From assembly GCA_016748015.1 (NCBI GenBank), contig JAAOMT010000446.1, forward strand, positions 200,758 through 264,757: a stretch of 64,000 nucleotides of DNA, written 5' to 3'. The notes below the pieces were generated by a model. It saw nothing but the letters and a program-made list of their open reading frames with translations, was not told the DNA's origin and searched no databases. Below, in pieces: positions 1 through 64,000 of this stretch. The position numbers and the translations under genes are program-made. The first letter of the stretch is position 1. Each line of letters opens with the position of its first letter. This DNA is from Geosiphon pyriformis uo1 (lineage: Eukaryota > Fungi > Glomeromycota).

Positions 1-1216
1 GAATATATCCTTTAAATTAACTTTAAAAATAGATGCATTGCAATAATAAATCTTCTTATTCTGAAACTTATTTGTGAAAAAACGAATATAAAGTAAACTT
101 TCATTATTATTAAAAACAATTTAATATAGCTATTATATCTAAATATTTTTCTCTAATTATACTCCTTGGATATATGACTAAATTTAATTGTTGATTTAAC
201 TGGCTCAATTTGTATTCATGAACAAAAATGATCACAGAAAAATTATCTAGCTCCAATAAATGATCCAAAAAGAGCCCAATTGATCAAAAAAAGTACGCAT
301 CTTAAAATTGATTTAAGCACAAAAAAATAATGCTATTACATTATTTTGTGGTTCAATAAAAATTCCAACGTTTTGGATACATTTAAAATCCAGGTTTGGA
401 ACATAATTAATTAAAAATTCCAAATTATTGTTGATCTCTTGATAACCAACAGCCAAGAAACCTTCTTGCCTAGATATACGTTGTCACAGCAAAAGCAATG
501 GTAGAATGGCAACAAAAAGCCAAAAATAAGGATATTATAAATCTTAACACCACAAAGTTTAAGCTTTAAGAAATTTAGATAATGAGGAATGTAATTCATG
601 ATCTTTTAATAATAATGCTTCTAATAGTAATACTAACAACAAAAATTAAAGCTTAAATAAAGCTTGCATTAATTACAGTTTTGTGATTAAAAAAGTGTCT
701 TTAATTAAAATGCCAAGAATAATACTTAAAACTAGTAAATAAAATATTTTGCCACTTGTTATTATCTTAGTTCTATTATTTATTAAAATTCTATATTATT
801 TAAATATTAATTATATAGTGGTTAAACAAAAAAAATTGCTTTTGTTAAATAGTATTAAAAACTTAAAAAGAGATTTTCAATAATAAAAAAGATTATCAAG
901 ACTGAATTTAATAAAATTACTATTATCAAAATGGCAAAAAACAAGAATATTATAATAAATACTAATATAAAATTAGCATGCATTTATGCATTTGGATTAA
1001 AAAGTTATATAAAGAAAATTTCAATTGAAACATTATTTAAAGCTTTAAAAATAACTGTGTTTAACATATAACAAATTAAGTTATGTAAAATACAATTAAT
1101 TGGTCTATAACCAAACTAATTTAGCTGTCAACTAATTATTATTGTGTTATTTTGTTTTAAAAAAAATTTAAATATAATTTTAATTATCATAATTATTTAT
1201 TAGATATATTATTTTA

Positions 1217-1312
1217 AACTTAATTATTAATCAAATTAATAATTTGATTGTTAAGTTAGTTATTAACTCAATAATTAACTTAATTATTAAATTAATTATT
1301 AAGTCAATATTT
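1217..1312. repeat. Tandem array of ~8 degenerate 12-bp units (AACTTAATTATT); member of a small dispersed repeat also found at ~60102-60236
   Basis: Units read directly (aacttaattatt, aatcaaattaat, aatttgattgtt, aagttagttatt, aactcaataatt, aacttaattatt, aaattaattatt...). They are followed by tatataaacaaatctttcaaagctgtaaaaaaa, which matches tatataaataaaactttttt-aaaactgtaaaaaaa after the 60.1 kb array. Confidence 0.65.
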
Positions 1313-4300
1313 GTTTTTATTAATTATATAAACAAATCTTTCAAAGCTGTAAAAAAAATCTAAGAAAATCGAAATATTTAACTAATTATTTTAAAAAATG
1401 TTTTTAACTTTAAATTAAAGTTAAGTAATCCAGTTTTTTAATTTGTATTATTATTAAATAAATAATTTTAAAATAGTTAATATTTTTTATTAAATTCAAA
1501 AACACTTATTAAGACACAAAATTATAGCAACTATATTATTTTTACTAATAATAACAAAATATCTTCGTAAAATCCAATAAACTATAAATAATAAAATTTA
1601 AATAAAAAGATTTAATTTGTATAGTTGTTTGTCCAAAAAAATTTTATTATTTGTTTGGGTTTTTTATTTTTTATATATAAGCAAAAAATTATTGAGTTGT
1701 TAAATTAGTTTAAAAATCGATATAAAACTAACTAATAAATTTTTAATTTTTTTTAAAATAATTTCAAAATATTAATATATGTTTGATTAAATTAAATGCA
1801 GTTTGGCAAATTTATTAAACAAATAAATTGGTTAAATTTCTTTGTAATATTTATAAAAACAAATATTATTTAAAATGATACAATAATTAAATCTATTAAT
1901 TAATAAAAAAAATCACATGTAGAAAATATATAATTCAAATTTATGATAGATTTGCTATTGGTATAGATAATAAAAAGACTACATTTTGTTAAAACAATTA
2001 ATAAAAATAAATATTAAGATTAATATAAATTAATTAAGTAAATATTTAATGTTAATATAAAACTACAAAAAATTAAATCTTTGTTTAAAATAAATTTCAA
2101 AATATGAAAATTTATGTTTTAATTGTATTTATTTTAAATATTAAAACTTTTTATTAAATTTGTAAATTTTTATAAATTTGGTTATAAAAGATATATTATT
2201 ATAATTTATAATTTTATAAAACTATTAAATAATTTGTTGAATTGTATTAGTGGCTTTTTTTATGTAAACTATATAGCAAAAAAAATTTTAAAAATTTTTT
2301 AATAATATAAAATTTGTAATTATCATTATATTAATTGGTAATTGTTCTTCTTTTAAAATTTTCAAGTCATTTTATTAAGTTTTAAGATTTTTTTAATAAA
2401 AATAAAGAACTTGTATTTTAATAGTTTAAAGTAATTTCAATACTTTAAAAATTTAATAAAATATCTGGTTTTATAAAAGCCATAATAGATATTAAAGTTC
2501 ATAATAAAAAATTTGAATTACTTAAAAAAAGTTTAAAAATAAGAACAATTTAATAGTTGTTTATTTTTTATTTTTAAAAAATTTTAATCAATTATTAAAC
2601 AGTTATTTAATACTAAACTTGTTAATTTAAAACTTTAAATTCTAAAAAAAATTGGTTGAAATAATAATTAATTATTGTAATTATTAGTTAAAAAAACAAA
2701 TAATATATGCCAATATAACATATTAATAAATAAGAAAAAAATATTATACTTAAATAATTATTTATAACAATTTATTTTAATAAAAAAACATATAAAAAAA
2801 TTATAACTTTATATATAATAAAGTTTACTATAATTTATTTTAAATTTAAAAAAATATTTTTTATATTATTTTAGTTTTTAATAATATAATTCTAAACTAA
2901 ATTAAATTAATATTGTCTGTTTATACTAAATATAACCATTTTAATTATATAGTTTTAGTATATAATTTTAATATAAAAGTTTAAAAACATTTTAAAAAAA
3001 ATTATTCAAGTTTACTAAATAATAATTGGCTTATATATACGCTAAAAAACAGATTTTTATTAATTATCTTGTAAAAAAACGTGGTCACAAGTTGTTACAA
3101 ATTCAAATTTTAGTTTTATAACCAAATTTTCTATTAAAATTTTTTTTTTGAACGTTAAATTTTTTTTGTCAGATTTAAAATTTTTTAATTTATGTTTGGT
3201 TGAATTGTTTATTAATTTTATAGAACAAATAAGTTAGCAAAAAAATTAAATTTAATTAGATTAATGGTTTTTAGTTTTGTTTTAAATATAAATTATTATT
3301 AATATTTTTAATCAGAATTTAATAAAAGATATAATAATAGAAAAAAGTTTAAGTGTGTTTATTAATAACAAAATTATTAAGTTTTTAAATTGAATTAAAT
3401 AAAGTAAAAAACGCATAAATAAATTTAATAATTAAGATTATGGATTAGATAAAATACATAAATAATTTTAGTTTATTTTTAAAACTTATTAAATTTTTTT
3501 ATAACTGTAAACATATAGAAAATTGCAATATATAATATTAAAAATATAAATAATTCTATTAAAAAAAATATTATTAAATAACATAGAAATTTTAGCAATA
3601 TTATTTAATTATTACAAAAATTAAATTAAAAAACAAATTGTAAAAATTAAATAAAAGTTTTTATTTTAAGCAAAAGTATTGATTATTTTGTATTAAAAAT
3701 TGCTTTGATTATTAATAATAATGTTGTTAAGCATGTTTACAAAATTACAAAAATTAAAAGTTGGCTATTTTTAATTATGATAATTAATTTATACACAAAA
3801 GCATTTTTTTTAAAAAATAATTATGTTAATAAAAATAAACAATATTATTATTAAGATTATTAATAAATGCTTTTTTATTATTTTAGAATTAATTTTAACA
3901 AAACAATTTAAAAAGCAGTTTATTAATTAAGAAATGCAAAAATTTAAACATAAACAATATATCATTACAGAATTTAGTTTTTAAAAAGCTAAAATAATTT
4001 AATTTAAAAATATTAAAAAACTTGAATTTTTTTTTGGTTAATAAAAATTTAATTAATATAATTGTTAATTTTGTATTAATAATATTAGTAATTTTTTTAA
4101 TATTAATATTTTGGTCATTTTGGTTTTATTATTATAAGTAGTTTATTTAACATTAAACTTTCTACAGCTTAAAAAAAATCAATTAATCAAGATTTAAGAA
4201 ATTTATTTTTAATTTTGTATTAGATATTTTAAATAAGTTTGCTAAAATATAATCAATTATTAATCTGAATAGTATTTATAATATTTTATTAAAAATATTA

Positions 4301-7300
4301 ATCTATTTAGCAAATAAAAATTTTTTTTAAGTAAATTTAATACTATAATTACCCAAGTATTTTTTAAGTTTTACAATTTAAAATGTTTGATTTTTAAAAT
4401 TTTGAAAATTGTCAAGTTAAATAGTGCTTTTTTTTTTAAATATTTACTAAATATCTTAACTATATTAAATTTAAATCAAGTAATAAAATTTAGAATTTGT
4501 TTATATTAAATAGTTTTAATAAGAATTTTAAACAAATTTTGTTCAATATTATGAAATTGTTCTAATATATTTAAATAAAAATTTTAAGAATTAAACTATT
4601 ATTAAAAAATAAATAAAATTTTTTTTATTAATAAAAATTATATAGCTTGTAGTGTTTTAAAAAAAAATTTAAGAAAATTATTTGTATTATTTTACTGTAA
4701 AAAATATTATTAATTTGAATTTTAATAAGATTAAATTAAATATTATTGCTATTATTATTATTTAAATATAAAAAAACTTTTATTAATTTTAAAAAATTAA
4801 ATTGTTTTTTTGAAATATATATTAAATAATAATTTTATTAAAGTAATTAACAAAATATATTTGTTAATAAAAAAACAGTTGAATTATTAAAAATTTTAAA
4901 TAAATTTTAGAAATATAATTTGAATTTGTTATTAAATTTGCTAAATAATTTTTTAATAAGTATAAAATTTTAAATATTATACTATTTATTAAAAGTTTAA
5001 TATAATTCTAAAAAAATGATCTTAAATAAGTAATTTATTTTTTTAAATATTATATATAATTTAGTTATATAAGTTAAAAACTTTAATTAAATAGAATAAA
5101 TTAATATAAAAAAACATTAAATTAAAAACCAATTTATTTAAAAATAAATTTAGTTATAACAACCTGTTATATGAACAATTTCGAAAATAGCTTTAATTAG
5201 AATTAAAAATTTTATTAAATTTTAAAAAAATAATACATTATAATAATATGTATAATTTATTTTTATTAAATAAATTAAAGTTGAATCATTAATTATATTA
5301 GAAATAAATATAATATTTAGTTATTACAAAGTAAAAAATAAACAAATAATTAACTAAATCTTATTTAATTTTGATATTTTGTACTATTGTGTTCTAAAAG
5401 ACCACATCTACTAAAAATGTATTTTGTGTGTGATTTTTTTTTCAGTAGCAGACTTATAATGTTTGGTTTTTAAGTGTTTTTTACATTATAATACTAATAA
5501 ATTTTCAATTTGCTCAAGCTTTTTTTCTTTATTGACATCATTAACTTAATTGTTTTTCATAATTTAGTCTTGATTTTAAAGTATAGGCACTATTTTTTTA
5601 TGTTAACCAATAAATTGCCTTAACTATATTATTATCTTACTATAATTGTTATGTTTAATAATGAGTTAAACAGTTTGTTATGTAAATTTTTATACTTTAC
5701 TATATTTTTGTTTTCTCTGTACTATAAAACATAAAACATTAATAATAATTAAAAGATTTAGAATTACTATTTCATTGAAAAAATTTTTTGCAGTCTCTTA
5801 ATTCATAAAGCAAAAAGCTTTAGTAACTAAATTATTCTTTTTTTTTTTATTAGTATACTATTGTGAAAGTATTATTTGAATGTAAAATCTCATAATTTTT
5901 GAATATAACATTACTTAAAAATAATAGTGACAAACAATACTATAAGATATACTAGATAAACATAAACAAAAATAAAAAACAAAATCAACAATTTTAATAA
6001 AATATGAATATTTGCTGTTTTCTGATTATAAATCTGTAATTTTTTACACTTTTTTGATGTTTTTTTATTAATTTTAGCAATTATTAATTTTAATAAGATT
6101 TGTTTTATGTTATACAAATTTTTAATAAAATTACTATTATATTAGAATTGAAATCTTAAATATCAAAATGTTGTTAAATAAATAACTTGAAAAAATACAC
6201 TAGAAAATAAATTCCTTTATCTTAGTATAAGTATTGATATTTAATGATAATTGACTTATAATAAAGTATAAGTATTGTATCATTTCTAAATGTTTTATGA
6301 ATAAGATATAAGGTATAAGATATTAAATTATTTATTTGTTGATCTTAAAAAAAAGATTATGGTCAACTAACATAATTTTTATACAAGATAAAAATGTTTG
6401 ATGTAAATACACAAGCTTATGCTTGTTAGTTAAGATAAAAGCTTTTATTAGATAATTTTTAATATTAACATATATTTCAGTAAATTGTAATAATTATTAT
6501 TTATAAAAAATTTTTTTATATAAATTATTATAATATAGAAAAAAATTGTAAACAAAGCTTTTATATTGATTGTAAAGTTTTGCTTTAAAATTTTTTGGTA
6601 AGTTTTTATTAATGTGAAAAATTCAATAAATTTGATAAATTATTTTGTATACTTAAACAACTACTGTATCTGTTGCAAACTTAGCATTGGTAATAAATAC
6701 TAATAGTTCTGTTATTGTTGTTTTTTTTGTGTATTCTAGAATCTATTTATATAATTTGACAGTTTTATCTAATATAAAAGCTTATATAATAAGATAGAAT
6801 CTTGTGCTATTATTACAATAAATAAAAAAAAAGTAATATTTAATAATAATTGATCTTTGTTGTATTGTTATTTAGAATAATATTATGGTACTTTAACCAA
6901 AAAAAAATTTGTGCAAAAGACATTTAAAATATACAGATAAGCTATATTTTTATTAATTTCAAATTCTATGATCTATTTAGGACTATTTGATTTGTAAATT
7001 ATAAAAATTGTTAACAAGTAGAATATATTATGCTTTTTGTTGTCATAAACTTTAAATCTTTGTAATGTATTTGTAAGATCACAATCAAGAATAAATGCTG
7101 TTAAAAATTTTATTTTTAAAAATTTTTTTTGAATAATAATTAATAGATTTGCATATTCTATGAAAAATCAGATCTCCTAAAAAATATTATCTGAAATTTT
7201 TTGATATGTTAAAACATATTTTTTAGTGTTAAAATATAATAGATAATTATGTGTATTGTTAAAAATAGTAAGAGTTATTTTGCATAAGTTTTTGGTACAG

Positions 7301-7689
7301 TTAATATTAAAATATTAACTATATCTTTAATATTTTGATTTAATATTCTAATAATTTTAAATATTAATCTTTTTTTGGTTTGTATTGGCTGCCAAATTTG
7401 CATTTAAAAGTGCAATGTTTAATACTACTGTTTGGATGTTATTTTAATTTTTTTAAATAAATCTAAATCTTTTTTATTTACTATAAATCTTTATAATTAT
7501 ATTAATATTTTTTTATATTTTAAAAGCATAACTAATACAAAGATTTATAACTAAATAAATATAAAAAAATTTGATGCTAAATATGACTGAAATTATAACT
7601 AAAAATTTTATCTCTATTTATATATACTTGGTTACTTAATTAAGATAAGTTTTTATTAACATAATTTTAAAATCTGATTTTATAAACAA

Positions 7690-8646
7690 ATCTGTTTCTT
7701 TGAGGGTTAGGATTACTTCTGCTAGTAAGAAAAATGTGCTGAGTGTTTTAAATTCTGATAAGTTTTTTAATGTTTGTGATAGTTTACTGAAGGTGTGGTC
7801 TGATTGCATTGAGATTTATACAGATGAATTCTTAAAATGTGCTGGTTCTGCTGAAGTGACAAGTGGAGCAGCTGCATACTTTCTGGCTGCAGATGCTGAT
7901 ATTAGAATTAGAATGGCTGGGCTTTTGTCTTCTACTTTGACTGAGTTGCAAGCTGTGGGACTGGCATTGGAATGTGTTTCATCTTTGTGCTTAGTGGTCT
8001 TGTACTTGGATAGTCAAGCTGCAATTGATGTCTGTATCTCTGAGGCTTCTGTTACTATGCTCGACTTCCATAACCAATGTTAGATTGAAAGATTGCATAT
8101 AGATAATCTCCTTGAAAGTAAAAATATTTCTATTAAGTGTGTGAAAATTAAAGATCATTTAGATGTGTTGGGCAATATTAGGGCTAATGCATTGGCTAAT
8201 GAAACAACTTCCTTGTTTTTTTCTATGCTGGTGAGAATTTGGGAGAGGTTTTTGGTCACTAAAAAAACTGCTATATCTGGCAATACTTGTCATTTTTTTT
8301 GAGACTTATACTGGTTGATATGTCATGCCCATTGGGAGGCTAGTCCAGATTTTAATGTAATTTTGGATGTTATGATTAAAAAAATAGATTGGAAGGCTAC
8401 TGCAATGATCTGGCACCCTAATTCACACATGCTTTCTGAATTCACCAGTAGAAAGTCAGCCAATTTGTGCACATACTTGATGAAAGTTATATACAAATGG
8501 CTGCCAATTGTGGTTAGAAAGAGATTGTATAACAAAAGTTATTCTGAAGTATTGTGCTTACTGTGTGGTGAGGTGGAGTTGTCTAATCATGTTTTTATTT
8601 GTTCTGGTAACTCTGGTCTCTGCAGGGACATTTTGGTTAAAGCTGC
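7690..8646 (+). mobile_element. Non-LTR retrotransposon (LINE-1), 5'-truncated, left part: RNase H and C-terminal Zn-binding region of ORF2 (pseudogenised)
   Basis: ORFs 7700-8704 show RNase H motifs (IYTD, ELQAV, YLDSQAAI, KIKDH, GNIRANALA) and CLLCGEVELSNHVFIC. Collinear with LINE-2 ORF2 at 36970-37800. The frame resumes at 28373 after the LTR insertion (LVKAA|EK...). The 5' boundary is approximate. Confidence 0.85.
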
Positions 8647-9629
8647 TGTTACTAATGGTTTTTGGTCTCTTTTTTTAAATGTTGTTAATGTTGATTTGTT
8701 GTGAATTCATGTTTCCAGAAAGTAGTTAGACCTCCAGTAACTGAATTTATCTTCAAATTATCTTCTATAATTTAAACTTGCTGGGCTTATAAGTGGAATA
8801 GCCAATTTTGTGCCAGTTGCTTTATGTAGTTATATTGTAGTAAACGTTAACTCTTTTCTAGGAATTGCTCATCTGGAAGCTCACTAAAAATATGTAGTTA
8901 CTTTGCTGTGAAAGTCAACTCTTCTACAGGAATCTCGTCTGTAGGCTACCCTAATGATTGTAATAAGAAAAAAAAAGAAAAATAAAAGAAATATAAAAGA
9001 AATAGGATTTTATCAAGAGAAACGTTTTTCTATTCAGGCCTGGAGTCACTAACAGTTTACTGAAATTGGTAGCTAATTAATTTCGAAATGTTAGTTGGGT
9101 TTTTGGAGGTTTTTCCAAGTACAATAATTAAAGAATTTGGTTTTTCGAATTATTTGATATTTATTTCTTTTTGTGTATATAGGAATAGTTTTAAGAGATA
9201 AATCTAAAGTAAGATATATTTTCTTGAAGAGAAATGCTCTTCTTTTATATAACTTGTTATAACACTATTCTATGAACTTGAACTTTGCTATTTTCTACAA
9301 TTTCGCTGAACTAAAGATACATTTCGGTGAACTACAAGTTATTTCTGTGAATTATTAGATATTTCGGTGAACTATCAATTATTTTGGCGAATTTCTACAA
9401 ATTTTGGCAAACTTTTGAATGTTACATAGTTCGGAGTATTGCATGATTTGATTATCGCAATTAGGTTACATTTGTGTTGTGTACAAATTGGGTTATTAAT
9501 TAAATGATAATTTCGGACATTTTGCTAATGTAATAAGTGATAATTTGAAACAATAATATATGCTAATTAATGATAGGATTTATAAGATAATTTCATGCTA
9601 AATAATATCTCTAATTTTGTCTGGTAATA
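8647..9629 (-). repeat. 3' LTR of element A
   Basis: Begins tgttac and ends ctggtaata (C>T of gtaaca); adjacent PPT; shares diagnostic bases with 27396-28368. Confidence 0.93.
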
Positions 9630-10317
9630 TAACCTCCTCTTTAAGACTGAGCTCCATCAAAGTCCAAGTACTGTCTGTAATTTTCAGATAATAATCCAAA
9701 ATTATTGAAGAAATTTGGTCTGAAAATTGTTGAAATTTCAGTTTTGTGAGCTTTCCAATGTATTGAATCTTTAAAGACTGTAAAATTGGGTTTTGTAGGA
9801 CATTTTCACAGGTGTAGAATAGATCATAAAGTCTAAGAGCAGCTCTGAGCTTGTAGCGACTGTTTATTGGTCTAGCTGTTGTCTTGAATTCATTGTGGAG
9901 TTGTTTCTGAATAGCTTCTTTTGTGAAGTTTGCTGTTGTAAGTTCCAGTTTCTGTTCGTAGAGTGTTTTTCCAATGTGGAAATATTTATAGATTAGAGGA
10001 TATTCAGTGTTTTTCTCATTGAAACACAGTTGAAATCTTTGTTGAATTGTAGCATTTGGTGGAATACTAATCAGAGTGAGCATTAGGTTTTCTCTTAAAG
10101 CAAGCTTTAAAAGTTTTGGCAGGTGAATTCCAGAATAATTTCTTGTGTTTTTCTTATATGAGTGATATTTTCGTAAATTTGGGGCTAAATTTGTAACTAC
10201 TTTTGTTTGGGTATAATTAATGTGGTTTCCAGTAACAGTAATGGATAATTCGGGTATTGTTTTTAAAGCTAACATTAGTTTTTGGGATAATTGTTGAATG
10301 TTTTGAGGAATAGTCAT
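9598..10317 (-). CDS. ORF3 of element A: 239-aa protein of unknown function, intact frame, overlapping the PPT and U3
   Basis: Open ATG-to-stop frame, highly similar to B ORF3, with homologues in C and D. No evident signal peptide or TM segment. Confidence 0.75.
   Translation of the reverse strand: MTIPQNIQQLSQKLMLALKTIPELSITVTGNHINYTQTKVVTNLAPNLRKYHSYKKNTRNYSGIHLPKLLKLALRENLMLTLISIPPNATIQQRFQLCFNEKNTEYPLIYKYFHIGKTLYEQKLELTTANFTKEAIQKQLHNEFKTTARPINSRYKLRAALRLYDLFYTCENVLQNPILQSLKIQYIGKLTKLKFQQFSDQISSIILDYYLKITDSTWTLMELSLKEEVILPDKIRDII
9630..9645 (-). other. Polypurine tract of element A
   Basis: Minus strand cttaaagaggaggtta directly upstream of the 3' LTR. Confidence 0.85.
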
Positions 10318-10422
10318 TATAAGAGATTTAAAATAAAAGAAAATTATTTTTGGTGTATGGGTTTTTATGTTATTTTTGTTTTGATTGTTTCTAAATTATA
10401 AGGGAATAACTAGTAAAATTAA

Positions 10423-11808
10423 TTAAGTGTTCAGATTGGAAGATTGTTCAATGACAACTATTGGTTCTAAGTTTCAGGAAATATCTTCGAAATTGACTAA
10501 AAGGGAATGTATATCAATTTGTGGAATTAATAGTTCAGAATTGTTTCTGGAATGATAGTGTTTCAAACAATCTCCATGTGCAACTTTTGCTAGGATTTTG
10601 TCATCAAATCTTAGCTTGTATGATCCGTTGCTTAGAACTTCATGGATAAAGAATGGTCCATTCCATTTATTTTCAAATTTTCCACTCCATTGTTTTTTAG
10701 CTTTAGTTCTATGTAAGAGAACTTTGTTTCTGATTTTAAATTCATTGGTGACTGAAGGCAATTTGTTATCATGCCATTCTTTTTGTCAAGCTTGGGAGTG
10801 TTCAATATGGATGGCTGCTATTCGTTGTTTTTCTTTCAATGTGCTTAGCAAAGTGTAGGCTCTTTACTGAAGCATTTCTTGGAAATTGTTTTCATTAATT
10901 GGTTGTGTTGGGTATGTTTCCACTGTGAAACTAATTGGTAATGTTGCTGTCCTTCCATAAGTTAAATCAAATAGTATGTGTTTTGTGGTATCTTGTTTTA
11001 GTGTTCTGTATGCTAGCAACACTAATGAAATAAAGATATCCCACTCTTGCTTAAAATTGGTTGAGACTTTGGCTAATAACTCACACAATGTTCTGTTAAA
11101 ATGTTCTACAAGTCCATTTGTTTGTGGATGGTAGGGCGAAGACAGAGGTCTTTTGACATTGAATTGTTCCCAAATTTTTTGTATCAGGTTGTTCACAAAG
11201 TGTGTTCCCTGATCAGATAAAAGTTCAATTGGACATCTATGTCTACAAATGATGTTTTTATAGATGAAATTTGCTATTGATTTTGCATCTGCTCATTGAA
11301 TGGCTCTGGCTTTGGGCCATTTAGTAAGATAGTCTAAAGCTACTGCAATATAATGGTTTCCTTGAGTAGTAATAGATAGTGGTTCAACTAAATCAATACC
11401 AACTCAGTCAAAGAGTTGTTCAACTTTGATTGGATTTAATGGTTCAGTAGGGCATGTTCCTTTTCTTCTTTGACAACTATCACAAAATTCAACATATTCA
11501 TGAATGTCTTTCCTCATTCGAGGCCAAAAGTAGTATTCTAGTGTTTTTTGGGTGGTGCTATTTTTTCCGAAGTGTGCTAATGAAGAATCTGAGTGTATGT
11601 TGTATAATATGGTCTCTTTTTTCTGTTTTTGTATTAATCTGAGTGGTTTGTTTGGGTTTTTGAAATTTCGATGATAAATAATGTTATTGTGTAGAAAATA
11701 TTGTTTGGCTTATTGTTGTAGTCAATGTTTTTCATCTGGAGACCAATCTGTTGGGATTGTTAATGTTTCCAAATATTGTTTAAGATTATTGTAGTTTTCC
11801 AAATTCAT
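10423..11808 (-). pseudogene. Integrase ORF of element A (HHCC zinc finger, DDE core, GPY/F module), with internal stops
   Basis: YHPQTNGLVEHFNRTL, WNGPFFIHEVLSNGSYKL; own ATG at 11808. Confidence 0.9.
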
Positions 11809-11859
11809 TGTTTGTTGGTTGTTTTAATTGGTTAAGTTGAGTGTTGGTTTTTGTGTTTT

Positions 11860-14162
11860 CTAATCTTGTCTTATTCTGGAGAGACAGTCAACATTGGTGT
11901 AGAGTTTTCCTGGTTTGTGATGTACTATGTATCAATAGTTTGCTAAAAATCCTGTCTATTGGGTTTGTTTTGCATTCAGCTGAGTATTTTTATTCTGAAG
12001 CCATTTGAGTCCAATATTATTAGTAATAATATCAAATTCTTTAGGCCTGAGATAAAAGTTGAAGTGGTGTAGAGCCCAAATTACAGCTGCTGTTTCTAGT
12101 TTTGTGGCAGAATAATTTTTCTCAGCTGGTTTTAATGTTTTGCTGGCATAAGCGATTACTCGCTCATTTCCATTGTCATCTAATTGTGATAGGATAGCAC
12201 CAAAGGCAGTATAAGAGGCATCTGTTGCTAATCGGAATTGGTTGCTGAAATTTGGGTAGGCGAGAATTGGAGCTGTTGTCAGTTTTTCCTTGAGAATTTC
12301 AAAAGCTTTTTGGTGTTTGGTAGTCTATTTGTATTCAACATTTTTGGTGGTGAACTGGTTGAGAAGTTTTGCAATTTTCGAAAATTCTTTGATAAACTTC
12401 TGATAGTAAAATGCTAATCCTATAAATCCTCTTAGTTCTGTAGTGTTTCGAGGAGTTTTGAAGTTTTTGACAACGCTAATTTTTCCAGGGTCTGGTTTGA
12501 TTCCATCTTTACTACCGATATGTCCAAGGAAAGCCAAACTTGTTTTTCCAAAGTAGCATTTTTTGATGTTAAGTTTTAGTTCTGCTTTTTGTAATCATTG
12601 AAAAACTTCTCACAGGTGTTTTAAGTGTAATTCGAACAATAGAAAATAAACATCAGTATTGTCAAAATAAATGACTACTGACTTCCAAAGAAGTCCTTGG
12701 TACACAATATCTATTAATCTCTGAAACATTGCTGGTGCATTGCATAATCCGAAAGGCATTATATTGAACTCGTAATTTCTGCCTTGGATGGTGAATGCTG
12801 TCTTGGGGTGATCTTTGGGATCCATAGCAACTTGCCAGTAACCGCTTTCTAAATCTAGTGTTGAAAAGTATTTGAATTTTTCAAGGGCATCTAACATGTC
12901 ATCAATCTGGGAAAGGGAGTAGGCATCTCCAATTGTAACACTGTTGAGTTGTTGATAGTCAACACAAAATTGGATCTTTCCATTTTTCTTTTTAACTAGC
13001 ACTACAGGTGAAGCCCAAGGACTCATGGAGGGTTGGATGAGCCTATTGTTAAGCATTCATTGTACTTCTTCTCAGATGAATTGGTGGCTTTCTGGAGCAA
13101 CTCAATATGCTTGTTGTCTTCTTGGTTTGGCATCTCCTGTATAAATTTGATGTTGAACCAAATTGGTTCTTCCTAAGTCATTGTTGTTTTCAGCAATGAT
13201 ATTGGCAAATTCTGCAATTAGCTCTTTGAGCTGGGTCTGTTGTTGTGGTTCAAGTTGTCCCATGTTGATTTGAAATAGTTTTTCCATAACAACATGGTAG
13301 TTTTTGGAGCTGGGGTTTGGATTGATTTTTGATAGTGAATGTCCAATAATTTCAGAGAAATCGGGGACTGTTTGGGGTAATTTTTGTTGAAATATATTAC
13401 TGTGAATAACTCCAATTTCTAAATTATTTAATAAAATTATGGGGTAATTATTGGGGTTGTAAAAAGTAACTCGGATTTTCTTTGTTCCTTCTGGAATATA
13501 AATGTTTAGGATTGAAATATTATGTTCCAAGCAGACTTGTTCATTGGATTCAAAAATTTGTTGTGTGGTTGTTGGCTTTGGGCAGATGTAGATTTCCGGA
13601 TGTTCTCCAAAGAGTGAGATGATAATTGGTTGTGGAAGTCTAAGAATCTGGTGGGATTCATTCTGTGTTTTAAGAGCTATATTAACTGGAACTGTGAATC
13701 ATCCAGTTGAACCAAAACCTTGGGTTCCTCTATCACTTTTTCCTAATTGTTGTCTTTAATTGACTAGTTGTAAACCCGAAATGTTGATTAGGGGTAGGTA
13801 AATAGCTTGGGCAATTTTTTCAGCATGTTCAATCTTGAATGGTTTGTCAGTTTCATTTTGAAGCATCACTGTAATGTCTCCAGTATATCCAGCATTGATT
13901 ATTCCTCTTCTGACATTGATTTCTTTGCTTGCCAGAGAGGACCAGGAGGTGATTTGAACCATTGCTTCTAGCAGGATTTCGAGTGCAATTTTGAGGTTGA
14001 TTTTTGTAAGAGATTTGGGTTTGAGAACAAGAGTATCCTTGTCTGAATATCTTAGATCATATCCAGCATCAATTTTGTGTGCTTTTTCGGGTTTTATTTC
14101 TTGTTTGTTGTTGTTGAAGTATTTAAGTTGTAAGACAGGCTGATTTTTGATAAGGTAGATGA
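11860..14162 (-). pseudogene. Element A polyprotein, 3' part: dUTPase, linker, RT, RNase H
   Basis: SPWASPVVLVKKKNGK, FSTLDLESGYWQV, MPFGLCNAP, YFDNTD (YLDD-like), FLGHI, TDAS, IAYASKTL; all in one frame with premature stops. Confidence 0.92.
13705..14135 (-). pseudogene. dut: dUTPase domain of element A
   Basis: AHKIDAGYDL (motif 1), SWSSLASK (RSS motif 2), GIINAGYTGDI (motif 3), KIAQAI (motif 4), RGTQGFGSTG (motif 5). Confidence 0.9.
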
Positions 14163-15151
14163 TGTTACCGGAGGTTTTTGGTTTCTTTTCTGTAATGTTG
14201 TTGATACTTATTTGCTGTGAATTCACGTTTTTAGGAAGTAGTTGAACCTCTAATAACTGAATTTATCTTCAAATTATCTCCTATAATTTGAACTGCTGGA
14301 CTTATAAGTGGAATGGCCAATTCCGTGCCAGTTGCTTTATGTAATTTGTAGTTACATTGTAGTAAATATCAACTCTTTCCCAGGAATTGCTTGTCTGGAA
14401 GCTCACTAAAAATGTGTAGTTACTTTGCTGTGAAAGTCAACTCTTCTACAGGAATCTTGTCTGTAGGCTACCTTAATGATTGTAATAAAAAAAAAAAAGA
14501 AAAATAAAAGAAGTGTAAAAGAAATAGGATTTTATCAAGGGAAACGTTTTCTATCTAGGCCTGAAGTCACTAACAGTTTACTGAAATTGGTAGCTAATCA
14601 ATTTCAAAATGTTAGTTGGGTTTTGAGGATTTTTCTAAGTGCAATAATTTAAAAAATTTGGTTTTTCGAATTATTTGATATTTATTTCTTTTTGTGTATA
14701 TAAGAACGGTTTTGAGAGATAAATCTAAAGTAAGATACATTTTCTCGAAGAGAGAAGCTCTTCTTTTATACAATTTGTCATAACACTATTCTATGAACTT
14801 GAACTTTGCTATTTTCTACAATTTTGCTGAACTAAAGATACATTTTAGCAAACTACAAGTTATTTCTATGAACTATTAGATATTTCAGTGAACTATCAAT
14901 TATTTCGGCAAATTTCTATAAATTTCGGCAAACTTTTGAATGTTACATAGTTTGGGGTTTTGCATGATTGATTATCACAATTAGGTTACATTTGTGTTGT
15001 GTACAATTTGGGTTATTAATTAAATGATAATTTCAGACATTCTTTGCTAATGTAATAAGTGATAATTTAAAACAATAATATATGCTAATTAATGATAAGA
15101 ATTATGAGATAGTTTTATGCTAAATAATATCTCTAATTTCGTCTGGTAACA
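14163..15151 (-). repeat. 3' LTR of element B
   Basis: tgttacc...ctggtaaca, followed by the PPT complement taacctcctcctcaag (15152-15167). Confidence 0.93.
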
Positions 15152-15839
15152 TAACCTCCTCCTCAAGACTGAGCTCCGTCAAAGTCCAAGTACTGTCTGT
15201 TATTTCCAGATAATAATCCAAAATTATTGAAGAAATTTGGTCTGAAAATTGTTGAAATTTCAGTTCTGTGAGCTTTTCAATGTATTGAATCTTCAAAGGT
15301 TGAAAAATTGGGTTTTGTAGTACAATTTTACAGGTGTGAAATAGGTGATAAAGTCTAAGAGCAGCTCTAAGCCTGTAGCGACTGTTTGTTGATCCAGCTG
15401 TTGTCTTGAATTTGTTGTGGAGTTGTTTCTGAATAGCTTCTTTTGTGAGGTTTGCTGTTATAAGTTCCAGTTTTTGTTCATAGAGTGTTTTTCCAATGTG
15501 AAAATATCTATAGATTGGAGGATATTCGGTGTTTTCCTCATTGAGACACAGTTGAAGTTTTTGTTGAATTGTAGCATTTAGTGGAATACTAATCGGAGTG
15601 AGCATTAGGTTTTCTTTTAAAGCAAGCTTTAAAAGTTTTGGCAGGTAAATTCCAGAATAACTTCTTGTGTTCTTCTTATATGAGTGATATTTTCGTGAAT
15701 TTGGGGCTAAATTTGTAACTACTTTTGTTTGGGTATAATTAATGTGGTTTCCAGTAACAGTAATGGATAATTCGGGTATTGTTTTTAAAGCTAACATTAG
15801 TTTTTGGGATAATTGTTGAATGTTTTGAGGAATAGTCAT
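15120..15839 (-). CDS. ORF3 of element B: ~239-aa protein of unknown function, intact frame
   Basis: MTIPQNIQQL...LPDEIRDII*; homologue of A ORF3. Confidence 0.75.
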   Translation of the reverse strand: MTIPQNIQQLSQKLMLALKTIPELSITVTGNHINYTQTKVVTNLAPNSRKYHSYKKNTRSYSGIYLPKLLKLALKENLMLTPISIPLNATIQQKLQLCLNEENTEYPPIYRYFHIGKTLYEQKLELITANLTKEAIQKQLHNKFKTTAGSTNSRYRLRAALRLYHLFHTCKIVLQNPIFQPLKIQYIEKLTELKFQQFSDQISSIILDYYLEITDSTWTLTELSLEEEVMLPDEIRDII

Positions 15840-15955
15840 TATAAGCAATTGAAAAAATAAAAAATTATTTTTGGTGTATGGGTTTTTATGTTATTTTTTG
15901 TTTTGTTTTTGTGAGATTGTTTCTAAATTATAAGAGAATAACTAGTAAAATTAAA

Positions 15956-17341
15956 TTAAGTGTTCAGTTTAGAAAGTTGTTCAATAACAACTATTGGTTC
16001 TAAGTTTCGGGGAATATCTTTAGGACTAACCAAAGGAGAATGTGTACCAATTTGTGGAATTAGTGGTTCAGGATTGTTTCTGGAATAATAGTGTTTCAAA
16101 CGATCTCCATGTGCAACTTTTGCTAGAATTTTGTCATCAAGTCTTAGCTTGTATGATCCGTTGCCTAGAACTTCATGGATAAAAAATGGTCCATCCCATT
16201 TATTTTCAAATTTTCCACTCCATTGTTTTTCAGCTTTAGTTCTGTGTAAGAGAACTTTGTTTCCAATTTTGAATTTATTGGTGACTGAAGGCAATTTGTT
16301 ATCATGCCATTCTTTTTGTTGAGCTTGGGAGTGTTCAATATGGGTGGCTGCTATTCGTCATTTTCCTTCTAATGTGCTAAGCAGAGTGTAGGCTCTTCCT
16401 TGAAGCATTTCTTAGAAATTGTTTTCATCAATTGGTTGTGCTGGGTATGTTTCTACTGTGAAACTAATTGGTAACGTTGCCGTCATTCCATAAGTTAAAT
16501 CAAATGATGTGTGTTTCGTGGTATCTTGTTTTAATGTCCTATATGCTAGTAACACTAATGGAATAAAGAGATCCCATTCTTGCTCAAAATCGGTTAAAAC
16601 TTTAGCTAATGACTCACACAATGTTCTGTTAAAACGTTCCACAAATCCGTTTGTTTGTGGATGGTAGGGCGAAGACAGAGGTCTTTTGACATTAAATCAT
16701 TCACAAATTTCTTGTATCAGGTTGTTCACAAAGTGTGTTCCCTGATTGGATAAAAGTTTAATTGGACATCCATGTCTACAAATGATGTCTTCGTAGATGA
16801 AATTTGCTACTGATTTTGCATCTGCTCGTTGAATGGCTCTGGCTTCAGGCCATTTAGTAAGATAGTCTACAGCTACTGCAATATAACGGTTTCCTTGAGT
16901 GGTGATAGATAATGGTCTGACTAAATCGATACCAACTCTGTCAAAAGGCTGTCCAACTTTGATTGGGTTTAAAGATTCTGTAGGGCAAGTTTCTCCTTTT
17001 CTTTGACAACTATCACAAAATTCGACATATTTGTGAATGTCTTTTCTCATTTGAGGCCAAAAGTAGTATTCTAGTGTTCTTTGGGTGGTGCTATCTTTTC
17101 TGAAGTGTGCTGATGAAGGATCTGAGTGCATATTGTATAAAATGGTCTCTTTTTCCTGTTTTTGTATTAATCTGAGTGGTTTGGTTGGGTTTTTGAAATT
17201 TCGATGATAGATAATGTTGTTGTGTAGAAAATATTGTTTGGCTTGTTGTTGTAACCAATGGTTTTTATCTGGAGACCAATCTGTTGAAATTGTTAATGTC
17301 TCCAAATATTGTTTGAGATTGTTGTAGTTTTCAGGGTTCAT
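15956..17341 (-). pseudogene. Integrase ORF of element B
   Basis: Starts MNPENYNN; H-x6-H...CDSC zinc finger; GIDLV, VDYLTKWPEA, LLSNQGTHF, ERFNRTL; GPF module; a few internal stops; no chromodomain. Confidence 0.92.
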
Positions 17342-17393
17342 TGTTTGTTGTTTTGATGCTGTTAATTCAAATGGGTGTTGATTTTTTTTTTTT

Positions 17394-20300
17394 CTAATCT
17401 TGCCTCATTCTTGAGAAACAATCAACGTTGGTGTGGAGTTTTTCTGGTTTGTGGTATACGATATATTAGTAATTAGCTAAAAATCCTGTTCATCAAGTTT
17501 GTTTTGTGTTTAGCTAGATGTTTTTGTTTTGAAGCCATTTAAGTTCAATATTATCAGTGATAATATCGAATTCTTTGGGTCTGAGGTAAAGATTGAAGTA
17601 ATGTAGGGCCCAAATTACTGCTGCAGTTTCTAATTTTGTTGCGAGATAGTTCTTTTTGGCTGGCTTTAATGTTCTACTAGCATAAGCAATTACTCGCTCA
17701 TTTCCATTGTCATCTAACTGTGATAGGATGGCACTAAAGGCAGTATAAAAAGCATCAGTTGCTAACTGGAATCGGTTGTTGAAGTCTGGATAGGCGAGGA
17801 TTGGAGCTGTTGTGAGTTTTTTCTTAAGTATCTCGAAGGCATTTTGGTGTTCTTTTGTCCATTTGTATTCGACATTTTTAGTAGTGAGCTGGTTAAGGAG
17901 TTTTGCAATTTCTGAGAATCCTTTGATGAATTTTTGGTTATAGGATGCTAATCCAATAAATCTTCTTAATTCTGTGATATTTCATGGAGTTTTGAAGTTT
18001 TTGATAATACTAATTTTTCCGGGGTCTGGTTTAATTCCATCTTTGTTAACAATGTGACCAAAAAAAGCTAAACTTGTTTTTCCGAAGTAGTATTTTTCAA
18101 TGTTCAGTTTCAATCCTGCTTTCCGTAATTGTTGAAAAACTTCTCGCAGGTAAATTAAATATAGCTCGAAAGATGGTGAATAAACATCAGTGTTATTAAG
18201 ATAAACTACTACTGATTTCCAAAGGAGACCTTTGTAAACAACATCCATAAGTCTTTGGAATGTTGCTGGTGCATTGCATAATCCAAAAGGCATTACATTG
18301 AACTCGTAATTTCCTCCTTAAGTAGTGAATGCTGTTTTGGAGTGGTCTTTGGGATCCATAGCAACTTGCCAGTATTCACTCTTTAAATCTAATGTTGAAA
18401 AGTATTTGAACTTTCCAAGAGCATCCAACATGTCATCAATTCGGGGAAGAGGGTAGGCATCCCCAATGGTGACAATGTTGAGTTGTCAGTAATCAACACA
18501 AAATCATATCTTTCCATTTTTCTTTTTAACTAAGACCACAGGTAAGGCCCATGAGCTCATTGATGGTTGAATAAGCCCATTGTTAAGCATCCATTGTACT
18601 TCTTCTCAGATAAATTGGTGACTTTCTGGGGCGACTCGGTAGGCTTGTTGTCGCCTTGGTTTGGCATCTCCTGTATAGATTTGGTGTTGAACCAAATCAG
18701 TTCTTTCTAAGTCATTGTTGTTTTCGGCGAAGATGTCAGCAAATTCTGCAATTAGCTCTTTGAGCTGGGTCTGTTGTTGTGGTTCAAGTTGTTCTATGTT
18801 GATTCGAGATAGTTTTTCCATGACAACATGGTAGTTTTCAGAGCTAGGGTTTGGGTTGATTTTTGGTAGTGAATGTCTAATAATTTTAGGGAAATCGGGG
18901 ACTGTTTGGGGTAATTCTTGTTGAAATATATTACTGTGAATAATTCCAATTTCTAAATTATTTAATAAAATTATGGGGTAATTATTGGGGTTGTAAAAAG
19001 TAACTCGGACTTTCTTTGTTCCCTCTGGAATATAAATGTTTGGGATCAAAATATTATGTTCCAAGCAGACTTGTTCATTAGACTCAAAAATTTGTTGTGT
19101 GGTTGTTGGCTTTGGACAAATGTAGATTTCCGGATGTTCTCCAAAGAGTGAGATGATAATTGGTTGTGAAAGTCTGAGAATCTGGTGAAATTCGTTCTGT
19201 GTGTTAAGAGCTATATTAACTAGAACTGTGAATTGTCCAGTTGAACCAAAACCTTGGGTTCCTCTATCACTTTTTCCTAATTGTTCTCTTTAATTGACTA
19301 GTTGCAAACCCGAAATGTTGATTAAGAGTAGGTAAATAGCTTGGGCAATTTTTTCAGCATGTTCGATCTTGAATGGTTTGTCAGTTTCATTTTGAAGCAT
19401 CACTGTTATGTCTTCAGTATATCCAGCATCAATTATTCCTTCTCTGACATTGATTCCTTTGCTTGCCAGAGAGGACCGGGAGGCAATTTGAATCATTGCT
19501 CCTGGCGGGATTTCGAGTGCAATTTTGAGATTGATTTTTGTAAGAGATTTGGGTTTGAGAACAAAAGTATCCTTGCCTGGATATCTTAGGTCATATCCAG
19601 CATCAATTTTGTGTGCTTTTTTGGGTTTTATTCCTTGTCCGTTGTTGTTAAAGTATTTAAGTTGTAAGACAGGCTAATTTTCAATAAGGTAGATGAATGT
19701 TGTTTTAATTTCTTTCATTTCTTCAGGTTCTCCAAATTCAATTTCATTCTCATCATTTTTGCTGGGCAAGGAGATACTAAGAGCATAGCATTCAGGACAC
19801 CATTGTTTATCACAAGGCATAATGCATTCTTCACATAGCCTAATGTTCATTTGCTCTAATCATTGAATTTGAGCTTTTTGGGTCGGGTAGGTGTGACTTG
19901 CAATTTGGTGGTAAACTTCTACTTCATCTTCGTAATTGAATCCAGCTAATTCTATAGTGTATTGAATGTATTCTGCTTCCTTCATTTGACAAACATCTTC
20001 TTTGGTAGCTCTATTAATTAGTGCCATTGCTAAGTCGAAAATCATCTCGGCATCATAAGGGTAGTGATAAAGTTTGTTGAGAGCACTGTTGTATGCTGCA
20101 TTAAAGGGTGTTCCTCTTTTTACTTTTTCTGAAATTGATAAAGCATATTGGCAGGTCTGATTGCAGACGCCTCCTCTCATTGCTACATCAATCTAATTGT
20201 ATTCTTCCGGTAGCATATCTCCACAAGTCAAACAAGGGGTGTTGTCCCATTTTCCATTCTTTTTTATTAGATGGCCCCATTGTTCTCTGTGGCAAACCTT

Positions 20301-23030
20301 GCAGTAATAACAAGTATGATTCTTATATTCTTTTTAGGTGAAATGCAGGCTTCCATTGACGATAGTTTCTTGTGGCAGTCCTTACATTTAAGAGGAATAT
20401 AGGGGCATTGTTTTCTTGGTTTGGGTTTTGAGTAAGGTATATTCCATTCAGAGATTTCAGGTTTAGTGTGTGGGGTAAAATGTTCTTGTTCTGTTTCATC
20501 AGCCCAGTTGGACGTTGATCCAAGAGCCATGAATGTTTCGATTATTGGTTTTTCTTCTTCTGGTTCAAATTCAAAAGCTAGGGCTTTTTCAGAGTGTTTG
20601 TTGAATATACCACAAATGGCAGATACCTGGGCGTGTTATCCTTGGTAGGAGATTGTTAACTCTTGTGTTTCCCAATTCAGATTAGCATTGGCTTTTTGAA
20701 GCCAATCATTTCCGACAAGAGCTTGGTATTGGGATGCGTCCATTACAAGAACTTTGACTGGAATGGTAATTCCATCAATAGTGAATGGAAAATTGTCAAT
20801 TTCTCCTACTAGTGTCTTTTTCATGCCATCAGCAGTGACAATTACTGTTTGAGCTGGTCAGTCAACATTTCTTTTCAACTGTTGCATTAACTGGTAGGTA
20901 ATAATGCTTCTGGTGGATCCACTGTCTAGGATCAAGTGAATTGGCTTTCTTTTTACTTCAGCTTCTGTGTATATTGCAGTGATGGCTTTTTGCTTATTAG
21001 CTGCTGCATTGCTAAGCAAGAATGGTGATTCATTTGCTTCAAATTCAAAAGGAAAGATATCAGAAAGATTGGCGTTTTCAGCAATTCAGGCTGGTGGAAT
21101 AGTGATGTGGTTATGAGAAGGGTTTCATTGTTGTTGTGCTACAGCTCTATCTTCCGGGAGTACAATATGGTGAAAATCCTGTTCTTCTGGCATTGTTAAA
21201 TAACTGGGTTGAGTGTGGTAGTGGTTGGGTCTTGGTTGAGTGGTATTTTGAGGAACCAATTGGTTGTTCGAACTGATTCTACTGTTGTTTACTTGGTATC
21301 AGTTTTGTGGTGTAAATTGATTTTGTGTAATCAGTCTTCAAGCAGGTACTTGATAATGTTATGTGGATGGTTGTTGGTATTGCTGTTGGATTGGTTGTGG
21401 GGCGGGCTGATAATAGTTATTTTGGTATTAGGGTCTTGGTAAATAGTAAGCTGGTGGTGATGGTTGATAATAAGATTGCTGTGGTGGAGAGTAACATTGA
21501 TTACCCCTATTTTGTTGGTCTCGTTGCAGCTTTCTGCAATCTCTTTTCCAGTGGTCAGAGATTCTACAGTAATGGCAATTCTGGGACTGGTTATTGAAAA
21601 GTGGTGCAAAGTTATTTTGATTTCGTCTTTGGAGTGGTTGATATTTTTGGGGTTGTTGTTGTTGTTGGTTGGTAAAATAGTTTTTGACCTTCTTTGTGAG
21701 TTGGTCAATTTTTTCTTCGGCTGCTGAGCTGGTTTCTCCAATTGCCAAATTTACAAGTTTTGTACAATTGGCTTCTTCCATGGCCATTTTGTATCTTTTT
21801 GCATGCTGTATGACAGAGTTTAAATCTTCTGGTGTGTGTGGGCGAACTTTTTTAATTAGTTTATCTTTTAGACCAGCAATAAATTAATCCAAAATTTGAG
21901 CATCGGAATAATAATTGTTTGTCTCGAGTTGGCAAATCCGTCTAAGAAGTTTGTTGAATTTCCCAATATAAGTCATAACGAATTCGGAGGGTTCTTGTTT
22001 GATATTTCGAAAACAATTGTGAAAAGTGATGGAGGTATTATTGTCGGTGAACTGTTCAAGGAAGGCTGCTTTGAAAGCATTCTAATCATTGAATGGGGCA
22101 GCAAGGTTTTCAAACCATTCTTCTGCTGTTCCTTTGAGAAAGTAGGGAATTGTTCTTAACATTCTGGCAGCATTCTATTTATTTGCATCTCCAGCTTTAA
22201 TAACTTGGTCAAGTCATTCTTGGGGACTGGTCTCAATATCTTTTCCATTGAATTCAAGAATTTTTGCAATGTATGTTGTCATTTCGTCTTCTTCATTTTT
22301 ACTGTCTATTGATTCTTCTTCAGTTATTTCAGAGTTGTTTTCTTCATTTGCTGCTGTCTCAGAGTGTTCACTTTGATTTTCAGCTAGAAAATCAAGAAGA
22401 TTGGAACTAGTTTGAAGGGGTTTTTGTTGTCTGGTGGGACTTCTGAGTGATGTAAAATCTTCTGGTCTTGCAAATCAATTCAAGGGTGAATTAGGTGTTT
22501 GTGCTTGTGCAAGTGAAGCTGGAAAAGGTGTGATAGTAAGTAAAAGTTTTGAGCTGGTTCCTTGTTCAGGTGTTTGTAGATGTTTGAATAATATTTTGGA
22601 AGTATTGGGTGTTGTGTGAACAGGTCAGTTATCTTTTTGTCTTTTGTTGCTACTGGTTTCAGGTTCAGATTCGAGTTCAAAGACAAATTGTGCGTTTGCA
22701 GGATATTTTTCTTCGCAAAATCAAATAATATTATAATCGAGTTCCTCAAAATAAGTAGCGCAAGCTTCAGCACTAATGTTTTCTGATTCAGTGTTAGAAT
22801 AGTGTAGTATGTTCTCAAGAAAATCTCTTTTAACTATTGTAATGTTATAGTTCCCAAAGAGGTAGTTATTGATTTGATTTTCAATATATTGAAAAAGTGT
22901 TTTCTTGAAAGCTATAATTTCATCGCGTATTTCAAATTGTTGTTTGCAGTGTGTGTAAATTGATTGATAGTACTCTAAGATTGTGATGTCTGAGGCGGTT
23001 GCCACTTTGAATTTGTTGTTGTGTTATTTC
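17394..23030 (-). pseudogene. Element B ORF1 polyprotein: N-terminal extension, Gag (CA-like and CCHC knuckle), aspartic protease, Cys-rich domain, dUTPase, RT, RNase H
   Basis: CHYCRISDHWKRDC, LILDSGS, GIIDAGYTEDI, GFGSTG, MPFGLCNAPATFQR, YLNNTD; one frame except a single 1-nt deletion near 20330; ends RMRQD*. Confidence 0.92.
19237..19665 (-). pseudogene. dut: dUTPase domain of element B
   Basis: DAGYDL, ASRSSLASKG, GIIDAGYTEDI, KIAQAI, RGTQGFGSTG. Confidence 0.9.
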
Positions 23031-23035
23031 TGTAA

Positions 23036-23045
23036 GAGAGCACCA
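23036..23045 (-). other. Primer-binding site of element B (TGGTGCTCTC)
   Basis: Starts with TGG, 2 nt after the 5' LTR end; identical core in A. The cognate tRNA was not identified. Confidence 0.75.
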
Positions 23046-23047
23046 AA

Positions 23048-24030
23048 TGTTATCAGAAGTTTTTGGGTCTCTTTTCTGTAATGTTGTTGATACTTATTTG
23101 CTGTGAATTCACGTTTTCAGGAAGTAGTTGAACCTCCAATAACTGAATTTATCTTCAAATTATCTCCTATAATTTGAACTGCTGGGCTTATAAGTGGAAT
23201 GGCCAATTCCGTGCCAGTTGCTTTATGTAGTTACGTTGTAGTAAACGTCAACTCTTTCCCAAGAATTGCTCGTCTGGAAGCTCACTAAAAATGTGTAGTT
23301 ACTTTGCTGTGAAAGTCAACTCTTCTACAGGAATCTTGTTTGTAGGCTACCCTAATGATTGTAATAAGAAAAAAAAAGAAAAATAAAAGAAGTGTAAAAG
23401 AAATAAGATTTTATCAAGGGAAACGTTTTCTATCCAGGCCTGGAGTCTCTAACAGTTTACTGAAATTGGTAGCTAATCAATTTCAAAACATTAGTTGGGT
23501 TTTGAGAATTTTTCCAAGTGCAATAATTTAAAGAATTTGGTTTTTCGAATTATTTGATATTTATTTTTTTTTGTGTGTATAAAAATGGTTTTAAGAGATA
23601 AATCTAAAGTAAGATACATTTTCTCGAAGAGAGAAGCTCTTCTTTTATACAACTTGTCATAACACTATTCTATGAACTTGAACTTTGCTATTTTCTACAA
23701 TTTCGCTGAACTAAAGATACATTTCGGCGAACTACAAGTTATTTCTGCGAACTATTAGATATTTCAGTGAACTATCAATTATTTCAGCAAATTTCTATAA
23801 ATTTCGGCGAACTTTTGAATCTTACATAGTTTGGGGTTTTGCATGATTGATCATCATAATTAAGTTACATTTGTGTTGTGTACAAACTGGGTTATTAATT
23901 AAATGATAATTTTGGACATTCTTTGTTAATGTAATAAGTAATAATTTGAAACAATAATATATGCTAATTAATGATAGGAATTATGAAATAGTTTCATGCT
24001 AAATAATATCTCTAATTTTGTCTGGTAACA
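23048..24030 (-). repeat. 5' LTR of element B
   Basis: tgttatc...ctggtaaca; PBS adjacent; shares diagnostic bases with 14163-15151. Confidence 0.93.
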
Positions 24031-24034
24031 ATGG

Positions 24035-27000
24035 ATGTTGTTTCAATTTCTTCCGTTGCTTTAAGTTCTCCAAATTCAATTTCATTCTCATCATTTTCGC
24101 TGGGCAAGGGGATATTAAGAGCGTAGTATTCAGGACATCACTGTTCATTACAAAGCATAATGCATTCTTCACATAGCCTAATGTTCATTTGCTCTAATCG
24201 TTGAATTTGAGCTTCTTGGGTTGAGTAGGTGTGACTTACAATTTGGTAGTAGATTTCTACTTTGTCTTCATAATCAAATCCAGCTAATTCCATTGTGTAT
24301 TCATATATTCTGCTTCCTTCATTTAATGAACATCTTCTTTGGTAGCTTTATTAATTAATGCCATTGCTAGGTCAAAAATCATCTTGGCATCATGGAGGTA
24401 GTGATAAAGTTTGTTGAGTGCACTGTTGTATACTGCATTAAAGGGTGTTCCTCTTTTTACTTTTTCTGAAATTGATAAAGCATATTGGCAGGTCTGATTA
24501 CAGACTCTTCCTCTCATAGCTACATCAATCCAATAGCATTCTTCCGGTAGCATATCTCCACAAGTCAAACAAGGAATGTTGTCCTATTTTCCACTTTTTT
24601 TTATTAGATGGCCCCATTGTTCTCTGTGGCAAGTCTTGCAGTAATAACAAGTATGATTTTCATATTCTTCTTCAGGTGAAATGCAGGCTCCCATTGATGA
24701 TAGTTTCTTGTAACAGTCTTTACATTTAAGGGGAATATAGGGGTGTTGTTTCTTTGGTTCAGGTTTTGAGTAAGGGATATTTTATCCAGAGGTTTCGGAT
24801 TCAGAATGTGGGGTAAAATGTTCTTGTTCTGTTTTATCGGCCCAGTTAGACATTGATCTAAGAGCCATGAATGTTTCAATAAGGGGTTTTTCCTCTTCCA
24901 GTTCGAATTCAAAAGCCAGGGCTTTTTCAGAGCATTTGTTGAATATACCACAAGTGGCAGATACCCGGACGTGTTGTCTTTGGTAGAAGATTGTTAACTC
25001 TTGTGTTTTCCAATTCAGATTAGCATTGGCTTTTTGAAGCCAATCATTTCTGACGAGAGCTTGGTACTGAGGTGTGTTCATTACAAGAACTTTGACTGGA
25101 ATGGTGATTCTGTCAAGAGTAAACAAAAAATTGTCAATTTCTCTTACTGGGGTCTTTTTCATGCCATCGGCAGTGACGATTACTGTTTGAGCTGGTCGGT
25201 CAACATTTCTCTTTAATTGTTGCATTAACTAATAGGTGATAATGCTTCCAGCAGATCCACTGTCTAGGATCAAGCAAATTGTCTTTCCTTCGACTTCTGC
25301 TTCAGTGTACATAGCCATGATTGCTTTTTGTTTATTGGTGGCTGCATTGCTAAGCAGGAATGGTGACTCATTTGCTTTGAACTCAAAAAAGAATATATCT
25401 GAAAGGTTAGCATTTTTAGCGATTCTGGCTGGTAAGATTGTGGTGAGAGTATAGGAAGGGTTTTGTTGTTGTGCTGCAGTTCTATCTTCTGAGGGTACAA
25501 TATGGTAAAAATCCTGTTCTTTTGGCATTGTTAAATAACTGGGTTGAGTATGGTAGTGGTTGGGTCTTGGTTGAGTGGTATTTTGAGGAATCAATTGGTT
25601 GTTCAAACTGATTCTACTGTTGTTTACTTGGTATCAGTTTTGTGGTGTAAATTGATTTTGTGTAATCAGTCTTCAAGCAGGTACTTGATAATGTTGTGTG
25701 GGTGGTTGTTGGTATTGCTGTTGGATTGATTGTGGGGCGGGCTGATAATAGTTATTTTGGTATTGGGGTCTTGGTAAATAGTAAGCTGGTGGTGATGGTT
25801 GATAATAAGATTGCTGTGGTGGAGAGTAACATTGATTACCCCTATTTTGTTGGTCTCGTTGCAGCTTTCTACAATCTCTTTTTCAGTGGCCAGAGATTCC
25901 ACAGTAATGGCAATTCTGGGACTGGTTATTGGAAAGTGGTGCAAAGTTATTTTGATTTCGTCTTTGGGGTGGTTGATATCTTTGGGGTTGTTGTTGTTGT
26001 TGGTTGGTAAAATAGTTTTCGACCTTCTTTGTAAGTTGGTCAATTTTTTCCTCGGCTGCTGAACTGGTTTCTCCAATTGCCAAATTTACAAGTTTTGTAC
26101 AATTGGCTTCTTCCATGGCCATTTTGTATCTTTTCGCATGCTGTATGGCCGAGTTTAAATCTTCTGGTGCGTGTGGGCAAACCTTTTTAATTAGTTTATC
26201 TTTTAGACCAGCAATAAATTGATCCAAAATTTGAGCATCAGAATAATAATTGTTTGTTTCGAGTTGGCAAATCCGTCTGAGAAGTTTGTTGAATTTCCCA
26301 ATATAAGTCATAACAGATTCGGAGGGTTCTTGTTTGATATTTCGAAAACGATTGTGAAAAGTGATGGAGGTATTATTGTCAGTGAACTGTTCAAGGAAGG
26401 CTGCTTTGAAAGCATTCCAATCATTAAATGGGGCAGCAAGGTTTTCAAACCATTTTCCTGCTGTTCCTTTGAGAAAGTAGGGAATTGTTTTTAACATTCT
26501 GGCAGCATTCCATCCATTTGCATCTCCAGCTTTAGTAACTTGGTCAAGCCATTCTTGGGGACTGGTTTCAATGTCTTTTCCATTAAATTCAGAAATTTTT
26601 GCGATGTATGTTGTCATTTCGTCTTCGTCATTTTCATTGTCTATTGATTCTTCTTCAGATATTTCAGGTTCGTTTTCTTTGTTTGCTGCTGTCTCAGAGT
26701 GTTCACTTTGATTTTCAGCTAAAAAGTCAAGGAGATTGGAACTAGTTTGAAGAGGTTCTTGTTGTCTGATGGGACTTCTAAGTGATGTAAAATCTTCTGG
26801 CCTTGCCAATCAATTCAAAGGTAAATTAGGCATTTGTGCTTGTGCAAGTAAAGCTGAAAAAGGTGTGATAGTAAGTGGAAGTTTTGAACTGGTTTCTTGT
26901 TCAGGTGTTTGTAAATTGTTGGCAGTTGTTTTTGGTGTCTTTGGAGTATTTGGGGTAATATTTGAGTGTTGTTTCAGTTTTTGTTTGCCTTTGTTGCTTG

Positions 27001-27394
27001 TTTCTGTTTCTGATTCAAAGTCAATAGATTATTTAGACTGCACTGGATATGTTTTTTCACAGTATTTGATAATGTTAAAATTAAGTTCGTGAAAGTAAGT
27101 AGCAAGTGTTTCGCTGTTAAGGTCTTCAGTTCCCAACTGTAAATAATGTGCTAGATTATTGTAAAGGTTGCTTTTGACTTCTGAGATATTGTAATTTTCA
27201 AAAAGATAATTGTTGATGCAGTTTTCAATGTATTGGTATACTGATTTCTTGACAACTTCAATTCCGTCTGGAATGTTGAATCTTTGCTTGCAGTGGGTAT
27301 AAATTGATTGGTAATACTCTAGAGTTGATGTGTCTGATGTGGTTGCCACTTTGAATTTTGTTGTTGCTGTGTTATTTCCATGGGAGAGCACCAA
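24035..27394 (-). pseudogene. Element A polyprotein, 5' part: N-terminal extension, Gag, zinc knuckle, protease, Cys-rich domain
   Basis: ORFs 27029-27394, 25883-26809, 25229-25606, 24782-25225 and 24323-24568 share one frame; QEWLDQV, IKQEPSESVMTYIGKF, CHYCGISGH, LILDSGSAGSII. Confidence 0.92.
27384..27393 (-). other. Primer-binding site of element A (TGGTGCTCTC)
   Basis: Minus strand reads ...gtaaca tt tggtgctctcccatgg. Confidence 0.75.
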
Positions 27395-27395
27395 A

Positions 27396-28368
27396 TGTTA
27401 CCAGTGGTTTTTGGTCTCTTTTTTTAAATGTTATTAATGTTGATTTGTTGTGAATTCACATTTCCAGGAAATAGTTGAACCTCCAGTAACTGAATTTATC
27501 TTCAAATTATCTCCTATAATTTGAACTTGCTGGGCTTATGAGTAGAATGGCCAATTCCGTGCCAGTTGTTTTATATAGTTACATTGTAGTAAATGTCAAC
27601 TCTTTCCCAGGAATTGCTTGTCTAGAAGCTCACTAAAAATGTGTAGTTACTTTGCTGTGAAAGTCAACTCTTCTACAGGAATCTTGTCTGTAGGCTACCC
27701 TAATGATTGTAATAAGAAAAGAAAAGAAAAATAAAAAAAATAGAATTTTATCAAGGAAAACGTTTTTCTATTCAAGCTTGGAGTCACTAACAGTTTACTG
27801 AAATTGGTAGCTAATCAATTTCGAAATGTAAGTTGGATTTTTGGGGGTTTTTCTAAGTACAATAATTAAAGAATTTGGTTTTTCGAATTATTTGATATTT
27901 ATTTCTTTTTGTGTGTATAGGAATGGTTTTAAGAGATAAATCTAAAGTAAGATACATTTTCTTGAAGAGAGATGCTCTTCTTTTATACAACTTGTCGTAA
28001 CACTATTCTATGAACTTGAACTTTGCTATTTTCTATAATTTTACTGAACTAAAGATACATTTCGGCAAATTACAAGTTATTTTTGCAAACTATTAGATAT
28101 TTTAATAAACTATCAATTATTTTGGCGAATTTCTACAAATTTTGGCAAACTTTTGAATGTTACATAGTTCGGGGTATTGCATGATTTGATCATCACAATT
28201 AGGTTACATTTGTGTTGTGTACAAATTGGGTTATTAATTAAATGATAAATTTCGGACATTTTGCTAATGTAATAAGTAATAATTTGAAATAATAATATAT
28301 GCTAATTAATGATAGGATTTATAAGATAATTTTATGCTAAATAATATCTCTAATTTCGTCTGATAACA
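27396..28368 (-). repeat. 5' LTR of element A
   Basis: tgttacc...tgataaca followed by TSD ctgc. Confidence 0.93.
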
Positions 28369-28372
28369 CTGC

Positions 28373-28962
28373 TGAGAAATGAATGTCAATATCTGGTCTT
28401 ATGTGTTCATTTATATCTGCTGTTTTACATTTGCTTTCATTGTGTTCTTTAGATATGGGTCTCTATACGGCAGTTTGCAAGGGTTTTGTGATGAGAAATT
28501 GGTATGCTGAAGCTGTTTTAGTTTTGTAGGGGCAGAAAAAGGCTACTCTAGCCCTTGTAAAATACATCAGATTTGTGGTGGAATTGCATTGCACTAAAGT
28601 ATAAACTGGTAGAACCAAACATAAAGTAAATATGGAAAAGGCTAGCTTGGTTGGAGATAATAGTCTGGTTTTTGGTTTGTCTGGCTATGTAGTTTTTAGG
28701 TTGTCAACTGGTATTGTCTATATGCTTGGTATTATAAAATCTTTTGCTGTTAAGTTTGATAGGTGCAAATTGTGTCATTTTTTCTTTGATTTGGATGGTA
28801 ATACTTATGTTAATATAGGTGTGTAGTGTTGTCTTGTCTGGCCTGAGTGGCTGATCACATGTAATCTGTGCATAAGCTGCATTTAGTTGGTTCCACTTAG
28901 TTTGGTTCTATGTACTAAATAGCAGTTAGGCTTTACTTATTAAATCTGTAATAAAAAAAAAA
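28373..28962 (+). mobile_element. LINE-1 right part: ORF2 C-terminus (stop 28826), 3' UTR and poly(A) tail
   Basis: LYTAVCKGFVMRNWYAEA...GNTYVNIGV*; 3' UTR homologous to LINE-2 and LINE-3; ends aataaaaaaaaaa. Confidence 0.85.
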
Positions 28963-29530
28963 TTTTAAAGTTAATTGGCCAGTTTTATATTAGAAATAAG
29001 TTCTAAATTAAGATAAAAATAACTTTAGTCTTTTAATACATGATTTTTTATTAAACATATATATATACTTTTCTCTAAAAACAAACTGGTTATTTTTTTT
29101 TGCTTTGTGTTTACACTAAATATTAATCTTAATATAATATATAATATATAGAATATTATATTTAAAATTACCAATATACTATTAACTACAGTATTAATTA
29201 ATACATTCAAGTAAATATTACTTAAAATAATTTAAAGAATTATACTTTGCATAATCTGTTGTCTTTAACATTTTAGAATCTATAATTTATATCTGGTACA
29301 CAAAAATTTCATGTTTATATTTATAATATACAAGTTTTTTTTGTAATTTAAATACTGTTTAAAAGAAAAAAACTTCTTGTTGTACAAGAATAAAAGCAGT
29401 TACACCAAAAATTTTGATGTGTTTTCATACTATAATATACAGATGACATGTGTCAAATTCAAAAACCATATAATGTAATATATGTAATTTATTTTTAATT
29501 AATATTACATAATTTAAAAAAATTGAAATA

Positions 29531-29584
29531 TCGATTACTGCGCCATATGGCACGTGTAATACGTGCATATGGCGCAGTAATCGA
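29531..29584. repeat. Near-perfect 24-bp inverted repeat (hairpin or cruciform), CpG-rich
   Basis: tcgattactgcgccatatg(g)cacgt-gtaat-acgtgcatatggcgcagtaatcga; one bulged G and a 5-nt loop. Confidence 0.9.
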
Positions 29585-29623
29585 CGAAAAATAATGTCAC
29601 GTGTTACAATATTAAATCACGTG
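29551..29623. promoter_or_regulatory. Cluster of CACGTG (E/G-box) motifs, two of them matching RTCACGTG
   Basis: cacgtg 29551-29556, gtcacgtg 29596-29603, atcacgtg 29616-29623. The function is inferred only from the motif match and CpG retention. Confidence 0.4.
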
Positions 29624-30669
29624 CTTTTTCGAGGTTGTTACAAATTTTTTTTTGTAATAAATTGTTATAAATCTATTAATTTTTTATTTAAACTATTTTT
29701 ACTAAAGCTATATATTATCTTTTATTATATAAAATTAAGCTTTTTAATTAGTTTTAAATTAAAAACAAAATTTAAATAATATTAAATTTTATTAATAATT
29801 ACAGTCTAATTAAGCTTTTTGTTTATATATTTGCAAATTTTTATATAATAAAATAAAAATTAATTGATTTTTTTCAAGTTTAAAAAAAATTGTTTTAAAT
29901 TTTATAAATTACTTTTTGGTTAATATTATTTATATAAAAAATTTAAAATTACAAGAAACAATATTAAATTGTATTTTTTTAAATATAATAAAAATACTTT
30001 AATTTTTGATATTTTAGACAAATTTAATTTTAAAAAATCAGTTATATGTTTAAAAAACTTGTTATAATGTTAATAAAACAATTAAAAAATAAAAAAAAAG
30101 TATTTATAGTTAGATTTTATTAAAAAACCATTAATATTTAGACTTTAAAAATTTTATTTATTTTGATTTAATAAATATTTAATTATTTTAATTTAATTAA
30201 TAAGTTTAATAAATTGTTTTTAATAGTTTTGTTTAATTTTGTAGTAATAATTTATAATTTGGCTAATAAATTATCAAGATTAGAAATAAATTGGTTTTAT
30301 TAATATTAATAATTTTATAAAAAATTTGAATTTATAATTTATATAAAATAAAATGATTGTTTTTTTTGAAAATATTAATTTTGAAATAAATATAAAAATA
30401 TGTGATATAATATTATTAAATTAACTAAGAAAATAAATATATATTATATTATTATTATAGAACTATTTCTCTTTTTTTTAATAAAATATACAATTAAATA
30501 TTCTTTAATAATATTATTTATATTATAATAAAACAAGTAAAAATCTTTCTCTTATTAATTCTCTGACTATGATGAGAGCAAAAATTTATTGAAGATTTAA
30601 CAACATCTTTTTTTCTCCTCTTTTTTATTTTTTCATAGTTATTTCTTCTAATACATCTGTTTTTATTGT

Positions 30670-33588
30670 CATAAAATCAGTAGACTCTTCTGTTGATGGC
30701 TCTAATTTGGATTTGGCTGGTTTGAGAACCTGCTTTAATACCAAGAAGAAGTGTATGGAGAGTATCTACTCTTATGGTGTATTGTATAAGAAGCCAAAAA
30801 AACCTGATGCTAATAGTGTTTTGGTTGATTCATCTATTGGTCCTTTAGCCTTGGAAGATATTAGTAGTTCTGACAATAAGCTTGTAGTATCCTGAAGAAA
30901 TAAAGTTGGCAGTATTACTAGCAGTGTGAGTGGTCTTTTAAATGTTGAGAATATGGTGAACATGGTTGCTAAGGAAACAAACAATGCTGAATTAGGTGGA
31001 AATAACAATATAAATGATACTATGCCAAGAAAAACATGCACCTGAACATATGTGCTAAGCAGCTTTCTGAAAGCACCAACATTTGACATTATGAGTAATG
31101 ATGAGAACATGCTAAGTTTTCTATCTTTAAAGTTTAATGGTTTCAATCAACTGTTATCTGTTAAGTCACATGTCTTGGAAAGACAAAGCTTTGAATCAGT
31201 TAAATTATTTGCTCTGAACATAAAATTGACTGTTGTGCCTGGAAAAATTAATAGTGATAAGTTAATTTCAATCAAAAATTTTTTTATCAAATTAATGGTT
31301 TTAGAGAAGCTTTTACTTCCATAAAATTCTCAGGAATTATTAGATTCTTCTTTACATTTGAATTGACTCTGAATAAAGCTAGAGAATTGGCAATTTGTAA
31401 GAAAATTATGGTAAACAATAATGTTAAAAGAGTAAGCAGTCATTCAAATTGAGAAATAATTGTTAAGGAAATTCTAGTTAATCTTTTCAAATCGGCTGTA
31501 GAATCTGTTTTTTCTAAATTTGATAAGGTAACATCAGTTAAAATGTAATTAATTGGTCTGTGACAAAAAGCTTTGGTAGAATTTGAATCTTCTGAAGTAG
31601 CCAGTCTGGTTGTATCTAAGTGGTTTGTTTTTATAGATAAAGATTCAGTTCATGTAGTGCTGACTATTGGTAATAAACAATTGTGGATATCTAGAAATCA
31701 ATATTGAGTTTTATTTTACACTTTTCTAGTCAAAACTACTGTCTATAATCTTTCTAATCTATTGGATATATATAATAGAAAAACTTGTTTTATTGGACAA
31801 AATCCAAATTCATATGTGCATAATAAATGCACAATAGTTTGTTTTGGAAATGAAACATCCAAATTGGCTGCTGTTAGTTCTGTTCTTGTTTTTAAAAATG
31901 TGAATTTGTGATAGACTGGTCTTTTTTTGGCTTGCTATGCATTGTGTAAACAGTTTGGTCATATCTCTGATGTGTGTTTAGTGAGTAGAAATTCTGATGG
32001 TCATGAAAAATAAATGGTAACAAATCAGGATTGGTGTTACTGGAGGTTTTTGGTCTCTTTTCTTAAATGTTGTTAATGTCTGTTTGTTGTAAATTCACGT
32101 TTTCTAAAAATAGTTGAACCTCCAATAATTGAATTTGTCTTCAAATTATCTCCTATAATTTGAACTGCTGGGCTTATAAGTGGAATAACCAATTTTGTGC
32201 CAGTTACTTTGTGTAGTTATGTTGTAGTAAACATCAACTCTTTTTCAGAAATTGCTTGTCTGAAAGCTCACTAAAAATGTGTAATTACTTTGCTGTAAAA
32301 GTCAACTTTTTTACAGAAATTTTGTCTGTAGGCTACCCTAATGATTGTAATATGGAAATAAAAGAAAAATAAAAAAAGTATAAAAGAAATAGAATTTTGT
32401 CAAAAGAAACGTTTTCTATCTAGGCCTGAAGTCACTAACAGTTTATTGAAATTGGTAGCTAATCAATTTTAAAATGTTAGTTGTGTTGAGGAAATTCCAA
32501 GTGTAATAATCAAAGGATTTGGTTTTCGAATATTTAATTTTATTTAAAATGTAAAAAGTGATTTTTTTTAATTAAGATATCTGAAGTAAGATACTATGTT
32601 ATAATACTATGAGAAGATATATTTTCTTGAAAAGAAAAGCTCTTCTTTTATACAACTTGTTATAGTACTAGTCTTTGAACTTGCACTTTTCTCTTTATTA
32701 CAATTTGGGTGAATTAAAGATATATTTCAGTGAACTACAAGTTATTTTACTAAACTATTGATTATTTTGGATAATTTTTATTAATTTCGGCGAATTTTGA
32801 CTATGTTAAATAATTCAGAGTATTGTGTAATTTGATCATCTTACTTTTTATAATACAAATCGGATTATTGATTGAGTAATAATATTTGATAATTTAATTA
32901 AATAATAAGTGATATTTGAACTAATAATAATATATACTAATTAATAATAGAAATTATAAGGGTAATTTTATGCTAATTAATAGCTAAAATTTTACTAGTA
33001 ACATTAGGTTTGCTTAGCTGGTAATTATAAAAAAAAACATGTTTTTATAGCTTGTCTAATTTTTTTTGGTGATAAGACTTGGGCCTAAATTGCTAATGGT
33101 TCTTCTTCTCATGTGGTTTTCCCAACTTTTTTTGGTACTGGTTTGTTTCCTAATGCTAAGGCCTCTTTGATGACTCTTGTTCCTCTTAGTAACTCTAATT
33201 TACATAACTGTTTGGCTTTTCTGGAGCACTTTTTAGAACTCTTGGCAGATTAGGTTTCTGAAATCTTGAAAAAATTGAGTTTTGTGGATTTGGTGTCTTT
33301 GCCTCCAGCTTTTTAAGCATTTCTTCTGATTGTCTCTACTTTTTTGTTTCATGTTTGAACTCAAATATAATGTCAGATAGTGTGTTGCTGCCTTCCAATC
33401 CTCTTTTTTTAGTTGTTGTTGATGAGGTTGCTGGTTTTAATCCGAATAGCTCTAGAATTCTAACTATTAAGGTGGATGGTTTAAAATCAAAAATGGTAGC
33501 TTTGAAAATATTGATTAATTCAGTTTTGGAGAGATTAAATTATTTGTGCTTTGGCTCAGGTTTGCCAGCTTTTTTTTTGCATCAATGA
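30670..33588 (+). pseudogene. LINE-2 ORF1 (putative RRM-like repeats, CCHC knuckle, coiled-coil-like C-terminus), split by solo LTR 32035-33003
   Basis: IIVKEILV...VFSKFDKV...KALVEF (RRM-like); (C)ALCKQFGHISDVC at ~31935-31978; stop TGA at 33586-33588. Confidence 0.75.
32035..33003 (-). mobile_element. Solo LTR of family A (variant U3 end)
   Basis: tgttac...ctagtaaca; homologous to the A/B LTRs; TSD TTGG/TTAG; no PBS or PPT adjacent. Confidence 0.92.
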
Positions 33589-36500
33589 GTGTTTTGGTTT
33601 GGAAGTTTGCTATGTGTAATGTCCAAGGTATCAATGTCTCTGCAAAGCAAGCAGACATTGTTCATTGGCATGTAAGTTCTGGTAATTTGGTGTTTTTTGT
33701 TACAGAAACTAAGTTGAAGTCTGGTGTTAAGCCATGAATTGCTAGTAAGTTTAAAAGTATATAGATCTTTATATCTGGTTTGGAAAGTGGTTTTTTCAGT
33801 ACTGAGGTGGTCATTATCATGAATAATTCTTTGGCCCATCATGTGTTTAAGGTGGAAGAAATTCCTGGGCAAGTTATTTCAGTACAACTTTTGTTTAAGA
33901 GCAAGCTTTTAGTTACAATTCTGGGTTTGTATGCTGATGCTTCTTCTGAAACTAGATTTGGTCAAGCTTTGAAGGTGAACTTTCTCAATACAAAGACTAT
34001 TAATTCCAGCACTTTTGTGGTCTTGGGTGGAGATTTTAATAAAAATGAGTTTGATAAGAATGCAAGTTTCAAGTTCTGTTTGAATTTGGGTTTGGTTAAT
34101 TCATTTACTGGCCATTATTTGGCAAAAGCTTCAATATGAAACAATTCAAAAGGGATTGAGAAGACCATTAATTATATTTTTGTTAGTGAGCATTTGTTTT
34201 CTGCTGTTGTTGATCATCAGATTAGCTCTGTTTCTGGCTTTTTCAATACTAATTACAGAGCTGTTATGATGTTAATTGGCTTGGATGGGCTCTTAGATAT
34301 ATGCTTAAATAGCTTATACAAATAGGCTAATAAAGACTGTTGGAAGTTCAAAATTAGGGATGTAGATAGTGCCAAGTGGACTAAGTTTAAGGATTGCTTT
34401 TTTGCTAAGCTCTTGGCAATAAAAGATGATTTCTCAGATGCCAAGAATTATGATGACATAGATACTATGTAGATAGTTTTGAAAAAAGTGGTTGTTAAGG
34501 CAGCTAATAAGATATTTTTGAGACAGTGATTTTGTAAGTTTTACTGTTTAAGAAACAAACATTCATCTAAGTTTTTTGAGTTAAAATTGCTGGTTGCTAA
34601 GATAATTAAAAGGTTGAGCTTAGGTGATGTCCTTGGTTTCAATTATTTTGTGAGAAAGTGGTCATTTTTGGATGCTGTTAGGGCTTTAAAGGTGAAAAAA
34701 ATAGTTCAAAATAGTGGAAGGTTGATGAATATTCTCAAACATTTGTTATTAATTAGGAAGAAATATTGAAAGTCCAAGATGTTTGAGTCAAAAGTGGCTG
34801 AAAAGACTTCTATCAAAAAGGCTATCAAAAGGTATATAGAAAAATTTTGTTCTAATAAAGGTAGTATGATCAGAAGTGTCTTAGATTGGCTTTTTTACAA
34901 GGTGGTTCTGAATCACTTGGTAGTGAATAATGAGTTGGTTTTAAAGTCTGACAAAGTGAAGCTCAATGTTGATAAAATTATGGAGAGTTGGACTAAAAAG
35001 TAGGGTGTGTTATCAGTGGTGTCTAATTTCTGAACTTGTCAGTACACATTATTGAATTATGTGGGAAATAATACTTTTTTAGATGTAATGTATACAGTCA
35101 GTATAAATGAATTGCTTTTGGTTGTTAAGAGTTTGCCTGATAGCAAAGCTGCTGGTTTGTGCAGCATTTTTAATAAACTATGAAAACATGACAGTAAAAC
35201 AGTAATGAGATGTCTTTTGGAGCTTTTGAATATATGCTTGGTAGTTAGTGATGTTTTTGTTTTATGGAAGAAGACATGGGTTTTAATGATTCCTAAGCCT
35301 TATAACTAAAATAGAGTTTTTACAAATACTCGGCCTATTGTACTAATCAAAACTGCCAGAAAGATTTTTTTTGATAGAATTTTGTCTACATGCAGCAAGT
35401 TTGGCATTTTTTGTGGTGATAATTTTTCTGTTTTAAAGAGTACATCTACTCAGTCTCCTGTGTTTGTAGTTGGTTCAGTAATTAAGAATGTACTAGAAAA
35501 GAGTCATAAACTTTGGCTGGTCTTACAGAATATGTGCAAAACATATAACTCAGTTGGTTGGCACTACCTGGAAGCTAGCTTAAGGTGAATTAAAATGTGT
35601 AATAGATTTATCAAATTTTTTGGTAATATACATGGTGATAAAATCAATTGGGTGATAACAGATTTTGGTCTCTTAGTGAGTTATAAAGTACATGATGGTT
35701 TGGATCAAGATAAAGTTTTTTCTCCTCTTCTATAGTGGATTTTTTATGATTTACTTTTATGTGAAGTCAAGTAATATGAACATTTGTGTGGTTATTGAAT
35801 TGATATTAAATTTGTGGTAAAAACTGACAGAATTGACAATAGTGGTGGTTTGTCTTCATTTTTTGTGGCTGGTGCATTTGTGAATAATACAATTTGGGTT
35901 GGTAATTGTCAGGCTTCTATGTAATATGCCCTGAACATTGCCAATGAATTTTTTTTAATCAATGACATTTCTATAAATACTGAAAAGACAGTGGCTATTC
36001 TAATTAATTAGGATATTAAAAATGCTTTTTTGAGTGTTAGTGGCCAGTCCATTTTAATTGCCAAAAAAGGTAAAACACACAGATATCTGAAAAATTTTTT
36101 TGTTAACCAAGGGGTTATCCAAGCTAAGTGTAGCTAAGGCTCATTTTAATGTTCGTTTTTTTGTCAATATAGTGCTTAGAAAGGCTATTATAAATAAGCA
36201 GTTTTCTTTACTTGGTGTTGGCTGTTTTGCAACCCATTGTTAATTATAAGACCCAATTTAGTTTTGTTTCTTCAAGTGTGTGTTGCAAGTGAAATGTTAT
36301 AGTCAGAAAGAGTCTTAGATCTAAAGTGGGTTTGCCATGTGATTTTTCTAGTGAGACATTATATTATCCATTACTGTATAGTCTGAAATCTTTTGAGCAA
36401 GTGCAATTGGAGGATAAGCTGGCTGCTGTGGTCTCTTTTTCTAATGTCCCAAATATTATTGGTCATTTGTTTCATCATAAGTTTTTAAATTTGCAGGTTT

Positions 36501-39247
36501 TGGGTTGGGCTCCTTTGAATCTTTTGCAATTTTCTGTTAAGTTGCTTGTTAGTTCTGTAAACAATTTTTTGGTTGGTGTGATTAAAATTTTTTTAAGTAA
36601 TAAGCTGTCTTTGGTGAACAATTTGCCCAATGTTTTTCATAGTCTAAGTGTTTTTTCTATGTTATTTATTCTCTAAAGAGCTTTGTATCTTAATTCTGTT
36701 TATTCTTTAAAGCATTTTGGTATTGCTTTTGGTGATAAGCTCTTTGATAAAAAAAACTGTGTTATGGATTAAAAAACTTTCTGTTGATAGAAAAGGTTGG
36801 ATCTTAGAGGCCTTATTCTATATTGGTTCGAGATTGCATTAAAATTTCTGCACAATAGGAATTCTTTACTACTGGCTTCTCTTATTTTAGTTCAGCCAAT
36901 TGGCTTAATTCCAGAGAGTTTGCTAAAGTGTGGAATAATTTACATGAGATTTGATCTGATTCATTTGAGATTTATATGGATGGTTTGTTGAAAGATACTG
37001 GCTCTGCTGGTATTGCTAGTAGTGCTGCTGCATATTTTCCAGCATTAAATATGTGTGTTGGTCTTGGAGTTCATGGTCTTGTCTCTTCCACTATAACTAA
37101 GCTGCAGGCTGTCACTTTGTCTTTGAAATGTGTTCTATTTTTCTGCTTCTTAGTTGTGTATCTTGACAGCCAAGCTGCTATTAGTGCATGTGTATTGAAG
37201 ATAGCATTTGCTACACCAGATTTCCATAACCCATGCTAAATTAAGAGAAAACATATTGTCAATTTAATTAGAAATAAAGATCTTACTGTTAGTTGAATTA
37301 AAATTAAGAGTTATTTTGGGGTTTATAATAATATTAGAGCAGATGCTACTACTGGTGTGGCTGCTAATTCCCTTCTTTTTTTGCTGGTAGAAGTGTATGA
37401 ATATTTTTTAATGGCTAAAAATACTGCTGTTTCTGACAATGCCCACCATTTTGTCAGAAATATTTATAAATCTATTTATTGTGCTTATTAGAAAACTGGT
37501 TCTGGTCATAATGTGATTTGTGGTATACTCATTAAGGATATAGATTGAAGAATCATTACAAAAATCTGGCACTCTGACTTATATATGTTTGCTGATTTTA
37601 CAAGTTAAAAGTCATCCAATCTTTGTACCTACTTAATAAAAGCTGTACATGGACAGTTGCCAATGGCTGTTAAAAAATGATTATATGATAAAGACTATTT
37701 TAGTGTGCTATGTTTATTGTGTGGTAAGGTGGAGTTGTCAGATCATGTTTTTATTTGTGCTTAAGATGCAAGCATTCAGAAAAAGGTTTTGGCTGAGGCC
37801 TCTACATAATAGATTGCTTTAGCAGATGTTTGTGTTTTGTTTTCTTGTGCTGTTTTGTGGATGCTCTTTTATTGTTTGTCAAATTCTAGAACTTATGCTA
37901 TTGTGTATAAGAAATTTGTACTAAGGGATTGGTTCATAGAGACTGTTGGGATTTTTAAAAGTAAGAAGGATGCTATCTTTACTATTGTGGATTTTGTAAG
38001 ATGTTTAATGGAGCTGCATCATTCTAAAGTGTGGTTCATAAGATCTAAGTTTTGGGTTAACATAAAGAAAGCTGGTTTGGTTGAAGATAGTAGTGTGATA
38101 TCAGGTTTGTTTTGTAGTGGGACATTGTTGCTGTCAGATAGGATGGTCAGAATACTTAGTATTATTGAGTTTTTTGTTGTTAATTTTGGCTATCAAAAGC
38201 CTTGCTTTTTTTATTCTGGTTTAAGTAGTAATATACATTGTTATCAGACAAAATTAGAGATATTATTTAGCATAAAATTATCTTATAATTCCTATCATTA
38301 ATTAGCATATATTATCGTTTCAAATTATCACTTATTAAATTAGCAAAATGTCTGAAATTATCATTTAATTAATAACCTAATTTGTACACAACACAAATGT
38401 AACCTAATTGCGATGATTAATCATGCAATATCCCAAACTATGTAACATTTAAAAGTTTGCCAAAATTTGTAGAAATTTGCCGAAATAATTGATAGTTCAC
38501 CAAAATATCTAATAGTTCGCAGAAATAACTTGTAATTCACTGAAATGTATTTTAAGTTCAGTGAAATTGTAGAAAATAGCAAAGTTCAAGTTCATAAAAT
38601 AGTGTTATGACAAGTTGTATAAAAGAAAAGCTTCTCTCTTCGAGAAAATATATCTTACTTTAGATTTATCACTTAGAACTATTTCTACACACACAAAAAG
38701 AAATAAATATCAAATAATTTGAAAAAAAAACCAAATTTTTTAAATTATTGCACTTGGAAAATCCTCAAAAACCCAACTAACGTTTTGAAATTGATTAGCT
38801 ACCAATTTCAGTAAACTGTTAGTGACTTCAAGCCTGGATAGAAAACGTTTCTCTTGATAAAATTCTATTTCTTTTACATTTCTTTTATTTTTCTTTTCTT
38901 TTCTTATTACAATTATTAGGGTAGCCTACAGACAAATTTTTCTGTAGAAGAGTTAACTTTTACAGCAAAATAACTATACATTTTAGTGAGCTTCCAGACG
39001 AGCAATTCCTGGGAAAGAGTTGATGTTTACTACAACATAACTACATAAAGTAACTAGTACAAAATTGGCCATTCCACTTATAAGCCCAGCAAGTTCAAAT
39101 TATAGAAGATAATTTGAAGAGAAAATTCAGTTACTGGAGGTTCAACCACATCCAGAAAACGTAAATTCACAGCAAACAGGTATCAACAACATTACAGAAA
39201 AGAGACCAAAAAACCTCCGGTAATAACATGTTAATATAAATATGTAG
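33585..39247 (+). pseudogene. LINE-2 ORF2: APE endonuclease, RT, RNase H, C-terminal Zn-binding domain
   Basis: CNVQGIN, VTETKL, LGGDFN (APE); RPIVLI, QNMCKTYNSV, DGLDQDKVFSPL, GAFVNNT (RT, YADD position); YMDG, YLDSQAAI (RNase H); CLLCGKVELSDHVFIC. Confidence 0.88.
38239..39225 (+). mobile_element. Solo LTR of family A, opposite orientation
   Basis: Reverse complement of the A/B LTR; tgttatc...ccggtaata; perfect TSD ACAT; removal restores the LINE end GLSSNIHVNINM*. Confidence 0.93.
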
Positions 39248-40219
39248 TATTGCTTTATCTAGCTTGAGTGGCTAGCCACATGTAGTAAGTGCATGAGTTA
39301 TGTTTAGTTTAAGCCATTTAGTTTGGTTTTATGTACTAGATAGTAGTTGGATTTTACTCATTAAATGCATTAATAAAAAAAATATTATAATAATATATAT
39401 TATAAATATATAACATAATATAATTAAACTTGTATAATAAATATGATTAAACTTATGATTAAAATTATTATAAAAATATATTAGTCTAAATATCTTAAAT
39501 TATTGTATTGTTTTATTTATATAAAAATAATCACAAATTTGTATCTAATTTAACATGTTATTTATCTTTTAATTTAACATGTTTTTTATTTTTTGATTTA
39601 GTACATCTTTTATTTATGTTTTTTATTTCTTAATTTATTTTATTTTTGATATTATATTTTTAATTTATTTATTATTAAACTTTTCTAAAATACAAGCTTT
39701 TCTAACTATATCACAATATAACAAGTTTTATATTTATAAAACTCTCACAAATTAATACTAAAGATTTTATAATATATTTGAATATAGTTATATAATAAAT
39801 ACAAAAAATTTAATATACTAAAAAATTTAATTTATATACTATAAATTAGATTGAATTTTTATATTCTAATTGGTTAATAAATTATGTATCATTTAAATTT
39901 GTAAGATTTTAATATTTCTATATTTTAATTGATTAATGAAAATTTAAAATTACATGTTATATAAAATTATACAAAACATAAAATTTTAAATTTTTTTTTT
40001 CTTTTTTTTTATAATAATATAATTATATTTGTTTTCTAAACTTATGATTGTTATTATTAAAAAATTTTATTATTTTTTATAATATTATTAATGTTAATTT
40101 GTTAATAAAAATTATTAAATTTTTAATATTTTAAACTATATAGTATTAAGTTTATAATAAGTTTACTAAAATATTATTTAGAAATAATTTATTTTTATTA
40201 ATTAGAATTTTAATATTTT

Positions 40220-40330
40220 TTTGTACTAAATATATATTTTAGCAAACTACAAGTTATTTTAATAAATTATTGAATATTTTATTGAATTTCTAAATATTTT
40301 AATAAACTTTTAAATTTTATCTAATTTAAA
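40220..40330 (-). repeat. Heavily AT-eroded relic of the family-A LTR 20-bp repeat array
   Basis: attttagcaaactacaagttattt matches attttagcaaactacaagttattt of the B LTR (14840-14865), followed by degenerate 20-bp units. Confidence 0.55.
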
Positions 40331-43300
40331 ATATTGTTAATTTTAATTTAAAAAGCCTTTTAACATATTAAATTTTCAATAAATAGATATTAAAATTTGT
40401 AAAATATTTTTGCAAATATAAAATAAGTGATAAAGTTTAAAAACTTTTTTAATTTTATAACAAATATTTATTAATTCAGTTATTATCTTAAATATATTTT
40501 ATATTTATTTTTATATAAATTTTGAAATAAAATTTATTGCTTTAAGTTTGATTTTTTTTATTAACTATTTTTTTAATATAAAAATATATTTATTGTTTAG
40601 TTTATTAAAAGATTATTAAAATTTTTGTTGAATTATAATATTTAATAAAATTTTAATAAGAATAAATATTTGTTAAATATTTTGTAAAATAATTATAATT
40701 ATAATTTTAAAATATATAAAAAAATAATATTTAATATATATAGTTTTATATATTTTAAAACTGCTATAGCTAATTATATTATAATTAGTATTAAAGTTTT
40801 GGTTTTTTTGTATTGTTTTTGTTAATGATTTTAGAAATTAAATAAGATTTGTTGTTAATCTATTTATTAATTGTTTATTAATTCCTTTAGAGAAATTTTA
40901 GAATTCTGGAATTCTGTAATTCTGTAATTTTAAGTAAAAAATTCTGGTATTCTGGAATTTTAGAATTCTGTAATTTCTTTAGAAAAATTTTGGAATTTTT
41001 TTGTTATTACACCTACTTCTAATTGGCTATTTATCTAATTATAATACTTCTAATTTCTATAAGTAATATTATTCCTTTTTTTTAATATTGAGCTCTGTTA
41101 AAATTTTCTAAACTTTCTAGATTTCCTTTTTGAATTAGCTCTATAATTTCTTTCTCCAGAATTGTTTTTGTAATTCTTATCTACAATTCTTTAAATTAAG
41201 CATTGGTTAATTTTTCCAATTGATTAATAGTTATAGTATCTATTGTTAAATGTAGTAATATTTCTGATCTGTTTCAAAATTTTATCCATAATCAGTAAAT
41301 AGCTCTTGCATATGTGAATAATTGTTTTTTCTGACAAGTTATTTAATTTTTTGTAGTCAAATTAGATCAAATTTTTTTTTTGTTTTGTCAGTATATAAGT
41401 TTTTGATACTTAACTGTTGTTCCAATTGATAGTAACAAAAGTTTTTTGGATTTTGTTGTATCTATTAGTTCTAATTTTTTAAGATCAATTTTTTTTTTGG
41501 TATTGATATTCTTAGATCTTTCAATATCTTTTCTATCTTTCTTATTATTTTATCTACAGTATTCTTAGAAGTGTGATATCTGAAATATCACTTTTTGGTT
41601 TAATTTTTTTGCATTATTTCTTTGTTTTTGTATTGTATTATGTGTTTATTGATAGTAACTTTTAGGCTTGATTTCTGTTATTAAATTAGTTGTAATAGTT
41701 GTTGTACAAGTAAGTAGATATTATCAATAATTTTTATTTTTTTTTGTTGTTTTTGTCACATGTATTGGTTTTTTATATACTATTCTGGTAGCTTAATTTG
41801 ACATGTTTGCTTTAATAATAATGATTGGTTTTAGATCTTATAGAATTTTATCTGGTTTGATTAATATTTTTTGTATTTCTAGTTGTGGAATATTATTGAT
41901 GAATAATAATACTAAATTGTGATATGATTTTAGTTGATCTCTATATGCTGCTTTAACTAAGATTTTTTTGTCTCATTTTAGTTTATAAGCTTCATTTTTT
42001 AGAATTTTTTCAATGTAAAATATTTTGTCTCATTTGGGATCGAATTTTTTATTCTATTGTTTTTCTGCTTTGGTACAATATAAAAGTACTTTGTTTTCAA
42101 TCTTAAATTTAACTGGTTTATTTGGTAATTGGTTATCATGTTATTCTTTTTGTTTTTATTGTAACTTTTGAATATTATCAGCTGTTTTTTATTTTTTATT
42201 TTCCAAAATTTCTATTAATTTGTATGTTTTTTTCAATAATGTTCTTTGGAAGTTGGTTTCTGTTATTGGTTCAGTTGGATATGTGTTAATATTTATATCA
42301 ACTAATAATATTGCTGTTCTATTATAAACAAGTTCAAATAGTATTGCTTATATGGTATCTTGCTTCATTGTTCAATAAGCAAATAGTACTGATAATATAA
42401 AAAAATTTTATTCATTTTGGTTTTCTTGGCTGATTTTGGTTATTACTTTGCACAATGTTTTATTGAACTTTTTAACTAAGTCATTTGTTTATGGATGATA
42501 TAGTAATAATAATGGTCTTTTAATTCTAAATTTTTAACTTAATTTTGTTAATGTTCTGTTCACAAAGTAAGCTCTTTGTTTTAATAATAATTTTTTTATA
42601 TATTTGTGTTGACAAATTAAATTTTGGTGAATAAATTCGGCTATAAATTTTGCATCTGCTTTTTGGATTGCTTTTATTTCTGGCCATTTTGTAAAATAGT
42701 CCATAGCTATTGCTATATAACAATTGTCTTTGCTGATTATCATTAATAATCTGACTAAGTTAATTTTAATTTAATCAAATAGTTGTTCTACTTTAATTGG
42801 TTTTAGTGGTTCACTGGGTTTTATTCCTTTTTTTTTTTGATTAGCATTACAATTTTGCACATATTAAATGATGTTTAAATACATAGATGACCAATAGTAT
42901 CTTTTTTTGGTTCTTTTCATATTTGCTTCTTTATGAAAATATTTTGCTGTTAAATTTAAGTGCATATTAAATAGTATTGTTTTTTTTTTGGTTCTGTAAT
43001 TATTCTGAGTGGCTAATTTAGATATTTTTTGTTTTTTTAGTATAATATATTTTGATAAATAATAAAATATTTTGCTTATTGTTTTATGTTGTTTTGTTTT
43101 TTTTGAGATAATTTTTTCTTAAACTATTAAGTATTAATAAAATGTTGGAATTGTTGATATTTTTATGTGTTTATTTTTTGTTATATTTTTGGGTTAAAAT
43201 GTTCTTAGATTTGTTTTATTCATAATAAACTGTTAATATTTCTATTTTTTTTTCTTTTTTATAATGTACTGTATAATTGAATGATGATAATTTTATTTTT

Positions 43301-43532
43301 CTGCATGACAGTCATCTCCAAATTCTTGTTTTTGAATTAATGTCAATCTTTTGTAATCAGTATACACATCAAATTTTTGTCTCAAATATTCTTTTTATTT
43401 AATAACAGCTTAATAAATAGCCAAATATTTTAGTGCTAAAGTTTTATAGTTTTTTTCAGCTGGACTTAAGTTTTGGCTGGCATATGCTACTGGATGTTTT
43501 CTTTTATTTGGCTCTCTTTGTAACAATACTGC

Positions 43533-44374
43533 TGTTATGCGATAGTTTTCTTGTTATATTTAATTGCCGATATTCTGTTTTAATTGCAATCAGTCTTTCG
43601 TGAGTTCCTCAATTCTATTTGTGTGATAATGTCACAATGTAAGTTATTTTTCAATTCCTAATTGTTGTGTGTGTTTATGTACTCCTTTTTAGAGGCTGAA
43701 CTGAAATCTACCCACTGTTTGGGGTCTTCTCTGAAGCTATTCTTGAAATTGCCTAATGTGTTTCTCTAATCTAGAAACACAGAAGGTTAATGGTCTTTAG
43801 CACTTTTCCTAATTCTTACAATAAAGCTTTTATCAATTAGTAACAACGTGAATAATCTTGATCAAAAATTATTCTTTCAAGGGATTTAGTTGATAAATGA
43901 TAGTTTCATTCAATAAATAATACAAGTAAATTTCTGAATACTTTGGGTTGTGATAATTCAGTTTTAAATATTTTTTTTCATTTCTTTTTGATTTAAAGAT
44001 TTCTTGGGATATTTAATTTGAAAGTATGATTTAAAGTGAAGTTTGTTGGATAAAATTGGATCTATTGCTTAATAAATTATGATTTTTATTACTTGATTCT
44101 CTTTTCTCAATATTAAAACTACTGTATATATACATGTTTGTAATTCTACGAGAAAACACATTGTAATACTTTCTTTTTGATATTTCAATCTGGTGTTTGC
44201 TGCTATTACCAGTTGGTGTTGGCTGCTATTGTGAACTGGTGCTTGCCACTATTGCAAGATGGTGTTTGCTACTATGTTAATCATTACTTTTCTAAGATTA
44301 TTACTGTGCTATATTATGATTGAATAGTTTATATTATTTTTATGATTCTTTTGCTAAATTCTTAAACCATAACA
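43533..44374 (-). repeat. 3' LTR of element C
   Basis: tgttatg...ccataaca; near-identical to 53345-54217. Confidence 0.92.
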
Positions 44375-45056
44375 TTATTCCTTCCTTTTAAGATTAAGCT
44401 CTGTTGAAATCAAAGTTAATTTCTTTATTAAATTTTAAGTTACTATAGTGGTTCAATACTGTGTTATTAATTTGTTGTTGTAATTCTTAAAATTGCAAGT
44501 TGGTAAGTCGTCCAATACTGTTGATTGTTATTATATTTATGGTTGGATCCAACAATAGTTTGTAACAGTTTTCAAATGCTTTGAAAATTCTATAAACTGT
44601 TTTTGAATGAAATGTAGTGTTGGTTTTTCCAATGAAAGGTTCTAATAGTTGGATAGTTGTTTTGTCAAACACTCTAGTTGAGTCTTTTGAGTATAATGTT
44701 TGTATGTTCAAGTGCTTTCCTAGTTGATAATAACAGTAGTTAATTGGAAATTTCGTTTTCAAGTTGTTAAATGTGTCTGGTGTTAATTCACTTATTTTTA
44801 TTTCTTCCATTATTAGTGTATTGCCCAATGCTATCTCTAATTTTTCAATAACTTTGCTGATAAATTTGTTGTTATGTTTGGTAATATTATATAATTTAAA
44901 ATTATGTTCTTTTCTTGTTTTTGGATTTTTTATTGTTCTTTTTATGTATGTTATTTTGGAGCTATTAACTGTGATTTCCAGATCGGATTTCAATTGTTGT
45001 AAGCTTTCAATTAATTGTTGAGTTATATTGTTGATGTTTTCTGGAATAAGTATTAT
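44375..45056 (-). pseudogene. ORF3 of element C (homologue of A/B ORF3)
   Basis: IPENINNITQQL vs IPQNIQQLSQKL; PINYCYYQLGKHL vs PPIYRYFHIGKTL; IGRLTNLQF vs IGKLTKLKF; the start appears mutated ATG>ATA. Confidence 0.75.
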
Positions 45057-45139
45057 TGTTTTAATTTTGACTGCTATTTTGGAATCTTTGCATGCATTTT
45101 TATGGTTGTTAAATCATTTTTGCTGTGATCTAAGATTAA

Positions 45140-46519
45140 TTATCTTTTTGAATAATGTTCAATTAAAACTATTGGTTCTAAATCTCATGGAATTTGTTCT
45201 GATAGAATTAAAGATAATTGTGTTCCAATTCTGGATGTCTTTGTTGTTATCACTGATTTACTGTAATAGAATTTCAGCCGGTTACCATGTGCTGCTTTTC
45301 TTAATATTTTATCATCTAGTTTTAGCTTGTATGCTCTATTTCCAAGTATTTTGTGAATATAAAATGGTCTATCCCACTTGTGATCAAATTTTCTACTCCA
45401 TTGTTTTTTCATTTTTGTACAATGCAACAATACTTTATCTCCAATTTTGTAGCTAATTATATTATCTGGTAACTGGTTATCATGTCTCACTTTTTGTTGT
45501 TCTTGTAATTGTTTAATATTTTGTGCTGCTTTTTTTCTTTTGTTTTCTAAAGTTCCCATTAATTCATATGTTCTTCTAAGTAGTGTTTCCTGGAATGTTG
45601 CTTCCATTATAGTGTCACTTGGATAAGTTGGAATAGTAAGTTCAACTGGTAATATGGCTTTTCTTTCATAAACTAGTTCAAACGGTGTGAATTGTGTAGT
45701 ATCTTGTTTTACTGTTCTATATGCTAGTAGTACTGCTGGTATGAACAAATCCCATTCTTTTTCATGTTTGTTACTAATTTTTGCCAGTGATTCGCATAAT
45801 GTGCGATTAAATCTTTCAATTAATCTATTTGTTTGAGGGTGGTATGGTAATGACAGTGGTTGCTTGATTCCAAATTTTTGGCTAAGTTTTTTTAAAGTGC
45901 TGTTTACAAAGTGTGTGTCTTGATCTGATAGCAATTTTTGTAGACATCTATGCCAGCAAATTAAGTTTTTATGTACAAATTGAGCTACAGAAATAGCATC
46001 AGCTGTCTTAATAGCTCTAGCTTCTGGCCATTTGGTAAGATAGTTCACAGCTATTGCAATATAATGGTTGTTTTTTGTTGTTATTAGTAAGGGTCCAACT
46101 AAATCGATTCCAATTCTGTCAAATGGCTGTCCAACTTTTATTGGTCTTAATAATTCCATTGGTTTTGCTCCTTCTTTTCATTGGCATGGGTCACAATTTC
46201 TTATGTATTGGATTATGTCTGAACTCATTTTTGGCCAATAGTAATGGCTAGTTGCACATTGGATGGTTGCTGTTTTTCCAAAGTGGCCTGAATAAATATC
46301 TGAGTGCATGTTAAATAAGATAGTTTCTTTTTCATCCATGGTTATAACTCTTAATAGATTATTTGGATTTTGTCGATTTCAATAATAAAGTATGAAATTT
46401 TGGATGAAATAGTGTTTTGCTAATTTTTGGAGCTTAATTAGCTCTTTTACTGGCATTTCTTCATCTATTTGTAGTGTTTCCAAGTATTGGCTGAGGTTTT
46501 TGTAAAGGTGGTTGTTCAT
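45140..46519 (-). pseudogene. Integrase ORF of element C
   Basis: Own ATG at 46519 (MNNHLYKNLSQYLETL); GIDLVGPL, YHPQTNRLIERFNRTL, WDRPFYIHKILGNRAYKL. Confidence 0.92.
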
Positions 46520-46550
46520 TGTTGTTGTGATGGGTGGGTTGGTGATTTTT

Positions 46551-49500
46551 TTATGTGTGTCTCATTCTTGACAAACAGTCAGCATTAGCATTTTTGGTAC
46601 CTTCTTTGTATTTGATAATATAATCATATAGTGCTAATGTTTGTGACCATCTGGCATATTTTTCTTTTAGTGTTTTCTTGTTATTTAACCAGATCAGACC
46701 TCTATGATCTGTGGTAATCTCAAAGAATTGGTACTGTAAATATGTGTCAAAGTAAACACAACTCCAGACTACTGCTAAGCATTCAAGTTCGTGTGCTACA
46801 TAGTTTTGCTCTGCCGTACTGAGACTTCTGCTGGCATAAGTGATTACATGTTCTTTTCTATTATCATTTTTTTGTGACAGAATGGCTTCAAGTCCAGTTC
46901 CAAAGACATCTGTGGCCAAAATGAATTTTTTGTTGAAATTTGGATAGATCATTATTGGTGATTCAATGAGCTTTTGTCTAAGGTACTCAAAAGCTTTTTG
47001 TTGTGCTTCAGTCCATTCAAACTTCACATTTTTGGATAGTAGATAATTAAGGGGTTTGGCAATATTTGAAAAGTTTTCTACAAAGCGGCAGTAGTAAGAT
47101 GTGAGTCCTAAAAAGCTTCTAATTTCTGAAACGTTTCGAGATACTGGAAAATTTTTTACTTTGTCTATTTTTGATGGATCTGATTTTATTCCATCTTTTC
47201 CAACTATGTGTCCTAAAAATGCTAGCTCATTTTTCTCAAAGAAACATTTTTCTAGATTTAGTTTAAGTCCAGTGTGTCTCAATCTCTCAAAAACTTGTTG
47301 TAAATGTTGGAAATGATCCATGAATTTTGACGAGAAAACATTTGTATTATCCAAGTAGACAACAACAGATTGTCACAGGATTCTGGAATAAATTACATCC
47401 ATTAGTCTTTGGAATGTCACAGGAGTGTTTGTTAATCCAAATGGCATTACATTAAACTTATAATTGCCATTTTGTGTTGTGAATGCTGTTTTATGCCTGT
47501 TCTTTGGGTCCATTTTCACTTGCCAGTACTCACTGGTCAAGTCCAGTGTAGAAAACCATTTTGCTCCTCCAAAAACATCAAAGATTTTGTCAATTAACAG
47601 TATTGGATATGAGTCTTTGGTTGTTTTGCTGTTTAGTTTGCGATAGTCGACGCAAAATCTAATTTTTCCATACTAAAACAACTGGTAAGGACTATGGGCT
47701 CATTGATGGTTGTATTATTTCTTTTTCCAACATGCTTTGGACTTCTTCTTTGATAAAATTATGCTCCATTGGTGGGACATGGTAAGCACATTATTTTTCA
47801 AGTCTGGTGTCTCCAGTAGGGATTTGGTGTTGAACCAAGTTGGTTCTTCCAAATTCACCATTTCGTGAAAATATATCAGAGTATTTTAAAATTAATGCTT
47901 TTAATTGTCACTGTTGGTCAGGATCCATTGTTCTAATGTTTAATTTGGTCAATTTTTCTGTCGTAAATTGATAGCATTCCAATGGTTGTTGCCAATTTAT
48001 TAAAGTGAGTTTACAATAGAGGGCAATTTCTGGGAAATTTAGAATTTCTTGTGGTGTTAACGCTGTTACCAGAGGTTTTTGGTCTCTTTTTTTAAATGTT
48101 GGTAATATTGATTTGCTGTGAATTCACATTTTCAGGAAGTAGTTGAACCTCCAATAACTGAATTTATCTTCAAATTATCTCCTATAATTTGAACTGCTGG
48201 GCTTATAAGTGGAATGGCCAATTCCTTGCCAGTTACTTTATGTAGTTACGTTGTAGTAAATGTCAACTCTTTCCCAGGAATTGCTCATCTGGAAGCTCAC
48301 TAAAAATGTGTAGTTACTTTGCTGTAAAAGTCAACTCTTCTACAGGAATCTTGTCTGTAGGCTACCTTAGTGATTATAGTAAGAAAAATAAAAGAAAATA
48401 AAAGAAATGTAAAAGAAATAGAATTTTTGTCAAGAGAAACATTTTCTATCCAGGCCTGAAGTTACTAACAGTTTACTGAAATTGGTAGCTAATCAATTTC
48501 GAAATGTTAGTTGGTTTTTGGGGATTTTCCAAGGGCAATAATTAAAGAATTTGGTTTTTCAAATTATTTGGTATTTATTTCTTTTTGTGTGTGTAGAATT
48601 GGTTCTAAGTAATAAATCTAAAGTAAGATACATTTTCCAGAAGAAAAAAGCTCTTCTTTTATATAACTTGTTGTAGTACTAGTTAATGAACTTGCACTTT
48701 TTTTCTCTTTGCCCAAATTCCGGCAAACTAAAAATACATTTTGATGAACTACAAGTTATTTCGCTGAACTATTGATTAATTTGGGTGAACTATTCATAAT
48801 TTTGGCAAATTTCTGTAAATTTCGGCGAATTTCTTATAAATTTCGGCGAATTTCTATAAATTTCAGCAAATTTTTGAATATTACAAAGTTCAGGGTATTG
48901 TGTAATCATCTTACTTTCTGTTATACTAATTAGATTATTTTAATTGAATCGTGATATGTGATAATTGATTAAATAATAAATGATAATTTGAAATAATATT
49001 AATATACTAATGAATTATAGGAATTATAAGGGTAATTTCATGCTAATTAATACTAAAATTTTACTGGTAACAACACATTTTCTAGCTTCATTTTGAGGTA
49101 TTCAATGATAGTATCTTCCAGAATATAGACAGGTTCTTCTGTAGTGTTTGCAATAGAAATTTTTATCCATTAAGCTTTATCAGCTGGAATAAAAAGGTTA
49201 GTAAGTCCTATAAGGAACTGTTGGCAAGTTTTTGGGTAAGGTTCAAATATTAGGTTTTTTTCTTTAATTGTTCTTTTTATTCTTATTTCTGATTTTCCAT
49301 ATGGTAGGAGCATAATAAACTACTCAGTTTTAATTACTTCACCTTTTTTCTTTATTGTTTCAGCAAAATTCGCTTCAATTCTTTTTCCTGTCGATCCAAA
49401 ACCAAAAGTTCTTCTTGTTGTTTATAACAATTTCTCACAATTTTCCACTGGCACGAATTTCTCAATTTTTACCAATGGTAGAAAAATTGCTTGTGCAATT

Positions 49501-52500
49501 TTTTCCTTAGATTCAATGGTATAAGGCTTTCTTGAATTGTTCTGTAGCAAAACCATCAAATTTCCAGTGTATCCAGAGTCAATTACTCCTTTTTGAATGC
49601 TTATTCTTTTTTTTGCAAGGCTTGATCACAATGCTATTTGAACCATTATTCCTGGCAGAATTTCAACTGCTATTTTTAGGTCAATTTTGGTAATACTCCT
49701 AGATGGTAACATTGTGGATTGGTCTTCTGGATAATGTAGATCAAATCCAGCATCAGTTGGATGGGCTCTTTCAGGTATTATTCCTAAGTGTCTGTTGTCA
49801 AAGTATTGAATGTTGGTTATCTGTTCTAGGTCAGTATAGACTACAAATTTTTCTGACTTGGGACTGTCAGGTGAGTCTTGTTGATTTATTAATTGATTTT
49901 GAGACTGCTGATTCTCAATTTCCATTTTTTTTTCTAAGTTCTTTCGTCTTGACACTCTTCACAGCACTGATTTTGGCACGGAATAAGACAGTTTTCGCAG
50001 AGGTAAGTGTTGATTTGGGCGAGGTATTGTTCTTGCTCTTGTCAAGTGAAGCATAGTTGTTGGTAGTAGTCTTGGAATTCATCCATTAGGTCAAACATAT
50101 TGTAGCTGGTGACTTTGTTAGCTACTTTGGCTGACTCTTTCCAATGTCGTATTTCTTCAGTGGTTCCTCTTCTTACTTTGGTTTGTGCAGTGTTGTACAA
50201 CTTGTTCTCATTGTGTGGGTAGTGCTGTAGTCTTTTTAACACTCTGTTGAATGCTGTTTCGAATGGCATTCCTCCTCTTACCCAGTCATAGATAAGGATT
50301 GTGTATTGGCAAGTTGCATCACACGTTCTTCCTCTGCCTGGTATGTCATTCCAGTCGCACCCTCTTGGTAACAGTTCTCCACAAGCGAGGCACAGTTCCT
50401 CGTCCCATTTTCCATGTCTTTCTGAGTAACCATATTTTTTTTGTTACAACGATTACAATAGTAGTGGGTGGAGTTTTTTGGGTCTTTGTTTGGTGTACTG
50501 CATACAGTCATAGACAAAAGTTTTTTCTTGCAAACCGAGCATTCTAGCTTTGGTCTACGTCGCTGGTGGTTTCTTCATGAACTTACTTGGTTTCATTTGG
50601 ATTTTTCTTCACTGGTCTATGTTGGTATGGCTAGTAGTCCTGTTTTTTGGTTATTAGCCCAAGAGAGCTGATAGGTTTCGATGGCTGGTAGTGCTGGATT
50701 TTCTTCAAATTTGAAGGTAGGTCTTTGGTTGGTGCTGGGTTTTTGGAAGTGACTACAAGTGGCTGGAATTTTGGTCTGGTGGCCATTATAATTGATCAGA
50801 AGCTCTTAGGTGGTCTAGTCTAGAGTGACATTGGCTTTTGTTAGCCAGTCATTCCCTACTAATGTTTAATATTGTGTAGTATCTATTACTAATACTTTTG
50901 TAGGTATTATTATGCTGTTAATTTCGAAAGGAAATGAGTCAATTTTGCCATGAGGCAGCTTTATACTTCCATTGGCTGTTATGATTTGGGACATTGCTGT
51001 ACGATCAACTTTGAAACCCAGTTGGTTTACTAGTTGAAGCGTTATGATGCTTCCAGCAGATCTGCTGTCTAAGATAAGTTTGATTAGAGTATTGTTTACA
51101 GTGGCTTCTATATACATAGTAGTGATTGGGCATTTTTCATCCAATACTGCTCCACTGAATATAGCCTCGTTTTTCTCTAATTCAAAAGGAAAAATAGCTG
51201 CAAGGCTGCTATTTTTGGTGGCAACTGCTGGTGGTATTGTCTGGCTCAATTTGTTGGAGGAATTTTTGGTTCTGTTTATGTTTCTACTATCATTGTTTCT
51301 GATAATTAGATTTTCTGGTATATTAAGGTAAGTTTGTTGATAATTTTGGTAGTTTAGATTGGTTTGCTGATTGGTTTCAGCACAGTTTGGATTCCTCTAG
51401 ACCAATGCATTCTGGTTCTACATGGGCTGATTTTGGGCCTCGAGATGCCAATTTGGGTTGGCTATTATGGGCTGTTGCTAGTATACTCCTTGATTTTGAT
51501 ACATGGTGGGATATTGGCATGGTATTGGCATGTACTGGTTTCTGGGCATTTGGGGTGGCATGTAGTAATTATTTTCGCATGCTTCCTGTATCATTTGCAT
51601 TCAACATTGACTAATTAAATGTCTTACGTGTTTGCAAAAATGGCAGGTGCGCATTTCTGTTCTGAATTCCTGGCACAATGAGCAATTATTTCAACTGTCG
51701 CTAACTTCCTGGCTGTGTCTTTGGGGTGGTTGATATGTATTTCTTCTCAGATCCGGGATGAAGTAACTTTCTATTTTCTTAGAAAGTTCCTCTCCTAATT
51801 GCATTATTCTTTTTTCTAATGTTTCTGTCTTATTTTTTTCTATTACCATGTTAACTATTTGACTATGGTTAGCTTCTTTCTCAGCTGATTCAAGGGCTCT
51901 GGTGAGCGTAATGGCTTCTGGTAAGGAATTAAGATGGGCAGAGCGTACTCTTCCTAAAATGCTGCTTTTTATTTCTCTAATAAACTGATTTAAAACCTGA
52001 AGATCAGTGTAGTATCCTTGTTCAATTGCTTCAATCTGACAGTGAATTTGATTGAATTGAGCAAAGTATTGGGTGACAGTTTCACCAGTATTTTGCTTGA
52101 TAGTATTGAATTTGTTTTGTAGTTAAATTATGGCATTTGGGTCACTAAAATACTCCAAGAGTGCATTTTTAAATTTGGCAAAGCTCCTGGGTTTTGTTTC
52201 CAGGCTTTGATACTATGAGTTGGCTGTGCCTTTTAGGAAGAAAGGTAATGTTTGAATTGCTCTTTGGTTGTTCCAGTTATTTGTCTGGATGGCTTTTTGT
52301 GCTTCTCTGAGCCACGTGTGCATGTCCATTTCTTTTTCTTCTTCTGAAAAATCTGTTAGTCTTGCAATATATGATGTGGCCATTTTGTTGCCGTTTTCTG
52401 TTGGTGGGCTTATTGGTCTAAGAGAAGGTGGAATGATATTTCCTTGAGTGTTCCTGAAGGTGGCTTTCTTTATATCTGGTTTTTCTTTTTGATCACGAGT

Positions 52501-53300
52501 TTCTTGGTTTCTGGACTAGTTGTTTGTTCCAGTGACTGGTCTTGTGATTGTTTTTTTGCTGGTCTCTTTTTCGGATTCTGATTCAAACTTCTCTTCACAG
52601 TTTTCAAACCCTGTTCCGAATTTTGGCTGAAAAAAAGAGTTTTAGAATAGTGATGAATATTCTCTTGTAATTAGTATGTCTTCCCAGTTATGTTGTTTAA
52701 TTTTATCAGTATAATTAGGAGTTCTTGGCATTTGTGGAGTTGATGTTGATGATGATGCAGCTCCTAATAGAATTTGTATCTTATTTTCTGGTGAAAAATA
52801 GTATAATTTATCTTCTGGTGAATAAATATGTTGTTTCTTTATTGATTAAGTAACAGTTTTCTTTGGTGTTTGAGCAGGTGTTTCTAGTTTTTGCTGGTTA
52901 CTTTCCTGATTAGTTTCTGAATTTTCTTTGGTTTTGTTGACGCATTTCCTAGTGTTTCTTGTAAATATTAGAAAATTTTCATTGGCATATTGCTCAATTT
53001 TTCAATGGATTTTGACAATAGTTGCAGTTATTACTGCTATTTTTTTTGTAGTGTATTGTAATAATTCTTTATACAATCCAAGTTTTGCATTGTGTGGTTC
53101 TTCTTCCTTTCTTATATGATAATTTATTCTGGCATTGATATAATAAGTGAGGGCAGATTCTGCTAGACAACACTCTTCTGGTAATCCAAGATTACTTTGA
53201 TTTTGTGTGTAAATAGCACAGCAGAATTCAAGAACAGTAAGGTTAGAGGTTTTTGTTGCCACTTTTGTCTTTTCCTTTTTAGCAATAAATTATTGCTAAT
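46551..53300 (-). pseudogene. Element C ORF1 polyprotein (N-terminal extension, Gag, CCHC, PR, Cys-rich domain, dUTPase, RT, RNase H), split by solo LTR 48064-49072
   Basis: CHFCKHVRHLISQC; LILDSRSAGSII; AHPTDAGFDL...GFGSTG (49385-49810); FLGHIVG, ATDVFGTGL, ITTDH, NANADCLSRMRHT*. Confidence 0.9.
48064..49072 (-). mobile_element. Solo LTR of family A (variant U3 end, expanded 20-bp array) inside element C
   Basis: tgttacc...ctggtaaca; TSD ACGC/ACAC. Confidence 0.93.
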
Positions 53301-53332
53301 TATTATTTCCTTTTTGATTTTCTTTCCTCATA

Positions 53333-53342
53333 GGAAGCACCA
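53333..53342 (-). other. Primer-binding site of element C (TGGTGCTTCC)
   Basis: 2 nt after the 5' LTR end; shares TGGTGCT with A and B. Confidence 0.72.
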
Positions 53343-53344
53343 AA

Positions 53345-54217
53345 TATTACGGGATGGTTTTTTTGTTATATTTAATTGCCAATATTCTGTTTTAATTGCA
53401 ATCAGTCTTTTGTGAGTTCCTCAATTCTATTTGTGTAATAATGTCACTGTTATACGGAAAGCTTTCTTTTTAATGTCACAATGTAAGTTATTCTTCAATT
53501 TCTGATTGTTGTGTGTGTTTATGTACTCCTTCTCAGAGGCTGAACTGAAATTTACCCACTGTCTGGGGTCTTCTCTGAGGCTATCCTTGCAATTGCCTAA
53601 TGTGTTTCTCTAATCTAGAAACACAGAAGATTAATGGTTTTTAGCACTTTTCCTAATTCTTACAATAAAGCTTTTATCAATTAGTAACAACGTGAATAAT
53701 CTTGATCAAAAATTATTCTTTCAAGGGATTCAGTTGATAAATGATAGTTTTATTCAATAAATAATACAAGTAAGTTTCTTAATACTTTGGGTTGTGATAA
53801 TTCAGTTTTAAATATTCTTTTTCATTTCTTTTTGATTTAAAGATTTCTTGGGATATTTAATTTGAAAGTATGATTTAAAGTGGAGTTTGTTGGATAAAAT
53901 TGGATCTATTGCTTGATAAATTATGATTTTTATTACTTGATTCTCTTTTCTCAATATTAAAACTACTGTATATATACATGTTTGTAGTTCTACAAGAAAA
54001 CATATTGTAATACTTTTTTTTGATATTTCAACCTGGTGTTTGCTGCTATCACCAGTTGGTGTTGGCTGCTATTGTGAACTGGTGCTTGCCACTATTGCAA
54101 GATGATGTTTACTACTATATTAATCATTACTTTTCTAAGATTATTACTGCGCTATATTATGATTGAATAGTTTATATTATTTTTATGATTCTTTTGCTAA
54201 ATTCTTAAACTGTAACA
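53345..54217 (-). repeat. 5' LTR of element C
   Basis: tattacg (G>A)...ctgtaaca followed by TSD ctgt. Confidence 0.92.
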
Positions 54218-57200
54218 CTGTTCTCAAAAAATTACCTAATACATCTGTGGTAATAATGAATAGTTTGCTGTAATCTAAATAGATTAATACTGATGCTTGA
54301 ATAAGCTTTTTTTTAAGATGTTAAAAGCTTTTTGTTGAGCTTCCATTCATTTATATTTTACATTCTTTGCTTGAAGTTGGTGAAATAGTTAACCCAATTT
54401 AGAGAAATTCTGAATAAAGTAACTGTAGTATCTAGCAAATCTCAAGAATGCTCTTAATTTTATAAGATTTGTTGATATTAGAAAGTTTTTAACTATTTTG
54501 ATTTTATCTGAATTTATTTTGATGTTATCTTTGCTTACCACATGTTTCAAAAATTTCAGTTCTGTTTTGTCAAAAAAGCACTTGTTTGTATTTAATTTTA
54601 ATTTGGTTCTTTTTAATTTTTTAAATACTTGTTAAAAATAATAAAGATAATTATCTAATATTTTAGAAAACACATTTGTGTCATCCAAGTAAACTATTAC
54701 TGACTTTTATATTAATCTAATATAAATAATTTCTATTAGCCATTAGAATATGACTGGGGTATTTATTAAGCTAAATAGCATCACATTAAATTCAAAGTTC
54801 TCTTTTTTGGTTGTAAACACTGTCTTTTTTTTGTTAGCTAAGTTTATGGCTATTTGCCAATAATTACTGTCTAAATCTAATGTTAAAAACTATTTTTTTC
54901 CTCCAAATGCATCAAATAGTTCTTAAATCTATGGAATTAGATAGCTTTTTTCATGAGTAATACTGTTGAGCTTTATGTAATTCACACAAAAGTGGATTTT
55001 TCTATTTTTCTTTCAAACTAGTACCACTAGTAATAACTATGAATTTATTGATAGTTGAATTAACCTATTGTTTAATATTTAGTTGATTTCTTGTCAAATA
55101 ATTTTATGGCTTGTTGGTAGTACTCTATATGTTCTTTGTTTTATTGGCATTGTATCTTGAATTGCATATATTGAAGTGAGTTTAAGTTTTTTAAGTTTAT
55201 TTATTTCAATTGTTTTGGTTGAAGCAAATAGCATTTTTTTTATTTATAAATAGTTTGTAATGTAATATCCACATATCTGCACAGTTATAAAAAATCTGGA
55301 ATAATGTTTGGTGGTTAATTCTTAACTTTAGTGCTCAAGTATCTAATGATAGTTTTGCTTAGTATTTTAATAGTGTTTTCAGTTATATTATAGATGAGAA
55401 TTTTAATGTGTTTATAGTTTTAGCTAATATGTAGAAATTGGTGATTTCAATCTTCTCTGATTTACAAATAGTTAGTTCTGCTTTAAAAATTTGAGATTGA
55501 TTTCTCACTTTTTTTATTATTATTGCCATATACTAGTCATATAGTAGAATAAAAACTGATTGATTGGTGAAGATAATTTCTTTCTTATTAATAATTTTTT
55601 TCTCTGCTATATTGACTAGTATATCTATTCTATTTGTTAATCCAAATCCATTTTTTCTTCTAACTGTAATTTCTAATTTTTTTTTTGTTTCTACTGGCAC
55701 TAATTGAACTATTTTCGCCAGAAATAAAAATATTAACTGTGGTATTTTTTGTTTAGTTCAATTATGTATTCTTTTTTTAAATTATTTTGTAGTATTGTAA
55801 TAATATTTCCTATATATTCTGTATCAATTATTCCTTCTCTGATTAATCTCTTTTTTCACTAAACTAGATCTAAATGTTAATTGAACTATTGTTGTTGCCA
55901 GAATTTTTAGTGTTATTTTTAGATCTATATTGGTATGTAAATATAGTTTCAATCTGATGACAGTTTTTTCTGGATATCTGAAATCAAATTTTGTATTAAT
56001 ATTATATACACATTTTGGCATAATATTTTTATCATTATTGTTAAACCATTTAAGTTTTTGCTTCATTAATAGATCTGAAAGTATGATATATTGTTTAGAA
56101 TTGTAATCAAAGTTTGAATTATTGTTGTTATTACCATAGTGAACAAAGTTGAAATTGTTGTTGTTATTATTATCAGAGTCTAAATTGGGCTTAAATTTTA
56201 ATTTTGATTCTACTGCATATTTGCTGATTGGTTTTTTTTTTTCAAAAATCAAATAAATCATGTGTAGTAGTAGATTGTAAATAATATTACAATTATTACA
56301 ATATTGAAAATCACACAAAATTATACAATAGTCACATAGTCAAATATTGAGCTGTTTTAAGTACTGCTCTTGCTCTTCTCTAATGAGTGCTAATTCTTAA
56401 TAGTTTTTGTGGAATTGTTCTAGATCTATAACATTAAGGATAATATCAAAATTTGGGACCCAAACAGTTTTTTGTGTTCTAATAGGTTGTTTTTAATTGT
56501 TTTTATTTCTTTTGGAGATGCATCTTCGATTTTGGTGATTGTTATTAACCAGATTTCATTATTGTTATGTAGACAATTATCCAAATGTTTTATGACTCTT
56601 CTTCAAATACTGTTTATTGGCATTTTTTTTTTACTCAATTGCTGATTAGAATCATGTATTGGCACAATTTATTGCATATTTTTTTATAACCAAAAATATC
56701 ATTCCACATTTCTTTACTTAAAAGAGTTTTTTTACAAACAAAACATAGTTTGTTGTTCTATTTTTCTTGTCTTTTTAGTAATTCAAAATGTTCAAAGATG
56801 TATAAACAAGAGTAGTACTTGGTTGTCATTGGCTATTCTTTATTGTTACCACAACATGTGCCTATTGTTAACAATTTTTTATTACAATTGACACAGATTA
56901 GTTTGAGTTAATAATAGATTAACTGGCTTTAATTGGTAATAATATAAGAAATATATGTAAAGGTGGTTGCTTAGAGCATTTTTTCTTCTCTTTCTTTCTT
57001 TTTTTTTTTTTTTCTTATGTGAGTACTGGTAATAAGTTGTTATAGCTGTTGTTAGCCCAAGAGACTTGGTAAGTTTTCCAGGTAGGTTTTTTTCCCTCAA
57101 ATTTGATTAGTAATAGTTGGATAGTGGCTGCTGGCTTAAAGTGATCACAAGTGGTAGATACTCAAGTTTGCAGACCATTTTTATTAAGCTATAGCTTCTG

Positions 57201-58813
57201 GGTATTTTAGTTAAGCACAGTGTTTGTTTTGAATAACCAGTTATTACTAACTAATGCTTAGTATTGTGTGGTTTTTATTACTAATACTTTGATTGGCACA
57301 AGAATACCATTTACTTCAAAAAAAAAGTTGTTAATTTCACTAATTAGAATCTTTATTGTTTTATTAGCTATTATGATTCTGGTACTAGTAGCATAATCAA
57401 CTCAGCAATCTAATTGATTTATAAGTTTTTATGTAATGATACTGCCTGCTGGACTACTATTAAGAATTAGCTTAATAAGCTGGCCATTAACTTTAGTGTC
57501 AGTATATATTGTGGTAATTGGTTTAGTATTAAGAGCAGTTCTACTAAATAATAGTGTTTTTAATAGAATTTTTATTTTAAAAGAGAATATTGTGGTAAGT
57601 AATTCATTTTCTGTGATTGTTGTTGGTAAAATATTGTTGGTGAGTAGTTAAGTTTGATTGAATTTCTGTTTGTTGAGTTAAGCATCTTTTGGAGTAACAA
57701 GAAGACTTAAATAGTTCTGGATGTTCAGGTTTTGGGTATAGTAATTTTCTAGATTTTGGTGTCATGTTCTCAATAGTTGACTTGATAAGCTAGAAATTGG
57801 TTGGTGTATTATTATTGCTGATCTTCAATTCTGTTAAATCTAAATGGTCCTTAGTCTTTGGTTTTTATTTTAATATAAGTTTTATAATAATATTTGAAAT
57901 AGTTAAAGTTAATAGATAATTTGTGACTGTGGTTAATATATTATCAGTGTTAAAAGTTGATAAATTAGCAGTAAGTATATTGTTTGTTGTGTTATTAAGA
58001 TGTAATAAAATTAATATGAGTCTTGATTTGATTGATAATTCGGAATTTTAATTTGTAAATATTCTTGTTTATCATAATAATAGCAATTATACATTTCTTG
58101 TTACCATTGTTAATTGGTTGATAATGATGGACATAGTTAATTTTGGAGATAATTTGGATTCTTTGGATTATTGTAATGTTATAAAAGTTGATAAATGGCT
58201 TGATTGTTAGCTAAGTATCCTTCTAATTTTTGATTAATAGAATTACTGAATTGCTTCAACTTGGAGTTCAAGTTAAATGGTTTATTCATTACTAGATTAA
58301 CAGTTTAAGCATAGTTGGTTTCCAGTTCAGCCAATTTAAAATTTTGGATATGTATAATTGTGTTTTAAAGTGTTTGTGGGTACAGTAGATGTATGTATTA
58401 TAAAAGACTACTACATAGACCATAAATGAATTGATTTAGAATCTGAAGCACTGTGAAGTAGTTTATATTAATCATTGTATTTGGCACAGATTTCTATAAA
58501 AGCATTATAGATAAGTGGTAACTGCTTCAGTGTCACTTTGTTTAATAGTAGTAAAAGCCATTGCTAAACAATTAATGCTGTTATTATTGCTAAAATATCT
58601 TAAAAATTCAGTTTTGAATTCATTGAAGATTTGAGGTTTCTGAATTAAACTTTGATATCACAAGTTAGTAATATTTTGGAAAAAATATAAGATGGTTTGG
58701 AAAGCCTTGGCATTATCTCAATTATTGATAGTGATGGCTTTAGCAATATTGTTTAACTAAATTTGAATATTGTTTTTCTTATTATTGAATTTTTCTAATT
58801 TGGCAATGGGTGC

Positions 58814-59805
58814 TGTTATCTAAATAAAAAAAGCAATCCAAAGTTATGAAGAAAATGTGACCAAAAACGTGACAACATAAAATAATACAGAATAACATAA
58901 AAAAACACAAAATAATGCATAATAACTTAGGATAACATAATATAAAACTCGATAATATGTTATAACATGAAATAACTAATTGAAATATAAGATAACTAAT
59001 AATAATATAGAAAAATGAAATGATAAAAGAAATAGTGAAACAATAACTAACAAGAACAAAACAATTAAAAAAGCAATCCTATAGAACCAAAAAAATGTAT
59101 AAAAATAAGTAGTTATAGAAGTTAAAAAGACAACCAAAAAAAGAATTAATTTTCTTTCTTTATAACTATTACATCTTATGAAAAATAAAAAATCTATTTA
59201 AAATCTGAAATCATTAATATATAATCATCAACTATTTTGTGTTTTTTTCATATTTATTACTGTTTTATACTTTTGTTCTGGGCCAAATGTTCTTAGCATA
59301 AATATTTTAAACTCTTAATGACTTAAACCAATTGCTTTTGATTATAATGATTGATAATACTAATTTATCTTCTTTTATTTTTTTTTTATTTTTTTTTATT
59401 CTCTCTTGTGAAATGACAACATAGAAAAATTGATTGTCTAAAAATAAACTTCATAATAGTCTGGTAAAAAAAAAAGCTCCACCTAAGTTTGAATATTAAT
59501 ATTATCTTGGTAGCTTATCAAAAGAGCAAAAAAACACTGCCAAACTCTAATAACTGTGCTCATTAGCTTGGAAAAGATAGTTCACATTTATATACAAGAA
59601 GTTAAAACACCATAAAACATTTCTCTATGTTTTATAACCAAAGAACTTTATAAGTAAATTCATATCAATCAAACAAATCTTCATTAACTAATAATACTGA
59701 CACACCAAACAAGCCTACCAAAAAAAAACCATCAAAAACTCTTTAGAAACCCAAATTTTAAGCACCAAATATTACTATCATATTTTACTTAGTTTACCTA
59801 TAACA
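58814..59805 (+). mobile_element. Solo LTR of a further family (E), old copy, inserted at the Gag start of element D
   Basis: TGTTAT...ATAACA termini; ~990 bp; degenerate TSD GTGC/GTAT; 59400-59805 aligns in reverse complement to 63581-63990. Confidence 0.8.
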
Positions 59806-60101
59806 GTATATATAAAAGTTTGGTTTTTTAAACTTAAAATTAATATTATTTTAATTTCTTTATATATTTTTAGCCAAAAATTTTAACAAATTAGTTAGCT
59901 TTGAAATAAAAATTCCAAAATTTTTTTTATATAATTTTATTTTGTTAAAGCTCAATTTTTTTAAAAAAAAATATTATAAATAAAACTTTTTTTTTTTAAT
60001 TTTTTATCTATTTACTTAGCTATAATAAATTATATATATTAATTACTAATATTATATAATTAGCCAGCTTATTTTTAGAATAAGTTGTTAATATAATTAT
60101 T

Positions 60102-60185
60102 GACTTAATTATTAACTTAATTATTAACTTAATTACTAATTTAATTATTGATTAAATTATTAATATAATTATTAATCTAATTATT
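60102..60185. repeat. Tandem array of 7 x 12-bp units (AACTTAATTATT)
   Basis: gacttaattatt aacttaattatt aacttaattact aatttaattatt gattaaattatt aatataattatt aatctaattatt. Confidence 0.7.
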
Positions 60186-61089
60186 AATTTTTTTTAATAG
60201 TATATAAATAAAACTTTTTTAAAACTGTAAAAAAACATTTATACTCAAATTATACTTAGATCGATACAATAATATTAACTCTTTTATTTATTTAATTATT
60301 TTTATTTATATAATTATTAATTTTTATAAAATATATTAAATAAATGTTTATTAAAAAATATAATTAATACTTAATATTAAATTTTAAAAATACCAATATA
60401 AAACATAGAATTATATTAGTATATTATTTTTTATTGACAATATAAATTATTTTTTTATTTTCAGATTTTTTTGTTATCTTTTGAAAAAAATAGTAACTAA
60501 AATATTTATAAAACTGATCTTGTATATTAAATTTTTACTAATTTAATTTATTTATTAAAATTGAATTATTTTTTTGATTATTTTATTATTATACAATATT
60601 GTTTTTTTTTGTTATTTATTAACTTATTAATTTGACTATAACAATATTATTTTGTTATACTTAAAAATATTAATTTTATAATTGCTTTAAGTATATAAAA
60701 AAAAATTTTATGACAATTATTTTTTAATTTATATATATAAATATATGTTTTTAATAAATATTTATTATAATATTACTTTTTACAACAAATTTTTTTGTTT
60801 TGTTTAAATTAAAATTGAATATAAATATAAAATAAATAATTTCTTAATAACTTTAAACTTTTTTATAAATTTTTTATTATTAACAAATTAATATTTTGTA
60901 AATAAAATTTTACAAACTTAAATTTAGTTTTTTTTAAGACAACAAAAAAAAGTTATTTTACATAAAAAAAAAATATATATTATCATTATTTATAATACTA
61001 AAATTAAACTATTTAACTAGTTTTTTTAATAAAAATATATTAAAAATAATAGAAAAAAAACTTTTATTTTTATTTTTAAATTGTTTGAA

Positions 61090-63580
61090 ATTTAATAATT
61101 AATCTAAACTAAGTGTGAATTATGCATTTTTTATACGTGATCAGTCACTTAAGCTAATTAGAACAACACTAAATACCTATATAAACAGAAACAGAATTAC
61201 CAATATCTGAAAAAAATAAACATGACTTCCTAAATCCAAAACCAATAGCAATTTAACTACACTAAAAAAAAACAATAAAAATAGCCTAGAAATTAACTTC
61301 AAAACTGAATTATCACATGGTATTAGCCTATTTTTTTTTATAAAAGCATGATATTTAGTATGGACTAACTAAACTTCTTTCCTAAAAGCAAGACAGAAAT
61401 CATGCACAAAGTCCACAATCTTCTGACTTACAATCTTGGAATCTTCAAAAACAGATACAGTCTTTTGAATCCAATCTTTAAAAACAAAGTCCTTACAAAA
61501 AACTGTATACACTACAACATTTGAAACACAAAAAGACAACAATTGAAACACACATAAAGTAAAGAGAAAAAGACCAAAAAGTGCACACCAAACAGCTGCA
61601 TGAGCATTCAACAAATGACAATAAACAGAATTATCAATCATGCAAGAAAAAACATTATTAGAAGTCTCAACATCATCATAATACAAACACAATATACTAA
61701 AGTAACACTTATCATATAGATACTTTTGCACAGCAACTGGCAATCAACAATACAAAGCTTTTATAAAATACGTGCAAACATTAGTAATAAGTCTATTAGT
61801 GAAACCAATAGCCATATGTAAATTAGAATATTATACCAAAGATGAGCTAGTCCAATTAACATCTAAGAGCAAACTATTATCCAAAATGCCAGACCCAAAA
61901 CCAACCTTCCAGCATGCACAATAAATGGGCTAAAAGATCTCATGAACAAAATGTCTAGAATTACCAGAAATAACACCACTCTCAGCCAAAATACAATGTT
62001 TTTTCAAATCAAGAGAAAGACACCAGAAAAAAAAGAAGCTGCATCAACAAGTGTGTTAGCATGTTTATTATTCAAAATACTCAAATGATCTTTAATTTTA
62101 CACCAACTAACATTTAAATTCTTCTTCTTAATAATGTTTACAATATGCCAATGCTTGATTCAGCACCTATTCTGAAAATTTGGATACACCAGACCCATTT
62201 CCAATTTGCATACATCCAAAACAACTTAACTGTATACAAAAAGACAAACTGAACTAAGAAAAAAGACACACTTAAGAACCAATGCAATAGCCTGCAGCTT
62301 TGCTAAAGTAGAAAATAACAGACCAGAGACCCTAACTCCAAATCCATGTTTACATCTTCAAAAAAAACTGTCACACCAGCCCTTATATTAGAACTCTCCA
62401 GATTCTTCAGAGATCCATCCATATAGACCAAAAGGCTATCAGCCATAACATCTAACAAACAGTTACAAACATGTTTGAACTTACTAGACTCCAAAACACT
62501 TGAAAGTTCAAAACCCCAAAAAAAAAAATCACCAGGAAAAAAAACTACACCATTAAGAAAATTAACAGAAAGTCTAAACCAATTAGAAACAGAGCCACAT
62601 AGATTCAGCTTTTTTCAGCATTTAAAGATTTTCCAATTAAAAATAGTGCTCTTTCAACAACAAAACTACTCCACAAAAACTATGCCATATTGTCAAAGCA
62701 AAGGAAAAAACCTAAAAAACTTAGTTTTACCAAGAACAACTGACATAGAAATTCTATTTTAAAAACAAAAAAAACAGATCATTGGACTATTTAGAGACAA
62801 ATTGTACCTAAAAAAAAATACAAACCACACCTGCTAAAAAGTTATTAGACGAATTGACTTTAATACAAACCAGAAAAATCAAAAGATTAAGCAGATGCCA
62901 GTTCATAACCTGCAAGTCAAGAAACTTGTGTGAAAACAATCAACCCAAAATTCCAACAGAGTTTGCAAAATACACAATAAAAGCCACTTTGCTTTCAACT
63001 TAGACCTGCTCAAAAGTTTTCAAATCATACAATAAAAGATAATAAAGTGCATTACTGAAAAAGTCGAGAAGCAGACCAGATTTTAATTTCAAGCCTTTGC
63101 AAATCAAAGCATCTCACTTTACACACACTCTAATAGGAACAAAGCTGAACTGCATTCTGTAGCTAATAATAGAAAAAAAGACAGCCAACATCAAATATAA
63201 GAACTGTTTATCCAAAATGGCCTTCCTTAAAACAAGATTGGCAAAAAACCTGATATTCAAATGTATCTTAGCCAAACTAGATTTCAACAAATCCTTAATA
63301 AACAAAAAAATATCTAGGTAGTGATGAAACTTTTCTTTCTTGGCAATAGAAATTGGTAAACCACTAATTAACAAAGAAAAACATTCAATTTTGCAATTAA
63401 TAGAAATAACCACTGTCTTATTATTATTAATAAAAATGTTATTGATTCTAAAAAATTCATTAGCAACATTGAAAATGTGTTGTATTGCAGTCTAATTGCT
63501 ACCAACTCAGATTGTATCATTAATAAAAACACCAGCAGCAAAAAAAAATGTCAATTTAGCCTGAAATTCTACATGACCAG
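61090..63580 (-). mobile_element. Non-LTR retrotransposon (LINE-3), 3' part of ORF2 (end of RT, RNase H, Zn domain) and 3' UTR; continues beyond the LTR at 63581
   Basis: GVFINDTI (RT), LVYMDGSLKNL (RNase H), MPVAVQKYLYDK...CLYYDDVETSNNVFSC; homologous to LINE-1 and LINE-2. Confidence 0.85.
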
Positions 63581-64000
63581 TGTTACAGGTAAACTTGGTG
63601 GGTATGGGAAATGGTAATGTTTGGTGCTCTCAATTATTGATGACATGTCTTCCATGTAATTCTGTTGGCTTAGTCTTGATTATCAGTCTCTAAAGATCTA
63701 TTCCTGGATGTGAATTTACCTGTCGAGTTCTTTGGTTATAAGGCACAGAGTTTGTCTTTTGTCAATTGTAATATTTTTTGTAAATGTGAGCTCTCTTCTC
63801 TGAACTAACGAGTGCAGTTATTAGAGTCTGGTGTTGTCTTTTCACCCTTCTGGTAAGCTAATAAGATAAAGTTAATATCCAAAACTTAGGAAGAGCTTCC
63901 CTCTTTTACCAGGCTATCACGAAGTCTATTTCCAGACAGTCAATTTTACTATGTTGCTGCTTCACAAAAATAAGACAGAAAAAAAAAAAAAAAAAAAAAA
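63581..64000 (-). mobile_element. LTR of family E (younger copy), truncated by the window end, inserted in the LINE-3 RT
   Basis: Abrupt start tgttacaggtaaac in the middle of RT; homologous to the reverse complement of 59400-59805. Confidence 0.8.

What the first reader, a model, noticed from the sequence alone, without database searches (positions are those of the whole stretch)
9598..10317. Conserved non-Env third ORF in three divergent Gypsy families
Seen: a ~240-aa ORF lies between integrase and the 3' LTR. It is fully open in both A and B (15120-15839) although their pol frames have many stops. It is homologous in C (44375-45056) and D (~41070-41650: FCYYQLEQQL, ARAIY, TITINQLEKLTN). Shared pattern: IPxNI..L.Q.L / YY(Q/H)(L/I)G..L / R(L/I)(Y/F)..F..C / I..IG(K/R)LT...F. 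There is no signal peptide or TM helix, so it is not a typical Env. In A and B it reads through the PPT into U3, like lentiviral nef. Inference: an accessory protein (transactivator, anti-silencing or movement factor) retained across the whole clade.
Basis: partly seen in the sequence, partly recalled or inferred. Interest (0 to 1): 0.8.

Follow-up and report, generated by a model that had tools for sequence, protein, structure and literature searches.

The report
Extra gene in fungal jumping genes
Decayed jumping genes in this fungal genome carry a conserved third gene behind an integrase that is, unusually, its own gene; the small soluble product matches no known protein family and likely binds the element's own DNA or RNA to help it get expressed, a role that is untested.

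Summary
The ORF is real (minus strand, 10317→9598, 239 aa). It is a conserved third gene of Ty3/Gypsy elements, likely in Geosiphon pyriformis. A and B are nested copies of one family; C and D are broken homologues. Relatives fall into about eight deep lineages, and metagenome contig L001 has the same RT-RH-IN-ORF3-PPT order. Selection on the protein between families and subfamilies is shown. It is not Env: no hydrophobic helix, no conserved Cys. No Pfam family matches, and the fold stays unassigned.

The copies are decaying neutrally, so the open frames are only modest evidence (about 4 stops expected, P≈0.02, post hoc). The 'nef-like' run into U3 is family-specific: a shared DNA motif before the PPT is read in different frames.

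Earlier scan notes report a similar layout on other DNA.

Best mechanism (inferred, 0.35): a nuclear, non-enzymatic protein acting on its own LTR, whose U3 carries family-private tandem repeats. Rivals are an RNA or translation factor and an integrase partner.

The parts
9598..10317 (-). ORF3 of element A, 239 aa (P0001). Predicted N-terminal helix-strand-strand module (5-37), disordered basic linker (39-62), all-alpha domain (87-215), low-confidence tail over PPT/LTR
9633..9655 (-). Conserved cis motif (GAGCTCA-type) plus polypurine tract; read as ELSL in A/B/L001 and as [G/R]AQY-stop in D and other families
8647..9629 (-). 3' LTR of element A (983 bp); 92.9% identical to its 5' LTR
9299..9391 (-). 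U3 tandem array, 5 copies of a CG-bearing 12-mer at about 20-nt period, private to the A/B family; candidate ORF3 binding site (untested)
10423..11808 (-). Integrase of A as a separate ORF with its own ATG (7 decay stops)
11809..11862 (-). Conserved stop ending the RT-RH frame plus a 51-nt A/C-rich spacer before the integrase ATG
11860..14159 (-). 3' part of A's gag-pol frame: dUTPase, RT, RNase H (decayed)
   Evidence: (dUTPase scored on copy B)
14163..24030 (-). Element B, full length, nested in A; LTRs 14163-15151 and 23048-24030 (94.6% identical); separate IN 15956-17341
15120..15839 (-). ORF3 of element B, 239 aa (P0002)
24031..28368 (-). 5' half of element A: 5' LTR 27396-28368, PBS, about 110-aa ATG-less leader ORF, gag, protease, Cys-rich domain
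44388..45056 (-). ORF3 of element C (start codon decayed, stops at 44489 and 44396, ends before the PPT)
45140..46519 (-). Separate integrase ORF of C, ATG 31 nt after the RT-RH stop at 46553-46551
41082..41740 (-). ORF3 remnant of element D, frameshifted, ends RAQY-stop before the PPT (5' limit approximate)

Best explanation
ORF3 is a conserved third gene of a Ty3/Gypsy lineage with three separate genes (gag-PR-dUTPase-RT-RH, integrase, ORF3), and its soluble product is likely a nuclear, non-enzymatic nucleic-acid-binding protein that would act in trans on its own element's LTR to switch on or keep up transcription against methylation silencing. Shown: the gene, its position, its selection as a protein, the lack of Env features, the separate integrase, CpG-type decay of the elements and family-private repeats in U3. 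Predicted: a compact all-alpha C-terminal domain. Inferred only: expression from a subgenomic RNA, nuclear import through the basic PY-containing linker, DNA binding by the helix starting at N152, and the U3 repeats as its target.
For: Real gene under selection. With the PPT-overlapping tail removed, A-C, A-L001 and C-L001 alignments score 139-193 against a codon-shuffle null of about 0±14 (0 of 300 shuffles reach them), while third codon positions are at background. pS is 0.69-0.76 (saturated) and pN 0.46-0.50. Between two Geosiphon subfamilies (88 and 33 of 121 proteins), 39 fixed differences are more conservative than 292 rare substitutions (mean BLOSUM +0.26 vs -0.46, p=0.004). They avoid deeply conserved sites (4 of 57 vs 30 of 129, p=0.007) and spare residues 108-215 (0.08 per site vs 0.27-0.46 elsewhere).

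Binding rather than catalysis. Across 9 family representatives the conserved columns are Y110, Y112, G116, N152, R162, F167, G188, K/R189 and basic K56; no D/E/H/C/S column reached 70% except E222 in the PPT-overlap tail. Domain model pLDDT 88, pTM 0.81. A PY-x-[RK] motif lies in the disordered linker of P0157, P0158 and P0176 and in 64 of the 100 paralogues that match the motif (119 examined).

Context. Many pol stops come from CGA codons (17 stops at 25 such sites), as expected of CG methylation, which is reported on TEs of the related Rhizophagus (PMC8647823 passages). U3 carries tandem repeats that differ by family and almost never cross-match. That is the pattern described for VANC targets (PMC5735166 abstract).
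Against: No direct binding, localisation or expression data. The pI is basic in A, B and C (9.2-9.7) but acidic in P0157 and P0158 (5.4-5.9). The PY motif is absent from P0177 and P0174 and is SY in A and B themselves. U3 repeats are common in LTRs without extra genes (my knowledge) and could be host factor sites; in C5 and L001 the 12-mer count (3) did not beat the best of 8 shuffles. The separate integrase needs its own explanation, and an RNA-level or integrase-partner role gives one more directly.
Confidence: 0.35

Rival explanations
1. ORF3 works on RNA. It would export unspliced genomic RNA (like Cer1 CERV or Rev) or enable translation of the downstream integrase gene by reinitiation (like CaMV TAV).
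For: The element is polycistronic. RT-RH stops at the same motif in A, B, C and L001, followed by 51, 52, 31 and 24 nt of A/C-rich spacer in differing frames and an ATG with A at -3. CERV is a novel retrotransposon protein needed for gRNA export (PMC10309623 abstract). TAV activates reinitiation on polycistronic RNA (PMC5734791 listing). The Atlas listed RNA-binding families (closterovirus coat, RegA) at 0.91-0.94 in both queries, as leads only.
Against: No conserved splice acceptor or stop-start overlap is visible before ORF3 across A, B, C, D and L001 (spacers about 84-316 nt). The Atlas shared-feature counts (126-158) are below the 170 typical of true family hits.
Confidence: 0.25
2. ORF3 is a partner of the free-standing integrase. 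It would carry it into the particle or nucleus, or tether it to target chromatin in place of a chromodomain.
For: Integrase is not fused to Gag-Pol in 4 of the 4 elements whose junction is readable, so it needs another route to the cDNA. ORF3 lies next to it in all of them. The IN C-terminus matched only an SH3-type family and no chromodomain in the stretches scanned. Earlier scan notes report separate IN together with a third gene in other genomes (unchecked).
Against: Adjacency is the default position for any 3' accessory gene. ORF3 diverges much faster (26-33% identity) than IN (53-57%) between the same families.
Confidence: 0.2
3. ORF3 is a structural or movement protein that would coat the element's RNA or particle and spread it between nuclei of the coenocytic hyphae.
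For: Atlas feature similarity to closterovirus coat protein, 0.93 and 0.94. A coenocytic host gives a reason to move between nuclei (my knowledge).
Against: No Pfam Closter_coat match for any member scanned. No membrane anchor.
Confidence: 0.1
4. The ORF is a by-product of AT-rich, CpG-poor sequence and of constraints at the PPT and LTR, with no protein function.
For: A and B accumulate missense freely (dN/dS 0.6 uncorrected, 41 of 46 differences are transitions). The C-terminal 'conservation' does reflect a DNA motif.
Against: Protein-level similarity remains after removing the tail and survives saturated third positions. Fixed differences between subfamilies are conservative and avoid conserved sites. 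An intact homologue sits in the same slot in L001.
Confidence: 0.03

Closest known systems
Fungal Ty3/Gypsy elements with dUTPase or an 'additional ORF of unknown function' (Novikova et al. 2010, PMC2864245; passages seen)
   Same: Fungal Gypsy, dUTPase between PR and RT (as in PosPlaTy3-5), an extra ORF of unknown function
   Different: Those are mostly chromoviruses with IN inside Pol. Here IN is a separate ORF. Sequence identity with their extra ORFs was not tested (the supplement was not opened).
Non-Env ORF3s of bdelloid LTR retrotransposons (PMC5408684, passages) and sense aORF-3S of plant elements (PMC7264820, part 1 of 3)
   Same: Sense ORF between pol and the 3' LTR, family-wide, some bdelloid lineages also with dUTPase
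   Different: Those are Env-like/TM proteins, GDSL esterases or DEDDy nucleases. This one is soluble, has no conserved catalytic residues and matches no Pfam family.
VANC anti-silencing proteins of Arabidopsis VANDAL transposons (PMC5735166 abstract)
   Same: TE-encoded extra protein, a methylating host, family-variable tandem repeats in non-coding DNA
   Different: VANDALs are DNA transposons. No homology was found, and binding or demethylation by ORF3 is unshown.
CERV of C. elegans Cer1 (PMC10309623 abstract) and CaMV TAV/P6 (PMC5734791 listing)
   Same: Novel accessory proteins of reverse-transcribing elements that act on expression; TAV serves a polycistronic RNA
   Different: No homology was found. 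CERV comes from a spliced mRNA; splicing here is unknown.
Lentiviral nef (recalled)
   Same: Overlaps PPT and U3 in the A/B family, L001 and probably P0157
   Different: The overlap is only about 10 codons and absent in C, D and other families. There is no N-terminal Gly for myristoylation.

Membership tests
Ty3/Gypsy (Metaviridae) element | LTRs with TG...CA ends, target-site duplication, PBS and PPT | tested here: met
   4-bp TSDs match fully in 1 of 5 insertions and at 3 of 4 bases in the other 4; the priming tRNA was not identified
Ty3/Gypsy (Metaviridae) element | Gag of Ty3 type and order PR-RT-RH-IN | tested here: met
   Retrotrans_gag and Ty3_capsid; RT, RH and IN Pfam hits on L001 mapped to the window by tblastn
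Ty3/Gypsy (Metaviridae) element | Integrase translated as part of the Pol polyprotein (canonical layout) | tested here: not met
   Stop, variable spacer and own ATG in A, B, C and L001; filed as a variant layout, not a canonical member
Ty3/Gypsy (Metaviridae) element | Placement in a named clade by RT phylogeny | not tested
   No reference RT set was held
Env / Env-like ORF3 | Signal peptide and transmembrane anchor | tested here: not met
   Maximum KD19 at most 1.29 in 11 of 11 proteins; hydropathy only, no dedicated predictor
Env / Env-like ORF3 | Conserved cysteines | tested here: not met
   0-3 Cys per protein, no Cys column conserved at 70%
Env / Env-like ORF3 | Homology to a viral fusion protein | tested here: inconclusive
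nef-like accessory gene | Conserved overlap with U3 and an N-terminal myristoylation Gly (recalled) | tested here: not met
   Overlap only in some families; A and B start MTIP
VANC-like anti-silencer | Family-specific tandem repeats in the element's non-coding DNA | tested here: met
   clear in A3, B5, solo48 and D; weak in C5 and L001
VANC-like anti-silencer | Sequence-specific binding and loss of methylation in trans | not testable with these tools
   needs EMSA or DAP-seq and methylome data
CERV/Rev-like or TAV-like RNA factor | Spliced or polycistronic RNA whose use depends on the protein | tested here: inconclusive
   Three separate ORFs shown; RNA not seen
ParB/Spo0J-type HTH DNA-binding domain | Fold and profile similarity over the HTH domain | tested here: inconclusive
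   Whole-domain alignments to 1vz0 (Z 4.6, rmsd 4.4, 95 aligned) and 6s6h (Z 4.3, rmsd 5.6, 95 aligned) are within background; hhalign to 3 ParB sequences gave probability 0.15%, matched by 13 of 60 shuffles
Closterovirus coat protein PF01785 | Sequence or fold match | tested here: inconclusive
   Atlas feature lead; no Pfam hit

The most novel reading that the evidence does not exclude
An undescribed three-gene Gypsy lineage (gag-pol without IN, free integrase, ORF3) in early-diverging symbiotic fungi encodes a new-fold, sequence-specific anti-silencing protein. It recognises family-private, CG-bearing U3 repeat arrays, which makes it a retrotransposon counterpart of plant VANC. It helped LTR elements reach 41% of the Geosiphon genome.
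Probability: 0.15. Interest if true: 0.85.

Novelty: new variant of a known kind. Interest (0 to 1): 0.52.

Why it matters
Extra 3' genes of LTR retrotransposons are known, but almost none has a tested function outside Env. Here the protein family is unassigned, small, soluble and well predicted, has intact copies, and comes with a concrete candidate target (family-private U3 arrays). That makes the question of how fungal retrotransposons escape methylation directly testable. A free-standing integrase departs from the textbook Pol polyprotein and raises the question of how IN reaches the cDNA. Practically, more than 200 'hypothetical proteins' matched by ORF3, nearly all those seen named as G. 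pyriformis, look like transposon ORF3 copies rather than host genes, and LTR elements cover 41.2% of that genome (PMC11952901 passage).

Tried and rejected
Family searches. Pfam gave no match for P0001-P0003 at E≤5 and only scattered weak hits for 20 alignment members and 5 more relatives. NCBIfam gave nothing near its cut-offs. PDB sequence searches with three profiles gave nothing below E 0.47. The PHROG 23683 lead (E=1.4e-4 on P0001; phage tblastn E=3) was rejected by hhalign, probability 0.6%.

Fold searches. Full model: Foldseek pdb and viral had no E≤0.001, VIA best Z 5.1. Domain model: viral best E 0.72, VIA best Z 6.0 over 59 residues of the PNPase helical domain, pdb_via best Z 4.6. 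This neither names the fold nor shows it is new. The N-terminal module was not folded alone, and no AlphaFold DB library was available. The ParB resemblance (recalled, then seen weakly) was not supported. DUF3102 and DUF1016_N (recalled leads) could not be profile-compared.

Other tests. The leader ORF upstream of gag is not detectably related to ORF3 (probability 0.12%). RNA runs: no RNA holder listed. The ORF3-integrase complex job returned no verdict (not folded). No whole genome was held, so there was no genome-wide copy count or codon-model dN/dS. Scans of viral contigs, prokaryote genomes and plasmids or phages gave no usable locus. An exact k-mer test for U3 repeats lacked power in A, B and C and was replaced by a mismatch test.

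Literature. Searches found no description of this ORF3 or of a Gypsy with a separate integrase. The library lacks most subscription papers; I did not see the Geosiphon genome papers or any supplements, which may bear on novelty. PMC8778642 and PMC3248453 (passages) added nothing.

Full report
What is there. The flagged frame is on the minus strand: ATG at 10317, stop at 9600-9598, 239 aa, with an 86.6% identical open copy at 15839-15120. Self-comparison and the LTR ends show that these are two insertions of one family. Element B (14163-24030, LTRs 94.6% identical) sits inside element A (8647-28368, LTRs 92.9%), with 4-bp target duplications. Element C (43533-54217) carries a homologue (29% identity over 203 columns, E=6e-13) whose start codon has decayed and which has stops at 44489 and 44396. 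D carries a frameshifted one (profile iE 3e-17 and 3e-11). The elements are Ty3/Gypsy-type with Gag, protease, dUTPase, RT, RNase H and integrase.

Source and range. A search with A gave 206 hits among 369 candidates; 119 of the 120 listed are named Geosiphon pyriformis hypothetical proteins and the other is the query, so the window is likely that fungus. A profile against 1.84 billion representatives gave 51 hits. Of 18 that I looked up, 14 are Geosiphon and 4 are unnamed metagenome proteins. A second, distant-only profile gave 16 hits among 2879 candidates: 9 Geosiphon and 7 unnamed. No hit that I could see named came from another species, but these searches were weighted to the A/B family or limited by shared words. 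A tree of 16 selected rows shows about eight deep lineages, with long branches and an unsure backbone. One outside DNA context was obtained: L001, 1 of 498 pattern matches, has RT-RH, IN, an intact 230-aa homologue, PPT and LTR start in the same order. Fused gene models place IN fragments just upstream of a further family (P0162, P0163).

Is it a selected protein? Yes between lineages, no within these copies. With the PPT-overlapping tail removed, inter-family alignments score 139-193 against about 0±14 for codon shuffles (0 of 300), while third positions are at background. pS is saturated (0.69-0.76) and pN is 0.46-0.50, so no reliable dN/dS can be quoted. Among 121 paralogues, differences fixed between two subfamilies are more conservative than rare substitutions (39 vs 292; p=0.004), avoid deeply conserved sites (4 of 57 vs 30 of 129; p=0.007; 5 fixed sites lacked outgroup coverage) and spare residues 108-215. 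Rare substitutions are also half as frequent at conserved sites (0.0077 vs 0.015), which may partly reflect codon mutability. The absence of stops is mildly unusual (3.95 expected after codon correction, P=0.019, post hoc), and C's ORF3 is no better kept than its IN.

The nef analogy fails. A motif just 5' of the PPT is shared at the DNA level by A, B, C, D and L001. It is read as ELSL/ELNL and on into U3 in A, B and L001. C and D stop at or before the PPT, and 9 of 17 other C-termini listed end in [G/E]AQ[Y/F]. The tail has pLDDT about 40.

Anatomy. AlphaFold predicts a low-confidence helix-strand-strand start, a disordered basic linker, and a confident all-alpha domain at residues 87-215 (pLDDT 88, pTM 0.81). 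There is no hydrophobic helix in 11 of 11 proteins and no conserved Cys, so it is not Env. Conserved columns are aromatic, Gly, Asn and basic, not typical catalytic residues. A PY-x-[RK] motif in the linker recurs in several families and looks like a nuclear import signal (motif type recalled), but it is missing in some members and is SY in A and B. No family was assigned; the fold and ParB tests are listed under Tried and rejected.

The RT-RH frame ends in a stop at the same motif in A, B, C and L001. A 24-52-nt A/C-rich spacer of varying frame follows, then an ATG that opens the integrase; D is too decayed to read. L001 has only one other stop in 713 codons, so decay is an unlikely cause. 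The lineage therefore has three genes, with IN outside the polyprotein. I saw this before consulting earlier notes; two of them report a separate integrase plus a third gene in other genomes, there with stop-start overlaps. Whether their third genes are homologous to this one is unknown (sequence look-ups were empty). Each family's U3 also has its own tandem array: 5 copies in A, 6 in a related solo LTR, 5 in D, 3-4 in C, 3 in L001, against shuffle maxima of 2-3 in only 8 shuffles each, with almost no cross-family matches.

How it most likely works. I commit, at 0.35, to a nuclear trans-acting regulator of the element's own LTR. The reasons are the binding-type conservation, the candidate import signal, the CpG-type decay (17 stops at 25 CGA-type sites) in a group where TEs are CG-methylated (PMC8647823, Rhizophagus), and family-private repeats of the kind VANC proteins target (PMC5735166). 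All mechanistic steps are inferred. The polycistronic layout gives nearly as much room to an RNA export or reinitiation factor (0.25; CERV; TAV) or an integrase partner (0.2). A coat or movement role rests on an Atlas lead only (0.1).

Novelty and verdict. Extra 3' ORFs and dUTPase are documented in fungal, rotifer and plant LTR elements, so the kind is known. This protein family and the separate-integrase layout were not found in eight literature searches of a library that lacks most subscription journals. Verdict: a real feature and a new variant of a known kind, interest 0.52.

Noticed in passing
window 11809-11862, 17342-17396, 46520-46553; L001 772-798: Conserved stop after RNase H and a separate ATG for integrase in three independent families; arguably as interesting as ORF3
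   Followed up: partly
window 27029-27397, 22721-23050, about 52950-53340: About 110-aa helical ORF between the PBS and the gag ATG, without a conserved start codon; only 59% identical between A and B while the rest of the element is about 88% at the DNA level; no Pfam match
   Followed up: partly
window about 19750-20350, 24100-24700, 49950-50500: Cys-rich (CxxC) plus helical domain between protease and dUTPase in the A/B and C polyproteins; no Pfam match in two stretches scanned
   Followed up: no
window 13100-13760 and 18606-19289: Beta-rich insert between dUTPase and RT; by eye like a second, degenerate dUTPase fold; only a weak Spuma_A9PTase hit at its end
   Followed up: no
window 10400-14160 vs 15950-19690: Silent divergence between A and B is about three times higher over RT-RH (25-36 per 120 codons) than over dUTPase, the IN 3' end and ORF3 (4-9), suggesting a recombinant element
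   Followed up: no
window 32035-33003, 38238-39223 (+), 48064-49072: Three solo LTRs related to the A/B family; one is inserted in element C
   Followed up: partly
window about 40200-40500: Very old, AT-eroded A/B-like remnant (ORF3 piece at 40471-40397, E=2e-4 within the window, and LTR-like sequence)
   Followed up: no
window about 7650-8700, 30600-38300, 61300-63500: Decayed LINE-like fragments (endonuclease, RT and RNase H motifs seen by eye in the ORF list); not tested
   Followed up: no
window 1200-1340 and 60060-60220: 12-bp-period AT-rich tandem arrays
   Followed up: no

Follow-up and report, generated by a model that had tools for sequence, protein, structure and literature searches.

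A stand-alone integrase open reading frame in a putative Ty3/Gypsy-type LTR retrotransposon lineage of Glomeromycota

That integrase is cleaved from the Pol polyprotein is counted among the basic traits of LTR retroelements, since this couples the synthesis, stoichiometry and packaging of the enzyme. Errantiviruses are three-ORF gypsy elements with env, and foamy viruses express Pol separately. Tat elements are described as having an additional RNase H as a separate ORF (PMC13468544). All of these resemble the elements studied here in having an extra ORF behind integrase or an enzyme made apart from Gag, but in them integrase stays in Pol. Ginger1 has TGTNR ends, 4-bp target duplications centred on CG and a gypsy-like integrase that stands alone, begins at the YPYY motif and is about 400 aa long (PMC2836005). 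The YPYY motif, TGTNR ends and 4-bp duplications recur here, and the middle of the duplication is CG, CA or TG in all four that were read; terminal inverted repeats, the lack of an RT and a C-terminal protease domain are described for Ginger1 (PMC2836005), whereas the present elements have LTRs and RT.

The analysed window is a 64,000-nt stretch of a Geosiphon pyriformis contig and contains the following elements.

8647..28368, minus strand: element A, whole, interrupted by element B at 14163-24030
27396-28368 and 8647-9629, minus strand: element A LTRs, mutual identity 92.8%, target duplication GCAG
23048..24030, minus strand: element B 5' LTR with TGT...ACA ends and, behind it, a tRNA-type primer binding site
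14163..15151, minus strand: element B 3' LTR, 4-bp target duplication CCAT/TCAT, within element A
17394..23005, minus strand: element B ORF1, with Gag extension, capsid, protease, Cys-rich region, dUTPase, RT and RNase H
43533..54217, minus strand: element C, whole, second family, interrupted by a solo LTR at 48064-49072
53345-54217 and 43533-44374, minus strand: element C LTRs, about 92% identical, target duplication ACAG/GCAG
41800..43300 (about), minus strand: element D, RNase H end and integrase, heavily decayed

Elements A and B form one family and C a second, with 55% identity between them in RT-RH. Element B, whose LTRs are 94.6% identical, is inserted in the dUTPase region of A, and the solo LTR inside C is related to A/B. 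The ORF1 of B (capsid Met at 22282, protease at 20935, dUTPase at 19601, RT at 18212, candidate GTG start at 23005) is interrupted by stops and one frameshift, and the window copies of A, B and C are dead. Short target duplications and TG...CA LTR ends are present, and the elements have in common with Ty3/Gypsy members such as Ty3 the TGT...ACA LTRs, primer binding site, polypurine tract and the order Gag, PR, RT, RH, IN (assigned with Pfam). The Cys-rich region of B gave no meaningful Pfam match, and Pfam scans of B pol, integrase and ORF3 revealed no additional RNase H of the Tat kind. We file the window elements as a putatively Ty3/Gypsy-type LTR retrotransposon lineage, non-canonical in that integrase is split from Pol. 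The junctions between RNase H and integrase are arranged as follows.

17394..17396, minus strand: stop codon TAG of element B ORF1, right after the last RNase H motif (RMRQD)
17342..17393, minus strand: element B spacer, 52 nt, A/C-rich, without ATG, unstructured
15956..17341, minus strand: ORF2 of element B, a stand-alone integrase frame of 461 codons with 3 internal stops
11806..11862, minus strand: element A junction, with RIRQD, TAG at 11862-11860, a 51-nt spacer and ATG at 11808
10423..11808, minus strand: integrase of element A, an ORF of 461 codons with 7 internal stops
46517..46553, minus strand: element C junction, with RMRHT, TAA at 46553-46551, a 31-nt spacer and ATG at 46519
45140..46519, minus strand: integrase of element C, an ORF of 459 codons with 3 internal stops

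The initial annotation had proposed that pol ends just after the last RNase H motif in every element and that integrase opens at its own ATG behind an A/C-rich spacer. On re-reading, the stops, the spacers of 51, 52 and 31 nt, and the ACA preceding the integrase ATG were all recovered in A, B and C. The spacer of A contains a second in-frame stop; in B (ATG at 17341) and C the integrase ATG is out of frame with the upstream ORF. Each of the three readable junctions is followed by a full-length integrase of 459–461 codons with 3–7 internal stops. For element D the KQI-stop can be read and the integrase start codon was not found, so this heavily decayed copy lends the split weak support. The spacers of A, B and C consist of 83–94% A+C, compared with about 60% on the sense strand of B, and are 52–62% A and unpaired. 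Across 17300-17450, 376 contig pieces from DNA run X1 gave no listed variant of the stop codon at a 1% threshold and a single ATG-to-ATA change at about 2%, a comparison based on contigs, which lose rare variants; X2 and X3 yielded almost nothing.

The split extends well beyond the window. Among relatives in metagenome contigs that show both domains, 33 of 37 have RNase H and integrase in separate ORFs, and integrase position 1 is ATG in 50 of 50 relatives. The named hosts are six Glomeromycota species, and those of the whole group are likely all mycorrhizal-type fungi; viral contigs yielded three loci with weak matches only. Recurrence in divergent families had been claimed, and this holds for two families 55% identical in RT-RH, A and B counting as one. 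Since these two families and the 33 of 37 outside loci share it, the layout is beyond chance. The A/C-rich spacer holds for A, B and C and is not general, other junctions being T-rich or structured, and dUTPase and the Cys-rich domain were detected in 0 of 83 outside loci; these are traits of the family, not of the lineage. A dUTPase was previously known in fungal gypsy elements (PMC2864245). The suggestion of an undescribed lineage therefore loses these two domains as markers and keeps the layout itself: the papers searched, a set to which Repbase and GyDB do not belong, gave no description of an LTR element whose integrase has an ORF to itself.

Could the stop simply reflect decay, or be passed by readthrough or frameshifting to give a normal Pol polyprotein? 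The window copies are full of decay stops, and truly fused relatives exist: P0123, in which RT, RNase H, integrase and ORF3 form one frame (44% identity), and P0129, P0137 and P0140 (35–39%). Against this, intact relatives retain the split, the Met at integrase position 1 is fixed, and A has its second in-frame stop. Of the spacers without overlap, 26 in number, every frame has its share (11, 6 and 9), and all three stop codons are represented, which largely refutes decay, readthrough and frameshift and leaves this reading a negligible probability. P0123 clusters with overlap-junction elements (99% SH-aLRT), and its fusion is apparently secondary, judging from the tree. Taken together, these data support an integrase that is a stand-alone ORF by design, not by decay, with a third ORF behind it.

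Splicing, either joining a 5' leader to integrase or removing the junction to yield an RNase H-integrase fusion, is likewise very improbable. It could draw on three NCBI gene models from Glomeromycota (P0121, P0122 and P0124) that are RT-RH-IN fusions. However, each of the three has its cut at a different point of the junction, and the final RNase H motif is missing along with the N-terminus of integrase; we read them as predictor artefacts. A YAG acceptor is absent from 13 of the 18 spacers of at most 100 nt, including those of A and C; the idea of a conserved splice acceptor at the junction was dropped on this count.

The integrase of B has a YPYY-type N-terminus, HHCC, a DDE core and GPY/F-SH3, with Asn in place of the second catalytic Asp. 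HHCC, DDE, GPY/F and the four YPYY positions are conserved, the last being kept as in the YPYY-bearing Athila/Tat-related integrase group outlined by Bao et al. (2010; PMC2836005). Among solved structures, Ty3 Gag-Pol matches the integrase profile best (E 1.8e-52). Intact integrases of 420 aa recur in Rhizophagus irregularis, whose strain DAOM 197198 carries intact copies such as GET57239.1 and GET63490.1. Unlike in canonical Ty3/Gypsy elements, the enzyme occupies an ORF of its own that opens with an invariant Met, and is not part of a Pol polyprotein. Chromoviruses differ in their chromodomain: Pfam found none in the B or C integrase, and the domains it assigns to the 120 best homologs include none either.

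RT trees were built from database matches only; one of them, made by a quick method, grouped plant elements with most split elements (97% SH-aLRT, with a long-branch warning). A single origin of the split is not rejected on RT-RH (p-AU 0.63) and the integrase tree needs two changes, deep branches being weak. The Ginger-like candidates P0229 and P0168, identified by domains and names, lie outside the split group in the integrase tree. Capture of integrase from Ginger was ruled out, as the RT and integrase trees have common subgroups.

Behind integrase lies a third ORF, present in the window as follows.

15120..15839, minus strand: element B ORF3, 239 aa, open, extending through the polypurine tract and on into the LTR at the 3' side
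9598..10317, minus strand: element A ORF3, 239 aa, open
44487..45050, minus strand: remnant of ORF3 in element C, start codon lost, 28% identity with B ORF3

The ORF3 of B is the long form of a conserved helical family of 145–240 aa found across the lineage, which sets the lineage, together with a junction RNA structure in one subclade, apart from Ty3/Gypsy relatives; the family is unnamed. ORF3 had been placed behind a similar spacer; a spacer exists and is longer (about 105–115 nt) and more T-rich. Twenty members gave no Pfam match at E<0.01, and a 148-aa member is predicted to be all-helical, both in contrast to errantiviruses; the protein resembles neither env nor RNase H. The family has no sequence relative of solved structure and no Atlas match, and Foldseek returned nothing at E<=0.001 (best Z 4.5); such a lack of matches is no demonstration of a new fold. 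Since ORF3 sits at the usual place of the chromodomain and one relative has it joined to integrase in a single frame, it is likely an integrase accessory module.

How integrase and ORF3 are expressed is suggested by the junction geometry, which ranges from an 11-nt overlap to a 727-nt spacer. In none of the 7 distinct overlapping junctions is the overlap longer than 11 nt (TAATG twice, ATGA twice), whereas 30% of 100 alternative-frame readings would stay within that limit, a comparison that counts related elements as independent and includes the tested loci in its null. A purine occupies -3 in 36 of 42 distinct integrase starts. In the 60 nt 5' of the start, ATG density is 4–8 per kb, compared with about 20 per kb elsewhere; 15 upstream ATGs were observed and 29 expected from base composition, part of the deficit arising because the spacers are G-poor. 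The 18 spacers of at most 100 nt hold 4 ATGs in 893 nt (18 expected), and 7 of the 8 spacers of 156–727 nt contain ATGs. In L014 and L037, small ORFs within long spacers overlap the integrase ATG with their ends, and integrase and ORF3 overlap in L011 (-4) and L016 (-8).

LINE-1 ORF2 is one case of reinitiation. Termination-reinitiation after long ORFs is described for caliciviruses, influenza B (TURBS), HvV190S, CHV1 and SART1, a retrotransposon precedent, with cauliflower mosaic virus TAV as a further system, and stop-start overlaps of the present type mark viral reinitiation (PMC10275272). UAAUG/AUGA overlaps, RNA structure nearby and less downstream protein, the last predicted here, are points of likeness. 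We therefore lean towards translation of integrase and ORF3 from the full-length RNA by reinitiation after the upstream stop, given the split in 33 of 37 relatives, the fixed ATG, the ATG-poor spacers, the uniformly short overlaps, the small ORFs chained to the integrase ATG, the integrase-ORF3 overlaps, the grouping of P0123 with overlap elements, and an RNA structure confined to the 5' side of integrase.

This structure of 37 nt lies immediately 5' of the integrase AUG in one subclade, to which the tree limits it. It is found at 15 distinct loci, 7 of them beyond the training set, and a search of 317 kb placed it nowhere but upstream of integrase; 7 of 10 pairs show compensatory change. Its 3' end is 3–15 nt before the AUG in 14 of 15 rows with a computed gap (32 nt in L018). 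Twelve loci gave no Rfam match, the window has no copy (best E 2.1), and the motif pattern had no exact match in viral contigs or prokaryote genomes.

A position so close to the AUG, like the unpaired, A-rich window spacers, could also suit ORF1-independent internal ribosome entry on the full-length RNA. Restriction of the structure to one clade and the 10 of 33 split junctions without a real spacer (overlap or at most 5 nt) make this improbable.

Subgenomic mRNAs for integrase and ORF3, either transcribed from a promoter inside the RNase H region or processed out of genomic RNA, are a more serious if still rather unlikely alternative, in which the structure would mark or protect the 5' end. 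The structure lies 21–142 nt past the upstream stop and is therefore not translated through, some spacers are long and contain ATGs, and two serial reinitiations after a 5-kb ORF would presumably yield little ORF3. The ATG deficit is confined to about 60 nt, and this zone and the strong Kozak context fit the short 5' leader of a subgenomic mRNA too. What such mRNAs leave unexplained are the overlaps that never exceed 11 nt and the chained small ORFs; nor did a common promoter-like motif stand out on informal inspection. At L006, L040 and L075, a separate mRNA fits better than reinitiation.

Under reinitiation, some small subunits would remain on the RNA after ORF1 termination. At overlap junctions they would step back a few bases to the AUG; at spaced junctions such as those of the window they would scan 25–100 unstructured bases to the first strong AUG; and in one subclade the 37-nt structure may hold or recruit the ribosome. 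The same event would be repeated at ORF3. The five-base, 18S-complementary TURBS core motif was upstream of 0 of 26 stops scanned, none of them at the 8 overlap loci. TURBS reinitiation works within 20–30 nt (PMC10275272), and the window spacers of 31–52 nt exceed this, which together with the missing motif argues against a TURBS-type process. Many spacers here exceed 30 nt, the structure follows the stop directly 5' of the AUG, and the downstream product is the integrase of an LTR element, all unlike TURBS systems. Integrase output would then lie below that of Gag and RT. Not being released by the protease, integrase might join the particle or new cDNA in the same cytoplasm by binding RNA, Gag or DNA, with ORF3 acting as its accessory module.

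Tentatively, these elements may represent an unnamed, Glomeromycota-wide LTR branch in which polycistronic translation replaces protease processing of integrase, with a new class of small RNA elements that restart or recruit ribosomes and a new integrase-accessory family, and which resembles an intermediate that could give rise to Ginger1 DNA transposons if only the integrase ORF were kept. A successful lineage without integrase in Pol would mean that the coupling is dispensable. It would open two questions to testing, by what route integrase gets to the cDNA when no polyprotein carries it and by what means fungal ribosomes translate two further long ORFs. Its natural junction variants, which number in the dozens, and its covarying RNA element, which is compact, are candidates for bicistronic expression in fungi. 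The lineage is abundant in crop-relevant symbiotic fungi, and LTR elements are reported to make up 41.2% of the genome of Geosiphon (PMC11952901). Annotation pipelines built around a single Pol ORF would label intact copies as broken or supply introns that do not exist, as apparently happened in three NCBI models.

ORF1, which runs from Gag to RNase H, ends a few codons past the last RNase H motif in the window elements A and B (one family) and C (a second family), and the stand-alone integrase (ORF2) opens at an ACA-ATG located 51 nt (A), 52 nt (B) and 31 nt (C) past the ORF1 stop, both as described in the initial annotation. Element D, proposed there as a fourth example, is too heavily decayed to be counted. 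The elements are nested LTR retrotransposons stacked on the minus strand: B is inserted into the dUTPase region of A, whose two LTRs are 92.8% identical, and C is interrupted by a solo LTR. All copies are dead; the LTR differences are nearly all transitions and CpG is depleted. The window contains the following features.

24030-23048 and 15151-14163, minus strand: LTRs of B, 94.6% identical to each other
14159-14163/24031-24034, 8643-8647/28369-28372, 48060-48064/49073-49076 and 43529-43533/54218-54221: the four readable 4-bp target duplications
19761-20450, 24060-24800 and 50000-50700, minus strand: Cys-rich region that separates protease from dUTPase, both families
32035-33003, minus strand, and 38239-39225, plus strand: two further solo LTRs, A/B-related
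7761-8605 and 36917-37761: unannotated segment pair, 66% identical

The middle dinucleotide of the target duplications is CG, CA or TG in 4/4, consistent with a CpG-centred target. The stack is flanked at both ends by 12-bp short tandem repeats (1212-1343, 60061-60216) in very AT-rich DNA, and 59379-59666 matches 63707-64000 in inverted orientation; these end repeats are possibly the termini of another element hosting the stack.

In a comparison of A and B, two copies with frameshifts in different positions, ORF1 reads as a single frame in the order Gag, protease, Cys-rich region, dUTPase, RT and RNase H. None of the 83 outside loci showed the Cys-rich region, and a Pfam scan gave it no meaningful match. 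ORF2 is a complete gypsy integrase, and ORF3, a 239-aa frame uninterrupted in A and B, has its 3′ end inside the 3′ LTR. Just past the primer site, all three elements have a GTG in an AAA-GTG-G context (23005, 27349 and 53262, minus strand), with in-frame stops a short way upstream in B and C; the next ~240-290 codons of the frame contain no ATG, and ORF1 translation may start at a non-AUG codon.

A length-limited protein search with the B integrase yielded 1247 proteins close to it in length. Met occupies profile position 1 in 102 of the best 120 (P0001-P0120), and in 102/102 the next residue is Asp, Glu or Asn. Met followed by these residues is the substrate pattern for N-acetylation by NatB; the second residue matches this pattern, and a helix cap would account for it too. 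Since the search was length-limited, the split between RNase H and integrase was tested at the DNA level in metagenome contigs matched against core integrase patterns, with 80 loci of at least 559 confirmed ones. RNase H is visible upstream of integrase in 37 loci, 33 of them split (a decayed locus and two pairs of near-duplicates among them) and four fused, and an ATG stands at integrase position 1 in 50/50 loci whose match extends that far. A split is the norm in this lineage; decay, against which the initial annotation argued, or recoding is hardly credible. The fused loci are 34-37% identical to the query, and some split loci are equally distant. Named carriers are Rhizophagus irregularis, with several intact 420-aa integrase copies, R. 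clarus, Cetraspora pellucida, Entrophospora sp., Paraglomus brasilianum and Geosiphon. A gene-model fragment with 85% identity makes Geosiphon pyriformis, or a near relation, the likely host of the window elements. L003, L007, L020, L028 and L040 have Gag and pol in different frames or a stop between them; L023 and the window elements have one shared frame. Four outside loci have a long N-terminal Gag extension with a CxxC motif ahead of the capsid domain, without a Pfam match in the three scanned.

L001:3226-3780, Gag N-terminal extension
L016:2501-3211, Gag N-terminal extension
L023:6804-7436, Gag N-terminal extension
L014:4112-6079, Gag N-terminal extension

A separate search for longer integrase forms gave, among the best 120 matches, six with at least 44% identity: five NCBI gene models and P0123, a true single ORF of RT, RNase H, integrase and ORF3. 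In the three gene models with RT-RH, RNase H is joined to integrase at differing places and its last motif is missing. We read these joins as probable invented introns, a reading that covers three of the five models, with P0125 and P0128 outside it. In a quick integrase tree of 76 rows, only two changes between split and fused are needed, and P0123 groups with three overlap-junction elements (99% SH-aLRT). Because of this placement, P0123 is best read as a putative re-fusion. For RT-RH, a constraint uniting the split elements with P0123 and two gene models was not rejected (p-AU 0.63; 40 of 124 rows, deep branches weak); in a 50-row RT tree, plant elements fall inside the split group, with a long-branch warning. 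The lineage integrases have the YPYY positions, which Bao et al. (PMC2836005) describe for Athila/Tat-related gypsy groups and Ginger1.

The spacer between RNase H and integrase spans -11 to 727 nt. Eight loci (seven distinct) have overlapping junctions, every overlap being at most 11 nt; when 50 integrase starts are read in their two alternative frames, 30% would overlap so tightly. The 26 non-overlapping junctions (23 loci and A, B and C, leaving out the near-duplicate L064 and L074, which has no ATG) are distributed over all three frames. The 18 short spacers hold 4 ATGs in 893 nt versus 18 expected at coding density. YAG is missing from 13 of these 18, and splicing is very improbable as the source of integrase. 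At the integrase start, position -3 is a purine in 36/42 and position +4 is G in 32/39, and small ORFs inside two long spacers have ends overlapping the integrase ATG. Given the tight overlaps, the ATG-poor short spacers, the chaining of these small ORFs and the recurrence of such junction types ahead of ORF3, we favour, somewhat above even chance, termination-reinitiation on genomic RNA, in which ribosomes would restart after termination to yield the downstream ORFs. This is not reinitiation of the TURBS type, the viral class with an RNA element upstream of the stop, whose core motif precedes none of 26 stops. A subgenomic mRNA, which accounts for the long spacers and also for the 60-nt ATG-poor zone, is a lesser though sizeable possibility. 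The spacers of L006, L040 and L075 have scattered ATGs and fit simple scanning poorly. Internal ribosome entry is unlikely. The expression route may differ between subclades. In the subclade of L037 (521-nt spacer), L014, L038 and L006, an ATG lies 3-32 nt past the RNase H stop; the L037 spacer has two serial ORFs, 83 and 85 aa long, which may be an additional gene or an extension that has been broken up. Integrase could join in trans, since the retrotransposon cycle is completed within one cell.

In one sister subclade, several loci have a common 37-nt sequence directly before the integrase ATG. A model built on eight loci and searched in 317 kb (E<0.01) gave 16 matches, each lying upstream of integrase; 15 are distinct, and 7, one of them weak, are new. 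When the 15 were aligned independently with MAFFT, 96.7% of cells pair and 7/10 pairs show compensatory change, more than in any of 500 shuffles or any slid control. Support is good for a five-pair inner helix and an outer helix; compensatory change is absent from the middle helix of two pairs. The carriers form one clade (92%), and Rfam gave no match to the element. It is absent from the window, where spacers are unstructured. Solely from its position, we infer a possible function. Both carriers long enough for view have a 280-310 aa extension past RNase H, and tails of other loci bearing the element share a WW..EP motif. Long ORF1 extensions with Cys/His clusters follow RNase H in three loci; a Pfam scan of two gave no match.

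L018:2420-3271, ORF1 extension
L023:3500-4438, ORF1 extension
L040:4945-6705, ORF1 extension

The ORF3 profile matches 21 of the 83 loci (8 of them in its training set), all downstream of integrase, and none of the four fused loci; it also matches the C-terminus of P0123 (E 1.7e-27). The longer window ORF3 is tied to the family via L002 and by profile comparison (probability 74%, E 2.7e-5), giving moderate support for its putative membership. The family comprises 551 clusters at 50% identity, without a Pfam match. The predicted structure is confidently all-helical (pLDDT 96.6), and structural comparison gave no clear fold relative. Its position and the P0123 fusion suggest that ORF3 is an integrase accessory, perhaps in targeting.

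The novelty suspected in the initial annotation agrees with a search of open literature (including PMC11952901, bioRxiv 2021.03.30.436303, PMC2864245, PMC3248453, PMC10275272, PMC13468544 and PMC2836005) that gave no description of a separate-integrase layout; this scope leaves aside Repbase, GyDB, Dfam and journals behind subscription, and elements of this kind may be listed in the supplements of PMC2864245, PMC3248453 and PMC11952901. Apparently undescribed, the split-integrase layout is a real, conserved variant of Ty3/Gypsy.
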